Shown here piece after piece: positions 1 through 64,000 of a DNA stretch of 64,000 nucleotides. The stretch covers positions 1-64,000 of IMG/VR virus record IMGVR_UViG_3300042306_000967; one strand, written 5' to 3'. A model generated the notes under the pieces. It did not search any database, was not told where the DNA came from, and saw only the letters and a program-made list of their open reading frames with translations. Position 1 is the stretch's first letter, and each line of letters begins with the position of its first letter. The position numbers and the translations under genes are program-made. The DNA is from a virus (taxonomy: Duplodnaviria; Caudoviricetes).

Positions 1-82
1 AGTTTTAAAGTTTTCTCTTTGAATCTAGCTTTTTCCAAACATTCATATGCTCAACTAGATTCAAAGAGAAAACTTTAAAACT
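1..82. repeat. Perfect 28-bp inverted repeat (1-28 / 55-82) at the window edge; probable fold-back assembly artefact
   Basis: 1-28 agttttaaagttttctctttgaatctag is the exact reverse complement of 55-82; the pairing breaks at 29/54. Confidence 0.9.
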
Positions 83-1558
83 GAAGGTACATGTTCTTTC
101 AACACTATCATATGTGTAGAATGGGAATGGGTTTCCTATAAATTTGTGAGTCTCCCACGATGGTGTAAACGTTTCGGTAAAATCAGTTACAGTACATCTA
201 AATTGAACCGTTTTATCCAATCCAATTGAATAAAATTTTAAAGCAATAAAATCAAAATCATCAAAAGACCTGTTTGTAGATGCATCGGTAACTTCAACAC
301 CATCGTAAATCGCGTCATCGGAAAGATTTAACACATCACCTTTTGTTGACATTCCTCTCCTGGTATCCCTAGCATTAGCAGTAAATGACTGTTTACTACT
401 ATTTCCGGCCGGCTCTTTATTTATAAAATTTAATAGGTCTTCATCCGCCTGTTTTTGACTTGTAGCTGGTGCAGATGCTGGTAATGTTACCTTTGGGTCT
501 GCTTTTAAGGCTTCTGCTACCCTTTGTAAAAAAATCGCTTTAAGTGTAGTTTGTTCACTTAACGGTCTAGTAATTTCATAATCCGCGGATTTACCATATG
601 GATTATAACTTGACCAAGGAGTATCTTCTTTTCCTAATGGCGTTTTACCAGGAACACCACCGGCAGCTTGTAATTTGTTTGCAGCAATTTTCTTTTTTGT
701 TACGGCATTTACTCCTAAATTTATTAATGACCTTACACCGGATTTTACAAGTCCTGATGCGATTCCCGCTACCGTAGATTGGATAACTCCTCCAGTTTGA
801 GATAATATGTTTTTATTTTCTTTTAAAAGATTTGCAAAAAATCCAGGAACTTTTGAAGAATTTGCTAATGTTATTATGGCCTTATCTCTATTATATTCTC
901 TATTAAAATCGTTTGCCTTATTACCACTACTAGCCTTTCCTCTTGTTTGCAATTCTTCTGCAACTTTTGAAGGGACCATCGGCATTGGTAAAATTGAGCC
1001 TAATAATCCACCGGCTGCATTTACCGCTAATTGTGTTCCTATTGCAGTTAAATCCGGTGCAGGTGGTCTTGCATCTTTTCCTTTTTTACCAGCAAATAAA
1101 TTATTAATATAATCATTTGCCATATTCCCCGCTGCATTTGCAATAGTATCAGTAATACCAGAAAGCCCGTTGTTTAAATTCGCTTTTTGTTTAATATAAC
1201 TTAAACTTGTTGTTCTTTTATTTAAAATTCTGAAAATATCTCCACCATAAATCAAAGGTCTTGCAGTGATTGCAAATTGCTGTAAACCTACCTGTTCTTG
1301 CTCTACAAATGATTCACCTTCCGTAACACTAAACTTTTTTCTTCTTTCGTTTATTTTACCGATAAAATCAAAACTCTTAATAACACCACCCAAAAGACTA
1401 GGATTTGTATTTTTATTAATCCCTCTTAATAAAAAATTTGAAGATTGTATAGGTAAATCTTTGCTGTTTCTAATAGCATATGCATCTTCCGCAGTTTTTC
1501 CTGCATTCGGTCCTTCGGTTATTACTTTATTTTTAAATAATTCTTCTAAAGTTGGCAT
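5..1558 (-). CDS. Putative baseplate / tail-tube-initiator-type protein; C-terminus probably artefactual or truncated
   Basis: 517-aa ORF directly after the tape measure. C-terminal FRCTVTDFTETFTPSW..FIGNPFPFYTYDSVERTCTFSFKV resembles tube-fold baseplate proteins. The last codons come from the fold-back repeat. Confidence 0.5.
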   Translation of the reverse strand: MPTLEELFKNKVITEGPNAGKTAEDAYAIRNSKDLPIQSSNFLLRGINKNTNPSLLGGVIKSFDFIGKINERRKKFSVTEGESFVEQEQVGLQQFAITARPLIYGGDIFRILNKRTTSLSYIKQKANLNNGLSGITDTIANAAGNMANDYINNLFAGKKGKDARPPAPDLTAIGTQLAVNAAGGLLGSILPMPMVPSKVAEELQTRGKASSGNKANDFNREYNRDKAIITLANSSKVPGFFANLLKENKNILSQTGGVIQSTVAGIASGLVKSGVRSLINLGVNAVTKKKIAANKLQAAGGVPGKTPLGKEDTPWSSYNPYGKSADYEITRPLSEQTTLKAIFLQRVAEALKADPKVTLPASAPATSQKQADEDLLNFINKEPAGNSSKQSFTANARDTRRGMSTKGDVLNLSDDAIYDGVEVTDASTNRSFDDFDFIALKFYSIGLDKTVQFRCTVTDFTETFTPSWETHKFIGNPFPFYTYDSVERTCTFSFKVFSLNLVEHMNVWKKLDSKRKL

Positions 1559-1578
1559 TATTTCTATTTATTTTTTTC

Positions 1579-3993
1579 TTATCGTTGTCCGTAACTAAAA
1601 TTGTTTCTCGTAGAATTTTCAGATACATTTGTTATACCTGATGTAATCTTTATACCATCCAAGAATGCACTTGCTTTAATTTTACCTGAACCCATATCTT
1701 CTCTTAACTTTTTCACTTCGTTTATTAAAATACTTACACCATTATTTGCATTCAATCCACCACCTTGCACCCCACTACCCATATTTGACATATTTGCCAT
1801 TCTTGATGCTTCATTTAATTTTGAAATCGCATTTGGAGCAGCTACTAAATCATCGTTTGGAGATATCTGTACTAAACCACCTTCTTTTGTTGATATTTGA
1901 GTTCTACCATTTGCAGGAGATAATACATCCCCAGCATCTTTAACACTTGCACTACCCATATATGCCATCAAAGAAGCTATACCAGCGCCCGCTGCTATCA
2001 ATCCTAATGGCCCTAATTTCGCATTACCGGCAAAAATGGATGCAATTGCTTCTTTCATTTTTAACAATGCTGTTTTTTTACTTAAAATATACATTGTTGT
2101 CAATCCACCAATAAGTGCAGGGAATAGACCTGGTATTGAATTTAATGCCCCAAATATCCCACCAAATACATTTCCTAAAGTAGTTACTATCGGTGCTAAT
2201 GCTTCCATTAATGGTAACAATCCTTCACCAACAGCCGCAACAATACCTTTAAATGAATTTTCCATTTGGGTTATCTTATCTGCGATTTCTTCTTGTTTTG
2301 CTAATTCTTTTGTTTTTGCGTTTAATTGGTCTTCACTCATATTAGTAATATCCAATCCAGCATCCATAGCTTTAGAAACTCTTTTTTGTTCTTCTTCGCT
2401 AAGATGTCCAAGCTTTTCTTGCATAAGAATTTGCTTAGTCAAGTCCTCAACCGTTTTACCAGTAGCATCTGCTAACGCCTTTTTAGTAAACATATCCTGG
2501 TCAGCAAACTTACCATTTCTCTCAACTTGTCTTAATAATTCTTTTTGTGCATCAACGTGTCTTCCGGCATATGCTAAAGCTCTGGCTTGTGATAAATTAA
2601 ATTGTCCACCAACAAAAGTTGCTGCAACTAATTCCTTTTCAATACCAGTTTCAAAATCTAATAAACTTTCGGTTGTTTTTAATACATCCTTTAATGTAGT
2701 ACCCAATCTTCTAGCTTCAATAGCTTGTTTAGCAATAAGATTTACATCACCTTTAAAATATGTATATGTATCTGCTGCCGAGTCTGCTATATCTTTAAAC
2801 ACTTGCGATGGAGCAACACCAGCTAACTTAGCCATATCAGCTACTTGCTGCGAAACTCCTTGTGCAGTTTCGGCAGATAGGCCCGCCATACTTTGAAAAA
2901 TCATATTAACGGCCGCCGCATCTTTTTGTGCAACTCCAAAGTTTTTGTTTAATACAGATACATTGGCCGCTACCGCTTTTGATACTGGAACACTATCACC
3001 AAATTCGCTTTTAAATGCCGCAATACTATCATATGCAACTCCAGCATCCACACCCAATTTAGCAAAATCAACTCCAATACTATGTGCATCTTTTTGAATT
3101 TGCTTTGTTTGAGAATTTGTTAAACCAGTTTCTTCTCTAAACTTCTTACTTGCTTCTTGTATTTCAGTAAACGATGATAATGCGGCTGCAAATAATGCAC
3201 CCATTATTACAATTGGACCTAATCCCGCTGCAATCCCTTTTATCATATCCTTTACAACGGTTAAAGCCGATTGTAAACCTTCTGGTAATTGCTCTACTAA
3301 TCCATCCTGTTGCTTTTGTAATTCAACTAATCGTTCCTGTTGTTTTAATAAATTTTCGTTTGATTGGAATATTTGTTCTGATAACTTTCTATCTTCCTCA
3401 TTCATTCCCAAAATAGATGCTTGGAATTCTTGTCTTCTTCTTTGTGCATCAGTTATACCAAACACATTTTCTCTTTCGGTTGCTAACCCTTCAGCTGCAT
3501 CTACCTGTGTACTTCTTATACCTTCTAATGCTTTTCTTCTTTCCTGCAGCGATTCTAACTCGTCTCCAGATGCATTTATTTCCTGCTTTTTAAGACTTAA
3601 TATTCTAGCCGTTATTGCTGCAAATTGATTACCACCATTATTCGAATCGGTTAAAAGCTCTTTTACTTTTGGTGTCATTTTTGCGAATGATGCTGCAAAA
3701 TCATTTGAGGTTTCCCAAAAATCTTCTTGCTTTTCTGCCGCATCTGCCCAAAACTTTACATAATCACTTGCTTTATCCTCAACCTCTTTTAAACTCTTTA
3801 ATTGTTCGTCTAAATTTTTGCCATGAGTTTTATCTTCTTCATTTCTTTTTTTGAGACGCTTGATTTCTTCATGACCAGCAACAGCCATTCTTTTATTTCG
3901 CTCTTCTATTCGCTGTTCAATTTGCTCTCGCTCTTTGAGTAATTGATTTTGTCTTTCTAGCTCTTGAGCGGATAAACTTCTTACATCTGCCAT
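1579..3993 (-). CDS. Tail tape measure protein
   Basis: 804 aa, helical/coiled-coil, Ala/Gly/Gln/Lys-rich with hydrophobic segments; located after sheath, tube and chaperone genes. Confidence 0.85.
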   Translation of the reverse strand: MADVRSLSAQELERQNQLLKEREQIEQRIEERNKRMAVAGHEEIKRLKKRNEEDKTHGKNLDEQLKSLKEVEDKASDYVKFWADAAEKQEDFWETSNDFAASFAKMTPKVKELLTDSNNGGNQFAAITARILSLKKQEINASGDELESLQERRKALEGIRSTQVDAAEGLATERENVFGITDAQRRRQEFQASILGMNEEDRKLSEQIFQSNENLLKQQERLVELQKQQDGLVEQLPEGLQSALTVVKDMIKGIAAGLGPIVIMGALFAAALSSFTEIQEASKKFREETGLTNSQTKQIQKDAHSIGVDFAKLGVDAGVAYDSIAAFKSEFGDSVPVSKAVAANVSVLNKNFGVAQKDAAAVNMIFQSMAGLSAETAQGVSQQVADMAKLAGVAPSQVFKDIADSAADTYTYFKGDVNLIAKQAIEARRLGTTLKDVLKTTESLLDFETGIEKELVAATFVGGQFNLSQARALAYAGRHVDAQKELLRQVERNGKFADQDMFTKKALADATGKTVEDLTKQILMQEKLGHLSEEEQKRVSKAMDAGLDITNMSEDQLNAKTKELAKQEEIADKITQMENSFKGIVAAVGEGLLPLMEALAPIVTTLGNVFGGIFGALNSIPGLFPALIGGLTTMYILSKKTALLKMKEAIASIFAGNAKLGPLGLIAAGAGIASLMAYMGSASVKDAGDVLSPANGRTQISTKEGGLVQISPNDDLVAAPNAISKLNEASRMANMSNMGSGVQGGGLNANNGVSILINEVKKLREDMGSGKIKASAFLDGIKITSGITNVSENSTRNNFSYGQR

Positions 3994-4004
3994 TTACAAA
4001 AATT

Positions 4005-4238
4005 TTATTTTACGAATCCATGTTTTTGCAAATACTGATAAATATCCGGCTCATCTTTCTTCACTTTATCCAAATAATCAGCGGCTTTATCGTGTATCTT
4101 TCTTAAATCAGATTGTAACTTTTGTAACACCGGGTCATTGTTTACAATGGTTTGAAGTTTTTCAGGTGTTTTGTTACTACGAAACAATCCCCAAAATTCA
4201 GATAAGTTGTTTTCTGATATTTTATATTTTTTTGCCAT
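4005..4238 (-). CDS. Hypothetical protein
   Basis: 77-aa ORF in the operon, with the recurring upstream motif at 4266-4273. Confidence 0.7.
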   Translation of the reverse strand: MAKKYKISENNLSEFWGLFRSNKTPEKLQTIVNNDPVLQKLQSDLRKIHDKAADYLDKVKKDEPDIYQYLQKHGFVK

Positions 4239-4265
4239 TTTACGTTTATTTACACTTATTCAAAC

Positions 4266-4273
4266 TATAAATA
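4266..4273 (-). promoter_or_regulatory. Putative late-promoter motif TATTTATA (coding strand)
   Basis: Recurring intergenic motif, about 28 nt upstream of the 4238 start. Confidence 0.55.
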
Positions 4274-4279
4274 TCTATT

Positions 4280-4318
4280 AAAAGAAAAAGTTAGGACTAT
4301 CTCTTAATCCTAACTTTT
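4280..4318 (-). terminator. Probable intrinsic terminator overlapping the stop codon of the chaperone frameshift ORF
   Basis: 11-bp stem aaaagttagga (4286-4296) / tcctaactttt (4308-4318), followed by TCTTTT on the minus strand. Confidence 0.55.
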
Positions 4319-4518
4319 GAAGATGTATTACCTTTTTGTGCTTGTTTAACATCTTCCGCTTCTTTCTTTTTAGATTCTACTAATTTATCATAATAAAACA
4401 TTCTTAAATATGTTGGCATTTTGTATAGCTCCATGATTGTAAACCCGTTACTATACTCAACCATTTCAAATATTTGAGTATGTAGATGAACACTATGATT
4501 CCTCGGAAGGCCAAAAAA
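4297..4518 (-). CDS. Frameshift extension ('T' part) of the tail assembly chaperone; not in the ORF track
   Basis: Open frame FFGLPRNHSVHLHTQIFEMVEYSNGFTIMELYKMPTYLRMFYYDKLVESKKKEAEDVKQAQKGNTSSKVRIKR* starts at the T7 run (4513-4519) and overlaps the end of the 254-aa gene in the +1 frame; first ATG at 4464 would give only 55 aa. Confidence 0.75.
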   Translation of the reverse strand, partial: FFGLPRNHSVHLHTQIFEMVEYSNGFTIMELYKMPTYLRMFYYDKLVESKKKEAEDVKQAQKGNTSSKVRIKR

Positions 4519-5257
4519 ACCCTACTCCAATTGGAATAGGCGCCTCCTCCACCTCACCATCTTCATGTGTATATTTAAATACCATATTCATATCTGGTGA
4601 AACTTTCTTAACATAATCTCTGAATGCTTTACTATCTCTAGCCAAAAATTCATTATTGATAAATTTATTAATTCTACCAATATCCGTATTACCATCAACC
4701 GATTTAATCATATATCTCAATCGTGTTGTAATTTCAAATGAAGTATCCTTATTTATTTTTTCTAATGCTTGGATATCTTTATCAATTGCTCTTTCATCAC
4801 CATGTGTAAGTAATTTAAATGTTAATTTATTTTTACCAATAGGTGTTTCAAATTGAAATTCATTGATATTTTGAATATCTGATACATCAATATCCTTTGT
4901 TCTGATTTCAGATAAATCTACAGTTGCTTCAATCGTTTTACCGAGTTTGTTAGAATAAAACGATATTTTGTAATTTGGTCCATATCCCAAAAGTCTTGTT
5001 GCAAGAACAATTGCGTTTTTATCACCGATTAAAATATCATCAATATTAACATCATCTACTATAATTGATTCAAAAAGTTTGTCTAAAACAATACCTTTTT
5101 TAATTAAATTTGCAGATGAAAGAATATCCTCTTCCTTTGCTGTCATATACTTTATTGTAATATTACCAGAGGATAATGGATTGTTTTTTGGGTAAAGTTT
5201 TCCTTTTGATGGAAGCTCAAGTACCTGTGTTGGAAAATCAAATTGCTTTTCACTCAT
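4493..5257 (-). CDS. Tail assembly chaperone / T4 gp26-like baseplate hub assembly protein
   Basis: LELPSKG.LYP...G.I.IKYMTAKEEDIL motif and GFFWP end; lies between tail tube and tape measure. Confidence 0.75.
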   Translation of the reverse strand: MSEKQFDFPTQVLELPSKGKLYPKNNPLSSGNITIKYMTAKEEDILSSANLIKKGIVLDKLFESIIVDDVNIDDILIGDKNAIVLATRLLGYGPNYKISFYSNKLGKTIEATVDLSEIRTKDIDVSDIQNINEFQFETPIGKNKLTFKLLTHGDERAIDKDIQALEKINKDTSFEITTRLRYMIKSVDGNTDIGRINKFINNEFLARDSKAFRDYVKKVSPDMNMVFKYTHEDGEVEEAPIPIGVGFFWPSEES

Positions 5258-5284
5258 AACTTTGTGTTTTATTTTGTTTGTATA

Positions 5285-5292
5285 TATAAATA
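5285..5292 (-). promoter_or_regulatory. Putative late-promoter motif TATTTATA
   Basis: Recurring motif, about 27 nt upstream of the 5257 start. Confidence 0.55.
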
Positions 5293-5315
5293 CATAAATT
5301 TAAAAAATTTGAAAT

Positions 5316-5346
5316 AAAAAAAGGGATACCTTTTGAGTATCCCTTT
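5316..5346 (-). terminator. Intrinsic terminator after the tail tube gene
   Basis: Minus strand AAAGGGATAC-7 nt loop-GTATCCCTTT followed by a T run. Confidence 0.85.
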
Positions 5347-5365
5347 ATTATATCTAAATCGATTA

Positions 5366-5869
5366 TTAGTATTCTAATATAGCGTAATCGTATGTAAGAG
5401 TTAATTCTATCGTTGCAGGTTCGTTTTCGCTTGAGAAATCAAGTTCACCAAATGCCGCTCTTGAAATGAATGCACCCATAATAGTCCATTTTTCAATCTT
5501 ATCACCAACAGGTCCTAACATATAGAAGTTAAGATTTTTCTTATAGAATTCAGCGTATCCATCTCTACCGGTAATAGATTCATGTGATAAACGTACCCAC
5601 TCCATTACATATTGTGCCGCTGATGGTACAATTGGGTCATAAAGTGTGATAGTTAAATCTTGCCACTCACCTTTACCTTTAAGTTTTCTATAAACGTTAA
5701 TGTGGTCAATCTTTACAGTTTGAAACTGAATTTCTGGTCTATTTGCCGCCTTTACCATATATGCTGGAATGCCAGTATCTGCCATTTCCATATAGTAACG
5801 ATTCTTCATCTTTGGCTCAAACTGAGCGAAAGTCATTTTATCATACGATAATATTAAATCATCTGCCAT
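5366..5869 (-). CDS. gp19: Tail tube protein (T4 gp19-like)
   Basis: FEPKMKNRY..., KGKGEWQDLTITLYDPI, YKKNL..LGPVGD.IEKW..GAF....FGELD, LTLTYDYA; immediately follows the sheath gene. Confidence 0.9.
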   Translation of the reverse strand: MADDLILSYDKMTFAQFEPKMKNRYYMEMADTGIPAYMVKAANRPEIQFQTVKIDHINVYRKLKGKGEWQDLTITLYDPIVPSAAQYVMEWVRLSHESITGRDGYAEFYKKNLNFYMLGPVGDKIEKWTIMGAFISRAAFGELDFSSENEPATIELTLTYDYAILEY

Positions 5870-5893
5870 TTTTCTTTCCTTTTAATTTATATT

Positions 5894-5901
5894 AATAAAT
5901 A
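5894..5901 (-). promoter_or_regulatory. Putative late-promoter variant TATTTATT
   Basis: One mismatch from the recurring motif, about 24 nt upstream of the tube start. Confidence 0.45.
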
Positions 5902-5923
5902 TTCAATTTACTGCTTTCCAATA

Positions 5924-8260
5924 TTATGCTGAGAAACTTGCTCCAGTTGGTAAGATGTTGAAATCAATTACGATGAATTCCGCGGTCTTAGTTGGTTGAA
6001 GGAAGATAGCTCCTGCTAATATGTTTCTATCAATTACATCCGGTGTGTTATTTGTATCATCCATTACAACGTTGAAAGCGTATAAGCCTTGTCTTTGTTG
6101 AATTGATTCCAAATAAGGAGTTACAGTATTGATAAATCTGCTTCTCGTTTCAGAAGTATTTTGTTCAAATACTAAATATCTAGATGTAGATGCAATAAAT
6201 TTCTTCACAGCAATCAATAATCTTCTTACGTTGATTCTATCTAATGCCGATGCTTTATCTTGCAATGTTTTTTGTCCGAATGCTACAATACCTTGTCCAG
6301 GGAATGAAGCGATTGGGTTTACTTTGTTCTCATATAGAGTATCTCTTTCAGCGTGTGTAAGTCTATTCAATACACTCACAGCACCGATAATACCACCTCT
6401 ATTTAAACCAGCAGGTGCAAACCATTCTGCAGATAATCTATCACTACTTGCAAATACTGCAGGTAATAATACTGATGGTGGAACAGTTGTCATTTTATTG
6501 GTATTAACATCAATTGTTTTTAACCAAGGATAGTAACAAGCTGCGTAGTTTGAATCAACTGCGTTTGCTTGTTCAGTTGCGGTTGTTATTGATGAATCAT
6601 AATCAGTAAAATCAGCAATATAGAAACAATCTTGTCTGTCTTCACACATATCAATTATTCTTTGTGTGATTGCAGGATGTAATTCTCTATTGATACCAGG
6701 TGCCGCAACTAAATTAATATCATATTCATCAGGATTAGATAAAGCGTTGATTGCTTTAGTATATCCGATTGAACCAGATGTAGTTGATGCTCCACAATTG
6801 AAGCCTTGGTTATTAGATGCACCCCATATATCATTACCATTTAGGTCTTTATCACCAGCTTTAGCGATAGGAATTGTTGGATTAACACCATCAAATCCAC
6901 CCTGGAATGCTACTAAAAATTGTCTTTTAACCATATCAACAGCTGCTGAACCGGTCATCTTATAAGTCAATTGCGAATCAAATGCAAACAATGTATTTGC
7001 ACCATTTGTTGCATTTTTAGGAATTGGTTTTAAATATTGAGTGTTATCAATAACAACACCAGTTGTTTCATAATCAAATCCAGAGAAATAAACTGGAGAT
7101 GATGATGTGTTATTAGCAGAACCAGTCTGATATGTAACTGCAGGTATTAAACTATCACTTGCAGTAGTTACGATTGGTAATTCATATGCTCCATGTCCAA
7201 ATGGTGCTGCTGAAATAGGGAATGAACCTTCTTTAGCAACTTCAACTCTTATATGAAGTGATTTGTTTGTGTAATCACCAAATTCAGTAATTTTACCATT
7301 TGCATCAGTTTCAAAATATCTGTCACCGATTACTCTAGCAATATATCTAGGAGATGATGGGTCTAAATTTACATTATTCCATGTTTCACTTACACTCTTT
7401 CTCTTATCAGTATCGCCATATGTTCTAAGCGTTACAGAGAATACAGCATAATCAGTTGAACCATCTTCACCAGCTGCTCTTACATTTGAAATACCAATTT
7501 TGTATTTCTTATTATAAACATTACCATGTCCAATTGTATGGAAACGGAAAAGGTCATATCTTATATCGTTATTATCTTTTTGTGATACAATCCAAGGAGT
7601 AGATGCTACAGTTGCATCGTTAGTAAAATCTTGTGTTGGTAATTGTACTACACTAATTACAACACCTTGTGCACCACCACCATCGGTATCATATTCACTT
7701 GCTACATTTTCAAAATAAGTGTATGAATATGCATGTTTAGAACCAAATGCAGATTCACCAAATACATCTCTAATATCATTTTGAGATGATGGTAATACAG
7801 ATGCAGAAACCAAACCAATACCAGAGCCAGATAGTAAGAAAGAACCAGAAAACGCCGCTCTACCATCATTTGTTAGAACTGAACTTGGGAAACCCACAGT
7901 CTCATCTCCAACTCTTGTTGAATGTAGAGTTGCAACGATTTTTTCTCCAAATGAACCAGATGCTTTAATTGCAATTGGTGATGTTTGGAAATAACCACCG
8001 ATTCCACCAACTCTTACAATTGTTGCTGAACCCGCTTCTCTTAAATAATTTTGTACTGCGTATTCAGTATAATAGGTCCCATCAGGTGTTCCAAAAATAG
8101 TTTCAAACTCTGATTGAGTTCTTACTACAGTTGGTACATATACAGGTCCTTGTTTGAAAGGTCCTATAAATGCGCCACCAATTTCACCTACTCCCTGTGC
8201 TAAGAAGGACAGGTCATTTTCTCTTGTGAATACACCAGGTGATACAATTCTTTCTGCCAT
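5924..8260 (-). CDS. gp18: Contractile tail sheath protein (T4 gp18-like)
   Basis: N-terminal SPGVFTRENDLS; C-terminal YYPW, WFAPAGLNRG, LYENKVNPI, GQKTLQ..SALDRINVRRLL, PTKTAEFI. Confidence 0.95.
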   Translation of the reverse strand: MAERIVSPGVFTRENDLSFLAQGVGEIGGAFIGPFKQGPVYVPTVVRTQSEFETIFGTPDGTYYTEYAVQNYLREAGSATIVRVGGIGGYFQTSPIAIKASGSFGEKIVATLHSTRVGDETVGFPSSVLTNDGRAAFSGSFLLSGSGIGLVSASVLPSSQNDIRDVFGESAFGSKHAYSYTYFENVASEYDTDGGGAQGVVISVVQLPTQDFTNDATVASTPWIVSQKDNNDIRYDLFRFHTIGHGNVYNKKYKIGISNVRAAGEDGSTDYAVFSVTLRTYGDTDKRKSVSETWNNVNLDPSSPRYIARVIGDRYFETDANGKITEFGDYTNKSLHIRVEVAKEGSFPISAAPFGHGAYELPIVTTASDSLIPAVTYQTGSANNTSSSPVYFSGFDYETTGVVIDNTQYLKPIPKNATNGANTLFAFDSQLTYKMTGSAAVDMVKRQFLVAFQGGFDGVNPTIPIAKAGDKDLNGNDIWGASNNQGFNCGASTTSGSIGYTKAINALSNPDEYDINLVAAPGINRELHPAITQRIIDMCEDRQDCFYIADFTDYDSSITTATEQANAVDSNYAACYYPWLKTIDVNTNKMTTVPPSVLLPAVFASSDRLSAEWFAPAGLNRGGIIGAVSVLNRLTHAERDTLYENKVNPIASFPGQGIVAFGQKTLQDKASALDRINVRRLLIAVKKFIASTSRYLVFEQNTSETRSRFINTVTPYLESIQQRQGLYAFNVVMDDTNNTPDVIDRNILAGAIFLQPTKTAEFIVIDFNILPTGASFSA

Positions 8261-8318
8261 TTTATTTCTCCGATTTGATTTTGATTGTTGGTATTATTTT
8301 TTTGTATAACAATACACA

Positions 8319-8326
8319 TATAAATA
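8319..8326 (-). promoter_or_regulatory. Putative late-promoter motif TATTTATA
   Basis: Upstream of the sheath gene, just downstream of a terminator hairpin. Confidence 0.55.
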
Positions 8327-8330
8327 TAAT

Positions 8331-8376
8331 GAAAATACCCAAAACACAATTTTATTAGTTAAAGTGTTTTGGGTAT
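8331..8376 (-). terminator. Probable terminator hairpin
   Basis: 13-bp stem atacccaaaacac (8335-8347) / gtgttttgggtat (8364-8376). Confidence 0.65.
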
Positions 8377-8395
8377 ATACTATTTTTAAATTAAT

Positions 8396-8824
8396 CTATT
8401 GAGCTGCTTGAGCTGCGTATAATGCTTGGCCAGATAATGGGTCTGGTGTTACTGAACCAGATAATGAACCTGAATACCAAGGTAATTCGGTTTCTCCAAC
8501 AACTTGTACAACATTTCGTTGACCGTCTATATCTTTTTGGATTCTACCAATTATATGGTCCCAATAATTTGTTGCTGCATTTGAACCACTAACGTGATTT
8601 TTTATCCATCCTAATACTTGCTCTTCTGTCAATTCATTATATGCCGTAAAAGTACTTACATTAACGTCCGCTGCTTTAAATGGAGTTGCTCCAGTGAATT
8701 TTGCACTATATCCATCATCATCGGTAACTACTACTTCCCAGTTAGTTCCAATAATAACGCCTTCAAGACCTTCGTGATTTTGTTTTCTTAGGCCCTTTAA
8801 TGACCAACTTTGTGTATATCCCAT
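8396..8824 (-). CDS. Conserved phage protein of the type found next to tail fibre genes
   Basis: 142 aa with F..Y.ELTEEQVLGWIK and a terminal LPW motif; follows the S74-ending fibre. Confidence 0.6.
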   Translation of the reverse strand: MGYTQSWSLKGLRKQNHEGLEGVIIGTNWEVVVTDDDGYSAKFTGATPFKAADVNVSTFTAYNELTEEQVLGWIKNHVSGSNAATNYWDHIIGRIQKDIDGQRNVVQVVGETELPWYSGSLSGSVTPDPLSGQALYAAQAAQ

Positions 8825-8840
8825 AGCTTACTATTTTATC

Positions 8841-8848
8841 TATAAATA
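8841..8848 (-). promoter_or_regulatory. Putative late-promoter motif TATTTATA
   Basis: About 16 nt upstream of the 8824 start. Confidence 0.5.
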
Positions 8849-8875
8849 TATGTGTTTTTAAAAAAAGTAACCAAT

Positions 8876-11800
8876 TTAGTTTTTATTTAAAATTTTATAA
8901 ACTATTGTTTTTAGTTCTTCAATTTCTTTATTTTGTTTTTCTATAATTTCTTGTTGTTCTTTAACCGATTGTATAAGTACAGGAACAATCTTTTCTAATT
9001 GAACTGTCTTATAGTGTTGTCCACTTATAGATTTACCTTCTCCTAATGCATCAAACGGTGCCGGTTTAATTGCTTGTGGTATTACCTTTTCAACTTCCTG
9101 CGCAATTACTCCAATATCATGTCTATCAATTGGATTAAACCCTAACGAATCAACCATTTCTTTCCAATCAAAATAAACACCTCTCAATTGTTTCAACATA
9201 CTCAATGCATCACTAATTGTAGTAATATTTTCTTTTAATCTCTCGTCTGATGAATATGCAACAACGTTACCAGCTGCATACATATCACCACTAGCGTTTA
9301 ATTGCCATCTGTTATTTGACATTGACCAACCACCAATACGAATCCAGTTATCACCATCCAATCCCATATTAGTTGCAAATACACCGGTCTTATGCCAAGA
9401 TAAGAATGCAGAGTTATTACCTTCCGAATATGCCTGTAAGTTGGCAGTATCGTTCATATAATAACCTCTATTTACATTGAATTGGAATTGGTTATTTGAT
9501 TGAGAGAATCCACCATTGGTATTTGTATATCTAAACCTACCATCACCAGAACTAGAACCAAAGTAGTATCCAGTATCATCTAAATCATAGTAAATTCTTG
9601 CTTGTATATCGGAATTTACTAAAACAGTATTACCGGTGTGCCAGTTAAGGTACATTGGATATCCTGGTCTAGCATCAATATGTAAGTTACCGTTTGATGT
9701 GAACATTTGTGCCCAATCACCTATATGGTTGTTAGCACCAACTCTTAAATAAGCTCCCCACCACCAGTTAGGTCCATGAAGTGTACCACCTCTGATTCTT
9801 AAACCTTGGTTATCGGTATTGTGTTGGTCTAAATAGTATCCAGTATCTTGGTTATCATAGAAAATTGGTGCTCTCAACGAACCACCTGCTTCCAAATATT
9901 GGTCTACATAAACACCCCATCCGGTAGTAACCATTCTTCTAGAACCAGCATAGTACATTTGTAATTCAGCTCCACTCATATACCAAATCCAACCTCTAGC
10001 ACTATCGTGTAAACCGATATTATCACCCAGTGTACTCATTAGAGTATATCTACTACCTACACCATATCCATACCAACCATTTCTACCACCACCATAAGTT
10101 GCAATATGCCCATAAGGGTTACCCTCACACTCTGGTGACCAGATACCTCTACCATATGATTCCCAATATACACCGGTACAACCTTGTGGTCTGAACCAGT
10201 TATTTGCTAATACATAGTGAAGTTGAGATGTACCATTAGGGTCTAATCTATATCCAGAATCATTTCTATCATAATAGATATTAGAATAAATTTCACCAAA
10301 TCCATACCCACCATATCCATTCATTTCAATATATCCATAATATCTGGTTGGTCTATTGGTGTAATACTGCATATAAATGTCATATCCACAATATGAATCT
10401 ATGTGTAAATTTCCAGGTAAGTAAATTCTACCACAACCATTTCTAGATATAATTTCAGAATCTACAGTAATTCTACTTAATGCAGAAGTACCATTAGGGT
10501 CTGAATAGAATCCTGTATTATTACTATCATATACGATTGTAGCGTAGAAATCATTAGAATATTCATTTAGGCCATACATTGCTATTTTTCTCCAACCAGA
10601 AGGTGAAGACCAAACATTTCTAAACCATAATCCACTAATAGGTCCACCAACCATTTGCCAACCGTATCCACAACCATATCCACAAGTGTAGTGAGCCGTT
10701 TGAATACCAGTCCAGTGAGATGTACCCGCTGGTTGGTTACCAGGGTTACCCCAGCTATCAAAGAATCCACTACCCCAGTTCCAAACGGAGTTAAGGTCAG
10801 TTGTACCCCAACCCATTGAACCAACCCAATAGTTACTATCACCAGTGAAATCCCAACGAGGTGAATTATATTTTGCGGTATTACCCATAGAAGCTTTTGT
10901 TCTATCGGTAAATCTATTCATATTGGATGTACCATTACCATCGAAATAGTATCCAGTGTCGTGGTCATAATAGATAGATGCTCTAACATCAGCATGTGCA
11001 TAAACACCATGAGACCTCATTGACATCCTATCATTACCCGCCCAATATAAATTTAAATCTCCACCGGTCATATACCAAACCCAACCTCTAGCTGAATCAT
11101 GCATACCAACGTTATCGCCACCGGTACTCATTAAGGTATAACGGCTAAATATACCATATCCGCCCCATCCGTTTCTACCACCTCCGTTTGTTGCAACGTG
11201 CCCATAAGGATTACCCTCACACTCTGGTGACCATAATCCACGTGAATATGATTGGAAATAGAATCCGGCACATCCTTGTGCTCTAAACCAGTTATCTGAA
11301 TAAACCGCACTCATTTGCGAAGAACCATTCGGGTCTATATAATATCCAGTGTTGTTTCCATCATACCAATAACCGGCATAAAGGTCACCACCACCAACGT
11401 TTCTTCCATATAATACAATTTCATACCAAGGATATGTTGAACCACCCCACTTACCTCTTAACCACCAACGGCTTCCAGCATCGTGTGCTCCTACCATCAT
11501 CCAACCATAAGCAGTACCACCACCACCGGTTGCATAGTGTTGTCCGGATACGATACCTTGAGCGTGAACATATCCACCACCTTGCGGGTGGTCAGTGCCA
11601 CCACCCCAAATATCCCAACCACTAAATCCACCTTCCCAAGCACTTGCCCAAGTTCCATAAGATGTTCCCCATCCATTTGTACCAGTCCAGTGGTTTGTAT
11701 CACTTGTAATATCTCTACGATTTCCTCTTTCTCTACCTAAATTAAATGCCGCTCTACGAGTATAATCTGTAACTGCGTATAAATTAGATGTACCATCCAT

Positions 11801-14800
11801 ATTAAGATAGTATCCTGCATTATTATAATCGTAAATAATTACAGGTCTTATACCACCACTACCCGGTACTTGAATTGTATTACTACCCTCACCCATATAC
11901 ATAGTCATAGATGAGTTATTACCATACCAGTGTTGTGCCTCAACTACATATGCTGAGAAGTCCCAACGAGGGTCATTATTTACGTTGTTTACTAATTTAA
12001 TTCTATTACCAACAATATAGTTTGTACGAGATGTCGATGCAAAGTCACCATAATATCCCCCGTCATTTGAATCATAATAAATAGGTGCATACATTGCTCC
12101 ACCAACGGATACAGTGCCACCTATAAATGCACCACCGGCAAATCCGAAACGAGAATAAGTTGAACCATTGTTTCTCAATGCCAAGTGATGGTCATATCCA
12201 CTTCCATACTCATACGCCAAACCATACATATTACCCAACGGCCAGCTTTCACCAATTGTCCAAATTACTTTAGATGATGTACCATTCACATTGTAATCAC
12301 CCATCATACCACCACTATTTCTACTTACCAAATAGTTGCTATACCACATTCTACCAGCAAAGTTACCTTCGTTCATGTTAGAATACGAAGCTGGGTCTGT
12401 GTAGTATCCAGTGTTGTTATTATCATAAAATATAGGTGAACGCATTGAACCATATGCCCATAAATTACCAGAGGTATCACCTTCTACCACGTTACTACCA
12501 CCAGAATTTCTAAAAATAAAATAGCTAGCATATTGGAAATACCAGTTACTACTATGATATTGAATTTTTCCAGCATATTCACCATCCCATCCAGAAGAGT
12601 CTGCTCTCCAACTACCATGAGTTCTTATTGCAGTTGTACTATCACCATTAAAATAATAAGTTGAATTTGTATCATAGAATATTGGAGCTTGTACATAGTT
12701 TACACCATAAATGTCTCTACTTCTTAATACTTGTAAATCACCAGAAATCCAAGAATAAGAATCCGATTCAATATTTGCACTATATCCTTCCGCAACATCC
12801 ATAACACCATCGTAATATGCACCATTTTGTATTTTACGAAGAACAACTTGTCCATAGGACCATGACGATGAACCATTACCAATTACAATACAATATCTAC
12901 CATCTTTAAAACCAACCCTTACAGGCTTATCAGTATAACCAACTACGTTACAGTTATAGTTATACCAAGCACCATTCCAGTTATGTCCACCAACAATTAC
13001 AGTTGCTGCAGCATTTCCATTATATTCATAAATGTCAATAACTGCGTGAATCATACCATAGTTACCACTTCCACCAGGGAATTTAATAATTACAGCACCA
13101 GTTGCACCACCACCTGCACCCCATACCGCATATGGTCTACCAACTAAGTTTCTTTGTTTAATACCACCTTGAATTCTTAAAGATGTTGCAGTTGAAGCTG
13201 GGTTTAAGAAATATCCAGTATCATCGTAATCATAAAATATACTTGCTCTTACATCACTAAAATTTGTAGCAGAATTACCACCACCATTTATACCACCATA
13301 CAACCAGTTATATCCGGCTGAATAGATACCATTTGGATGCCAAGATGCATTACCCGTTCCACCAACATTACCATTACCTCTATAAGAATAAGCGTAAACT
13401 TCATTCAGATTAGATGTAGATGCCGGGTCTAAATAATATGCAGTAGATGTGTAATCATAATAAATTGGAGAACGAACTGAGCCAAAGGAGTATAGGTTAG
13501 ATGAACTATCCATATATCCTTTTTGTGAGTTTCCAATTCTGAACTCAACATAACTTTCAGCACCCAACATTAAGTATGTAGATGAGTAAACACCAGGTGC
13601 TCCCCAAGCAGCTCCCAATCTCACATCACTAACACCATTACCTTCTGCATTTTGAACTCTAAATCCACTATCATTTGTATAAAACTTAACTCTATTAGAT
13701 GAACCACCTTGTAGTACAAATCCACCATTTGCAGGATTTATATAATATGTTGAATCATCTAAATCATAATAAATTGGTGCGTACATTGAGTTATACGAAA
13801 TAGTAGCATCCGGTTGTAATCTAAAATCTTCACTGTTATTATACGCAAATCTTAAATAATCACTTGCTCCATTATCAACTAATAAATTCCATCTATTACT
13901 TTCATCTGATGAATAAAGATTTAATCCATCATCCCAACTCGTACCACTTGCTACTAAATTAGTTCTTCTAATTCTTGATGTACTATTTGGGTCAATATAA
14001 TAGTTTCTATCATCATAATCATACATAATACCATGCATCGCATATGTAGATGTAGTTTGATTATATGTAGTATTATTTCCAATTACACCAGAACCTAATG
14101 GAACTCTTGGAACTCCACCCGGATCAGCTACACTATATTCAATTGAACCAATATTATCGTTATTAAAGTTCATGTCCGCAGATACAGACATTCTATATCG
14201 TACACCATCTAATAATAACATATAGAACCAATATCCACCACCTGCTAAATCTCTTGGACCAGCTTGATAGATATAGTATCCATAAGGATTTTGGTTAGCG
14301 TTGTAAGAACCATGTTCAGTATAGAAATACCACATATTCTCTTGTCCACTATGCCATTCTCTTGAATTGATTACAAATTCTGCAGTACAACCACCATACG
14401 GGTTTGAACCATTATCAGAAATTGCACGAGATATAGAAAGTCTAACAGGAGAACCACCACTATTAAATCTACTAATACTAAATCTTACCCATCTTCTGTT
14501 ACCATTAAATGTACCAGGTACATCAATAAATTGTTCGTTTTGGTAAGTTTTATTTACTCTTAATGCGTTATATCTAGAAGTAGAAGTTTGGTCTGTGTAA
14601 AAGTTTGTATCGTTTTGGTCATAAAAGATTGGTGCTCTCATATCACCATCGGCTCTCATTGTGCCAGGTGTATATAATGTAACCGAAGCTCCATTTCTTA
14701 CTCTCAAGAATGTTGAATCGGTCATAAACCAACCACCACCCCAACCAAATCCAATTTCCTCATCTTTAAAGAATGACGATGTACCTCTACCAAATACAAT

Positions 14801-17800
14801 AGCATCGTTGTTTCCTAATAGTTGAATAGAACCATTTACAAATACTCTATTATTTGTTATACCACCAGCTACAACTGCACTATTATCACTAGCCGTATAT
14901 GAAAAATCAGATGTTGCGAATCCTACTCTAGCAGATGAATCGGAATACATTATTATTCCACCACCATATCCATCTCTATTAAATTCAAATCCATTATTGT
15001 TAAAGAATTGTCTACCACCAGATGCATTTATACGTGTTTGCCAACTTCCTAATGTACCATTTGTATGTCCAAAGTATAAATAATTTGCAGATGTAATCGC
15101 TGCATCCCCATTAATATTAATACCACTTACATCGTTTGCACCACCACCAACACCAACTCTATTTAATCTAGAATATGAGTTAGCGTCTAAATAAAAACTG
15201 GTATCAGCGGAATCATAAAATATCGGAGAACGTAGTGAGAATGGTGCTAAAACATTACCGGATGTATCAAATCTTAAATGATAATCAATCATTCCATTTC
15301 TATAAATACCAAACCCACCTGCACCAACACCATACCCACCTGTGTTTACTGAATCTGCAAAAATAAATCTCCATGCATTTGCACTACCGGCAGTCCAATA
15401 ACTGTCTATACTACTAGGATTGGTTATATTTAAATTATTAAATGTTACCGTATCAGTTGTACGAATATTTTGGTTCATCAAGTGAACTTCCGTCAAACCT
15501 TGTCCTGTATCAACCTGAAGTGCTGATAAATTACCAGCTAATGTTAAATTACCGCTACCTTGCAATTGCATAGCCGTAGAAACTCCACCATACCATAAAA
15601 ATCTATCCGATGTGGTTGGTACACTACTCCATAACGTACTATTCTCTATACCAACTGCATAATCAACACTCGATGCCCCTATGTTTGGATAAAGAACTAT
15701 TTTTGTACCTGCACTTCTGTTAGTAAACGATGGTTGTGCAACACCTGATTGATTATATATAATTCTATTAGATGTGCCATTTGATAAGAAAAGGTCGCCA
15801 CCGTTTAAAGTTAAATCATTAAATGTTACATCATCGGTTGTACGAACATTTTGGTTCATTAAGAACACTTCGGTTGCACCTTGTCCAGTATCAATTGTAC
15901 CAGTAAGAACCACATTACCACTTACTGATAAAGTATTATCAGCCGTCCATCTATCAGTACTCTCATCCCAATAGAATGATACAGTTGATGATGAACCTCT
16001 CCTTACTTCAATACCAGCATTTTCAGTTGGCGTACCTGTTGTGAAGTTTGAATTAAGAGTTATAATATTATCCGCTAATAGGATTGTTTCAGTATTAATC
16101 GTAGTTGTTGTACCACTTACAGTTAAATTTCCTGTAATTGTAGCGTTACCAGTTACTGTCAACAACGTACCATCAAACGTTAAATTACTTTCAACAGTTC
16201 CATTTGGTGCAGTTCCATTTAATGTGATTACACCATTATCAGTTGTACCGGTTAATGCTAATAAACCAGAAGAACCAGAAGTACCTTGTGTACCAGAAGA
16301 GCCAGATGAACCACTACTTCCAGATGAACCAGAAGTTCCACTACTACCAGAACTACCAGAAGAACCAGATGTACCGGATACTCCAGATGAACCCGATGAA
16401 CCAGAACTTCCTCCAGACCCTCTTGTTCCAGATGAACCAGAAGTACCAGAGCTACCACTTGTGCCAGATACTCCAGAAGAACCACTGCTTCCAGAACTTC
16501 CACTCGAACCACTTTGTCCAGATGAACCAGAAGAACCCGATGTTCCAGATGAACCAGAAGAACCTGATGTACCAACTGCACCATCTTTACCACTACTTCC
16601 TGAACTTCCACTTGAACCACTTTGTCCAGAACTACCTGAACTTCCAGATGTACCACTGCTTCCAGATGTACCAGCCGTTCCACCACTTGAACTTGTTCCA
16701 GATGAACCAGAAGTTCCCGATGAACCAGATGAACCAGATGTGCCACTGCTTCCAGATGAACCACTACTTCCACTAGCTCCACCTAATCCACTAGAACCAG
16801 AACTTCCAGATGTTCCACTACTTCCAGATGAGCCAGATGAACCAGATGAACCACTACTTCCAGATGAACCAGATGAACCACTTCCACCACCGGCTCCAGT
16901 TAAACCAGAAGAACCACCACTTCCCGATGTTCCAGATGAACCCGATGAACCAGATGTACCATCTTTACCAGATGTACCAGATGAGCCAGATGAACCAGAT
17001 GTACCAGGTGTTCCCGTTCCACCAGATATACCAGAACTTCCCGATGAACCGGCTGAACCACCACTTCCTGAAGTTCCGGAAGTACCTGAACTACCAGAAC
17101 TACCCGATGAGCCACTTATACCAGATGTACCATCTTTACCAGATGTACCAGAAGAACCATCTTTACCGGATACTCCACTACTTCCAGATGAACCGGATGT
17201 ACCAGAAGAACCAGATGTGCCACTGCTTCCCGATGAACCAGAACTTCCCGATGAGCCTCCACTACCAGATGTACCAGAAGAACCAGAAGAACCACCACTT
17301 CCCGATGTTCCAGAAGAACCCGATGTGCCGCTACTTCCACTACTTCCACTACTTCCAGATGAGCCAGATGAGCCAGATGTGCCACTACTACCCGAAGTTC
17401 CAGAAGAACCAGATGTGCCACTGCTTCCAGATGAACCACTGCTTCCAGATGAACCTGAAGTTCCTGATGAACCTGCTGAACCAGTTGAACCAGAGCTACC
17501 ACTTGTGCCAGAAGTACCTGAAGTACCTGATGTTGCTGCTGCAAATCTTCTACTAATTCTACCAGTAGTTGTGTTTAATACCAACACCTCATTTGTTGTG
17601 TTATCGGTTGGTATTGTATCAGGAGTTCCAACAAATATAGAACCACTAATTGCTACACTTCCAGTAAATTCATGCTTATCAGAAGTTGCATCACCAAATT
17701 TATTTGAACCAGATGAATATATTACAGACGATGAAATTAATGTTGTACTTATTTCGGTTGATGTAATTTTACCACTAACATTAATATTACCGATTATATT

Positions 17801-18220
17801 AGCATTTCCGGTTACATTTGCATTTCCAGTTAAAGTTAATCCACCACTTATATTTGTTGGTACATTTACTACCAATCCGTTATTAGGTGAAATTTGTGCA
17901 ATTGCAGAACCTGATTTTATTCTATTAATATCGCCAATTGAATCGGCTTGTATATTAAATAACCCACTACCATCACCTCTAAATATTGATGCGGATATTG
18001 AGCCTGTTATTAATGTATTTGCATTAATTGTAAGTGATTCCGAAGATGGAGTATCAATTATTAATGTTTCAATTTTAGAAGCAGAAAAAGGTATCCCATT
18101 TATGATACTAATTGAATTTGGAGAAGCATTTATAACAGGGCTTCCACTAACATAAAGTGATATTACGCTAGAACTTACTTGATTTAATCCATTTGGGTCA
18201 ATACCTATAAAACTACTCAT
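8876..18220 (-). CDS. Giant tail fibre (3114 aa) with Gly-Ser/Thr triplet tract, 16 linker-separated modules and C-terminal intramolecular chaperone (peptidase S74-type)
   Basis: C-terminal AYSSDERLKENI..L..L.GV.FDW...IGVIAQEVEKVIP...coiled coil; (G-S/T-S)n tract; repeated PIFYD..TGYY.DP.STS. Confidence 0.85.
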   Translation of the reverse strand: MSSFIGIDPNGLNQVSSSVISLYVSGSPVINASPNSISIINGIPFSASKIETLIIDTPSSESLTINANTLITGSISASIFRGDGSGLFNIQADSIGDINRIKSGSAIAQISPNNGLVVNVPTNISGGLTLTGNANVTGNANIIGNINVSGKITSTEISTTLISSSVIYSSGSNKFGDATSDKHEFTGSVAISGSIFVGTPDTIPTDNTTNEVLVLNTTTGRISRRFAAATSGTSGTSGTSGSSGSTGSAGSSGTSGSSGSSGSSGSSGTSGSSGTSGSSGTSGSSGSSGSSGSSGSSGTSGSSGTSGSGGSSGSSGTSGSGGSSGSSGSSGSSGTSGSSGTSGSSGSSGVSGKDGSSGTSGKDGTSGISGSSGSSGSSGTSGTSGSGGSAGSSGSSGISGGTGTPGTSGSSGSSGTSGKDGTSGSSGSSGTSGSGGSSGLTGAGGGSGSSGSSGSSGSSGSSGSSGSSGTSGSSGSSGLGGASGSSGSSGSSGTSGSSGSSGTSGSSGTSSSGGTAGTSGSSGTSGSSGSSGQSGSSGSSGSSGKDGAVGTSGSSGSSGTSGSSGSSGQSGSSGSSGSSGSSGVSGTSGSSGTSGSSGTRGSGGSSGSSGSSGVSGTSGSSGSSGSSGTSGSSGSSGSSGSSGTQGTSGSSGLLALTGTTDNGVITLNGTAPNGTVESNLTFDGTLLTVTGNATITGNLTVSGTTTTINTETILLADNIITLNSNFTTGTPTENAGIEVRRGSSSTVSFYWDESTDRWTADNTLSVSGNVVLTGTIDTGQGATEVFLMNQNVRTTDDVTFNDLTLNGGDLFLSNGTSNRIIYNQSGVAQPSFTNRSAGTKIVLYPNIGASSVDYAVGIENSTLWSSVPTTSDRFLWYGGVSTAMQLQGSGNLTLAGNLSALQVDTGQGLTEVHLMNQNIRTTDTVTFNNLNITNPSSIDSYWTAGSANAWRFIFADSVNTGGYGVGAGGFGIYRNGMIDYHLRFDTSGNVLAPFSLRSPIFYDSADTSFYLDANSYSRLNRVGVGGGANDVSGININGDAAITSANYLYFGHTNGTLGSWQTRINASGGRQFFNNNGFEFNRDGYGGGIIMYSDSSARVGFATSDFSYTASDNSAVVAGGITNNRVFVNGSIQLLGNNDAIVFGRGTSSFFKDEEIGFGWGGGWFMTDSTFLRVRNGASVTLYTPGTMRADGDMRAPIFYDQNDTNFYTDQTSTSRYNALRVNKTYQNEQFIDVPGTFNGNRRWVRFSISRFNSGGSPVRLSISRAISDNGSNPYGGCTAEFVINSREWHSGQENMWYFYTEHGSYNANQNPYGYYIYQAGPRDLAGGGYWFYMLLLDGVRYRMSVSADMNFNNDNIGSIEYSVADPGGVPRVPLGSGVIGNNTTYNQTTSTYAMHGIMYDYDDRNYYIDPNSTSRIRRTNLVASGTSWDDGLNLYSSDESNRWNLLVDNGASDYLRFAYNNSEDFRLQPDATISYNSMYAPIYYDLDDSTYYINPANGGFVLQGGSSNRVKFYTNDSGFRVQNAEGNGVSDVRLGAAWGAPGVYSSTYLMLGAESYVEFRIGNSQKGYMDSSSNLYSFGSVRSPIYYDYTSTAYYLDPASTSNLNEVYAYSYRGNGNVGGTGNASWHPNGIYSAGYNWLYGGINGGGNSATNFSDVRASIFYDYDDTGYFLNPASTATSLRIQGGIKQRNLVGRPYAVWGAGGGATGAVIIKFPGGSGNYGMIHAVIDIYEYNGNAAATVIVGGHNWNGAWYNYNCNVVGYTDKPVRVGFKDGRYCIVIGNGSSSWSYGQVVLRKIQNGAYYDGVMDVAEGYSANIESDSYSWISGDLQVLRSRDIYGVNYVQAPIFYDTNSTYYFNGDSTTAIRTHGSWRADSSGWDGEYAGKIQYHSSNWYFQYASYFIFRNSGGSNVVEGDTSGNLWAYGSMRSPIFYDNNNTGYYTDPASYSNMNEGNFAGRMWYSNYLVSRNSGGMMGDYNVNGTSSKVIWTIGESWPLGNMYGLAYEYGSGYDHHLALRNNGSTYSRFGFAGGAFIGGTVSVGGAMYAPIYYDSNDGGYYGDFASTSRTNYIVGNRIKLVNNVNNDPRWDFSAYVVEAQHWYGNNSSMTMYMGEGSNTIQVPGSGGIRPVIIYDYNNAGYYLNMDGTSNLYAVTDYTRRAAFNLGRERGNRRDITSDTNHWTGTNGWGTSYGTWASAWEGGFSGWDIWGGGTDHPQGGGYVHAQGIVSGQHYATGGGGTAYGWMMVGAHDAGSRWWLRGKWGGSTYPWYEIVLYGRNVGGGDLYAGYWYDGNNTGYYIDPNGSSQMSAVYSDNWFRAQGCAGFYFQSYSRGLWSPECEGNPYGHVATNGGGRNGWGGYGIFSRYTLMSTGGDNVGMHDSARGWVWYMTGGDLNLYWAGNDRMSMRSHGVYAHADVRASIYYDHDTGYYFDGNGTSNMNRFTDRTKASMGNTAKYNSPRWDFTGDSNYWVGSMGWGTTDLNSVWNWGSGFFDSWGNPGNQPAGTSHWTGIQTAHYTCGYGCGYGWQMVGGPISGLWFRNVWSSPSGWRKIAMYGLNEYSNDFYATIVYDSNNTGFYSDPNGTSALSRITVDSEIISRNGCGRIYLPGNLHIDSYCGYDIYMQYYTNRPTRYYGYIEMNGYGGYGFGEIYSNIYYDRNDSGYRLDPNGTSQLHYVLANNWFRPQGCTGVYWESYGRGIWSPECEGNPYGHIATYGGGRNGWYGYGVGSRYTLMSTLGDNIGLHDSARGWIWYMSGAELQMYYAGSRRMVTTGWGVYVDQYLEAGGSLRAPIFYDNQDTGYYLDQHNTDNQGLRIRGGTLHGPNWWWGAYLRVGANNHIGDWAQMFTSNGNLHIDARPGYPMYLNWHTGNTVLVNSDIQARIYYDLDDTGYYFGSSSGDGRFRYTNTNGGFSQSNNQFQFNVNRGYYMNDTANLQAYSEGNNSAFLSWHKTGVFATNMGLDGDNWIRIGGWSMSNNRWQLNASGDMYAAGNVVAYSSDERLKENITTISDALSMLKQLRGVYFDWKEMVDSLGFNPIDRHDIGVIAQEVEKVIPQAIKPAPFDALGEGKSISGQHYKTVQLEKIVPVLIQSVKEQQEIIEKQNKEIEELKTIVYKILNKN
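9550..15240 (-). repeat. 16 dispersed copies of the (A/S)PI(F/Y)YD-x3-TGYY-x-DP-x-STS linker
   Basis: Counted by eye in the translation, e.g. RSPIFYDSADTSFYLDANSYS, RSPIYYDYTSTAYYLDPASTS, RAPIFYDNQDTGYYLDQ. Confidence 0.85.
16265..17535 (-). repeat. Gly-X-Y (GSS/GTS) low-complexity coding tract, about 420 aa
   Basis: Continuous 9-nt periodic sequence encoding GSSGTSGSS... Confidence 0.95.
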
Positions 18221-18237
18221 CTACCTAATTTACTTTT

Positions 18238-18570
18238 TTATGATAACTCTAACGCCGAAATAATTACATCCGCAGATGACGCTGCCGATGATACTACTGC
18301 TAAAGTATCTGTTGATTCCATAACTATTTTTTGTTCGCCACCTACAAGAACTACCGATGAACCTTGTGTAATTAGTGCATCTTTTACTAAATATACAGTT
18401 TTGGTTGCAGAAGTATCTGTCAATCTTACACTTACTGATATATTTTGTGCTGCCACATTTGCAACATTTACTCCGATAATAGTAGTAGTGGTTGCCGCCG
18501 GAACTGAATACACTGTTGTATTTGTTGTTCCAATTGAACCTGTGATACTATTTTTAAATACGTTTGCCAT
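18238..18570 (-). CDS. Small beta-sandwich virion/adaptor protein
   Basis: 110 aa, MANVFKN...VYSVPAATTTTIIG.NVAN...KIVME..D.L.V..S...DVI.S.LE; a common phage family found beside fibre genes. Confidence 0.65.
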   Translation of the reverse strand: MANVFKNSITGSIGTTNTTVYSVPAATTTTIIGVNVANVAAQNISVSVRLTDTSATKTVYLVKDALITQGSSVVLVGGEQKIVMESTDTLAVVSSAASSADVIISALELS

Positions 18571-18582
18571 CTATATTTTATT

Positions 18583-18864
18583 TTATCCTAAAGCAATAGC
18601 ATATGCTAAAGATGTATCTAGTACATTTACTCCATCTACTAAATATCCACCCGCAGTTAGGTTCATAGAACCCGTCATAATTACCGAGCCACTTATAGAT
18701 AATCGGTTATTTACAATTAGGTTATCAAATGATGCCTGTTGTACATCAATAGTTCCTTTAAAAGAACCTGTCAATGAACCTGTAAACGAACCGCTTAAAT
18801 CCGCAAAAGCGAAATTTCTATCCTGTGAAATTGAACCCGAAAATATGGGATTGTGTATTACCAT
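18583..18864 (-). CDS. Short fibre-like virion protein ending in LAYAIALG
   Basis: 93 aa with SGS/TGS repeats and a hydrophobic C-terminal AIALG motif. Confidence 0.65.
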   Translation of the reverse strand: MVIHNPIFSGSISQDRNFAFADLSGSFTGSLTGSFKGTIDVQQASFDNLIVNNRLSISGSVIMTGSMNLTAGGYLVDGVNVLDTSLAYAIALG

Positions 18865-18889
18865 TTTACCTGCTTACTTTTGTTATAGG

Positions 18890-18897
18890 TATAAATA
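18890..18897 (-). promoter_or_regulatory. Putative late-promoter motif TATTTATA
   Basis: About 25 nt upstream of the 18864 start. Confidence 0.55.
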
Positions 18898-18913
18898 TAA
18901 ACGAATCCGTCTT

Positions 18914-19357
18914 TTAAGGTTTAATTGGCCATTCAATATTAAACGGGTCTATTTGGGTTGATATATCTCTTAAATTTTGTCTGTATTCTGTCCAAACTGA
19001 TTTGATTTCAGTTGGTATATCCGATAATTGAGTCCAATCACACTCTAATAATAGTTGATTTCTAATATCTCTAACTTCAGCCCATTTTTCTTCTATTCTC
19101 GTATTGATTAATTCCTGGCTTGCATCGGTTGCTACCCAATTTTGATAATAAACTCCTTCAATTAATATAGGAGTTTCTTCGGACACTATTTTTGTGTAGT
19201 TATTTGGTTTGGGAGTCTGTCTTACTTCGTACATATCCCATGATAATAAATCATTTTCAGTAAGTTCCGATGGGAACGTTACATTTTTATTATCCGTTTT
19301 CAAATTTTCAATAGAATACGGATATTGAATTTCGCTATTTATAATTCTTAAATACAT
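18914..19357 (-). CDS. Tail fibre assembly chaperone (Phage_tail_APC / Tfa-like)
   Basis: WAEVRDIRNQLLLECDWTQL.D...W.EYRQNLRDI..Q..P..I.WP.KP. Confidence 0.85.
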   Translation of the reverse strand: MYLRIINSEIQYPYSIENLKTDNKNVTFPSELTENDLLSWDMYEVRQTPKPNNYTKIVSEETPILIEGVYYQNWVATDASQELINTRIEEKWAEVRDIRNQLLLECDWTQLSDIPTEIKSVWTEYRQNLRDISTQIDPFNIEWPIKP

Positions 19358-19358
19358 A

Positions 19359-20258
19359 TTATTTCCAAATTGTAGGTATTGAAGCGTAATTTGATAAGTT
19401 TATACAATTTCTAAAAGCATCAGTTCCAAATGGAGTAGGAACTCTATTCCATAATTCCGGCGCAGTTCCTGTCATTGCATTGGCCGTTGTTGCCATATTA
19501 TATACGTTTACAAAAGTACTAACCGAAGTATTATAAGTAAATTGTAAAGGTTGAGTTATAGCATAACAGTTTCTAAAAGTTGAAGCAAAACTAATTGCAT
19601 TTACATTCAAATCAAAAAGAGTTGATGGTACTGTACTCAATGAAGTACATGTACTAAAACATGCTGCAAAGTTTGTAGCTGATGTATTTTCGTCAAATAA
19701 TCCAGTAGGTATTGATGTAATTGGTGTATTTGTAAAAGTATCGGTAAAAGTAGTTGCATTTGGAGAATACGCAAATAAATCAGAAGGTATTGATGTTATT
19801 CCAGTATTTCTCATAAAACTGGCAAATGTAATAACCTCTGCCAATCCCGTATAACCACCTACTCCACTTAATGAAGCACTACCAGGTATTGTAGTTAAAT
19901 TAGAACAACCATAAAAATCTATCGCTCTCAATCCAACAGTACCCCATTGAATCAATGCAACAATAAGAGGACGAATTGACGTGTTATTATTAACTTTAAA
20001 AGATGGCATAAAACCACTTATACTAATATCATATGTACCGGCACTAACGTATGTATGTGTTTTATCCACATCGGTAGAAGATGTTATTGTATTAGAATTT
20101 CCATCTCCCCAATTTACATTAAAGGTAGGAGTGAATCCAGCATAATCGGCAATAGGTAAAGTAAAAACGGTATTAGCAGATGTTGTAGTAATTCTGATAA
20201 TGAATGGGAACTCTTGTCCCCCTTCCGCTGATGTTATCAATCTTCTAAAAATTCCCAT
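19359..20258 (-). CDS. PKD-like domain plus BspA/LRR-like repeat protein (possible fibre-tip adhesin)
   Basis: VNWGDG...HTY.SAGTYDISI (PKD-like); repeats ITSIPSDLF.....TTF..TF, LSTVPSTLFDLN. Confidence 0.7.
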   Translation of the reverse strand: MGIFRRLITSAEGGQEFPFIIRITTTSANTVFTLPIADYAGFTPTFNVNWGDGNSNTITSSTDVDKTHTYVSAGTYDISISGFMPSFKVNNNTSIRPLIVALIQWGTVGLRAIDFYGCSNLTTIPGSASLSGVGGYTGLAEVITFASFMRNTGITSIPSDLFAYSPNATTFTDTFTNTPITSIPTGLFDENTSATNFAACFSTCTSLSTVPSTLFDLNVNAISFASTFRNCYAITQPLQFTYNTSVSTFVNVYNMATTANAMTGTAPELWNRVPTPFGTDAFRNCINLSNYASIPTIWK

Positions 20259-20263
20259 AACTA

Positions 20264-23200
20264 TTAACTAAAATTTTTACCACTTACAAATCCATAATAT
20301 GTAGTACCACCATCATAAGTATAGAATACTAAAATATCAGTTCCAACAGAAGTTAGTGTTGGTGCACTTCCACCCGCCCAATCAACATTTACTGGCCAAG
20401 TTATTGTGTATGCTCCCGCATTTACAGTAACCAACGTAAATCCAAATGCGTTTGAAGCAGGTGCGTTACTAAATGCAACACTCGCATTACCATTAAATTG
20501 TCTTCTGAAGTTGTTACCTGTTGAAAGGTCTAACGTTACACTTCCACCGGTTCCTTGGTCAGAATATGTTTCTCTAAATGTATTTGCCGCAATAGATGTT
20601 GTTGATATTACATTACCGGTTACAGTTAATGTACTACCATTAAATGTTAAATTTGATTCAACGTTTGCTCCAAATGCAACAGCATTGTAAGTTAATATAC
20701 CATCTTCGGTATTACCAGATAATGGGAAACCAGATGTTCCAGATGTTCCAGATGTAAATCCAGGTGCAGATGTACCAGATGTACCACTTTGTCCAGATGT
20801 ACCAGATGTAAATCCTGGAGGTGTTGTACCGGATGTACCAGATGTACCGGTTTCACCAGATGTACCAGATGTACCAGATGTGAAACCAGGAGGTGTTGTA
20901 CCAGATGTACCCGCAGTACCACTTTCTCCAGAACTACCAGATGTTCCCGATGTAAAGCCCGGAGGTGTTGTACCAGATGTACCAGATGTACCGGTTTCAC
21001 CAGATGTACCAGATGTAAAACCTGGAGGTGTTGTACCAGAAGTACCAGATGTTCCTGCTTCACCGGTTGCGTTTGTACCATCTTTACCAGATGTACCACT
21101 ACTACCAAAATATGTTCCATCAAATCCAGAAGTTCCAGATGTACCATTCGTACCTAATCCAGAAGTTCCAGATGAACCACTCTCTCCAGATGTTCCAGAT
21201 ACTCCAGAAGTACCACTACTTCCAAATAACGTACCATCTTTACCAGATGAACCAGATGTACCCGTAGTTCCACTCACACCAGATGTGCCACTTTCTCCAG
21301 ATGAACCCGAAGTACCACTTACTCCAGAAGTTCCTGATGAACCAAAGTATGTTCCATCAAATCCGGAAGAACCAGATGTACCAGATGACCCGGATGTACC
21401 CGATGTGCCACTTTCTCCAGATGTTCCTGCAGTTCCACTTTCTCCAGAAGTTCCAGATGAACCAAAGAATGTACCATCTTTACCAGAAGTTCCAGATGAA
21501 CCAGAAGAACCAGCACTACCATCAGTTCCACTTATTCCAGAACTACCCGATGTGCCACTTTCACCGGATGAACCAGAAGTTCCAGATGAACCAAAGTATG
21601 TTCCATCTTTACCAGAACTACCCGATGTACCACTTACACCAGAAGTACCACCCGTTCCTGCACTTCCCGATGAGCCAGTTGAACCAGATGAACCCGATGT
21701 GCCACTACTACCTGATGTTCCAGAAGAACCAAAGAAAGTTCCATCTTTACCAGATGTACCACTTTCACCAGATGTACCAGAAGAACCAGATGTACCATCG
21801 GAACCTGATGTACCCGATGTGCCACTTTCTCCAGAAGTACCAGAAGAACCAGATGAACCTTCTGCCGAAGTACCAGATGAACCAGATGAGCCTCCGGTGC
21901 CACTAGTACCACTTTCACCAGAAGTACCACTACTTCCAGAACTTCCTGCTGAACCACTTTCTCCAGATGTACCTGATGTACCATGAGAACCAAAGAATGT
22001 TCCGTCTAAACCAGATGTACCCGAAGTACCATCTTGTCCAGATGAGCCAGATGAACCACTACTTCCTGATGTACCCGAAGTGCCATCTTGTCCAGATGTA
22101 CCAGAAGAACCAAAGAATGTTCCATCTTTTCCACTTGTTCCAGAAGTGCCATCGGTACCCGATATACCAGATGAACCAGATGAGCCGCTACTTCCTGATG
22201 TACCCGTTGTACCAGAACTTCCAAAGAAAGTTCCATCCAATCCGCTTGTACCAGATGTGCCGCTTTCACCAGATGTTCCAGATGTTCCTGTTTCACCGGA
22301 TGTACCATCGGTACCAGATGTGCCAGTTGAACCCGAACTACCACTACTTCCAAAGAATGTTCCATCTACACCACTTGTTCCAGAAGAACCAGAAGTGCCA
22401 GATGTTGCTGATGTTCCAGAACTACCAGATGACCCGGATGTTCCCGAACTTCCAAAATATGTTCCATCTAAACCAGAACTTCCTGATGTACCAGATGAGC
22501 CACTGCTTCCAGAACTACCAGATGAACCACTACTTCCACTGCTTCCAGAAGTTGCAGATGTACCGGATGAACCAGAACTTCCAGATGTACCAAATGAACC
22601 ATCGGTACCAGAACTACCCGATGAACCTGCAGTACCAGTTGAACCAGATGTACCTGAAGTGCCATCTGCTCCTGAACTTCCACTACTTCCACTGCTTCCA
22701 GATGAACCAGATGAGCCAGTTGTACCAGATGAACCACTACTTCCACTTGAACCACTACTTCCAGATGTGCCATCAGTACCAGATGTACCAGATGAGCCAC
22801 TACTTCCAGATGTTCCATCAGAACCAGTTGTACCAGATGAGCCACTGCTTCCAGATGAACCAGATGAACCAGCACTACCACTACTTCCTGAACTTCCACT
22901 TGAACCAGAGCTACCAGATGTACCTGCAGAGCCGTTCGTACCAGAAGTTCCTGCCGAACCAGATGAACCACTACTTCCAGAAGTTCCTGATGAACCATCT
23001 TCTCCGGATGTACCAGAGCTTCCCGATGTACCAGATGAACCTGCTGAACCAGTTGTACCAGAACTACCAGAAGTACCAGTTGTACCAGATGAACCACCAC
23101 TACCATCGGAACCAGATGACCCGGATGTTCCAGAGCTTCCCGATGTTCCTGCTGAACCAGCACTACCAGATGAGCCAGAGGTTCCTGATGTACCAGATGA

Positions 23201-26200
23201 ACCCGCAGTACCACCAGTACCAGAAGATGCCGATGTACCACTACTTCCCGATGTGCCTCCACTACCAGATGAACCAGAAGTTCCAGATGTGCCGCTTGTG
23301 CCAGAGGTTCCAGAACTTCCTGATGTGCCGGCAGTACCGCCACTACCAGATGATGCGGATGTACCACTACTACCCGATGTACCAGAGGTTCCAGAGCTAC
23401 CAGATGTTCCCGATGACCCGGATGTTCCAGATGAACCAGAACTTCCAGATGAACCAGATGTACCAGAAGTACCAGAAGTTCCTGCAGAACCAGTTGAACC
23501 AGAGCTACCAGATGAACCACCACTTCCAGATGAACCGGATGTACCACTACTACCAGATGTTCCTGAACTACCCGATGAACCAGATGTGCCAGATGTGCCA
23601 CTGCTTCCCGAAGTTCCCGATGAACCAGATGACCCGGATGTTCCAGATGAACCAGAACTACCATCTGAACCGGAAGTACCAGATGTGCCACTCGTGCCGC
23701 TACTACCCGATGTTCCAGAAGAACCAGATGAACCAGATGTTCCACTACTTCCAGAACTACCAGATGAGCCTGAACTTCCAGATGAACCAGATGAACCTGA
23801 TGTTCCAGTTGTTCCAGAACTTCCACTACTTCCTGAACTACCAGATGAACCCGATGAACCATCTATACCAGAACTTCCACTGCTTCCTGAACTACCAGAT
23901 GAACCGGAACTTCCAGATGTACCAGATGTTCCCGTTAATCCGGATGAACCAGAACTACCAGATGAACCACCTGTTCCAGATGAACCAACCGCCGCTGCTA
24001 CGTTTCTATATCCTAATTTTTTAGTTATTGGGTCCCAAGTTACAACCTCATCATATGATGCTGATACAATTCCACCAAGCATTATACTACCACTAACCCC
24101 TAAACTTCCACTAATTGTAAGTGATGCGTTTATTGTTTGGTTTGTATTAATGTTTAAGAATGAAGATGTATCGGTATTTGCAGAATTAAGTGCAAATGAA
24201 GCAGTTAATGCATTTATAGAATAAGAAATACTATCCATTCCCAACGGCCCATCTACACCGGTTGATAATATATAAGATGCGGTTTGAGAACTTTGTGCCG
24301 CTCCACCGTTGATTGTTACTAATACGCCATCAGAACCAGATGAAATCACATCTACCCCAGAACCACTAAAGTTTATCTTTGCAGTTTGAGATTTTACTAA
24401 TGAACCAGTGTGATAAATAAACAATTCAGTTCCACCACCACCGCCATTTAATGCATAAGATGCAGTTAATGCGTAAGAAGAACTTACAGCACTAAACACA
24501 CTCATTGATGCGGTTTGATTATTTCTCACATATTGTGATGCATCTCCTAATGATGCAGATAATGATGCTAAAGATGCAGAATCAAATCCTTGAACAGATA
24601 CTGCGAATTCCGCTCTACGTGCATATGATGCAGAAAGAACTTCACCAAATACTCTATCACCAGTTATTGTACCATTGATTAATGAACCACCACTACCAAT
24701 TACAACATGTCCGGAAGTTAATCCAGCAAATTTAATTTGAACAGTATCTTCATCAATTGATTTAACAGTTCCAGGTATTATTTGGTCTTCCGAACCAGTT
24801 GCGTACACTTGAACCACAGGATAACGAATTCCTAAATTGTGTACAATCGTTAAATCACTTACATTATTAAATGATACGGTTTCAGTTAATGATGTTTCAG
24901 GTTGAGGTACAAAGTATCCTCTATTCTCATCAAATCTTAAAATATCGTATTCCGCACTTGCAGTAGGTCCTACTCCTTGAAAATTATATGTACCCAAGAA
25001 CGAACCACTAATAGTTGGTGCAAATATTGTACCACTTGCAGATATATTATGTGCAGTTATATCATATACAACATTTAAATCACCATCTATTGATGCCGAT
25101 GTACTTACTCTAAATCCTAAATCAGGAGATATTTCAGCAAATTGAGAACCTGATTTTAATATTGATGTTTCAAACGCTAAGTTGGCAATATTAATGTTTC
25201 TTAAACCACTACCATCACCAACATATCTACTACCAGATTGAAGTACAACATCGGAACCAGTTACAAATATCGCACCACTTACTGCTAATGAGCCAGAGAA
25301 TATTCTAACCGATGTGTTTATTTCTAAACCTTTGTTTGGAGAAATTACAGCTTCAACAGATCCAGATATAATTCTATCTAATTGTAAATCTTCTAATGCT
25401 TCCGCAGGGATGTTAAATAATCCACTACCATCTCCATCATATCTTGCAGCGGTAATTGGTACGTTTACATCTAATTTAGTTGGGTCAATAATTGCTCTTG
25501 CAGAACCCGAATTAATTTTATCTAATTCTAAATTTTCAATCGCTTCAGGTGGAATATTAAATAATCCACCACCATCACCGATGAATAAAGATGCGGTTAA
25601 TGAACCAGTAATTGAAACTGAACCGGTGAATTGAGAACCAATTTGAGAACCAGTTTTTGCAGTTACTACTATAAACATATCACCACTTTGTACCGATGCA
25701 GTCGCAGAACCACTTGCTATCAATGGAGCCGCTGCCGCTTGTACATTCGTTAAGAATCTACCATCACCATAAAGGAAATCAGATACAAATATTGAACCAC
25801 TTACTGCAACAGATCCTGTAAATTCAGAACCAATTTCTGAACCAGTTGCCGCAGTTATTACTCTAAAATCAAATCCGTTTGCTACCGATGCGGTTGCCGA
25901 ACCACTTGCGATGAATGGTGCTGCTGCCGCAACTACATTTGTAATATATCTACCATCACCGAATAAGAAATCACTAGCATATAAAGAACCGCTAACTGAA
26001 ATAGAACCGGTAAATTCCGAACCTATTTGAGAACCCGTCTTTGCCGTTACAACTATAAATGATTCACCACTTGCTACCGATGCTGTTGCACTACCACTCG
26101 CTATCAATGGAGCTGCAGCGGCTTGTACGTTTGTAATATATCTACCATCACCATACAAGAATTCGGTTGCTCTAATACTTCCACTAACTTCAACCGAACC

Positions 26201-29200
26201 GGTAAATTGAGAACCAACAAGACCACCAGTAAATGGTGTAATAACTTTAAATCCTTCATCCGGTGAAACCGATGCGGTAACTGAACCAGATTTGATTTCA
26301 GTTGATATTAACGCATCTTCAGTCAATGCAGAACGAGGTATATTTCTCAAGTAAGTACCTTCACCATAATACGAAGAACCAGAACTTAAAAATAAACCAC
26401 CACTTACAATTTCATTTATATATAAACTTCCACTTATAGATAAAGAACCGGTAAATTGTGCACCAATTTGAGTACTATATGAACCAGATTCATCAACAGA
26501 AGATGTAAATGCAGTTTCAACTCTAAACCCATAATCAGGAGAAACTGAAGCAGTTACTGAACCCGATTTGATTTCAGTTGATATTAATGCATCTTCGGTA
26601 AGTGCAGAACGAGGTATATCAAAGAATAATCTACCAGATGAACTAATGAATGAACCACTAGCCATAAAGATACTACCACTAAAAGTAGAACCACTTTCCA
26701 ATGATTCAACTAAAAATCCTCTTTCCGGTGTTACAGATGCAGTAATACTACCAGTTGCAATACGGAATACTTCTTCCGATAATGCAGAACGTGGAATATC
26801 AAATAATCCTCTACCACTTCCAGTAAACATTGAAGCAGATATAGGACCAGATACATTTAAACTACCCGTAATTTGTGTATCACCTACAAATCTTATCTCC
26901 GATGGTATTTCCAAGAAATCAACTATATTAAGTTGTCCCACCATTGACGAATGTAACTGACAATTATAATATAAAACATTAGGTGAACCAGAATATGGAG
27001 TGAATATAATATCTCCACTATCATCACCGTTATTCGTAATACTTTGACTTACATTGTTAGATGTACCAGTTGAATTTGTAAATTTAATCCATAAAGGATG
27101 CCCTACAGCATTAACATTAAATGTATATTCTACACCTCTTACTAAAGTTAGGGTTGGATTTGAACCAGATACTAAACCATTACTTACAACATACGCACTA
27201 CTTCCATTGTTTGTTACATATATTGTTGTATCTATTAATTCAGTAGGTAATGGTCTTGCCGAAGATGATACTACAAAACTACCATCAATTCTAGAATGAA
27301 CATTTACTTCAAACCCGTTATTAGGTGAAATAGATGCAGTTGCACTACCACTAAATATTTTTGTTGAATCAATTGATAAATTAGCTAATGAAATGTTAGA
27401 AAGGTATCTACCATCACCAATAAAATAAGAACCACTTGTTGAAGTTACATCACCTCTTACTAAAAGACTTCCACTTATGTCAACACTTCCAGTAAATTCA
27501 GAACCACTATCTGCAGATTTTACTCTAAATCCAAAATCAGGAGAAACCGATGCGGTTACACTACCACTTGCTATTTTATTTGGTGCAAATGATAAAGCAG
27601 ATTCAGGTATATCAAATAAGTTTCTACCAGAACCACTAAAAGATGAACCACTTTGTAATTCTATATTACCATATGCAAATATACTTCCACTAACATCAAT
27701 TGAGCCAGAAAATTCAGAACCTAATAAAGTAGATTGAACAATGAATCCTCTATCAGGTAATGCAGATGCTGTTACCGAACCGGAAGCAATTCTAAATATT
27801 TCTTGCGATAATGCAGAGAATGGTATATTAGTTAATCCAGCACCACTACCACTAAATACCGATGCAGAAACACCAGATTTAAATAATGATGATTGATTTA
27901 CTACAAAAGAACCAGTTACAACTAAATTAGATTTTATATCAGTTGAACCGGTTACAATTAAATAATCTCTAATAGTTACACCGGTATTTACCAAAAATCC
28001 TTTATCAGGAGAAATAGATGCAGTTGCCGAACCACTAAATATTTTTGATGTATCTAAATCAGATATTGCCGCTACAGGTATATCAAATAATTTTTTACCA
28101 CTACCACTAAAAGATGAACCAGTTATTACTCTTACCTCTCCATAAAATGTAGAACCACTTTCTATTGAAGTTACTACGAATCCTTGATTTGGAGCCACCG
28201 AAGCGGTTACACTACCACTAACAATTTTCTCACTAAATAATGCATCAGGAGCAAGTGCTGTTCTCGGTATATTAAATAATCTTTCTCCACTACCACTAAA
28301 AGATGAGCCAGATGATATTTCTACACTTCCACTTACTAATATTGATGATGAAAATTCTGCTCTGTTAGCCCCTTCTAATCTAAATCCATATACAGGAGAA
28401 ACAGATGCAGTTACAGATCCAGATACAATTCTCGTTCCTTCTATTGATGGTACATTTCTTAATCTACTACCATCACCTTCAAAAGAACCGCTAAATTCAG
28501 GTGAAAATATTCTTTCCGCAGTAAGTGAACCAGATACTCTAACACTACCGGTTATATCACTACCTCTTTGTAAAGATTCAACTCTAAAGCCATAATCAGG
28601 AGAAACCGATGCAGTTACACTACCACTTGCAATTCTATATGCATCACCGGTAAATGCCGATTGTGGAATATCAAATAATCCTCTACCACTACCAGAGAAG
28701 AATGAACCACTTCCTAAAAATACACTACCACTTACCCCTAAACTTCCTGTTATATTAGTTTTTCCAATAAATGTAATTTCTGCAGGTATTTCAATTGCAT
28801 TCACAACATTGATAGCGCCTTGCATTGCACTATGAAACTGACAAGTGTAATATAAATTACTAGGTGTCAATTCATCTAAACTAAATATAATAGTTCCACT
28901 ATCAGTTCCATTATTTGTAACACCAGTGTTGTATGCACCATCCGTTCCGGTTTGAATACTTCCAGATTTTATCCAAAACGGATGCCCACTTGCATTTATA
29001 TTAAAGGTATATGTAACACCTCTTACTAATGTTAATGTTGGATTTGATGCACTTATTGCGTTACTAAACACATATGCACTAAATCCATTATTTGTTACAT
29101 CAAATACGGTGTTTAACGATTGACTTGGAATTGCATAGTTTGAAGATGAAACAATCATACTTCCACTAAACTTACTATAAACGTTTACATTAAATCCCTT

Positions 29201-31063
29201 TACCGGGTCAATAGATGCGGTTGCAGAACCAGAGAAAATTAAATTAACATCTAAATTAGAAATAGCTGAACGAGGAATATTAAATAACTTCTCACCACTA
29301 CCACTAAAAAATGAACCAGATGATAAGAAAACACTACCACTAAAAGTAGAACCACTTGCAACCGATTTTACAACGAATCCATCCACATCGGTTACAGATG
29401 CAGTTACACTACCACTTGCAATTAAATTTGAAATCAATGCATCGGGTGCTAAAGCTGTTCTAGGGATGTTAAATAATCTTTCACCACTACCACTAAAAGA
29501 TGAGCCAGAAGTTAGTGATATATTACCACTTACAATTAAAGAACCGGTAAATTGAGAACCACTATCCGGTGATATTACTCTAAATCCTTCATCAGGACTA
29601 ACAGATGCGGTTACACTACCACTTGCTATACGAAATACTTCTTCAGATAACGCAGAACGAGGAATATCAAATAATCCTCTACCACTACCACTAAATTGAG
29701 ATGCCGAAACCGAACCAGTTACTACTAAATAACCCGCTATTGTAGCAGATGTATTAACTTCTAATCCCTTATCAGGTGATATTGATGCGGTTGCAGAACC
29801 ACTTGCAATTCTAGGTGCAACAAGAGATGGTACGTTTGTTAATTTACTACCATCGCCCACAAAGAAAGATGCGGTTACGGCACCATTGACGTTTACCGAA
29901 CCACTTATATCAACACTTCCGGTAAATTCAGAACCATTCTCCGCTGATTCAACTCTAAATCCATAAACAGGTGAAACGGATGCTGTTACACTACCACTTG
30001 CAATTCTAAAAGGTGCAAAAGAAAGTGCAGATTCTGGAATATCAAATAAGAATCTACCAGAACCACTAAAAAACGAACCAGATGATAATTTAATACTTCC
30101 TGTAAATTCAGAACCACTATCAGGTGATTCAACTCTAAATCCATAAACAGGAGAAACAGACGCAGTTACCGAACCACTTGCAATTCTAAAAGGTGCAAAT
30201 GATAAAGCAGATTCAGGTATATCAAATAGAAATCTACCAGAACCACTAAAAAATGAACCAGACGATAATTTTACACTACCACTAAATATAGAACCACTTT
30301 CTATTGAAGTTACTACAAATCCATTTTCAGGACTAACTGATGCCGTTACACTACCACTTGCTAATTTTGTAGCTTGTGGTAAATTAAATAATCCAGCACC
30401 ATCACCAAAATAAGAACCAGTAAATGATGCTGATATAGAAGAACCACTTGCTTCCCCAAATATAATTTGATTTTCTACAGCTAAAGAACCTGTAATCGTT
30501 ACACTACCGGTAAATTCTTGTTTATCACTTAATTCATCACCAAATTTATTTGAACCAGATGAATATATTACAGATGATGAAATTATACTAACAACTAATT
30601 GTTCAGCATATATTGATTTTGATACATATAAATTTTCTGCAATTGTTGTATCAACATTTATTTGTAATCCAAAATTAGGAGAAATTGATGCAGTTGCAGA
30701 ACCACTAGCTAAACGTATTGTGTCAGGTAAATTAAATAAACCAGCACCATCGCCAAAATAAGAACCAGAGAATGAACCAGTATAAGAACCCGTAAAACTA
30801 CCACTTAATGATTCAGCACTACCAGTAAAAGAACCTGTAAATTGTCCCGTTACTCTATCTAAATCTAAACTTCTTACGAATCCTCTATTACCTTGGTCAT
30901 CTGAAACTACAATAGCTGGTGAACCAGAAAGTGAAGCACTAAAATTTGGAACACCCAAATTTGGTTCAACTTGAGATAAATCAATAAATTGATACCTGTC
31001 TTGTGTTACGTTTTTTGGGGATACTACCCTTACCCTACCTGATAATAGATTACTAATTGCCAT
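20264..31063 (-). CDS. Giant fibre-like virion protein (3599 aa) with SGS beta-repeats, two cupredoxin-like domains, about 1080-aa Gly-X-Y tract and a fibre C-terminal domain
   Basis: Many IASGS.TAS.SP..GF.V / F.GSG..LFDIP repeats; HP(F/L)WIK...LYY.CQ.HS.M.G motifs; C-terminal TLDLSTGNNF...ITWP.NVDWAGG.APTLT..GTDILVFYT.DGG. Confidence 0.8.
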   Translation of the reverse strand: MAISNLLSGRVRVVSPKNVTQDRYQFIDLSQVEPNLGVPNFSASLSGSPAIVVSDDQGNRGFVRSLDLDRVTGQFTGSFTGSAESLSGSFTGSYTGSFSGSYFGDGAGLFNLPDTIRLASGSATASISPNFGLQINVDTTIAENLYVSKSIYAEQLVVSIISSSVIYSSGSNKFGDELSDKQEFTGSVTITGSLAVENQIIFGEASGSSISASFTGSYFGDGAGLFNLPQATKLASGSVTASVSPENGFVVTSIESGSIFSGSVKLSSGSFFSGSGRFLFDIPESALSFAPFRIASGSVTASVSPVYGFRVESPDSGSEFTGSIKLSSGSFFSGSGRFLFDIPESALSFAPFRIASGSVTASVSPVYGFRVESAENGSEFTGSVDISGSVNVNGAVTASFFVGDGSKLTNVPSLVAPRIASGSATASISPDKGLEVNTSATIAGYLVVTGSVSASQFSGSGRGLFDIPRSALSEEVFRIASGSVTASVSPDEGFRVISPDSGSQFTGSLIVSGNISLTSGSSFSGSGERLFNIPRTALAPDALISNLIASGSVTASVTDVDGFVVKSVASGSTFSGSVFLSSGSFFSGSGEKLFNIPRSAISNLDVNLIFSGSATASIDPVKGFNVNVYSKFSGSMIVSSSNYAIPSQSLNTVFDVTNNGFSAYVFSNAISASNPTLTLVRGVTYTFNINASGHPFWIKSGSIQTGTDGAYNTGVTNNGTDSGTIIFSLDELTPSNLYYTCQFHSAMQGAINVVNAIEIPAEITFIGKTNITGSLGVSGSVFLGSGSFFSGSGRGLFDIPQSAFTGDAYRIASGSVTASVSPDYGFRVESLQRGSDITGSVRVSGSLTAERIFSPEFSGSFEGDGSRLRNVPSIEGTRIVSGSVTASVSPVYGFRLEGANRAEFSSSILVSGSVEISSGSSFSGSGERLFNIPRTALAPDALFSEKIVSGSVTASVAPNQGFVVTSIESGSTFYGEVRVITGSSFSGSGKKLFDIPVAAISDLDTSKIFSGSATASISPDKGFLVNTGVTIRDYLIVTGSTDIKSNLVVTGSFVVNQSSLFKSGVSASVFSGSGAGLTNIPFSALSQEIFRIASGSVTASALPDRGFIVQSTLLGSEFSGSIDVSGSIFAYGNIELQSGSSFSGSGRNLFDIPESALSFAPNKIASGSVTASVSPDFGFRVKSADSGSEFTGSVDISGSLLVRGDVTSTSGSYFIGDGRYLSNISLANLSIDSTKIFSGSATASISPNNGFEVNVHSRIDGSFVVSSSARPLPTELIDTTIYVTNNGSSAYVVSNGLVSGSNPTLTLVRGVEYTFNVNAVGHPLWIKFTNSTGTSNNVSQSITNNGDDSGDIIFTPYSGSPNVLYYNCQLHSSMVGQLNIVDFLEIPSEIRFVGDTQITGSLNVSGPISASMFTGSGRGLFDIPRSALSEEVFRIATGSITASVTPERGFLVESLESGSTFSGSIFMASGSFISSSGRLFFDIPRSALTEDALISTEIKSGSVTASVSPDYGFRVETAFTSSVDESGSYSTQIGAQFTGSLSISGSLYINEIVSGGLFLSSGSSYYGEGTYLRNIPRSALTEDALISTEIKSGSVTASVSPDEGFKVITPFTGGLVGSQFTGSVEVSGSIRATEFLYGDGRYITNVQAAAAPLIASGSATASVASGESFIVVTAKTGSQIGSEFTGSISVSGSLYASDFLFGDGRYITNVVAAAAPFIASGSATASVANGFDFRVITAATGSEIGSEFTGSVAVSGSIFVSDFLYGDGRFLTNVQAAAAPLIASGSATASVQSGDMFIVVTAKTGSQIGSQFTGSVSITGSLTASLFIGDGGGLFNIPPEAIENLELDKINSGSARAIIDPTKLDVNVPITAARYDGDGSGLFNIPAEALEDLQLDRIISGSVEAVISPNKGLEINTSVRIFSGSLAVSGAIFVTGSDVVLQSGSRYVGDGSGLRNINIANLAFETSILKSGSQFAEISPDLGFRVSTSASIDGDLNVVYDITAHNISASGTIFAPTISGSFLGTYNFQGVGPTASAEYDILRFDENRGYFVPQPETSLTETVSFNNVSDLTIVHNLGIRYPVVQVYATGSEDQIIPGTVKSIDEDTVQIKFAGLTSGHVVIGSGGSLINGTITGDRVFGEVLSASYARRAEFAVSVQGFDSASLASLSASLGDASQYVRNNQTASMSVFSAVSSSYALTASYALNGGGGGTELFIYHTGSLVKSQTAKINFSGSGVDVISSGSDGVLVTINGGAAQSSQTASYILSTGVDGPLGMDSISYSINALTASFALNSANTDTSSFLNINTNQTINASLTISGSLGVSGSIMLGGIVSASYDEVVTWDPITKKLGYRNVAAAVGSSGTGGSSGSSGSSGLTGTSGTSGSSGSSGSSGSSGSSGIDGSSGSSGSSGSSGSSGTTGTSGSSGSSGSSGSSGSSGSSGTSGSSGSSGTSGSSGTSGTSGTSGSDGSSGSSGTSGSSGSSGTSGSSGTSGTSGSSGSSGTSGSSGTSGSSGSGGSSGSSGSTGSAGTSGTSGTSGSSGSSGSSGTSGSSGTSGSSGTSGTSGSSGTSASSGSGGTAGTSGSSGTSGTSGTSGTSGSSGSGGTSGSSGTSASSGTGGTAGSSGTSGTSGSSGSAGSAGTSGSSGTSGSSGSDGSGGSSGTTGTSGSSGTTGSAGSSGTSGSSGTSGEDGSSGTSGSSGSSGSAGTSGTNGSAGTSGSSGSSGSSGSSGSAGSSGSSGSSGSSGTTGSDGTSGSSGSSGTSGTDGTSGSSGSSGSSGSSGTTGSSGSSGSSGSSGSSGADGTSGTSGSTGTAGSSGSSGTDGSFGTSGSSGSSGTSATSGSSGSSGSSGSSGSSGSSGTSGSSGLDGTYFGSSGTSGSSGSSGTSATSGTSGSSGTSGVDGTFFGSSGSSGSTGTSGTDGTSGETGTSGTSGESGTSGTSGLDGTFFGSSGTTGTSGSSGSSGSSGISGTDGTSGTSGKDGTFFGSSGTSGQDGTSGTSGSSGSSGSSGQDGTSGTSGLDGTFFGSHGTSGTSGESGSAGSSGSSGTSGESGTSGTGGSSGSSGTSAEGSSGSSGTSGESGTSGTSGSDGTSGSSGTSGESGTSGKDGTFFGSSGTSGSSGTSGSSGSTGSSGSAGTGGTSGVSGTSGSSGKDGTYFGSSGTSGSSGESGTSGSSGISGTDGSAGSSGSSGTSGKDGTFFGSSGTSGESGTAGTSGESGTSGTSGSSGTSGSSGFDGTYFGSSGTSGVSGTSGSSGESGTSGVSGTTGTSGSSGKDGTLFGSSGTSGVSGTSGESGSSGTSGLGTNGTSGTSGFDGTYFGSSGTSGKDGTNATGEAGTSGTSGTTPPGFTSGTSGETGTSGTSGTTPPGFTSGTSGSSGESGTAGTSGTTPPGFTSGTSGTSGETGTSGTSGTTPPGFTSGTSGQSGTSGTSAPGFTSGTSGTSGFPLSGNTEDGILTYNAVAFGANVESNLTFNGSTLTVTGNVISTTSIAANTFRETYSDQGTGGSVTLDLSTGNNFRRQFNGNASVAFSNAPASNAFGFTLVTVNAGAYTITWPVNVDWAGGSAPTLTSVGTDILVFYTYDGGTTYYGFVSGKNFS
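20728..23987 (-). repeat. Gly-X-Y (GSS/GTS/GES) tract punctuated by 11 DGT(F/Y/L)FG motifs and 4 TTPPGFTS motifs
   Basis: Directly visible in the translation and in the 9-nt periodic DNA. Confidence 0.95.
25080..30730 (-). repeat. Tandem ~55-75-aa repeats (ASGSVTASVSP..GF.V...FTGS...FSGSG..LFDIP), more than 20 copies
   Basis: Visible in the translation; includes a near-exact 180-nt tandem duplication around 29950-30260. Confidence 0.85.
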
Positions 31064-31082
31064 TCGTACTTTCCAGCTTTAT

Positions 31083-31112
31083 TATAAATATCAAAAAAAT
31101 CACCTATAAATA
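31083..31112 (-). promoter_or_regulatory. Two tandem copies of the putative late-promoter motif TATTTATA (31083-31090, 31105-31112)
   Basis: Both lie in the 68-nt gap upstream of the 3599-aa gene. Confidence 0.55.
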
Positions 31113-31131
31113 TTAATAGATAATATTATCG

Positions 31132-32049
31132 TTATTCATTAGCAGATTCAAGTAGAGATAGAACTACTGATAGCTTAGTTGAGCCGGAAACTATAAATCC
31201 ATAACCTTCTTCTAATACTAATTTACCAGAAACTACCGGTGAAAGTGAATCTGCTACTGGTATTGTCACATTTGTTACCAATTCAACAGGTGGTTGTTCG
31301 GTAAATACTGGATTTTCAATGGTTGCTTTAATAACGTCCACTAAACTATTAACCAAATATATAGATGCCGAAATTCCCGCTTCAGTTCCATTTGTAAATC
31401 CACTTAATATAGATTGAGTAACCGCATTTTGAAATAATAATGGAGAATCAGCCGAACCGGTTGTTGATTGGTTTTTTATAATTTGATTAGATAGTACTTT
31501 TAAATAATCTAAAGCAAATATAGATGCAGAATATTCAGTTGTTGCAATCGCAGATACTCCATTTTTATCAAAATATGCTTTTGCTGCTTTATTTGTTCTG
31601 ATTGTTGTGTTATTAACTATATCATATTTTATCGCATCTACATCATCTAAAGTATTTTGTTCAAAGTATGATGATATAAAAGTAAATGGTGTTTCTGATA
31701 AACTATTTTGATTAGAAGTATATGCCGCTATTTCCTTTCTTAAAAATTGTCTATTAGCATTTAATAACAAAGATGCACTGGCAAAACTACCACTATATTC
31801 TGATAATGAAACAGACGCACTAATAAACGCACTACCACTATATATGTCAACAAATTGTGGAACAGGCAATTCTCTATTAGATGTTACTAATATAGTAACG
31901 GGTTGTGTTACTAAACTATTGTTTGTAATTTGACAAGATAGTACAATAGATGATACCCCAATCGGAGTTGCATATATTTCATCTTGTTCACCAGTCAATC
32001 CTGTTACTACTGACTGAAACCGATTTAAGGGTACAAAAACTTCTGCCAT
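31132..32049 (-). CDS. Adaptor-like virion protein: beta-sandwich related to the 110-aa ORF, with an inserted helical domain
   Basis: N-terminal IYATPIGVSSIVLSCQITN and C-terminal GKLVLEEG....S...LSVVLSLLE resemble the 110-aa protein; middle LL.ANRQFLRKEIAAY...DAIKYDI...T.KAAKAYF resembles the 4021-aa repeat. Confidence 0.6.
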   Translation of the reverse strand: MAEVFVPLNRFQSVVTGLTGEQDEIYATPIGVSSIVLSCQITNNSLVTQPVTILVTSNRELPVPQFVDIYSGSAFISASVSLSEYSGSFASASLLLNANRQFLRKEIAAYTSNQNSLSETPFTFISSYFEQNTLDDVDAIKYDIVNNTTIRTNKAAKAYFDKNGVSAIATTEYSASIFALDYLKVLSNQIIKNQSTTGSADSPLLFQNAVTQSILSGFTNGTEAGISASIYLVNSLVDVIKATIENPVFTEQPPVELVTNVTIPVADSLSPVVSGKLVLEEGYGFIVSGSTKLSVVLSLLESANE

Positions 32050-32077
32050 TTCTTTTTATTTTATTTCTTTTCTTTTT

Positions 32078-35000
32078 TTATATTTGTAGTGCCAATGAGA
32101 ACGGAGTTACCAATGAGAATAGAGATTTACTAAATGTTCTACCCACAAGAGTACCGGTTGCCTGGTTAATACTTAAACCAGTACCAATTCTAAAGTCACC
32201 ATCTTGGTTACCGGAAGTAAAGAATATTCTACCACCACCCAATTCGGTAATTTCAAATGCCGGATTCGCAACACCACTACCACCCTGATTCGGTGGAAGT
32301 GCTTTAAACGTCACACCACTACCATTATAAGAGTAGTCAATACCAGTTGCCACAATCAATGAACCAAATGCTTCCAATGGCGCACCTGCTGCTATAAACT
32401 CTGCTCTTGTTCTTAAATATCTATTAGTTTCAAGAGTTTCTAATAACTGGTCTCTAGTCACTGCAATTGCACTTCCATATTGTCCATCGTAGTATGAAGA
32501 TGCTGCTCTAATTCCTCTCTCATTTCCACCATATAATAAGTCAGTAACACACGCATCTACAATAAATCCAGTATCACGTGAACAACTCGCCTCATTATAT
32601 ACTAAATATGGGAATGCTCCATTTGTGTATCCAATTGCTCTTTGCTTTAATTCTTCTTTACCAAGTTTTAATCGTTCTGCCGCTTGTCTTCTTTTAGTTG
32701 ATGGGGCCAAATAAGTTAATAACGTATTTGCAACTATCTTTTCAGAAAGTCCTCTTGCAAAGTTAATACCATCTACAGTTTGTTTTTTCTGTCCATTATT
32801 ATCACTATAACTATCTACGATTGCTACCGATGGGAATTTGTAGTAGTAAGAACCTGCCTCAATACTTCTTTCATTACCGCCATATACTAAGTCAGTTCTA
32901 ATTGCATCTATAATAAATCCTAAGTCACGAGAACAACTTACTTCATTGTATTTTAATCCACTCCAAGATGAAGATAAGAATGTTATAGTTTCTTTTTGTA
33001 TTAATTCTTTATTATCTGTCAATAATTTTGCTGTTGTCAATAAAGATGCAGATGGAACTAAATAGGTTGGATTGGTTATTACCTTTTTAGATAATTTTCC
33101 AGCGTATTTGATACCAGTAAGTGTTGGGTCTAATTGATTTTGAGTTGATGGAACACCTGATTTAATAGCGTTAGAAGGATATAAATAATAATACTGTCCT
33201 GCTATCAAACTTCTTTCTTGTCCACCATATAATACATCGGTTGCCGCTGCATCTATTAGATATCCAACATCACGTTTACAAGTTATTTCGTTATAATAAA
33301 CACTACTCCAAGAAGAAGATACATATGCAATAGTTTCAGCTGCCACAAATGCCTTATTTTTTCTCAACAAGTCAAATGATGCAGATGCTTCCAATGATGC
33401 TGTTACAAATGTAGTACCACCAACAATCTTTTGTGCTACTCTACTTGCGTATCTAATACCATCAACCGTTTGTCCTAATTGCCCTACACCATCACCATCT
33501 CCCAATAAGGTTGCTTTTGATGGATATTTGTAATAGAAATCACCAGCTATTACACTTCTTTCGTTTCCTCCGTATAATAAATCAGTAGTTGCTGCATCTA
33601 TTATGTATCCTAAATCTCTAGCACATTTTACTTTATCATATTCAAAGGTACTCCAACTTGCAGTTAAGTAAGCCATACTTTCACTTACAATAAATGTTCT
33701 ATTGTTTCTTAATAATGCTACTGATGATGAAACAGCAAATGAAGCAGTATTAAATGAACTATTCTGAACTAATTTAGTTGCTAAACCTTTTGCGTAATCA
33801 ATTGCAGTTATAGTTGGGTCTAATTGTGAACCAGTAACTTTTGATGGAATGTTCCAATAAAAAATTCCAGCTAAAGAACTACTATGGTTTCCACCATAAA
33901 GAATATCACCTGCTACAGCCTCAACGATATATCTAATATCCCTAGAACATACTGAACTATCATATTCAAATCCACTCCAAGAAGATGATAAGAATGCTAT
34001 ACTTTCACTTTGGATAAATCCTATGTTTTGAGTTAATAAATCATATGCCGCAATCTTTGATAAATCGTTTGATGGAGTTAAACCGGTAGATTGAGATACA
34101 GGCGTAGGTATCAACCAATTGTTTATAGAAGCAGATACTAATCTAGCTGCATATTTAATTCCATCTATTGTTTCAGTCAATTGAGTATCAGTAGCCTCCG
34201 ATGGATATAAGTAATAGAACTCACCCGCTTTAGAACTTCTTTCATTTCCACCATATAATAAATCAGTTGCTACTGCATCAATTATATATCCAACATCTCT
34301 CTTACATTTTTCTTCGTTATAGTAGAAATCAGGGTATTTAGCGTTTATATACGCAACACTTTCACTTTGTATAAACTTCTTATTATTTCTAATTGAATTA
34401 TAAGAATTTATAGTAGAAGATGAAGTTACATAGAATTGTGCATTTTTAATTACATTCAATGCCAATCCTTTTGCGTATCTAATACCAGTTAAAGTTGGTT
34501 CTAATTGAGAATCAGTAGCTTGGGATGGGAAATCATAATAATATTTACCAGCCACTACACTTCTTTCATTTCCACCATATAATAAATCGGTTCTTACCGC
34601 ATCTACAATATATCCAATATCTCTAGCACACTTAATTTCATCATATCCAAACTCGCTCCAAGAAGAACTTACATACGCAATACTTTCACTTTGAATAAAT
34701 GCCTTATTTTTAGTAAGTGCTTCAAAAGATGCTGATATAGTAGCGGATGCTGATATATGAGTTAATAAAATATTTTGTACAACTTTTTCAGCCACTCCAC
34801 TTGCGTATTTTAAAGCCGTTATAGTTTGGTCTAATTGTGAACCAGTAGCTTGAGATGGATAATCAAAATAGAATTTACCATTAAATAACGATGCCGAATT
34901 ACCACCATATAAAAGGTCAAATGCCGAACCACTAATGATTCCTGCTAAATCTCTCTCACATTTACTTTGAGTATATTCGAATGCACTCCAAGACGAACTC

Positions 35001-38000
35001 ATATATGCAATAGTTTCATCAACTATAAATTTAGAGTTACTTACTAATAAGTTATATGCTGAATTTATTTTTGTATTTGAATTTGCTATCGGATATGTTG
35101 ATGGTCTAAATCCAATAGAAGATGTTCCATTGTTTAATAACACATCAATTACAGTTGCAAAAGATGCTGATACTAATTTACCTTGCAATCTTGCCCCACC
35201 ACTTCCACTTATAAGTTGTGGTGTTTCAGTTATTTTTATAGATGATGATGCGTTTGGTGTAATTGTAGAAATTACATCAACACCATTTTCTACGATATCC
35301 AAAATAACCCCAAATCCAGATGATACTTTATTTATTTCAAATTGTCCAGCAGTTTGTGTATTTGCAATTGGTAGTAATCCCGTTTTTGTAATTGAACCAC
35401 TAGCATTTGTTACCAATGTAGGAATTGAACCCGTACCATTTGCAATTATATTAATCACATTTCCAAATGAAGAACTTACAACATTTGTTTCAGTTGGGAA
35501 TGTACCACTACCAGTAATTTGAGTATCTGAACTAATATTCCATAAGTTTGGAGTATTTAGATTGAACCCATATAAAGATGGGAAATTAGAAACTAATGAA
35601 TCCGCCAAAGATGCAGAACCATTCTCAATAATATCGGTAATCAAATTAAATGAAGCAGTAATTAAACCAATTTCAGTTGTACTTGCCGCACTTGCTGATG
35701 TGATTGGAGAAATGTTATTTATTTTTATTCCACTTTCAACATTTGATATAATCGTTGGTTTTACTTCAACACCACCTTCAATAATTTTAGTTACAATACT
35801 AAACGATGAAGAAACATTTGTTACTTCGGTAGAACTTCCACTATTAGCAGATGTAAATTGAGTTACACCAGATACCTTTATGTTACCATCGGCATTTGAT
35901 GTTAGTATTGGTGAATTTAATTTTATATTTTGTGCTATTGCTTTAGCTAATGCTTTAGCGTAATCAACACCATCCACAGTTTCTCTAACCTGCGTACTCT
36001 TTGTTGCCAAAGATGGATACAAATAATAATATTGTCCAGCTATAACACTTCTCTGATTTCCACCATAGAAAGTATCAGTTATAACTGCATCTAAAATATA
36101 CCCAACATCACGTCTACATTTTTCTCTTAAATAAACTAAATTAGGGAAGAATGCATCTATGTATTGTACAGTTTCGTTTTGTATAAATCTTTTGTTCTGT
36201 CTTAATAAATTAACAGATGATGTTACAAATCCGGTTGGTGATACTAATACTTTATTTGATACTATATTTTGTGCAGTACCAGCTACATATTGTATTCCAT
36301 CAAGTGTAGGTCCTTTTTGAGTTGCAGTGGTTGGTGAAATAGAACCCGTTAGAATTGCTGCAGATGGATATAAGTAATAATATTCTCCAGCTTTAGAACT
36401 TCTTTCGTTTCCACCATATAATAAGTCAGTTCTTACTGCGTCTATAATGTATCCAATATCTCTCTTACAAGTAGTTTCATTATAAGAGAATCCATCATCA
36501 CCACTCCAAGAAGAAGATAAGTAAGCAATTGATTCACTTTGTATAAACTTCTTATTATTAGTTAATAAATTAAATCCAGCTAATTCAGATGTTGTTGGAG
36601 ATTGTAATAATATATTTGCTACAATCTTTTCAGTAATTCCTTTAGCGTATTTTATACCATCTAAAGTTTGATTTAATTGTCCACCAGTATCACCATCATT
36701 ACCTACGGTTGCCAATGAAGGATATAAGTAATAGTACTCACCCGCTTCAGCTACTCTTTCGTTTCCACCATATAATACATCAGTTGCTACCGCATCTAAA
36801 ATATATCCTACATCTCTCCTACAAGTTGCCTCATTATAATTAAATGAACTCCAAGAAGAAGATAGATATGCAATAGTTTCATCTTGTATAAATGATTTAT
36901 TATTGAATATCAATTCGTATGCTGAAAGATTTGAATTAGATGCCGATGCAAATGTTGAATTCTTTAATATCTTATCAGTTAAACCTTTCGCATGTTTGAT
37001 TCCACTTAATGTTGCCCCTAATTGAGATGTTGTTGCTTGTGATGGATATTCATAATAGAATACACCGGCATTTATACTTCTCTGATTACCACCATAAACT
37101 ATATCAGTTGTTACCGCATCTAAAATATGGCCCACATCTCTCTTACAAGTTAATTCATTGTAAGATGTTGTACTCCAACTAGCAGATACATAACTTATAA
37201 CTTCGTTTTGTATAAATTCTCTATTATTATAAATTAATTCTTTTGCTTGTAATTTATTTTGAGATACTTTAGTAAATGTATTTCCTCTTAAAATTTTGAA
37301 TGCAATATCTCTAGCATATTCAATACCAGTAACAGTCTCCTGTATTTGTGAACCAGTTGCTTCAGATGGGTATTTATAATAGAATACTCCAGCATTTATT
37401 GTTCTTTCATTTCCACCATATAATAAATCAGTAGAAACTGCATCTATAATATGTACTATATCTCTCTTACAAGTTGATTCAACGTATTGATGTGTACTCC
37501 AAGATGAACTTATGTAAGGTATTACTTCATTCTTAATAAGTTCTTTATTATTAACTAATAAACTATACGCATCTTTAATTTGCGCCGATTGAGTTACAAA
37601 TAAAGTATTTAATACTATTTTTTGTGCTAAACGGCTAGCGTAGTTTATTCCATCAATTGTTTGGTTTAATTGTGCACCCTGCGCTTGAGATGGGAATTGA
37701 TAATAATAAACACCATTGAACACCGATGCTGAATTTGCGTTCCATAATAAATCTTCAGCTGAACCACTCAATATAAATCCTAAATCACGTTTACACTTAC
37801 TTTCATCGTAAGATGCAGTTGACCAAGAAGAACTTAAATATGCAATACTTTCCGATACTATGAAATCTAAATTATTTTTTAGAATAGTATAAGCCGCTAT
37901 TACATTTGAAGATGATATTGATGATGTATATAAAGTTACAATCGGTAATGAACCCGTTCCATTTGCTATTATATTTGTTACAATAGAAATTGATGCAGAT

Positions 38001-41000
38001 ATTGCATTAGCTTCCGTTTGTGTTGCCGGTGTTCCTCCTAAATATTGAGTAGCATCCGTTACTTTAATATTATTTACATTTGAAGTAATAGTAGGTAATG
38101 AACCAGTACCATTTTCTAATATGTTTATAATTGTATCAAAACTTGCAGATATATTTCTTGCCAACGAAGATGATATAATTACCGAAGATGTATATTGATT
38201 TGTATCTGTTATTTTTACTAATCCGTCAACATTTTTTATCAACGTAGGTAAAGAACCAGTTCCATTTTCAACAATATCTAAAACAATATCAAAATTATTA
38301 TTTGAAGATGTAAGATATGTGGATGATATTGATGCGGTTGTTATGTAACTATTTGTAGTAGTTCGTTTAATTAAAGAATTTACATTTGTTACAATAGTTG
38401 GAATTGAACCTGTGCCATTTTCTACAATATCAAGTACGATATCAAATCCAGTAGTTACTTTTGCCTTTTCAGAATTAGATGGAGTTATTGATGATGTTAT
38501 TTGTGTACCACCAATAAAGTTTATACCTCTATTTGTATTTTTAACAATAGTTGTTGGTATTGAACCAGTTCCGTTTGATACGATATTAAGTATATTACCA
38601 AATGAAGCTGATACAATAGATTTATCGTTTGTTACTACTGATATAGATGATGTAATTTGTTGAGCGTTAGTTGCTTTAATTCCAGCAATAGTATTTAACA
38701 CCACATTAGGTGCTGTATTACTTCCACTTTCAATTACTTTAGATACAATATCAAAACCATCTTCTATTTCTTTTCCACCAATCGCTACTAATTTTGCCAA
38801 ACCTTTTGTGAAGTTTAGTGAATCAATTGTTTCTTCGGATTGAACTCCGGTAGCTTGAGATGGATATAAATAATAGAATCGTCCAGCAGTTATACTTCTT
38901 TCATTACCACCATAAACCAAATCAGTAATTACAGCATCTACAATAAATCCAGCATCTCTATAACATTTACTTTCAATATAATCTAAATTAGGATATGTTT
39001 CGTTTGCGTAATCAACGGTATTTTGTTGTAAAAATGCTCTATTAGTTTTTAATAAACTTGCCGCATTTAATACTGATGTAGATGGTGCCGATAAAACAAC
39101 ATTTGTAATTATATTTTGTACTAATTGATTTGAGTAGTTTACACCAGTTATAGTTGGGTCTAATTGTTGTGTTGCCGAAGGTACTCCACCCACAATTGCT
39201 GCTGATGGGTATCTATAATAGTATTCTCCTGCAAATCTAGTTCTTTCGTTACCACCATATACCAAGTCAGTTCTTACAGCATCTAAAATATATTTAGTAT
39301 CTCTTAAACATTTAGCCTGATTATATTCCGCTTCACTCCAAGAAGAACTTACATAAGCAACTACTTCGTTTGCAATTAAGTTTTTGTTTTGTAGTATTAA
39401 ATTACTTGCATTTACTTTATTTCCATCCGCTGAAACAAATACCGAACCAGTAACAATCTTTTGTATCATTCTACCTGCATAGTTGATACCATCTAACGTT
39501 GGAAGTAATTGAGACCCCGTTGCTTCGGATGGATATAAATAATAAAATATACCAGCATTTCTACTTCTTTCATTACCACCATAAACCAAGTCAGTTCTGA
39601 TTGCGTCTATTATGTACCCAACATCTCTTTTACAAGTTAATTCATTATACGGATGTTCACTCCAAGATGAACTCAAATACGCAATTGTTTCATCTTGTAT
39701 GAATGATTTATTGTTTACCAATAACGATGCCGCATTTAAAGAGTTGGCACTTACCGTAGTGAATTCTATGTTTTGAATTACTTTTTGTGCTAAACGGCTA
39801 GCGTAGTTGATACCATCCAATGTTTGTTGTAGTTGAGCTCCTTGTGCTTGCGATGGATATTCCCAATAAAATAATCCGTTAAATATAGATGCTGAATTTG
39901 CGTTCCATATTAAATCTTCCGCAGAACCACTCAATATAAATCCTAAATCACGTTTACATTTAGTTTCATCATATTCAAACCCAGCCCAAGAAGAACTTAA
40001 ATACGCAATAGTTTCATTTTGAATAAATGGAATATTGTTTTTAAGTATCTCATATACAGCTACACTATTAGATGATGTTATTCTATTTGTATATGGTTGG
40101 AATGTAGGTGCTGAAAACTCTCCGCCTTCAATTATCTTTGTTACTATTGATATTGATGCTGATATAAAGTTTACATCGTTTACACTTGCCGAATAAGATG
40201 CTGAAATGTATTGTGGTGTATTTGTTACTTTGATACTTGCACTTACATTTGATATAAGAGTAGGTACAAAAGATAACCCACCTTCTAATATATCGGTGAT
40301 TACTTTTATTGAAGAACTTAATTGTGTACTTTCAGTAGATGTTCCATAATAACCAGAACCAGTTATGTATTGTGGTGTATTGGTTACCTTTATATTTGAG
40401 TTTAGATTTGAAACTAATGCACCTAATGAACCAGTACCATTTGTTATTATAGTTGCTACATATGCAATTGATTCGGATATTGAATTTCCAACAGAACCAC
40501 TAACTGCAAATGAAGATGTTATTTGTGGTGTACCAGTTACGGCAATTGCATTTGCTTGAGACGATGTGAATAAAGGCTCTGCTGCTAATCCACCACCAAT
40601 AATCGTATTTACAATATCAAAACTCTTACCAATTTTATCCACTTCATCTGGTGTTGTATAAGATGAAGTTATTTGAGAACCAGTAGTTACATTTATTGGA
40701 TTGTATTTATTCCAATTTAATCCAGTATTCTGTGCCAATAATGATTTAATTGAACCCAATCCTCTTGCCACAATTCCTTCTATAATTGAAAATGAATTAC
40801 CAACCGAAGTTTGTTCAATAGTACCACCACCAAAAGATGATGTTATATTTGTTAGTCCGGATAATCTAAAGTTTCTCTCATCATTATAAACAATACGAGG
40901 TGTATCTAATATTTGATTTTGAACAATAGTATCTCCAATAATTTTTGCATATCGAATACCCGCAATAGTTGATGATTTTTGTGTTTTTGTAGCCTGTGAT

Positions 41001-44000
41001 GGGAAGTCATAATAATATCTACCCGCAATCACACCTCTTTCAAGACCACCATAAAGTAAATCAGTTGCCACATTATCAACAATATAACCAACATCTCTCC
41101 TACAAGTTGCTTGATTATATTTTAAGTTTGGAAATGCAACATTAATAAATTGAATTGTTTCGTTTTGAATTAATTCTTTATTATTAATTAAATTATTATA
41201 TGCAGATAAAGTTGATGCATTAGGTGATGTAAATGTTTTTCCTTTTAATAGATTATCAACTAATCCACTAGCATATCTTATACCATCCACCGTTTGTCCT
41301 AATTGTCCAGTACCATCACCATCGCCTTGTACAATTGCCAATGAAGGATATAAATAATAGTATTCACCGGCAGTTATACCTCTTTCATTACCACCGTATT
41401 TTACATCAGTTGCTACCGCATCTAATATATAACCAGTATCACGTCTACACTTTACTTCGTTATAATAAAAATTAGACCAAGATGATGATAGATAAGTTAT
41501 AACTTCATTTTGTATAAATGTTCTATTATCTCTGATTGTATCCCAAACATCAATTACTTCATTGTTTGGTTCTACATATACTCTACCTCTAATCAAATTT
41601 AATGCAACACCAGCTGCGTGCTTAACTGCAGTTAATGTTGGTCCTAATTGTGTTGTAGTTGCTTCGGATGGGTATTGATAATAAAATAAACCATTTCTAA
41701 TACTTTCTTCGTTTCCACCATATAAAAGGTCTTTTGCTACACCATCTACAATATATCCAACGTCTCTTTTACAAGTTTCTTCTGGATAGTAAAATTCACT
41801 CCAAGAAGAAGATACAAATTGAATAACTTCATCTTTAATAAACTCTTTGTTGTTTATTAATATTTCGTATGCAGTTATAATATCAATATCCGTTTTTGCT
41901 ATTGAACCACTTTGTATTGTAGCCGGATATGTTAATGTATTTTTAATTAAGTCAAATGGAGTTGTAGATGAATTTACTATGTTAATCTCACCGCCCATAG
42001 AACTTCTATTCTGTGATACATAATATAATTTATTTGGTGCATTGTATGGTACCGTAAAGGTTATTGTTCCTCTACTATCACCATTATTAACCATACCAAT
42101 ATTATAATCAAATTTTTCTCCAATGCCTTCTACTTGCTGTGTTCTTATCCAAAACGGATATTCAAGTCCACCAAATGTTTCTATCGCATCAACATTGAAT
42201 TTGTAGGTTTCCCCTCTAAATAAAGTTAATGTAGGATTACTACCAATTCCTTCAAAATCAAATGAAGAACTATTTGTGTTTGTTATTACAAATGATTTTT
42301 GGTGATTGTTTGGTATTGGTATAATATTACTACCAGTACCATTTGCCAAAATATTATAAACAATACTAAAACTTGCACTTACTGAATTTATTGTTGCCAA
42401 TGATGATGTCACACCAAGCATTACTTGTTCGGTATTTCCGGCTTTAATACTAGCACTTGTATTTGAAATATACGTTGGTTTAACAGAAAGGCCTGATTTA
42501 ATAATATTAATTATATTGTTAAACGATGAACTTACCGATGAAGTATAGTTTGTTGCTACACTACCTATTGGTTGTATTACATCGTTGCCTATTTGTCTAC
42601 TTGCACTTGTGTTTGGTCTAAAATTAAACGAACCCGTACCATTTGCTAATATACTCAAGATAGCCGCATAAGATGCGCTTATTTGAGTTAAATCTGCAGT
42701 TGATGCTGATATAGATGATGTTATTTGTTCTGCTCCTAATATATTGTAAGGAGAATCAAATCCATATCCTTTTATAGAACTTTTTGCCAACAAAGTTGGA
42801 AAATTTGATACACCACTATCAACAATTGCACTTATTAATTTATAATCGGCAGATATTTCTTCTGCTGCAGCTGTTGATAATGCAGTTCCAGCGGATACTC
42901 TACTTTGAGTGTATAAAGCAGGTGACGTTAAACGAATACCCTCATCAGTATTTAATTTTGTTATTGTAGGTAATCCGTTTTCTAATCCTTTATTAAGTAC
43001 ATCAACAACGCAACTCCAAGTTCCTCTCACAGAATCTCTCGCAGCGATATTACCACCACTACCAGATATAAAACGAGAACCACTAGCATACATACCATAT
43101 AAACCAAACGAAATGTTTGAGTTGTTTAGTGTAGCGTGTCCACCATTGTTTACTCTAATTGAATAATATGAGAAGTTATTAAAGAAAGATACCAACTGAA
43201 TGAAACCTCTACCATTTACCAAACATCCCACACCATTTGGAGAAATTTGAGTATAAGCATCCAATACCATTGAAGCTAGTGGAGAATCTGGATCTATCAC
43301 ATCACCATTAACATAAAGACCTCCGCCGCCTGGTGGGATATCTTCATAAAGTTCGGTGAATGAATTCTCTTGATTTGAAATTTGAGAACAGTTCTGAACG
43401 TATGGTGAAGTTGTAATAAATGCACCAGGTTGGAAAGCAACCGCAAATCCTTTTTCAGGATTTATTTGGTCTGGATATAATCTCAAACCACCCATTGTTA
43501 CTTCCGCAATATAACATCCAGAGTTTACATAGAAAAGGTCTTCTGTGGGGTTTTTCGCGTTAATCTTGGTGATACGCAAACCGGCACCCCAAATGGTTGT
43601 GTTTTTAGGAAGAATCACAGGATTATCCTCTAAATACGTTCCAGCCTGTACTTTGATTACATATCCATTGAATATTGAACCAGTATCAAATCCATATCTA
43701 CCATCATACCCCGGAGATGCCAATGAAGCCGCTCTCTTAATTGTACGAAGTGGATATTGAATACTTCTACCATCGTTTGTATCATCCCCATCAGTTGAAG
43801 ATACATACAAAGTTGGAACGTTAGCACCAAAATCTTTTGCAAGAATACCAGCATATCGTTGAGTATCAACCGCTAATAAAGCGTTTGATGCGGTTACCGC
43901 AAGAACGGTTTCAGGTGCTGCAACTTTTAATTGTCCATCAATTGTTAATGAGCCAGTTAAAAAAACCGAACCAGTTATTTCACTTTTAGAACCCGTTTCT

Positions 44001-44143
44001 GTTCCTAAAAAGAAACTTTTAGATACGAATAATGAGCCAGATATAATGGCATCGTTTCCAACATTAACGTTTTGTCTAATGTTAAGTGAACTACTTATAT
44101 CCTGTTGTTCTTCAATTTGTTTACGTGGTATCAGTCTTGCCAT
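32078..44143 (-). CDS. Giant structural protein (4021 aa): pectin-lyase-like beta-helix interrupted by 21 helical CxRD repeats, spacer repeats and a degenerate cupredoxin-like domain
   Basis: LYVSSTDGDDTNDG.S...P.RTIKRA..VIKVQAGTYLEDNPVILP..TTIWGAGLR; C-terminal GRIFFTSGNQDGDFRIG..LSINQATG...F.KSLFSLVTPFSLAL, as in large T4-like phage structural proteins. Confidence 0.8.
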   Translation of the reverse strand: MARLIPRKQIEEQQDISSSLNIRQNVNVGNDAIISGSLFVSKSFFLGTETGSKSEITGSVFLTGSLTIDGQLKVAAPETVLAVTASNALLAVDTQRYAGILAKDFGANVPTLYVSSTDGDDTNDGRSIQYPLRTIKRAASLASPGYDGRYGFDTGSIFNGYVIKVQAGTYLEDNPVILPKNTTIWGAGLRITKINAKNPTEDLFYVNSGCYIAEVTMGGLRLYPDQINPEKGFAVAFQPGAFITTSPYVQNCSQISNQENSFTELYEDIPPGGGGLYVNGDVIDPDSPLASMVLDAYTQISPNGVGCLVNGRGFIQLVSFFNNFSYYSIRVNNGGHATLNNSNISFGLYGMYASGSRFISGSGGNIAARDSVRGTWSCVVDVLNKGLENGLPTITKLNTDEGIRLTSPALYTQSRVSAGTALSTAAAEEISADYKLISAIVDSGVSNFPTLLAKSSIKGYGFDSPYNILGAEQITSSISASTADLTQISASYAAILSILANGTGSFNFRPNTSASRQIGNDVIQPIGSVATNYTSSVSSSFNNIINIIKSGLSVKPTYISNTSASIKAGNTEQVMLGVTSSLATINSVSASFSIVYNILANGTGSNIIPIPNNHQKSFVITNTNSSSFDFEGIGSNPTLTLFRGETYKFNVDAIETFGGLEYPFWIRTQQVEGIGEKFDYNIGMVNNGDSRGTITFTVPYNAPNKLYYVSQNRSSMGGEINIVNSSTTPFDLIKNTLTYPATIQSGSIAKTDIDIITAYEILINNKEFIKDEVIQFVSSSWSEFYYPEETCKRDVGYIVDGVAKDLLYGGNEESIRNGLFYYQYPSEATTTQLGPTLTAVKHAAGVALNLIRGRVYVEPNNEVIDVWDTIRDNRTFIQNEVITYLSSSWSNFYYNEVKCRRDTGYILDAVATDVKYGGNERGITAGEYYYLYPSLAIVQGDGDGTGQLGQTVDGIRYASGLVDNLLKGKTFTSPNASTLSAYNNLINNKELIQNETIQFINVAFPNLKYNQATCRRDVGYIVDNVATDLLYGGLERGVIAGRYYYDFPSQATKTQKSSTIAGIRYAKIIGDTIVQNQILDTPRIVYNDERNFRLSGLTNITSSFGGGTIEQTSVGNSFSIIEGIVARGLGSIKSLLAQNTGLNWNKYNPINVTTGSQITSSYTTPDEVDKIGKSFDIVNTIIGGGLAAEPLFTSSQANAIAVTGTPQITSSFAVSGSVGNSISESIAYVATIITNGTGSLGALVSNLNSNIKVTNTPQYITGSGYYGTSTESTQLSSSIKVITDILEGGLSFVPTLISNVSASIKVTNTPQYISASYSASVNDVNFISASISIVTKIIEGGEFSAPTFQPYTNRITSSNSVAVYEILKNNIPFIQNETIAYLSSSWAGFEYDETKCKRDLGFILSGSAEDLIWNANSASIFNGLFYWEYPSQAQGAQLQQTLDGINYASRLAQKVIQNIEFTTVSANSLNAASLLVNNKSFIQDETIAYLSSSWSEHPYNELTCKRDVGYIIDAIRTDLVYGGNERSRNAGIFYYLYPSEATGSQLLPTLDGINYAGRMIQKIVTGSVFVSADGNKVNASNLILQNKNLIANEVVAYVSSSWSEAEYNQAKCLRDTKYILDAVRTDLVYGGNERTRFAGEYYYRYPSAAIVGGVPSATQQLDPTITGVNYSNQLVQNIITNVVLSAPSTSVLNAASLLKTNRAFLQQNTVDYANETYPNLDYIESKCYRDAGFIVDAVITDLVYGGNERSITAGRFYYLYPSQATGVQSEETIDSLNFTKGLAKLVAIGGKEIEDGFDIVSKVIESGSNTAPNVVLNTIAGIKATNAQQITSSISVVTNDKSIVSASFGNILNIVSNGTGSIPTTIVKNTNRGINFIGGTQITSSITPSNSEKAKVTTGFDIVLDIVENGTGSIPTIVTNVNSLIKRTTTNSYITTASISSTYLTSSNNNFDIVLDIVENGTGSLPTLIKNVDGLVKITDTNQYTSSVIISSSLARNISASFDTIINILENGTGSLPTITSNVNNIKVTDATQYLGGTPATQTEANAISASISIVTNIIANGTGSLPIVTLYTSSISSSNVIAAYTILKNNLDFIVSESIAYLSSSWSTASYDESKCKRDLGFILSGSAEDLLWNANSASVFNGVYYYQFPSQAQGAQLNQTIDGINYASRLAQKIVLNTLFVTQSAQIKDAYSLLVNNKELIKNEVIPYISSSWSTHQYVESTCKRDIVHIIDAVSTDLLYGGNERTINAGVFYYKYPSEATGSQIQETVTGIEYARDIAFKILRGNTFTKVSQNKLQAKELIYNNREFIQNEVISYVSASWSTTSYNELTCKRDVGHILDAVTTDIVYGGNQRSINAGVFYYEYPSQATTSQLGATLSGIKHAKGLTDKILKNSTFASASNSNLSAYELIFNNKSFIQDETIAYLSSSWSSFNYNEATCRRDVGYILDAVATDVLYGGNERVAEAGEYYYLYPSLATVGNDGDTGGQLNQTLDGIKYAKGITEKIVANILLQSPTTSELAGFNLLTNNKKFIQSESIAYLSSSWSGDDGFSYNETTCKRDIGYIIDAVRTDLLYGGNERSSKAGEYYYLYPSAAILTGSISPTTATQKGPTLDGIQYVAGTAQNIVSNKVLVSPTGFVTSSVNLLRQNKRFIQNETVQYIDAFFPNLVYLREKCRRDVGYILDAVITDTFYGGNQRSVIAGQYYYLYPSLATKSTQVRETVDGVDYAKALAKAIAQNIKLNSPILTSNADGNIKVSGVTQFTSANSGSSTEVTNVSSSFSIVTKIIEGGVEVKPTIISNVESGIKINNISPITSASAASTTEIGLITASFNLITDIIENGSASLADSLVSNFPSLYGFNLNTPNLWNISSDTQITGSGTFPTETNVVSSSFGNVINIIANGTGSIPTLVTNASGSITKTGLLPIANTQTAGQFEINKVSSGFGVILDIVENGVDVISTITPNASSSIKITETPQLISGSGGARLQGKLVSASFATVIDVLLNNGTSSIGFRPSTYPIANSNTKINSAYNLLVSNSKFIVDETIAYMSSSWSAFEYTQSKCERDLAGIISGSAFDLLYGGNSASLFNGKFYFDYPSQATGSQLDQTITALKYASGVAEKVVQNILLTHISASATISASFEALTKNKAFIQSESIAYVSSSWSEFGYDEIKCARDIGYIVDAVRTDLLYGGNERSVVAGKYYYDFPSQATDSQLEPTLTGIRYAKGLALNVIKNAQFYVTSSSTINSYNSIRNNKKFIQSESVAYINAKYPDFYYNEEKCKRDVGYIIDAVATDLLYGGNERSSKAGEFYYLYPSEATDTQLTETIDGIKYAARLVSASINNWLIPTPVSQSTGLTPSNDLSKIAAYDLLTQNIGFIQSESIAFLSSSWSGFEYDSSVCSRDIRYIVEAVAGDILYGGNHSSSLAGIFYWNIPSKVTGSQLDPTITAIDYAKGLATKLVQNSSFNTASFAVSSSVALLRNNRTFIVSESMAYLTASWSTFEYDKVKCARDLGYIIDAATTDLLYGGNERSVIAGDFYYKYPSKATLLGDGDGVGQLGQTVDGIRYASRVAQKIVGGTTFVTASLEASASFDLLRKNKAFVAAETIAYVSSSWSSVYYNEITCKRDVGYLIDAAATDVLYGGQERSLIAGQYYYLYPSNAIKSGVPSTQNQLDPTLTGIKYAGKLSKKVITNPTYLVPSASLLTTAKLLTDNKELIQKETITFLSSSWSGLKYNEVSCSRDLGFIIDAIRTDLVYGGNERSIEAGSYYYKFPSVAIVDSYSDNNGQKKQTVDGINFARGLSEKIVANTLLTYLAPSTKRRQAAERLKLGKEELKQRAIGYTNGAFPYLVYNEASCSRDTGFIVDACVTDLLYGGNERGIRAASSYYDGQYGSAIAVTRDQLLETLETNRYLRTRAEFIAAGAPLEAFGSLIVATGIDYSYNGSGVTFKALPPNQGGSGVANPAFEITELGGGRIFFTSGNQDGDFRIGTGLSINQATGTLVGRTFSKSLFSLVTPFSLALQI
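32400..41880 (-). repeat. 21 copies of a ~105-aa helical repeat, N(K/R).FIQ.E.IAY.SSSW..F.Y.E..C.RD.GYI.DAV.TDL.YGGNERS..AG..YY.YPS.AT..Q...T..GI.YA, in blocks of 3, 4, 6 and 8
   Basis: CxRD motifs counted by eye; blocks separated by a second ~45-50-aa repeat (QITSS...SF.IV..II.NGTGS.P). Confidence 0.9.
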
Positions 44144-44529
44144 TATAGTATATCAGATATTTTACCTTTTATTTCAAAATCAGTTGCCACAACGGAAGCA
44201 GGAGCTAATGTTATAGGAACAAGAAATGTAACCTCTATATTATTTTCATTCACCCCAACATCATATCTATCTTGAGGTTGCTTTACTCCAAATAAATATA
44301 CATCAATATAATCTTTCACACTATCTATTTCCAAAATGTCTATATTAAACTTTTTATCCAAAAGATATAGTGTAAACAATTGTCCGCTTTCATCTAAATT
44401 TATATAATCTGGACTAAATGAATATATGAATGTATCAATATTAACATCTAAAACAAATTGTTTAAATGCCAATCTATCTCTTTTTTGAAGAATATTTGAT
44501 TTGTTTATATTTGGTACTTTTCTCGCCAT
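44143..44529 (-). CDS. Hypothetical protein (small beta domain paralogous to neighbours)
   Basis: 128 aa, translationally coupled; IDVYLFG....DRY....NIEVTF...DFEIKGKI. Confidence 0.65.
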   Translation of the reverse strand: MARKVPNINKSNILQKRDRLAFKQFVLDVNIDTFIYSFSPDYINLDESGQLFTLYLLDKKFNIDILEIDSVKDYIDVYLFGVKQPQDRYDVGVNENNIEVTFLVPITLAPASVVATDFEIKGKISDIL

Positions 44530-44885
44530 TATTTAATAATTTCTATGTCACCGGTTATTTTTACTTCATCCGAATCGATTAAAGCGTATGGATTTCCAAA
44601 ACGGTCAAATTCTGGAAACTGACTTCTAATGAATTTTAAAAATAATCCATTTCCCTCTGGTTCTAAAATATAATCCGCTTCTCTAATAAATAAACCATTT
44701 ATAAAAATATCATATCTTGCGGTTGTTTTTCTAAACTTCGTAAGAGGTTCATATAAAGTTTTAATTCTAACATTATCAAGTTTATAAATCCAATAATAAG
44801 GATGTGCCAAATCATATGAAAAAAATTCAAATTCATTTGGCTCATTCACTTCTTTCATTATATTTTTTAATAATTTTATGTTCAT
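44529..44885 (-). CDS. Hypothetical protein (small beta domain paralogous to neighbours)
   Basis: 118 aa, translationally coupled; YDIFINGLFI..ADY...LFLKF...DEVKITGDI. Confidence 0.65.
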   Translation of the reverse strand: MNIKLLKNIMKEVNEPNEFEFFSYDLAHPYYWIYKLDNVRIKTLYEPLTKFRKTTARYDIFINGLFIREADYILEPEGNGLFLKFIRSQFPEFDRFGNPYALIDSDEVKITGDIEIIK

Positions 44886-45940
44886 AGCTCTTGGAATTTA
44901 CCAGTTATTAAAATTTCATCGGCAACTTCTATTGGATATGCTAAAGTAAATGTAAATGTAATTTCTTTAGTATTCCCATCGTAAGCATATGTGTAATATG
45001 TTGGAGATATGAAATCACCATTTAGATAAACCCTAAACCAATTATTTACATCAAATACACCAATCAACTCATTTGGTAAAACTGGTTGTTTTACGTTTAT
45101 CAATTTAGCAGTTGTAGAATTAACAAACACCGCTTGTTGATGACCTCTTATTGCAATAAAATTTACAACATCTGCATATTCTTGATACACATTCAATCCT
45201 GCAAATTTTCCACCAGACAGGTCTGTTTCAACTCCCCAAACAACTCTTTTTGGAGTGAATGATTTATTCATAGTTGGTTTGTTATCAACAATTTCAGGTA
45301 AAAGATATGCGTTTACAGTTGTGGTAAATGAAGTTCTAATAATTCTTTCAGCTCCTTGTGCAACTTCTTGTGAAGTTTCAAAAGAACTAATTGAACTTTT
45401 AAATTTAAAACCATCTTCCATTCCCCAATATCTTTCACTTTGATTTTGAAATGCTTCAACCAATACGTTCATATGCTCAGTAAAGGATGTCCAAATTACC
45501 ATTTCATATTGTATAGTTACATATGATGGAATTGATACACTATAAATTTCATAAACAGGTTGAGCACCGGTCATTATTGAAAATCTATCATACCTATTTT
45601 TTGCAGAATATTTTTTAGCATATTGTATTGTTCCCGCTTCTTTGAAAACTGGCATAGATTCATTCTTTTGAATACTACTTCTTCTGAACATTACCATTGG
45701 GATTTGGATTCTCCCTCTTGCATCTCTTAAATACCCTTGCTTTCTTGCGCCTTCCCATCTTTCTGCATTACCATAAATCAAAGGAACTTTTAACAAATTT
45801 CCATTTTCTTCTAAATTTGGAATAATAACTTTAGACATATAATCAGCTATCGCAGAATCTACATCTATAATCTTAACTCCTTTTTGGAATTGTTTATCTA
45901 TTGATAATTGTTTGGCTCTATTTGTTTCTCTTTTTTCCAT
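44882..45940 (-). CDS. Tail terminator / sheath stabiliser (T4 gp15-like) with an extra C-terminal domain
   Basis: KVPLIYGNAERW, RIQIP.VMFRRSSI, P.YV.I.YE..IWT...EHMN.LVE, ER.IRT.F...VNAYLLP; follows the neck genes. Confidence 0.75.
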   Translation of the reverse strand: MEKRETNRAKQLSIDKQFQKGVKIIDVDSAIADYMSKVIIPNLEENGNLLKVPLIYGNAERWEGARKQGYLRDARGRIQIPMVMFRRSSIQKNESMPVFKEAGTIQYAKKYSAKNRYDRFSIMTGAQPVYEIYSVSIPSYVTIQYEMVIWTSFTEHMNVLVEAFQNQSERYWGMEDGFKFKSSISSFETSQEVAQGAERIIRTSFTTTVNAYLLPEIVDNKPTMNKSFTPKRVVWGVETDLSGGKFAGLNVYQEYADVVNFIAIRGHQQAVFVNSTTAKLINVKQPVLPNELIGVFDVNNWFRVYLNGDFISPTYYTYAYDGNTKEITFTFTLAYPIEVADEILITGKFQEL

Positions 45941-46395
45941 TATACAGTTCTCATTTCAGTTTGGATATTACTTCTTCTGCTCATAAACGTAGAACAAATA
46001 ATTGAAAATTTATTATCAACTTGTCCACCAATCAATTGGTCTTCTCTTACATTATCAATTTCAAAATATGCATTATTGTGAAAAATAATATCACCAACTT
46101 CAGGATAAAATCCTTTATCTTCTAACGTAAATCTATTAAAACGAAATTCTACTAATTGATTTTTATCTGCTCCGAATCCTTCGTAATCGGTAGTTGAACT
46201 TTCTCTTTCAATCATAGCAGTACATTCCAATCCTTGATAGTATGTTTTATTTAACGATTCTCCGTATAAATTAGTTTTACTATCTTCTATGATTAGTTTG
46301 TATAAAACCACACTAGTTTCAACAACAACATCAACCAATTCTCTGGCTATGCTCTCAAAGAACCTTATATCTCTTGATAATGCAAATCTCGCCAT
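45940..46395 (-). CDS. Head closure / neck protein (T4 gp14-like)
   Basis: TNLYGES..K.Y, YPEVGDIIFHNN.YFEIDNV; located between gp13-like and gp15-like genes. Confidence 0.7.
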   Translation of the reverse strand: MARFALSRDIRFFESIARELVDVVVETSVVLYKLIIEDSKTNLYGESLNKTYYQGLECTAMIERESSTTDYEGFGADKNQLVEFRFNRFTLEDKGFYPEVGDIIFHNNAYFEIDNVREDQLIGGQVDNKFSIICSTFMSRRSNIQTEMRTV

Positions 46396-46399
46396 AATA

Positions 46400-47566
46400 T
46401 TAACCTATATAAATTGCTAAAGGTACTTTTCGTAACATTTCTTGATGTGCAGTAGCTTCTGTGTTTCTATTTTCAAACTGCTTTGTTCTACTTAATTCTT
46501 CCAAAGTTTCTCTCAATTGTGTCATAAGAGATTCTTTTTCGGTTTGGGCTTCACTTCTTAATGCAGCTCCATCTAATTGAATTTCTGCTCCAGGTATTGG
46601 AATTTGTGAATATTTTTCTCTCACAGCACCTAACATTTCTTTTACTAATGCAAGTGTATATTTTCTAATCCATTGTTTACCTACATCATTAATTCCACCG
46701 TATTCCATAAAATCATAAGGAATATCGGAATAATCAGAAATTACATCTGGTGTTACGTTTGTAGAGTTGGTCACAAATTCATCTCTTACAAAATAATCAA
46801 AATGTAATTTTCCATAAAGATTAATATGCTGTGTAGTTGGTCTTGGGAATACTCTAATTTTACCATTTACAATATTAAAAGTAAATGCCGATTTTCTGAA
46901 TTGGTCATTAAATTCAATTGCCTGAATTCTTAACATATCTTCAAATATTGGCATTAATATAAATTGTGCTGCTGGAGAGTAAGAACCGAACCCAAATTCA
47001 TCAATAAGGTTTAACGTACCTTGTCCACTTACCGAATAAGGGTCAAAGAATCTATTAATCGCAGGTACTGGATCGTGGAATACTTTAACAATTTCAATAC
47101 GTTTTCCACTTTCAGAAACTGCACTCCAAAGAGTATCTAAATCATATTCTTGTTGTCCGGCCTGTAATTCTATATATCCCTTCTTAATATCGGTATTTCC
47201 ACCAACACCAGCCAATGTACCATACGCATCAGAAATACCAATTAAAGTTGGAAGATTTGAACCTTGAACTAATTTACTTGAAAGATTCGTGCTTTTAGAT
47301 TTTCCTCTTAAAGTATCTAAATTATTACGAATATTGAATTGGTTTACTTGCGCACCATATTCCGATACGGCTTCTTCCAAACAAGCGTAAAAATTTTCAT
47401 CTAAAAGTTCTATATTTTGAATAGGATACCCCAATCTTCTAGCGCACCACAGTGCCACCTTTGGAGCTTCTTCTTGGAACTCATAATCATTATCATATAT
47501 TCCAAAAGGGGTTTGCCCTGGAAAAAACGAAGATGAACCAGGATATATTAATGTTTCTAATGCCAT
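46400..47566 (-). CDS. Neck protein / head-tail adaptor (T4 gp13-like)
   Basis: RRLGYPIQNIEL...F..C.EEA, WIRKYTLAL.KE.LG.VR.KY..IPIPG.E.QLDG..L.SEA..EKE.L. Confidence 0.85.
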   Translation of the reverse strand: MALETLIYPGSSSFFPGQTPFGIYDNDYEFQEEAPKVALWCARRLGYPIQNIELLDENFYACLEEAVSEYGAQVNQFNIRNNLDTLRGKSKSTNLSSKLVQGSNLPTLIGISDAYGTLAGVGGNTDIKKGYIELQAGQQEYDLDTLWSAVSESGKRIEIVKVFHDPVPAINRFFDPYSVSGQGTLNLIDEFGFGSYSPAAQFILMPIFEDMLRIQAIEFNDQFRKSAFTFNIVNGKIRVFPRPTTQHINLYGKLHFDYFVRDEFVTNSTNVTPDVISDYSDIPYDFMEYGGINDVGKQWIRKYTLALVKEMLGAVREKYSQIPIPGAEIQLDGAALRSEAQTEKESLMTQLRETLEELSRTKQFENRNTEATAHQEMLRKVPLAIYIG

Positions 47567-47591
47567 TATAAGTACTTATTTTAACGTTACC

Positions 47592-47599
47592 TATAAATA
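47592..47599 (-). promoter_or_regulatory. Putative late-promoter motif TATTTATA
   Basis: About 25 nt upstream of the neck gene. Confidence 0.55.
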
Positions 47600-47631
47600 T
47601 TAGAAATTAATAGAATAGTGTTTAGATACGA

Positions 47632-48369
47632 TTATAATCCGTAACGAGATTTAGTTGCGTTATAATTTTGTAGGACTTCACTAGCACTCAATCCCTTTGT
47701 ATAGAAATAAGCTGCTCCTATTTTACCATTCAAATAAGGAGAACTGACACCAGCTCCTATATATCCTAAATATAATGGGTTACTTTCACTAATACTATCC
47801 GAACCATGTGTGCCGGATGAAACTTCCGTTTCATTTATGTAAACTTTAGTAGTATTTGTTGTAGATGTTATTTGTGATATAAAAGTGTATAAATACCAAG
47901 TATTTATTGAGATTGGATTTGTTGTTGAATCTGTTACTCTTTGAGTAGATGTACCATTTGTTACCACACGTGTGTTTCCTGTATTAGAATTCAATCCTCC
48001 CCAATATCCATCAAACCCATATGAAGATGATAATTTTCCAAAAACAGGCTGTCCATTCGCACCCAATGCAGGTAATGTATCAAACTTAACCCAAACCTGA
48101 ATAGTTTTTTGACCAGTTGTTGTTAAAGATAATGATGAGTTATGTGCAATACTAATTGTATCATTTATTCCATCCAAATCAAAAATACCGCCATCAGTTG
48201 AAGTCCAAGTTGCTCCACTTATAGTTGCATTATTTGCATTAGCCGTTCTATCATTCCAAGTCCCAGTAGTGTAATCACTTGCATCTAAATGCATAAATAA
48301 CGAATCTGTTATTATACTTAACGGAACAATTGGTATTACTAAAAATCCTCTATCAAATATAATACTCAT
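47632..48369 (-). CDS. LamG / concanavalin A-like lectin domain virion protein
   Basis: LFMHLDAS...W.D....NNAT, FDLDGIND, TIQVWVKF, NTWY, KVYIN, LNGKIG..YFYTKGLS..EV.QNYNATK.RYG. Confidence 0.85.
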   Translation of the reverse strand: MSIIFDRGFLVIPIVPLSIITDSLFMHLDASDYTTGTWNDRTANANNATISGATWTSTDGGIFDLDGINDTISIAHNSSLSLTTTGQKTIQVWVKFDTLPALGANGQPVFGKLSSSYGFDGYWGGLNSNTGNTRVVTNGTSTQRVTDSTTNPISINTWYLYTFISQITSTTNTTKVYINETEVSSGTHGSDSISESNPLYLGYIGAGVSSPYLNGKIGAAYFYTKGLSASEVLQNYNATKSRYGL

Positions 48370-48370
48370 A

Positions 48371-50761
48371 TTATGCTATTTCGTAACTTCCGTTCCAAAT
48401 AAATCTATCACCATTTGTCCAAGTGAATGGTTGGGTTGGGTTTAATTCAACCGCAGTTCCATTTGAATTATGTTGATATTGTATAGCTGCTTTATGATTA
48501 AATCCGGCTCGTGCTCCATTCACTGTGGCGTTATACCAAGCAGAACCATTGTCTAATAAAGTTGCACTCATTAAGATAGCATCTGCATGCGATGCCGTAA
48601 ATGGCATTGATACATACCATTCTCCACTACCAAATGTTGTTGTACTTCCCATTGCAATATTACCTCTTACAAAACATGTCTTACCAACTACTTTGTACCA
48701 ACCTTCAATTGTTCCATTATTAATTGCTGGATTTGAAGATACTGCTGTCCATTGTGGAGTATATGCAGTCCATCCGGTATCAATTCTACTATTGTTTATA
48801 GTTACCGAACCAGTTAAATTTGTTGATGCTGATACAATTAGTGAACCAGTAACTATTACCGAACCACTAATAAGTGCCAACCCACCATTGTTTATATATA
48901 AATTACTTCCACTATTCAATATTAGATTAGAAGAAGATGCCAATAAAGTTGCGTTACTTATTGCAGTAGAACTAACAAATAAAGAACCACTAATTGTTTG
49001 ATTACCATAGAAAGTATTTGCCGATGCAGTTTGTGCAAATAAGGAATAATTTTGTATTTGTGTTGATGAAGATACAATTGCCACAGATTTTAATGATGCG
49101 GTGTAACCCATCAATCCACTTACAATATTACTAACCGAACCCGTCAAAGTATTCAATGATGCAGTTGTTTGTAATATTCTACTTACCACACTATCATTTG
49201 AACCTGTATATGTATTTAATGCTGATACATCTGTGGATGTTGATGACGATATAAATCCAAAGTTAGTTATCTGCTGTGATGAACTTATTAGACCGCCCAA
49301 ATATTTAGTTGCCGATACCGTTCCTACCGTTAATGTATTTGTTGAAGAATTATATCTTATATTATTATTACCAGCAATTGTAGCTGAATTTACTGCAATT
49401 GCATTTGAGAATAATAAATACGATTGAAAATCTTGCGTATTTGAATATAACAACATTGTCTTTGCATTATCCGATACTACACTATATGAAGATGATTCTA
49501 TTAACGAACCAGATGATACGAATCCAAAATTAGTTATTTGTTGTGATGAACTTATTACCCCATTTGTTGCTAATAATGAACCGGTAATACTATTTGCTAA
49601 TATCGAACCAGTAACTATTGTATTAGAACTTAATGAAATTTTATTATTTTCTACCTTTAAAGTATTACTACTTACTTTAAGTTCTACAAAAGCATCTGAA
49701 CCAATTTGGTAATCTGGACTTTCTATAGTCAAAGGATATGCTGGATTAAGAGATACAGTTGAACCAAATGCAATAGCTCTAAAAGACTCTCCAAATGGGA
49801 CAGAATTACCAATTACCGTCCTTATTGTACCATCATAAAATCTAATTATCCATCCATTTTGTACTCCACTAGTTTCTGCATTATCAGCTACAATTAGTCC
49901 ACTACCATTCAAAGCAGTACCACCATAGTAGTCTTGTGTAATTGTTATTTGTGTACCAGTTTGTGGAACACTACTACCTGAAATTATATTACCTTCAAAT
50001 GTTAAAATAGAGTCTAACAATATAGATGTACCGGAAGTTCCACTTGTACCACTTTCACCGGATGTACCACTTTCACCAGATGTTCCATCTACTCCAGAAG
50101 TTCCAGATGTTCCATCTACTCCACTTGTACCATCAACGCCAGAAGTTCCAGCATTTCCTGTCAAACTTGTATAAGTTTCACCATTTAGTGTAATAGAACC
50201 GGTCATTAATAAAGAACCAGTTAAATTAATATTACCATTAGTTATGTTTAGTGAACCCGAAGTTAATCCATTCAATGAGTTATATCCAATAGTAATATCA
50301 CTAGGAAAATAACCCTTACCATCATAATCAAATATCCAATTAGATTGGAATGAACCTGATTTTTGAACTACTATTCCTGCGGTAGGTCCATCTGAAACCG
50401 GAAATGAAATTAATTGATTTGCAAAAAATGATGCATCATCATTTGGATTCGTAGGATTAGCAACAGCCCCAATTAATGAAACTGCATCAGCTGTTATAAA
50501 TAGTGGAGCTCCATCAGAACCACTTACTCTTAAACCAAAAGAAGGACCTGCAGGAGTGTTTACCTCTCCGATTGTAAGTGAACTATCACCACTACCACTT
50601 ATTGTTTGAGTTCCAGTAAAAGTATTAGAACCAGTTGTTGCAAATGAACCGGTATTAATTGTTGATTGGATTGGTGGTAATTTATCCAATGGAACTTTAC
50701 CACTACCATCTAACGGAGCGTATCCATTTGCCCTTCCTCTATTTATTTTACTTTCAAACAT
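48371..50761 (-). CDS. Fibre-like virion protein (796 aa) with short Gly-X-Y tract and receptor-binding-type C-terminal domain
   Basis: N-terminal G.ANGYAPLD.SGKVP..KLP; GTSGVDGTSG tract; C-terminal GWTAYTP.W......GT..GWYK.VGKT.FVR...W...MPF. Confidence 0.7.
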   Translation of the reverse strand: MFESKINRGRANGYAPLDGSGKVPLDKLPPIQSTINTGSFATTGSNTFTGTQTISGSGDSSLTIGEVNTPAGPSFGLRVSGSDGAPLFITADAVSLIGAVANPTNPNDDASFFANQLISFPVSDGPTAGIVVQKSGSFQSNWIFDYDGKGYFPSDITIGYNSLNGLTSGSLNITNGNINLTGSLLMTGSITLNGETYTSLTGNAGTSGVDGTSGVDGTSGTSGVDGTSGESGTSGESGTSGTSGTSILLDSILTFEGNIISGSSVPQTGTQITITQDYYGGTALNGSGLIVADNAETSGVQNGWIIRFYDGTIRTVIGNSVPFGESFRAIAFGSTVSLNPAYPLTIESPDYQIGSDAFVELKVSSNTLKVENNKISLSSNTIVTGSILANSITGSLLATNGVISSSQQITNFGFVSSGSLIESSSYSVVSDNAKTMLLYSNTQDFQSYLLFSNAIAVNSATIAGNNNIRYNSSTNTLTVGTVSATKYLGGLISSSQQITNFGFISSSTSTDVSALNTYTGSNDSVVSRILQTTASLNTLTGSVSNIVSGLMGYTASLKSVAIVSSSTQIQNYSLFAQTASANTFYGNQTISGSLFVSSTAISNATLLASSSNLILNSGSNLYINNGGLALISGSVIVTGSLIVSASTNLTGSVTINNSRIDTGWTAYTPQWTAVSSNPAINNGTIEGWYKVVGKTCFVRGNIAMGSTTTFGSGEWYVSMPFTASHADAILMSATLLDNGSAWYNATVNGARAGFNHKAAIQYQHNSNGTAVELNPTQPFTWTNGDRFIWNGSYEIA

Positions 50762-50770
50762 TGTTTTTTA

Positions 50771-53038
50771 TTAATCTATTGCTTGTGTGATATATTCAGT
50801 TATAAAAGGAAAATATCCTTCGCCGGGTAGAATTACAGTTAATACATTAGTATCATTACCAGCCTTTTGAATAGTTTTATTATAGTTTCTATAAACCTCT
50901 GGTACTAAACTTAATCCATTTTCCGTTAAAACTAAATCAGCAGTTCCACCAAATGAAGCAGATGCTATTGTTATAGTATCATTATCTCGATACAGTTTTC
51001 CACCAGTAGTAACATTAACAGTAGTTACCAAATTACTTGCCACAATAATTTCAAATTCAGCATTTACACCAATACCAGAAGTTGATGTTTGGGTTATATT
51101 ACTATAAGTTCCATCACTCCCAGATACATCATTTGGAAATGTAACGCTTGTAAGATTTCCATAATATGGAGTAAAATCAATATTATTAATCGGAGTTTCT
51201 ACTCTATTAAATCGGAAATCATCACCTACTGTATTATACTCAAAATTATCTGCGATATTATTATCATAGAAATATTCACCAATAGTATTGTGGTTAAAAT
51301 TGTTTCCAATTACATTACCTCTATGAACTCCACCGCCAAATCCAAAATCATCTCCAATAGTATTGCTATCAAAATCATTTCTAATCTGATTATAGCAGAA
51401 GTTAATTCCGATTGTGTTATCATAGAAATTATTTCCAATTACATTGTGTTGGAAATCCCCAGCTGTATTATTACCGTGAAAATTATTACCAATTTGATTA
51501 TGTTGAAAATATGATTCTCCACCCAGTTCTCCAATTGTATTACCATAGAAATCAAAACCAATAGTATTACCATTAAAATCCGAATGAAAAATATTATTGT
51601 AAAAGTTAGTTGAAATGGTATTCTTTGAAAGATATTGATAAAAGGTATTATCATAGAAGTTATTACCTATTATATTATCATCACACGAATAAGTGAATAC
51701 ATTATTATAGGCATTATTCAAATTGTTGCGTCTAAAACCACGAAGTATAATATTACCATTAAAGGTATCATTAAATGTATTGTTTACAAAATCACCATCG
51801 CCTACATAAAAGTTATTGTAAAAATCACCCCTAATCAGGTTATAAAGAAAATCATCTGACTCATAATCACCTAAAACATTATTATAATAATCACCTATAA
51901 TTTGATTATATGTAAAATCACAATCAATTACATTATCATTAAAATCACCACTAATTACATTATTATCAAAATCGTTAGTAATAATATTGCCAATAAAGTT
52001 ACCTGTAATTACATTAGAATCACAATCATCATCAATTGTATTATTTCTAAAATCAATACCAAATGAATTATCTCTGTATGAACCATCTTTGAAAACATTA
52101 TTTGATAATAAGAAAGTATAATCTTCATTCCATACTGTAAATGCATTTGGATTTGTACACACCGTATTGAACGAATCGAGCTCATTATGGAAAGTTAGGT
52201 ATTCATACTCATTGGTATTTGTTAAAATGTTATTTTGTTTGTAAGACATTCCAGTTGCTGTATAAGCATTAACTAATCTCTTATTGGAAACGGTATGAAT
52301 TGTACTTCCCGTAACAACCATTCCGTGGTCACCCAATACTTCTAAAACTGCGTAATAACTTACAAGAGGATTATTATTTGTATCCAACACACCAACAACA
52401 CTTCCGGAATTAAAATTATCAAAATATGTCCCACTACCACTAATAAAACCAGCACTACCAGTCATAGTTAAAGTAATAGTCCCATCATACATATTATCGG
52501 AAAGGTATGCATCATATCTTTTGAAACGAACTTCTCTAAAATCATAATCAAATGTGTTTCCTCTATCATCTTTTCTATATACAATTCTACCAACTGCAGG
52601 ATTATTAGTTACTTCAGTTTGAGTAAATGAAATATCGTATCTAATGTTATCCTTTGGATGTTCCGGTTGGTATGCATCGGATGCCAAAGAACCAGAATCC
52701 AATGCGAATACAATTATAGGTGAAAGGCTTCCTGTTTTATAGTTACCTGTTGTAATTTCAAACCCATTAACATCGTAATTAGGTTGGTCATAGCAAGTTC
52801 TAAAATCGGTAATCTTATAGTAAGTACCAGCAGTTAGCGCCGCATCCTCCCATAAAGTATATAGTTGATTATAAGTGGTTTCTACGATTCCACCACCACC
52901 GGCGTTTGTTATGTTTCCCTCACTATCTTTTGCTTTAATAGCTCCATCGTTTGTATCTATAAACAAATTGAAACTACCTTCCTCTAATGGAGTATCTAAT
53001 CTTGAGCTTACTTGCCCTTGTAATTGAATGTATTGCAT
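50771..53038 (-). CDS. Asn-rich beta-helix / beta-roll virion protein (755 aa)
   Basis: N-terminal TY..L..L....LT.GTYYKITDF and GRI.YRKDD.GN.FDYDF...FKRY; long 9-residue repeat N-x-I-G-x-x-F-x-x. Confidence 0.7.
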   Translation of the reverse strand: MQYIQLQGQVSSRLDTPLEEGSFNLFIDTNDGAIKAKDSEGNITNAGGGGIVETTYNQLYTLWEDAALTAGTYYKITDFRTCYDQPNYDVNGFEITTGNYKTGSLSPIIVFALDSGSLASDAYQPEHPKDNIRYDISFTQTEVTNNPAVGRIVYRKDDRGNTFDYDFREVRFKRYDAYLSDNMYDGTITLTMTGSAGFISGSGTYFDNFNSGSVVGVLDTNNNPLVSYYAVLEVLGDHGMVVTGSTIHTVSNKRLVNAYTATGMSYKQNNILTNTNEYEYLTFHNELDSFNTVCTNPNAFTVWNEDYTFLLSNNVFKDGSYRDNSFGIDFRNNTIDDDCDSNVITGNFIGNIITNDFDNNVISGDFNDNVIDCDFTYNQIIGDYYNNVLGDYESDDFLYNLIRGDFYNNFYVGDGDFVNNTFNDTFNGNIILRGFRRNNLNNAYNNVFTYSCDDNIIGNNFYDNTFYQYLSKNTISTNFYNNIFHSDFNGNTIGFDFYGNTIGELGGESYFQHNQIGNNFHGNNTAGDFQHNVIGNNFYDNTIGINFCYNQIRNDFDSNTIGDDFGFGGGVHRGNVIGNNFNHNTIGEYFYDNNIADNFEYNTVGDDFRFNRVETPINNIDFTPYYGNLTSVTFPNDVSGSDGTYSNITQTSTSGIGVNAEFEIIVASNLVTTVNVTTGGKLYRDNDTITIASASFGGTADLVLTENGLSLVPEVYRNYNKTIQKAGNDTNVLTVILPGEGYFPFITEYITQAID

Positions 53039-53042
53039 ATTT

Positions 53043-54242
53043 TTATATTATTATTCCGTTTCCTACTATTGATGAACTTCCTATTAGTATAACTTCACCA
53101 CCCACACTTATTTTTCCGTTATTTTCTATATAACTATCTTTTACTAATAGACTTCCACCTATAAATATTGAACCCTCTTTTTTGAATGATTTGTTTGTTG
53201 AATATAGTAATATACTACTAGTGGTACTGCCTTCTATTAACAATTGACAATCTTCTAATATATAATCCCCAGAGAAAGTTAATTGCTCGGTATTTCTTAG
53301 AATATAATTTTTATCTTTATTCCAATTTGTATTTGATGGTAAGTTGTATAATCCACCACCATCTCCAAAATATTTAGATGCCGTTATTGCTGCAGTATAT
53401 TGTACAGTATTTTCTTCCCCATCAACATCGGTTGTAATTGAGAATGATGAAGTAGCTTGAGTCACCGCATCTACGAAAATAATTGAACCATGTGATATGT
53501 AAAGGTCTTTCCAAGCATTTGTTGGAGAACCTAAACTGAATGATGATGTAAATGTTCCCTGTCCAGTTGTTGGTATGATTGAACCACTAATAGTTTGGTT
53601 TCCAATAAAAGTGTTTGAACCAGTTGTTGCTAAATAAGAAAGGTCTTGCTCATTTGTAGCTTGTAAAATTCTTAAATCAAATGATGCCGAATCCGTATAA
53701 TAAGATGATGTAAAATCGTTAAATGAACCAGTTGTTGTAAATGAACCACTATCTATTGAAAATCCAGAAGTACCCGATGAACCACTACTACCATCAACTC
53801 CATCAGTTCCAGTTGTACCATCAACACCCGACGTGCCGCTTATACCAGAAGTTCCACTAACTCCAGATGTGCCATTTATACCAGAAGTTCCACTAACTCC
53901 AGAAGTTCCTGATGTTCCGTTTGTACCAATCCCGGAAGTTCCAGATGTACCACTACTTCCAAAAAATGTACCATCTAACCCAGAAGTACCGGACGAACCG
54001 GAAGTTCCGTTTAATCCATTAGTCCCGTTTAATCCACTAGTTCCGCTTGACCCACTCGTACCAGATGACCCACTACTTCCGCTCGTGCCACTACTACCGG
54101 ATGTACCGGAAGTTGCCGATGTGCCAGAAGTTCCACTAGTCCCAGTATCAAATCCTCTTGGTCCTTCCGGTCCCATAGGCCCTTGTACACCAACGGATGT
54201 GATTTTAATTTGAGATTGTGGTTGTATTATTTCTAATTTCAT
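53043..54242 (-). CDS. Collagen-like fibre protein (399 aa)
   Basis: GVQGPMGPEGPRG followed by a GTS/GSS tract with a DGTFFG motif; SLGSPTNAWKDLYIS fibre motif. Confidence 0.7.
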   Translation of the reverse strand: MKLEIIQPQSQIKITSVGVQGPMGPEGPRGFDTGTSGTSGTSATSGTSGSSGTSGSSGSSGTSGSSGTSGLNGTNGLNGTSGSSGTSGLDGTFFGSSGTSGTSGIGTNGTSGTSGVSGTSGINGTSGVSGTSGISGTSGVDGTTGTDGVDGSSGSSGTSGFSIDSGSFTTTGSFNDFTSSYYTDSASFDLRILQATNEQDLSYLATTGSNTFIGNQTISGSIIPTTGQGTFTSSFSLGSPTNAWKDLYISHGSIIFVDAVTQATSSFSITTDVDGEENTVQYTAAITASKYFGDGGGLYNLPSNTNWNKDKNYILRNTEQLTFSGDYILEDCQLLIEGSTTSSILLYSTNKSFKKEGSIFIGGSLLVKDSYIENNGKISVGGEVILIGSSSIVGNGIII

Positions 54243-54254
54243 TCTTTATATTAA

Positions 54255-56804
54255 TTACGCATGTTGTGTTATTACACATATTATCGATGGTGTTACAGGT
54301 GTTGTTGGTGTAGTTCCAGCAGCATAATATGGGAACGAATTTGAAGTACTTTCTCCCTGATACATTATTTCAAAATACGAACCAGAGTTTAAATATAATA
54401 TGTTATTTTTATTAATGGTTACATCTATTCCACTAGATAATGTTCTCAAATTATTACTAGCTACCACATCATTTCCATCTTTTCTCAACCATATATTAAT
54501 ATCCGAAGTACCAGTTACCGACCTATATGCTTGTGCTGTATATTGTATATTATACCAACCTGTTGTATTTGTATAAATTCTACTTGTTCTAGTTCCAGAA
54601 CGAACTATATTAAATGCTCCACTATGGCCATCCATTGTACTGAATTCAAATGGATATGCGGTTGTTGTTGATGCTATGGTTTGCGATGCGGTGTGGTACA
54701 TCATTGCGTAGTTAAATTGTGTACTACCACTAATAATAAAATCACCACCATCGTATATGCTTATCGAACCAGTTACATCTAATCCACCAATTACATCCAA
54801 TGAACCAGAGATTAATGCCGAACCAGTGAATGCGGTTAAGATTGCAGATGTTCCAGAAGAACCAGCTGTACCACCACTTCCGGCAGTACCATTTGTACCA
54901 GATGAACCACTTGAACCAGAACTTCCAGATGAACCAGATGTGCCCCTTGTACCACTACTTCCAGATGAGCCACCACTACCAGATGTTCCATCTAAACCAT
55001 TCGTACCGTTTTCTCCGGACGTTCCAGATGAACCACTACTTCCAGATGAACCACTACTTCCACTAACTCCTGATGTACCAGATGAACCTGAAGTGCCATC
55101 ACCACCGGCTGCTCCTGCTAAATTTACAGTCCAAGAAGTATATTCACCGCTACCAGTTGTTTCAGATGGAGTTCCAAATACCAATTCACCAGTACTAATA
55201 TTATATGATGTAATTGATGATATTTGATGATTGGAAGCATCGTATGCTATTAAAACGTCTTGTGCTACCGTATAAGATAATCCAGTTTCAACAAATATAG
55301 TACCACCACTTCCTAATGTAAATGATGTTGTTGAAGTAGCTTGATATTTACTTCCATCAAATCCAGAAGTTCCAGAAGTACCAGCCGTGCCACCACTACC
55401 AGCAGTTCCATTTGTTCCTGATGTACCACTACTTCCAGATGTGCCAGATGTGCCACCACTACCACTTGTACCAGAAGTTCCTGATGAGCCACTACTTCCA
55501 GAAGAACCCGATGAACCACCACTTCCTGCAGTACCTCTAGTTCCAGAAGAACCCGATGAACCACTTGAACCCCCACTACCATTTGTACCATCTAATCCGT
55601 TTGTACCATTTGCTCCAGAAGTTCCCGATGAACCACCACTACCTGCCGTACCATTTGTACCCCCACTACCAGCAGTTCCGTTTGTTCCTGATGTGCCAGA
55701 AGTTCCATCAACACCACCACTACCATTTGTTCCGTTTGCACCAGAAGTTCCAGATGTACCCCCACTACCAGCAGTACCATCCGTTCCATCACCACCACTT
55801 GCTCCTGCTAAGTTTACATTCCAAGAAGTATATGTACCACTTCCTACCGTTGTTGTTGGAGGTCCTACTACTAATGCTCCATTTGCAGGATTATAACTAA
55901 CAACTGCAGCTGTTTCATAATTTGAACCATTATGTGAAATTAATACCGTTTGTGCTGGTGTATATGCTAATCCTAATCCTATTGTTAAAGTTGTTGATAC
56001 TCCTAATTCAAATGATGATACCGAAGTTGTTTTGTATTTATCACCATCATTACCACTCGTACCACTACTACCAGAAGTTCCAGAGGTGCCGCTTGTACCA
56101 GAAGAACCCGATGAACCACCACTTCCTGCAGTTCCATTTGTACCCGATGTACCAGAAGTTGCGGATGTACCAGAAGTTCCAGAAGTTTGTGATGTATAAG
56201 GTGTACCATTGATATAAAATTCACCATCTACACTTACAGTTGAACCACTTACGGTCAATGAAGGAGTATTAGGAGCTGTACCTGTTAAGTTTGTACCACT
56301 AAAAAATTTAACTGATGCACTACCTGTTTGTGTAGTACCTATCATTAAACTCTCACCATTTGTAAGTATGAATGCATCATTTGGTTGAGAACTTCTAGTA
56401 TTTGTTCTACTACCATTCATACCAATTAATATACCTCTACCTACATCATTTATTGCGTTTACGGATGTTCTTGCATCATTAAGACTACTTTGGTTTTGTA
56501 TAGAAAGAGTTGCCGTACCTTGGATATTTGCAATTGCTGACATTATTTCAGCTCCAGATGCGGATACAATTAGAGTTCCTTCAACCATTTGGTTTCCCAT
56601 AAACTCATTACCACCATTCAATACTGCATAAGAACCAGTATCCAAATAGTTATAGTATCCTAAGTCTAGCCATGCAGTTACACCATCACCAATTTTAATA
56701 TTGTTGGTGTCCATTTCAAGACCTAATTCACCTTGCGATAGGGTTGGGTTTACATTTTCCCAGTTTTCTCTTATATCCCTTCTTAATTGTATTTTACTTG
56801 CCAT
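54255..56804 (-). CDS. Fibre protein (849 aa): Mtd/hyaluronidase-type N-terminal domain, Gly-X-Y tracts, duplicated internal domain, C1q/TNF-like C-terminal head
   Basis: KIQLRRD...W...NP.L..GELGLE.DT..IKIGDGVTAW..L.Y; C-terminal I....TGWYNIQY.AQ.....INIWLRKDG.DV...LNSGSYFEIM. Confidence 0.75.
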   Translation of the reverse strand: MASKIQLRRDIRENWENVNPTLSQGELGLEMDTNNIKIGDGVTAWLDLGYYNYLDTGSYAVLNGGNEFMGNQMVEGTLIVSASGAEIMSAIANIQGTATLSIQNQSSLNDARTSVNAINDVGRGILIGMNGSRTNTRSSQPNDAFILTNGESLMIGTTQTGSASVKFFSGTNLTGTAPNTPSLTVSGSTVSVDGEFYINGTPYTSQTSGTSGTSATSGTSGTNGTAGSGGSSGSSGTSGTSGTSGSSGTSGNDGDKYKTTSVSSFELGVSTTLTIGLGLAYTPAQTVLISHNGSNYETAAVVSYNPANGALVVGPPTTTVGSGTYTSWNVNLAGASGGDGTDGTAGSGGTSGTSGANGTNGSGGVDGTSGTSGTNGTAGSGGTNGTAGSGGSSGTSGANGTNGLDGTNGSGGSSGSSGSSGTRGTAGSGGSSGSSGSSGSSGTSGTSGSGGTSGTSGSSGTSGTNGTAGSGGTAGTSGTSGFDGSKYQATSTTSFTLGSGGTIFVETGLSYTVAQDVLIAYDASNHQISSITSYNISTGELVFGTPSETTGSGEYTSWTVNLAGAAGGDGTSGSSGTSGVSGSSGSSGSSGSSGTSGENGTNGLDGTSGSGGSSGSSGTRGTSGSSGSSGSSGSSGTNGTAGSGGTAGSSGTSAILTAFTGSALISGSLDVIGGLDVTGSISIYDGGDFIISGSTQFNYAMMYHTASQTIASTTTAYPFEFSTMDGHSGAFNIVRSGTRTSRIYTNTTGWYNIQYTAQAYRSVTGTSDINIWLRKDGNDVVASNNLRTLSSGIDVTINKNNILYLNSGSYFEIMYQGESTSNSFPYYAAGTTPTTPVTPSIICVITQHA

Positions 56805-56821
56805 TGCTAATCCTATTTATT

Positions 56822-57934
56822 TTAAGCGCCTCCGCCATTTAACACTTCTGTTGATAATATAAATATAGAAGCTGCTGCTCCTCCATCTATTGTACTTATA
56901 CCACTTTGTTTTCCAATTCTACCCGTTACACTATCCCAAACTAAAACTTTATCTGCGGTTTCGTTTGTTGGTACGTTTGGTAAAACTAAACCATCAGTAT
57001 CTACTATTGCAGATAGTGTTCTATTAGTAGCCCCATTAGCGTATGTATAAAATGCTGCTCTACTTCCTGCTCCAGATGTTGAATAGTTTTCAGTAGCTTG
57101 AAATTCTAAACTTGTTGGAACTCCACCTACTATTGGAAAATAACTACTTGTTGAATATCCTAATCCAGAAAAACGAGCTAATACATCTCCCGATAAAGTT
57201 GGTGTTGGTAATGCCGCCGTTCCTCTAGCATGTCTACCTACGAAGATAGCACCAATAGAAGAACCAAATCCATCTACAGTTACCCTTGCCGCCTGTCCAT
57301 CGTTTCCCGTAACGTGAACCATACCACTCGGATTGATAACCGGTTGATATGCTCCGGATTCATTACCTATAATACTAAATGCACCAATATCCCCAGCAGG
57401 AATATTAGGTACTCTGATTTTGGTTCTTGCATCTTCAGAAATTTCAAATGATATAAATGAACCACTTTTTAATTGAAAACCTGCTGCCTGAATTGATACA
57501 TTACCATCCGTATTTGATATTCTTGCGTTTCTTCCACCAATTACATCCGGTGCTATATTAATAGATGCCGATTGTAAGAATATATCTCTAAACGGTCTTT
57601 CTAAAGTTCCTAATGTTGCACCTTGTGGATATAGTGGAACTAAATCTCCACCAAACTCCGTTGAACCACTAATTGAAATCGAACCACTTAATTCAGTTCT
57701 ACCTACTAATGTATTATTACCAATTTGGACAGTTGAACCACTTACAAATAATGAACCCGTTGTTGTTACTGCTCCAATTATATTCTGAACACCTGTAAAA
57801 TTATTTCCGCCATTAAGTACGGCATATCCACTTAAATCTTGCTCTCTACCTCTTACACCGGCAGTTGAGACAGATACGTTAGTGGGTTTTGTGACAACAC
57901 TAATCCTTGTTTTATTTATATTAGGAATACTCAT
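56822..57934 (-). CDS. Fibre-like virion protein (370 aa) ending in DGG motifs
   Basis: TLGTLERPFRDIFL, ARGTAALPT...GD.L..F.G.GY, C-terminal IDGG...LNGGGA. Confidence 0.65.
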   Translation of the reverse strand: MSIPNINKTRISVVTKPTNVSVSTAGVRGREQDLSGYAVLNGGNNFTGVQNIIGAVTTTGSLFVSGSTVQIGNNTLVGRTELSGSISISGSTEFGGDLVPLYPQGATLGTLERPFRDIFLQSASINIAPDVIGGRNARISNTDGNVSIQAAGFQLKSGSFISFEISEDARTKIRVPNIPAGDIGAFSIIGNESGAYQPVINPSGMVHVTGNDGQAARVTVDGFGSSIGAIFVGRHARGTAALPTPTLSGDVLARFSGLGYSTSSYFPIVGGVPTSLEFQATENYSTSGAGSRAAFYTYANGATNRTLSAIVDTDGLVLPNVPTNETADKVLVWDSVTGRIGKQSGISTIDGGAAASIFILSTEVLNGGGA

Positions 57935-57935
57935 T

Positions 57936-58319
57936 CTATCGTGTTACATTTTTGGATAAACGAACTTTACCCTCTAATAATCTATATACTTCACAACCAC
58001 TTACTACTTCTAAATCATAATATGCTTCATTAAAATTTAATAATGAAGATGATGCAGCAGATACATAAACACCTATTGAACCCGAAGATAATGGATTTGT
58101 TCCACTACTTCCACTTAAATTCAATCCCGTACCACAACTATCGGAAAGTGATGATGAAAGATTTAGAAATATTTCAGAAGATTCAACGGCGGGTCTTACT
58201 TGCATTCTTGCGTGCATACCTGTTAAATCTATTGGATTACCAGTATCATCTGTCCAATCTAATTGAAACTCTAATGTTGCTCCCTGTTCTATTACAAATG
58301 AATATTTTGCTGCTGCCAT
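57936..58319 (-). CDS. Small Ig-like / beta-sandwich fibre-attachment protein (T5 p132 / BppU N-terminal-like)
   Basis: F.IEQGAT......W.D..G.PIDLTG..ARMQVR...YYDLEV.....V.RLLEG.V.LS..VTR. Confidence 0.7.
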   Translation of the reverse strand: MAAAKYSFVIEQGATLEFQLDWTDDTGNPIDLTGMHARMQVRPAVESSEIFLNLSSSLSDSCGTGLNLSGSSGTNPLSSGSIGVYVSAASSSLLNFNEAYYDLEVVSGCEVYRLLEGKVRLSKNVTR

Positions 58320-58341
58320 ATAAAAATCGGTTTAATACAAC

Positions 58342-58349
58342 TATAAATA
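58342..58349 (-). promoter_or_regulatory. Putative late-promoter motif TATTTATA
   Basis: About 22 nt upstream of the 58319 start, right after the capsid terminator. Confidence 0.55.
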
Positions 58350-58374
58350 TAAAGTTTCTTTAAAGGGGTAAAAT

Positions 58375-58402
58375 AAAAAAAGGGAGTGATTTCTCACCCC
58401 CT
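58375..58402 (-). terminator. Intrinsic terminator after the major capsid gene
   Basis: Minus strand GGGGTGA-GAAA-TCACTCC (one G-U pair) followed by a T run. Confidence 0.85.
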
Positions 58403-58439
58403 TCTTTTTTTATGAATCGTTAGTTAGATTACATTAAGA

Positions 58440-60095
58440 TTAGATATTAGCTAAATCTTTGATGTAAATCTTACCATAGAATTCTGGACGAACCATCTTC
58501 TTAGCGTAACGAGTCATCACACCTCTACGCGGAGTAAAGTTTTGTGGGTCGTACACTAATGGAGTCATAATCAATGGTACATATGGAGCGTAAACAGCAC
58601 CAGTCTCAAGGAAGTTATTTCCTCTGAAGCCCATTAAGATTTCGTTAGAAGTCATGTAAGGGTTTTTGTACACAGTGAATCTGTTGCTCATAGAACCAAC
58701 TGCAGTTACACCAGCTGCGAATTGTAAAGCGTCTTTATCAGCGTTTACAGTAAAGCCAGGAATTGATTCTAAAATAGTACATACATCAGGAGATGCAACT
58801 ACGAAGTTAGCACCACCACGAAGTGTTAATTGGTGAATCTTGTTAGAAACTTTGTTCAACTTAACACCTAATGTTTGATACCAAGAATTCTTAGTATAGT
58901 AAGTGTTTGCTCCAGAAGGAACTGAAGAACCCCATGCACCTTGACCAGTTGCACCGTTGTTTAAGTATTCTTCACCAATTGTTGCTGACCAGTATTCAGT
59001 AGTTAATGCGTTAGCTTTTAACATATCTAAAATTTCTAAATCAATCTCTAAAGAGATGTAATCAGATAACATAGAAGTTAATTCAGCTTCTGCATCAATT
59101 GAATGATAAGCGTTTAAGTCTTGCGCTAATTCAGGAGTCCATACTGCTTTCAACTTACGAGTCTTAGCAACGATAGCCTCTGATTTTAATTCAAGATCAA
59201 TTTCAGGAATATCTAATGCAGTTGTTGTGTTACCTGCACTGTTAGCTGTTTGGTCTTCGAAGTCACCTCTATCGTAAGATACTGGTTGCTCAGAATAAAC
59301 AACAGTTGAAGTAGAGATTGTTACACCGTTAGATGCAGAAACAAACAATACTACGTTGTTAGAAGATACATAGTTAAATTCGTTGATGTTTGAATTTAAA
59401 GTACCAGCACCGATAGCAGTAACGTTGAATGAACGAACTGCTTCAGAATCAACAGTTGTAGGAAGTTGGTTTGCACCACCTGCTTTAGAAACTGTTAATT
59501 TGATGATTCTACCAGCTGCTACTGAAGCAGAGATTGAAGCGTCAAATCCTACATCAGCCCAAGAAGCTGTAGCTGCAGTTGTAGTTAAAGAAGCTGCAGA
59601 TGCATCGTTTACAGAGTAGCCATATCTAGCTTCACCATAAAGACCATTTTCAGCTGCATTAGTTCTACCAAAGTTAGTTGCAGAACCAGTTACGTTAGTA
59701 CCACCAAAAAGTGATTTACCAGCGAACTGACCGTTAGCACCTTGAGAAGAACCATATTTGAAATCCAAGAAGAATACAAGACCAGAAGGTAAGTTCATTG
59801 GTTGTACGCTTACGAATTCTTTTGCTGCGATTTCACCGAAGATTCTTCTTACTAACGGTAAAGCCACACCAGACCACTCTTCAGAACCAGTAGAAGTACC
59901 AGTTTGAGTTGCCTCATCAAGCAATTGCTTTGCTTGGTTTTCTAACAATACAGCCATGCTGTGTTGTTCTCTTTCTTTTAAACCTTCAAGAAGACCAGTT
60001 TTTTCCCATTTGCTTTTTAACTGACGAGTTTCAGCTAACATTACTGCTTGTGGGTTTTTGCCTTCCATAAGTTTTCCTAAATCAAAATTTGCCAT
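58440..60095 (-). CDS. gp23: Major capsid protein (T4 gp23-like)
   Basis: LLENQ, LPLVRR, VSVQPMNLPSGLVF.L, AKTRKLKAVWTPELAQDL.AYH.IDAEAEL, YAPYVPL, F.P..GVMTRY. Confidence 0.97.
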   Translation of the reverse strand: MANFDLGKLMEGKNPQAVMLAETRQLKSKWEKTGLLEGLKEREQHSMAVLLENQAKQLLDEATQTGTSTGSEEWSGVALPLVRRIFGEIAAKEFVSVQPMNLPSGLVFFLDFKYGSSQGANGQFAGKSLFGGTNVTGSATNFGRTNAAENGLYGEARYGYSVNDASAASLTTTAATASWADVGFDASISASVAAGRIIKLTVSKAGGANQLPTTVDSEAVRSFNVTAIGAGTLNSNINEFNYVSSNNVVLFVSASNGVTISTSTVVYSEQPVSYDRGDFEDQTANSAGNTTTALDIPEIDLELKSEAIVAKTRKLKAVWTPELAQDLNAYHSIDAEAELTSMLSDYISLEIDLEILDMLKANALTTEYWSATIGEEYLNNGATGQGAWGSSVPSGANTYYTKNSWYQTLGVKLNKVSNKIHQLTLRGGANFVVASPDVCTILESIPGFTVNADKDALQFAAGVTAVGSMSNRFTVYKNPYMTSNEILMGFRGNNFLETGAVYAPYVPLIMTPLVYDPQNFTPRRGVMTRYAKKMVRPEFYGKIYIKDLANI

Positions 60096-60120
60096 TTTAT
60101 TTTATTTTTTTATGGATTGT

Positions 60121-61239
60121 TTATTTTACGATACCAGCTAATTGCTTAAAGCGGTTAGCTAATTCGTTTGAGCTTTCAGCGATGATTTCTTTTGCTGGAG
60201 CTGTTGTAGCTTGTGGCTTAGAAGCAAAACCTTCGGTCATTGTCTTCTTAGCTGCTACTTTTCTTTCAGTACCAGTAAACTTCATGCTTTCTGCTAAAGT
60301 TGCGTAAACCAATTTAACTTCTCTTACAGAAGATGTTCTGTCTAAATTCTCAACTACTTTTACTTTTTGTTCGTTAGTTAAGTTGTAAGAACGGAACAAT
60401 TTGTTTGCGTAAAGTAATTTTGCGTTTAACAAATTTACTTCGTTAATAGTGCCTTTTAAAGATTTGATTGTAGAAATTGCTTCTGCCAATTCTGCTTGAA
60501 GTTTTTCTTTTTCTTCATCATGCTTTGGTTCTTCAGCTTCTTCAACTTTTTCTTCATCATCACCATATCCCATTTCACGTAAGATTTCATCTAAATCGAT
60601 TTCTTCTTCATCGTGAGCTGGTTCTTCAGTTGGAACTTCTTCAGCTTCAACTGCAGGTTCAGCAGCTACTGGTTCTTCAACCGGTGCTTCTTCACCTTCT
60701 ACTGCTGGTTCTTCTTCGTGATATTCATCACCTTCTTCACCCGCAATTTGTGCTTCTAATTCTCTAATGATTGATTCTAAATCTAATTCGTCTTCGTCAT
60801 CAGATTCTTCGTCATCACCAAATTCAGGAGCATCTTCACCTTCTGATTGGTATTCAGCTGCATCTTCTGCTTTATCTTCTGCAGAAGCTTCATCTTCAAC
60901 TTCATTAAGGTCTTTAACTTTATCGTAGTCTTCTACTTCACCACCTACTTCCGCAGATTGGTTAGCAATACCACTTAGGTCAGTGTCATCGTTGTTTGCT
61001 TTATCAGCTGGTTGTTTGTTATCACCACCACCAATTTCGCTTGATACATCATTGTTTTCTTCAACTTTATCTTCAACTTCTTCATCATCAGCCATTTCTG
61101 CCTGAAGTTTTTTAGAAAGGATAGATTGTAGTCTTGGAGTAAATGCTTCTTCAAGAGCGATTTTAGCGTTAGCAATAGCAGTTTCACGAACAGCTTTAGC
61201 ATCAGCGATGGCTTCTTTCAACAATTTTGAACTTGCCAT
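60121..61239 (-). CDS. Prohead scaffolding / core protein
   Basis: Very acidic 372-aa protein with coiled-coil ends, immediately upstream of the major capsid gene. Confidence 0.8.
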   Translation of the reverse strand: MASSKLLKEAIADAKAVRETAIANAKIALEEAFTPRLQSILSKKLQAEMADDEEVEDKVEENNDVSSEIGGGDNKQPADKANNDDTDLSGIANQSAEVGGEVEDYDKVKDLNEVEDEASAEDKAEDAAEYQSEGEDAPEFGDDEESDDEDELDLESIIRELEAQIAGEEGDEYHEEEPAVEGEEAPVEEPVAAEPAVEAEEVPTEEPAHDEEEIDLDEILREMGYGDDEEKVEEAEEPKHDEEKEKLQAELAEAISTIKSLKGTINEVNLLNAKLLYANKLFRSYNLTNEQKVKVVENLDRTSSVREVKLVYATLAESMKFTGTERKVAAKKTMTEGFASKPQATTAPAKEIIAESSNELANRFKQLAGIVK

Positions 61240-61382
61240 TTTTTCCTTATTTGTTAGGATTTCTTAAGCTATTGTAATGTGAGCTTAAATAGAATTATTA
61301 ATTGGCGTTTTGGTCACTACTCATAGAACGAGAGTATTCATTTTACCAATAAAAAAACGTATATAAAATACGTTATTGTATC

Positions 61383-61390
61383 AATAAATA
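61383..61390 (-). promoter_or_regulatory. Putative late-promoter variant TATTTATT upstream of the scaffold-capsid operon
   Basis: One mismatch from the recurring motif; would give a ~140-nt structured leader. Confidence 0.45.
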
Positions 61391-61429
61391 TATAAAAATT
61401 AATAAAAACGTAATTTTCTAAAGAATTTT

Positions 61430-62749
61430 TTAGAAAAGATAAATATAAGATGGGTGTTTATCATCTTTTAGTTTTTGACGGATTCTTTCATCCGAACACC
61501 CAAAATGTTCTCCAGCCTCTTTAAGAGAGCAGAATTGAATTCCTTCACACTCAATTATTGGAAGGTGTATTTTTATTTTTGAACGTAATTGTAATTCGTT
61601 CATTTCATCGTAACTGATATCATTACGTTCAACTTTTTTCCAATGACGATATACTGGATTATTTGATTCAAAGTAGTTTCTAGCTTCCGATTCTGATATT
61701 CCTAATTTATCCGCCACCTGTTTTGGGTTCTCAAAAGGAACTCCATCTATTTCGTATTTAATTGTTGGATTAGTTTCTTCACCAATGATTTGCCAATCTT
61801 TGTATTTTGATTTAGTAGAACGGCATCTTCTCTCAACTTCACTTGCCACCAATTCATTTGGACTAATATCAATTGCAGCTTCTCTAAAACTTCTATAAGA
61901 TTTACCATCAACCACACATTTAAACGTATCACCGTTTACAATAGATTCGGTTGCAATATCAGGATTGCCTTTTACGAATACCAATATGTTTTGATGAACC
62001 GATGCCACTTTGCGATTTCTTTCAAAGTATGTATCAACAACTCTTGATGCTTGGTGTTGTGAATTAAATAGAATCATATCGTTGTAGAAATGTAATCCAG
62101 CTTCTTCACATGCTCTAATTGTTTTCCAGACCAAACCTTTATACTTTCCAATCTTATAATTTCCTGTGGTTGATTGTTCTCTTACTTCCGATACAACTAC
62201 TGCAAAGAAACGATTATCTTTTAGTTTTTCCGCTGCTTTTCTTAAAATAGAATAATATTTTTTATCAAATGAATCTTCATCCATATTTGAAAGGTCAGCT
62301 GGGTTGTCTGTATATTTTTCTAAATCATAATAAGGTGGACAAGTAAATACAAAGTCCTGAGTCTTATTCTGAATAGAATCTATTACCCACTCACTATCTC
62401 CTTGTATCCAATTTGGTTTTGATGATTGTTTTTTATTTGCTTCTATTTGTTCATCCGAAAGGTCTATACCATTATAGATGTATCCCATTTCAGTTGCAAC
62501 TATACCTCTAACACTACCACCTGCAAATGGGTCCAATACTCTACCTTCCTCTGGACAAAACCATTCATACATCTTTTCACAAAGTGTAGCATCAAATATG
62601 GAAACGGTATTATCTTCCCAAAAACGGGCTCTACTTTGGGTATTTTCTCTACCCAATTCTGATTGGATATTGTAGGTGTTAATCCACCATCTTTTACGTT
62701 CTTGCCATTGTTTAGAACGAGTATCTAAAATAGAGAAAGGTTTAATCAT
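61430..62749 (-). CDS. DNA amino-methyltransferase (N6A/N4C) fused to three NUMOD1-like HTH repeats; likely start is ATG 62749 (439 aa), not TTG 62764
   Basis: Motif I VLDPFAGGS, motif IV FTCPPYY; C-terminal VDGKSYRSFREAA / IDGVPFENPKQVADKLGIS / CEGIQFCSLKEAGEHFGCS. Confidence 0.8.
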   Translation of the reverse strand: MIKPFSILDTRSKQWQERKRWWINTYNIQSELGRENTQSRARFWEDNTVSIFDATLCEKMYEWFCPEEGRVLDPFAGGSVRGIVATEMGYIYNGIDLSDEQIEANKKQSSKPNWIQGDSEWVIDSIQNKTQDFVFTCPPYYDLEKYTDNPADLSNMDEDSFDKKYYSILRKAAEKLKDNRFFAVVVSEVREQSTTGNYKIGKYKGLVWKTIRACEEAGLHFYNDMILFNSQHQASRVVDTYFERNRKVASVHQNILVFVKGNPDIATESIVNGDTFKCVVDGKSYRSFREAAIDISPNELVASEVERRCRSTKSKYKDWQIIGEETNPTIKYEIDGVPFENPKQVADKLGISESEARNYFESNNPVYRHWKKVERNDISYDEMNELQLRSKIKIHLPIIECEGIQFCSLKEAGEHFGCSDERIRQKLKDDKHPSYIYLF

Positions 62750-62753
62750 AACA

Positions 62754-62785
62754 CAAATATACAAAAAAAGTTTGGAATTACCAAA
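62754..62785 (-). promoter_or_regulatory. Bacteroidota-type housekeeping promoter (-33 TTTG, -7 TAnnTTTG)
   Basis: Minus strand TTTG (62785-62782), 20-nt spacer, TATATTTG (62761-62754), then TGTT-ATG. Confidence 0.75.
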
Positions 62786-62789
62786 CTTT
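62763..62789 (-). terminator. Intrinsic terminator of the upstream gene, overlapping the promoter
   Basis: AAAGTTTGG-TAATT-CCAAACTTT followed by TTTT. Confidence 0.65.
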
Positions 62790-62801
62790 CTTTATACTTT
62801 T

Positions 62802-63713
62802 TTATTCGAAATCAGGACTTTGTTCTACGTCCTTATATAAATTATCAATATATTTTCTTTCTATATCTGCCAAATTTCTTCTATACATTTCCAATTGATT
62901 AGTTCCCTTTTTCAAAAGTGGCATCATAGCTTCCTTTTTCTTTGGGTTCTTTTCAGCAAAGTATTTAGCACCCATAGCTCTTTGTGCATCTTCCAATTCT
63001 CTAACTTTCTTTTGTACCGCTAAGTATTTTACATACATTTTAGGTACACCACCATATAAACCAGCTTCATTTACTACTCCTTCCGGTACACAATTTGGAA
63101 CTTGTCTACCACCCTTATTTTTCATACCAACTTGCTTATATCCTTTCCAACAAGGTGAATCTTCTTTTATTGACTCACTTTTAACAACTTTACCTTTTTG
63201 TTTAAAAAGTTGTTTGATATTATCTTGTGCAGTTGAGTCATTATTTTTCCACTTTTTAATTAAATCAAATAATTTTTTTTCATCAGAACTATTCAATGAA
63301 GCAATTTTACCTCTACCACTTCCTAGTGCCATACCATTTTTGTACCAGTATTCAAAATCTTTTACATCATCAAATAACCAAGTTGGTAAAACTCTTATAT
63401 TAAATGCTTCGTTTACCGATTCGTTTGTTCCGTATTCGTGATAGTTTCCAGCTGCTTGAGAAATATAGTTTTCTGCTTTAGAAATATGGTCTTGAATCCA
63501 AGCTGGTATTTCTTTTTCATTCTCACCCATTTTAGCTTTCAATTCAGTTGCCATCTTAATAATGGTATCTAATTGATTTTGTCCCATAGAAACTTCGTGG
63601 TCTTCACCTTCAGCTTCTTTAATGAATGCAGTTGCAAATGGATTAGAAATTACTTTACCCATTTCAAATTTACCAAATGCTTTTTGATTTACTAATCCAC
63701 CTAACTTAATCAT
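62802..63713 (-). CDS. Putative internal head protein, modular, with candidate prohead-protease sites
   Basis: Modules DHEVSM...IPAWIQDHISKAENYI and PCWKGYKQVGMK.KGGRQVPNCVP, separated by IKE/VNE motifs; upstream of the scaffold. Confidence 0.55.
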   Translation of the reverse strand: MIKLGGLVNQKAFGKFEMGKVISNPFATAFIKEAEGEDHEVSMGQNQLDTIIKMATELKAKMGENEKEIPAWIQDHISKAENYISQAAGNYHEYGTNESVNEAFNIRVLPTWLFDDVKDFEYWYKNGMALGSGRGKIASLNSSDEKKLFDLIKKWKNNDSTAQDNIKQLFKQKGKVVKSESIKEDSPCWKGYKQVGMKNKGGRQVPNCVPEGVVNEAGLYGGVPKMYVKYLAVQKKVRELEDAQRAMGAKYFAEKNPKKKEAMMPLLKKGTNQLEMYRRNLADIERKYIDNLYKDVEQSPDFE

Positions 63714-63715
63714 AA

Positions 63716-64000
63716 TTATTTCTTTTTCATTGCAAGTCTTTCTCTCATTACATCAGTTGGGATATCAGAGATTTCATAGTAACGATTTAAGATGTGACCC
63801 ATATCTTCATATAAAGCATGTAATCTTTCATCCATTGCTTTTGCTTCAACAGAGAACTTATCAAATTGCTTACCCAACTTATCCAACTCACTCATATTTC
63901 TTTTTACAGTTTGAGCGTCAAACCAATCGTTAGCTTCTCTTAAAGATAATTCTTTTGCAGCTTCAACAATTGCTCCTAATGTTTCTGAAACTTCAGTCAT
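63716..64000 (-). CDS. Hypothetical helical protein, 5'-truncated by the window end
   Basis: Open to the window edge; DWFD..TV.RNM..L...LYEDMGHILNRYYEI. Confidence 0.65.
   Translation of the reverse strand: MTEVSETLGAIVEAAKELSLREANDWFDAQTVKRNMSELDKLGKQFDKFSVEAKAMDERLHALYEDMGHILNRYYEISDIPTDVMRERLAMKKK

What the first reader, a model, noticed from the sequence alone, without database searches (positions are those of the whole stretch)
32400..41880. Giant virion protein with 21 tandem phycobiliprotein-like domains, each keeping the bilin-attachment C-x-R-D motif
Seen: 21 helical repeats of about 105 aa with invariant Cys-x-Arg-Asp, in a protein otherwise poor in Cys, e.g. KCARDIGYIVDAVRTDLLYGG near 34575-34635. 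Known: C-phycocyanin alpha reads KCARDIGYYLRMVTYCL.AGG, where Cys84 binds the bilin, Asp87 is its counter-ion and Arg86 contacts it. The upstream A..LL..N..FI..E...Y....(F/Y)P segment also parallels the preceding helix of this globin-like fold. Inference: a phage structural protein built as an array of globin/phycobiliprotein-fold domains that might covalently carry tetrapyrroles (UV or light shielding, antioxidant, light sensing, or haem/bilin bait). Together with the neighbouring copper domains, this could be an undescribed pigmented or redox-active virion appendage, and is the best candidate for a new system here. Caveats: similar repeats occur in other large T4-like phage structural proteins, no bilin reductase or lyase gene is in this window, and the promoter evidence points to a non-cyanobacterial host.
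Basis: partly seen in the sequence, partly recalled or inferred. Interest (0 to 1): 0.9.

Follow-up and report, generated by a model that had tools for sequence, protein, structure and literature searches.

The report
Phycobiliprotein-like domain array in cyanophage fibre
A giant structural protein of a T4-like cyanophage is built from 21 shortened copies of the light-harvesting phycobiliprotein fold that keep the pigment-attachment residues, so the virus particle may carry pigments, though no pigment has yet been shown.

Summary
ORF 32078..44143 (-) encodes 4021 aa with 21 C-x-R-D motifs, against a mean of 0.036 in 2000 shuffles. They sit in 108-119-aa helical repeats grouped 3+4+6+8.

The phycobiliprotein (PBP) fold reading is supported. 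Two AlphaFold2 models of different repeats (pLDDT 85 and 89) returned only PBP-type structures among the Foldseek PDB rows printed, with TMq up to 0.80 but E never below 0.10. A profile-profile comparison aligns the repeat Cys with PBP Cys84 (P 1.7e-6). Shuffled controls and 31 unrelated families score far lower.

Across 1295 repeats from 151 proteins, Cys, Arg and Asp are 96-98% conserved and tend to be lost together. The family appears only in cyanophage records (196 of 50,697 phage genomes). A close relative encodes haem oxygenase and a bilin reductase.

Pfam does not detect the domain at domain level. Bilin attachment is inferred, not shown. I found no paper describing this.

It is a new variant of a known fold in a new setting. 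It gives a testable link to cyanophage bilin-synthesis genes and to light-dependent adsorption.

The parts
32078..44143 (-). Giant ORF, 4021 aa (P0001), a tail-fibre-like or virion structural protein
   Evidence: Open frame. Matches phrog_4527 'short tail fiber protein' at 9e-185 and phrog_5342 'tail fiber protein' at 4e-166.
41900..44143 (-). N-terminal region, residues 1-748, holding 4 non-motif Cys. It is not repeat-like and its fold is unassigned.
   Evidence: No Pfam hit at E<=1 and no PDB sequence hit at E<=1. The best phrog_5342 stretch is residues 112-216.
40907..41899 (-). PBP-like repeats 1-3
40085..40906 (-). Spacer 1, Ser/Thr-rich (27%), Cys-free, with 'NGTGS'-type short repeats
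38768..40084 (-). PBP-like repeats 4-7
37922..38767 (-). Spacer 2, with five units of about 51 aa ending in ENGTGS(I/L)PT
   Evidence: No meaningful Pfam hit.
35921..37921 (-). PBP-like repeats 8-13. Repeat 8 (37598-37921) was modelled.
35087..35920 (-). Spacer 3, Ser/Thr-rich and Cys-free
32387..35086 (-). PBP-like repeats 14-21. Repeat 15 (34433-34756) carries KCARDIGY and was modelled. This block also holds the one extra Cys, residue 3865.
32081..32386 (-). C-terminal 102 aa, conserved at the end of related giant proteins
   Evidence: The best phrog_3442 stretch is residues 3928-4019, matching the end of that profile. No Pfam hit.
31465..31788 (-). A single divergent PBP-like domain (residues about 88-195) in the next ORF, 31132..32049 (305 aa, P0152). 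By my reading of the sequence, Cys, Arg and Asp are replaced by Phe, Gln and Asn, while the D57 equivalent is kept.
   Evidence: hmmsearch E 3.5e-7 and the sequence. The same arrangement is seen in the relative G001.

Best explanation
The 21 repeats are shortened phycobiliprotein (PBP) domains. Each keeps helices A, B, E, F and G of the globin-like PBP fold. Each lacks the N-terminal X-Y hairpin and the last helix H, and has a B-E loop 11 residues shorter. Strung together with Ser/Thr-rich spacers, they form the long body of a giant tail- or baseplate-associated virion protein of a T4-like cyanophage.

The residues PBPs use to hold the Cys84 bilin are the best-conserved positions of the whole phage family: the Cys for the thioether, the Asp that pairs with the pyrrole nitrogens, and the Arg that contacts a propionate (roles recalled from PBP structures). 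The residues PBPs use to form alpha-beta monomers are gone. My working model is that each domain carries a bilin, phycoerythrobilin or phycocyanobilin, on its Cys. The pigment would come from host enzymes or from the phage's own haem oxygenase and bilin reductase. Attachment would be autocatalytic or by a host S-type lyase. The fibre would then be pigmented, and its most attractive use is as the light-sensing element behind light-dependent adsorption of cyanomyoviruses.

Shown here: the repeat architecture, the predicted fold, the motif equivalence, the conservation pattern, the restriction to cyanophages, and bilin genes in a close relative. Inferred: homology by descent, virion location of this particular protein, bilin attachment, and any light-related function.

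My odds: same fold about 0.9, homology about 0.8, bilin actually bound about 0.4.
For: FOLD. AlphaFold2 of repeat 15 with a 21-row alignment gave pLDDT 85.0 and pTM 0.78. Repeat 8 with a 66-row alignment gave pLDDT 88.8 and pTM 0.80. Both show the same five helices. In Foldseek against 350,542 PDB chains, all 43 rows printed for model 1 are PBPs, with TMq up to 0.73. For model 2, 39 of 41 printed rows are PBP or phycobilisome entries. The other two are 'Bacterial fluorescent protein' and smURFP. TMq is 0.51-0.80 and rmsd about 3 A. Independently built BFVD models of cyanophage tail and structural proteins match my model at TMq 0.74-0.83 in 22 of the first 24 rows (the other two, short alignments, 0.51 and 0.56).

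SEQUENCE. A repeat profile searched against 177,635 PDB sequences gave 9 hits at E<=10. Eight of the 9 are phycocyanins, aligned over C-x-R-D-x-G-Y...G-G. hhalign of the 21 repeats against 198 unique CpcA/CpcB-type proteins gave probability 89.9%, P 1.7e-6 and score 41.2. Cys43 aligns with Cys84, and the distance from the Cys to the G-G is the same 18 residues.

CONTROLS. The reversed target scored 10.7. Twenty column shuffles scored at most 15.6. Twenty block shuffles that keep the motif scored 22-25. Of 32 real protein families from the same cyanobacterial loci, only the PBP family scored high (39.0, P 5e-6). The other 31 scored 7.1-15.8.

SELECTION. In 1295 near-full-length repeats from 151 proteins, C43 is 96% conserved, R45 96% and D46 98%. 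Among 1241 repeats with the Cys, R45 is kept in 1220 and D46 in 1240. Among the 54 without it, R45 is kept in 27 and D46 in 34, while D57 is kept in all 54. The stand-alone domain in the next ORF lacks all three but keeps D57. No other column carries Cys in more than 73 of 1295 repeats, so an intradomain disulfide is unlikely. All 198 PBPs carry C.RD. PBP Arg93 and Tyr97, both 100% conserved, are not kept in the phage repeats.

CONTEXT. Homologues were found only in cyanophage records: 196 of 196 matching records among 50,697 phage genomes. None was found in one genome each of 185,579 prokaryote species, though only one peptide pattern was scanned. The relative G001 has adjacent Heme_oxygenase (54 bits) and Fe_bilin_red (75.5 bits) genes, and a 4187-aa orthologue with 22 repeats.

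LITERATURE (passages seen). [quoted passage not shown] Bilin genes occur almost only in myocyanophages (PMC10452541). [quoted passage not shown] P-HM2 'gp7' carries 2 copies with C-x-R-D. Podovirus P-SSP7, which adsorbs in the dark, has none (best E 0.28).
Against: No chromophore has been observed, and I could not inspect model coordinates for a pocket.

Database-wide searches never reached formal significance. The best Foldseek E is 0.10, with 0 matches at E<=0.001. PDB profile E values are 0.34-0.84.

Pfam PF00502 passes only as a summed whole-protein score (24.7 against a cut-off of 22.2), with 0 stretches passing. Only 2 of 21 single repeats match, best E 0.059. None of 8 homologues matches at E<=0.1, and similarly summed but clearly spurious hits occur there (FAM195, 27.2 against 25). 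G001 gives no PF00502 match. The ESM Atlas feature search gave no usable hit.

The B-E loop, which covers the bilin in PBPs (recalled), is 11 residues shorter, and helix H is missing, so the pocket may be open or collapsed. The other top-conserved residues, D57 (100%), Y73 (98%) and T88 (92%), have no PBP counterpart. They could form a polar core that fills the site.

No lyase gene was found in G001 (CpeT and CpeS both absent), though that record is only 70% complete. The common phage lyase type, CpeT, serves the Cys153 site in PBPs, not Cys84 (PMC10452541 passage).

The co-loss of C, R and D is partly confounded by overall divergence, since Y73 is also lost in 17 of the 54 Cys-less repeats. 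The link to light-dependent adsorption rests on very few phages and is confounded by phylogeny (myovirus against podovirus).
Confidence: 0.42

Rival explanations
1. Apo structural module. The domain descends from a PBP or shares its fold, but it no longer binds pigment. It serves only as a rigid helical bead that lengthens a fibre. Cys, Arg and Asp are kept because they now form part of a buried polar network together with D57, Y73 and T88.
For: The fold evidence is the same as above. D57, Y73 and T88 are as conserved as the triad and have no PBP equivalent. The B-E loop is shortened and helix H lost. No lyase was found in G001. Repeat number varies freely: 21 here, 22 in a close relative, and 1 to 36 across the family. 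That is typical of length-setting structural repeats. I found no report of coloured cyanophage preparations.
Against: A lone Cys conserved in 96% of 1295 repeats, at roughly 20-50% overall identity, is unusual for a purely structural role. C, R and D are lost together while D57 never is, which points to a functional unit separate from the fold core. The residues kept are exactly those that bind the bilin in PBPs, while the PBP assembly residues are lost. The family is confined to phages whose hosts make bilins.
Confidence: 0.3
2. Different chemistry at the Cys. The conserved Cys, with D46, D57 and Y73, binds a metal ion (Fe, Cu or Zn) or haem. Or it forms inter-chain or inter-repeat disulfide or other cross-links that harden the fibre in sea water.
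For: The conserved Cys, Asp, Asp, Tyr and Thr set resembles a metal-ligand set. By helical periodicity, C43, D46, I50 and D57 lie on one face of helix 3 (my inference). Iron sites in phage tail fibres are known (recalled, T4 gp37).
Against: No second conserved Cys exists for an intradomain disulfide. The total of 21 motif Cys is odd, and D57 lies about 14 residues, roughly 21 A, along the helix from the Cys, which is far for one metal site (inference). Neither idea explains why Arg45 is co-conserved and co-lost with the Cys. Neither explains why the motif and its spacing copy the PBP bilin site.
Confidence: 0.13
3. No real relationship. The repeat is a generic five-helix bundle, the C-x-R-D-x-G-Y match is chance or convergence, and AlphaFold2 was drawn towards PBPs by the motif.
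For: All database-wide E-values are above 0.1. Pfam fails at domain level. The Atlas search was blank. Block-shuffled controls show that the motif alone gives over half of the hhalign score, 22-25 of 41.
Against: Of the Foldseek PDB rows printed for two models built from different repeats, 82 of 84 are named PBP or phycobilisome entries; the other two are 'Bacterial fluorescent protein' and smURFP. One of the modelled repeats lacks the G-G and has CKRDLGF. The real alignment scores 41 against 22-25 for the motif alone, so the flanking helices contribute in the right order. Of 32 real families, 31 score 7-16 and only the PBP family scores 39. Twelve conserved columns are shared, not only the triad. 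BFVD models made by others give the same fold.
Confidence: 0.1

Closest known systems
Phycobiliproteins (CpcA/CpcB, ApcA/B, CpeA/B; Pfam PF00502)
   Same: Predicted helices A, B, E, F and G match, with TMq up to 0.80. Cys-x-Arg-Asp sits at the start of helix E, aligned with Cys84/Arg86/Asp87, and the Cys to G-G spacing is the same. Conserved columns are shared: A40, L44, N47, Y74, K83, G89, G102, G114 and A132.
   Different: The repeat is 108 aa rather than about 160-175 aa. There is no X-Y hairpin and no helix H, and the B-E loop is 11 aa shorter. PBP Arg93 and Tyr97 are not kept. The domains are fused head to tail up to 36 times in one chain instead of forming alpha-beta trimers. They sit in a phage structural protein. 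The Pfam model does not detect them at domain level. Chromophore status is unknown.
PBP-type domains outside classical antenna subunits: the ApcE core-membrane linker PBP domain and engineered smURFP (properties recalled; smURFP also appears as a Foldseek hit)
   Same: A PBP-fold domain is used as one module of a much larger protein (ApcE). These domains are able to attach a bilin without a lyase (recalled for ApcE and smURFP). That shows a lyase-free route is possible in principle.
   Different: ApcE has one PBP domain and is part of the phycobilisome. Its attachment Cys is not at position 84 (recalled). There is no tandem array and no viral context.
Giant tail, baseplate or 'structural' proteins of T4-like cyanophages (phrog_4527, phrog_5342; for example P-HM2 'gp7 baseplate wedge subunit', S-PM2 T4-GC 830 protein, S-CAM1 'tail protein')
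   Same: They contain the same repeat family. The same kind of genome neighbourhood is seen here: a collagen-like giant ORF, a tail-fibre assembly chaperone, and tail-fibre and structural PHROG hits in neighbouring ORFs.
   Different: Public names say only tail, fibre, baseplate, structural or hypothetical protein. None that I saw refers to a PBP-like domain. Copy number ranges from 2 in P-HM2 to 21 here and 36 elsewhere. Here the gene is not preceded by a gp6-sized gene as in P-HM2, so equivalence to gp7 is not established.

Membership tests
Phycobiliprotein family (Pfam PF00502 Phycobilisome protein) | Significant match of the domain to the family HMM | tested here: not met
   The whole protein scores 24.7 bits against a cut-off of 22.2, but 0 stretches pass. 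Only 2 of 21 single repeats match, best E 0.059. None of 8 homologues matches at E<=0.1. The relative G001 gives 0 matches at E<=0.001.
Phycobiliprotein family | Globin-like PBP fold (helices X, Y, A, B, E, F, G, H) | tested here: inconclusive
   The core helices A, B, E, F and G are predicted and match PBPs at TMq 0.6-0.8. X, Y and H are absent. These are predictions only, and no Foldseek E is below 0.10.
Phycobiliprotein family | Cys84-x-Arg86-Asp87 chromophore motif at the start of helix E | tested here: met
   Present in 21 of 21 repeats. Aligned to PBP residues 84, 86 and 87. Conserved at 96-98% in 1295 repeats. All 198 PBPs carry C.RD.
Phycobiliprotein family | Covalently bound bilin | not testable with these tools
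   This needs spectroscopy, Zn-fluorescence or mass spectrometry of the protein.
Phycobiliprotein family | Alpha-beta monomer and trimer assembly through the X-Y helices and conserved Arg93 and Tyr97 (roles recalled) | tested here: not met
   The X-Y region is absent. The columns aligned to Arg93 and Tyr97 (100% in PBPs) read Asp (79%) and variable residues in the phage repeats.
T4-like cyanophage tail-fibre or structural protein families (phrog_4527, phrog_5342, phrog_701, phrog_18802) | Significant HMM match | tested here: met
   E values are 9e-185, 4e-166, 1.3e-58 and 7.2e-47. The PHROG names are annotations, not tested functions.
T4-like cyanophage tail-fibre or structural protein families | Presence in purified virions | not tested
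   Virion proteomes exist for S-PM2, Syn9 and S-SM1 (PMC3037559 passages). The table that lists the proteins (Table S8) is a supplement I could not open.
T4 gp7 baseplate wedge protein | Position after gp25 and gp6 and before gp8, and similarity to gp7 | tested here: inconclusive
   P-HM2's repeat-bearing gene is annotated gp7 and sits between gp6 and gp8. Here the upstream ORFs are 128 and 118 aa with no family hit, and the N-terminal 748 aa has no PDB or Pfam match.

The most novel reading that the evidence does not exclude
Cyanomyovirus particles carry arrays of covalently bilin-loaded mini-phycobiliprotein domains on their tail or baseplate fibres. Here that would be 21 per chain, and up to 36 elsewhere. 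The phage-encoded haem oxygenase, PebS/PcyA and perhaps CpeT-like genes would then exist at least partly to pigment the virion. The pigmented fibre would be the long-sought light sensor that makes adsorption of phages such as S-PM2 and P-HM2 light-dependent. This would be the first virion-borne photoreceptor.
Probability: 0.25. Interest if true: 0.97.

Novelty: new variant of a known kind. Interest (0 to 1): 0.8.

Why it matters
T4-like cyanophages are among the most abundant viruses in the sunlit ocean. Two of their features have lacked an explanation for some fifteen to twenty years.

First, they carry bilin-synthesis and lyase-like genes even when the host has no phycobilisome. This is called a 'mystery' in PMC3037559.

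Second, some of them adsorb only in the light, independently of photosynthesis. PMC6628666 names light-sensitive tail fibres as one possibility.

A phage-specific family of at least 1310 protein clusters built from PBP-like domains that keep the bilin-site residues gives both questions a concrete molecular candidate that can be tested. Even if the domains turn out to be pigment-free, this would be a clear case of a host light-harvesting fold recruited as a building block of a virus particle. A 108-aa minimal PBP core could also interest people who engineer bilin-based fluorescent proteins.

Tried and rejected
1. Pfam as proof. The whole-protein PF00502 hit looked decisive at first. No single stretch passes, and equally 'significant' summed hits to unrelated families appear in homologues. 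I count it as weak evidence.

2. ESM Atlas feature search of repeat 15. No usable hit.

3. N-terminal 748 aa, C-terminal 102 aa and spacer 2 against Pfam, and the N-terminal region against PDB sequences. Nothing meaningful. The 'copper domain' idea and a gp7 assignment therefore stay untested beyond sequence.

4. megablast of the gene against phage genomes. No match.

5. Scan of one genome each of 185,579 prokaryote species for the repeat. None of the 11 pattern matches was confirmed. Only one peptide pattern was used, so absence is not proven.

6. Lyase genes (CpeT, CpeS) in the relative G001. None found. The record is 70% complete.

7. Correlation with light-dependent adsorption. I checked only P-HM2 (2 copies) and P-SSP7 (none). 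That is too few, and the comparison is confounded by phylogeny.

8. T4-type late promoter TATAAATA. There are 23 matches against 13 expected, but most intergenic ones lie on the + strand, so they read TATTTATA in the sense of the genes. I drew no conclusion about the host from promoters.

9. I did not use complex prediction, the look-up of sequencing runs or read laying. I could not inspect model coordinates, so pocket geometry and exposure of the Cys are untested.

10. Papers. I saw only passages (find mode) of PMC1079782, PMC3037559, PMC10452541, PMC6628666, PMC9229316 and bioRxiv 10.1101/167650. Gasper et al. 2017 and Jia et al. 2010 were seen only as reference entries. Six searches found no paper describing a PBP-like domain or a bilin in a phage structural protein. 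The library lacks most subscription journals. Supplements, such as Table S8 of PMC3037559, were closed.

Full report
WHAT IS THERE

The window (about 34% G+C, all long ORFs on the minus strand) holds an ORF at 32078..44143 (-) of 4021 aa. It has 26 Cys, and 21 of them are in C-x-R-D motifs. The motifs are 108-119 aa apart within four blocks of 3, 4, 6 and 8 repeats. The blocks are separated by 382-390 aa. Shuffling the protein 2000 times gave a mean of 0.036 such motifs and at most 2.

The repeats cover residues 749-3919, which is window 32387-41899. They share 53% mean column identity. Y38, C43, R45, D46, D57, Y73, S78, Q84 and T88 are invariant. Between the blocks lie Cys-free, Ser/Thr-rich spacers (27-28% S+T), with a second short repeat of about 51 aa in spacer 2 that ends in NGTGS-x-PT.

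FOLD

I modelled repeat 15 (the KCARDIGY copy) with the 21 repeats as its alignment. The result was pLDDT 85.0, pTM 0.78 and five helices at 5-16, 18-32, 40-60, 64-75 and 85-107. Foldseek against 350,542 PDB chains printed 43 rows, and all 43 are phycobiliproteins: phycocyanin, phycoerythrin, allophycocyanin, phycoerythrocyanin, cryptophyte antenna beta subunits and phycobilisome chains. TMq reached 0.73, at rmsd 3.1-3.7 A for the better superpositions.

To guard against the model having been pulled by the CpcA-like string, I modelled repeat 8. It has CKRDLGF, no G-G, and is 48% identical to repeat 15. I used a 66-row alignment that includes IMG/VR relatives. The result was pLDDT 88.8, pTM 0.80 and the same helices. 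Of the 41 Foldseek rows printed, 39 are PBP or phycobilisome entries. The other two are 'Bacterial fluorescent protein' and smURFP. TMq was 0.51-0.80.

In neither search did any match reach E<=0.001 (best 0.10). The fold assignment therefore rests on TM-scores, probabilities and the uniformity of the hit list, not on E-values.

BFVD models of cyanophage tail and structural proteins, built by others, fill the first 24 rows at probability 1.00, with TMq 0.74-0.83 in 22 of them and 0.51-0.56 in two short alignments (S-CAM1, Syn30, S-WAM2, S-H9-1, S-PM2, S-ShM2 and uncultured phages).

SEQUENCE RELATIONSHIP TO PBPs

An unbiased search of the repeat profile against all PDB sequences gave 9 hits at E<=10. 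Eight are phycocyanins (E 0.34-0.84), aligned over swseleYneakCkRDvgyivdavatDllYgg against ...kakCaRDigyylrmvtyclvvGG.

I fetched cpcA loci from cyanobacterial genomes using that motif and collected 198 unique CpcA/CpcB-type proteins. I then ran hhalign against the repeat alignment. The result was probability 89.9%, P 1.7e-6 and score 41.2. Repeat positions 4-62 aligned to PBP residues 34-103, that is helices A, B and E. Cys43 aligns with Cys84, the B-E loop is 11 residues shorter, and the Cys to G-G distance is the same.

Controls:
- The reversed target scored 10.7.
- Twenty column shuffles scored at most 15.6.
- Twenty block shuffles that preserve the motif scored 22.2-25.3. The motif therefore supplies a little over half the score, and the correctly ordered flanks supply the rest.
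- Among 32 real protein families from the same loci, including linkers and HEAT-repeat proteins, only the PBP family scored high (39.0, P 5e-6, 98 columns). The other 31 scored 7.1-15.8.

A permissive alignment carries the match on through helices F and G and ends before helix H. The X-Y hairpin has no counterpart.

Against this, Pfam PF00502 does not recognise the domain:
- It passes only as a summed score without any passing stretch.
- It matches 2 of 21 single repeats at E about 0.06.
- It matches 0 of 8 homologues, where spurious summed hits to other families also occur.
- It finds nothing in the relative G001.

The ESM Atlas search was blank.

CONSERVATION PATTERN

A profile search of 1.84 billion representative proteins found 1310 proteins at E<=1e-3, 944 at E<=1e-10 and 528 at E<=1e-30. 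The listed proteins carry up to 36 repeats, the maximum being in a protein of 6382 aa.

In 1295 near-full-length repeats from 151 proteins, the most conserved columns are:
- D57, 100%
- D46, 98%
- Y73, 98%
- C43, 96%
- R45, 96%
- T88, 92%
- Y38, 85%

Cys, Arg and Asp behave as a unit. With the Cys present (1241 repeats), Arg is kept in 1220 and Asp in 1240. Without it (54 repeats), Arg is kept in 27 and Asp in 34, whereas D57 is kept in all 54.

The small ORF just downstream (31132..32049, 305 aa) holds one more, divergent copy (E 3.5e-7). In it the three residues read Phe, Gln and Asn, and D57 is kept. The relative G001 shows the same arrangement.

The two families share these conserved columns (repeat/PBP numbering): A10/40, L14/44, N17/47, Y38/74, K42/83, C43/84, R45/86, D46/87, G48/89, G61/102, G70/114 and A91/132. 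PBP Arg93 and Tyr97, both 100% conserved and recalled to be part of the alpha-beta interface, are not kept.

So the chromophore-site residues survived and the assembly residues did not. D57, Y73 and T88 have no PBP counterpart. They may be a new structural core, or they may fill the old pocket.

CONTEXT AND HOST

PHROGs place the protein in 'short tail fiber', 'tail fiber' and 'virion structural' families. Its neighbours include:
- a 3599-aa ORF with collagen repeats (E 3.5e-100);
- a tail-fibre assembly chaperone domain;
- ORFs with tail-fibre, head-tail adaptor and virion-structural PHROG hits, and one sub-threshold Pfam hit to the gp15 tail-sheath stabiliser (23.3 against a cut-off of 25).

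tblastn against 50,697 phage genomes found homologues only in records named Synechococcus, Prochlorococcus, Cyanophage or Marine. That was 148 records at E<=1e-5 and 196 at E<=0.01. They are annotated as tail, short tail fibre, baseplate wedge or structural proteins. In P-HM2 the 4454-aa 'gp7' carries two copies, and both have C-x-R-D. A pattern scan of prokaryote genomes found none.

The window's own genome is not held. The nearest held record is G001. It shares 32% of the window's 31-mers, is 134 kb long and is 70% complete. It has a 4187-aa orthologue with 22 repeats. On the same contig it has adjacent haem oxygenase and ferredoxin-dependent bilin reductase genes. It has no CpeT or CpeS. 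The window itself has no such genes.

HOW IT MOST LIKELY WORKS

Shown: a cyanophage-restricted family of giant structural proteins built from truncated PBP-fold domains, with the bilin-site triad under strong, coupled selection.

Inferred: the simplest reading of that selection is that the site still does what it does in PBPs, namely hold a bilin on the Cys. Bilins are available in every cyanobacterial host. Many cyanomyoviruses add their own ho1, pebS or pcyA. The purpose of those genes is described as a mystery, and cpeT is found in 12 of 16 genomes with an unresolved role (PMC3037559). A review notes that these genes are almost confined to myocyanophages (PMC10452541). That is the same group that carries the repeats.

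A pigmented fibre would also offer a mechanism for light-dependent adsorption. [quoted passage not shown] P-HM2, which does not adsorb in the dark, has the domain. Podovirus P-SSP7, which does adsorb in the dark, has none. Two phages do not make a correlation.

I put bilin binding at about 0.4. The apo structural-bead reading is at about 0.3. Other Cys chemistry is at about 0.13, and 'no real relationship' is at about 0.1.

NOVELTY

Public names for family members are tail, fibre, baseplate, structural or hypothetical protein. Pfam does not flag them. Six full-text searches found no paper on a PBP-like domain or a bilin in a phage structural protein. The library is incomplete and supplements were closed.

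I class this as a new variant of a known fold in a new setting. If the pigment is real, it would be a new kind of virion function.

Noticed in passing
window 20264..31063 (-): A second giant ORF (3599 aa) lies directly downstream. It has a very strong Collagen triple-helix signal (E 3.5e-100, 6 stretches). Its region 22001-24000 has a locally high G+C of 49%, against about 34% elsewhere.
   Followed up: partly
window 18914..19357 (-): A 147-aa ORF with a Phage_tail_APC (tail-fibre assembly chaperone) domain, E 2.1e-15. It lies between two giant ORFs, which fits a fibre-gene cluster.
   Followed up: no
window intergenic spacers, e.g. 31083-31112, 47592-47599, 8319, 8841, 18890, 58342: TATAAATA occurs 23 times against 13 expected. 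Most intergenic copies are on the + strand, so in the sense of the minus-strand genes they read (A)TATTTATA(G/A), about 20-45 nt upstream of start codons. This may be a promoter-like motif that differs from the T4 late consensus.
   Followed up: partly
window about 41950-42290 (residues about 620-730 of P0001): By eye, this segment resembles the C-terminal loop of a cupredoxin with the copper ligands replaced (…YYVSQNRSSMGGEI…). No Pfam or PDB sequence hit supports it.
   Followed up: partly
window 35087-35920, 37922-38767, 40085-40906: The spacers between PBP-like blocks contain their own Ser/Thr-rich repeat of about 51 aa, ending in (E/A)NGTGS-x-PT. There are five consecutive units in spacer 2. 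Their fold and role are unknown.
   Followed up: partly
G001:C1 about 6-19 kb (loci L003-L005): The orthologue in the close relative has 22 repeats in 4187 aa, against 21 in 4021 aa here. Repeat number therefore changes between genomes that share about a third of their 31-mers.
   Followed up: no
L126 (P-HM2) 3595-16959: In P-HM2 the repeat sits in a 4454-aa gene annotated gp7 (baseplate wedge), between gp6 and gp8. The same domain is thus used in baseplate proteins as well as in fibre-like proteins.
   Followed up: partly
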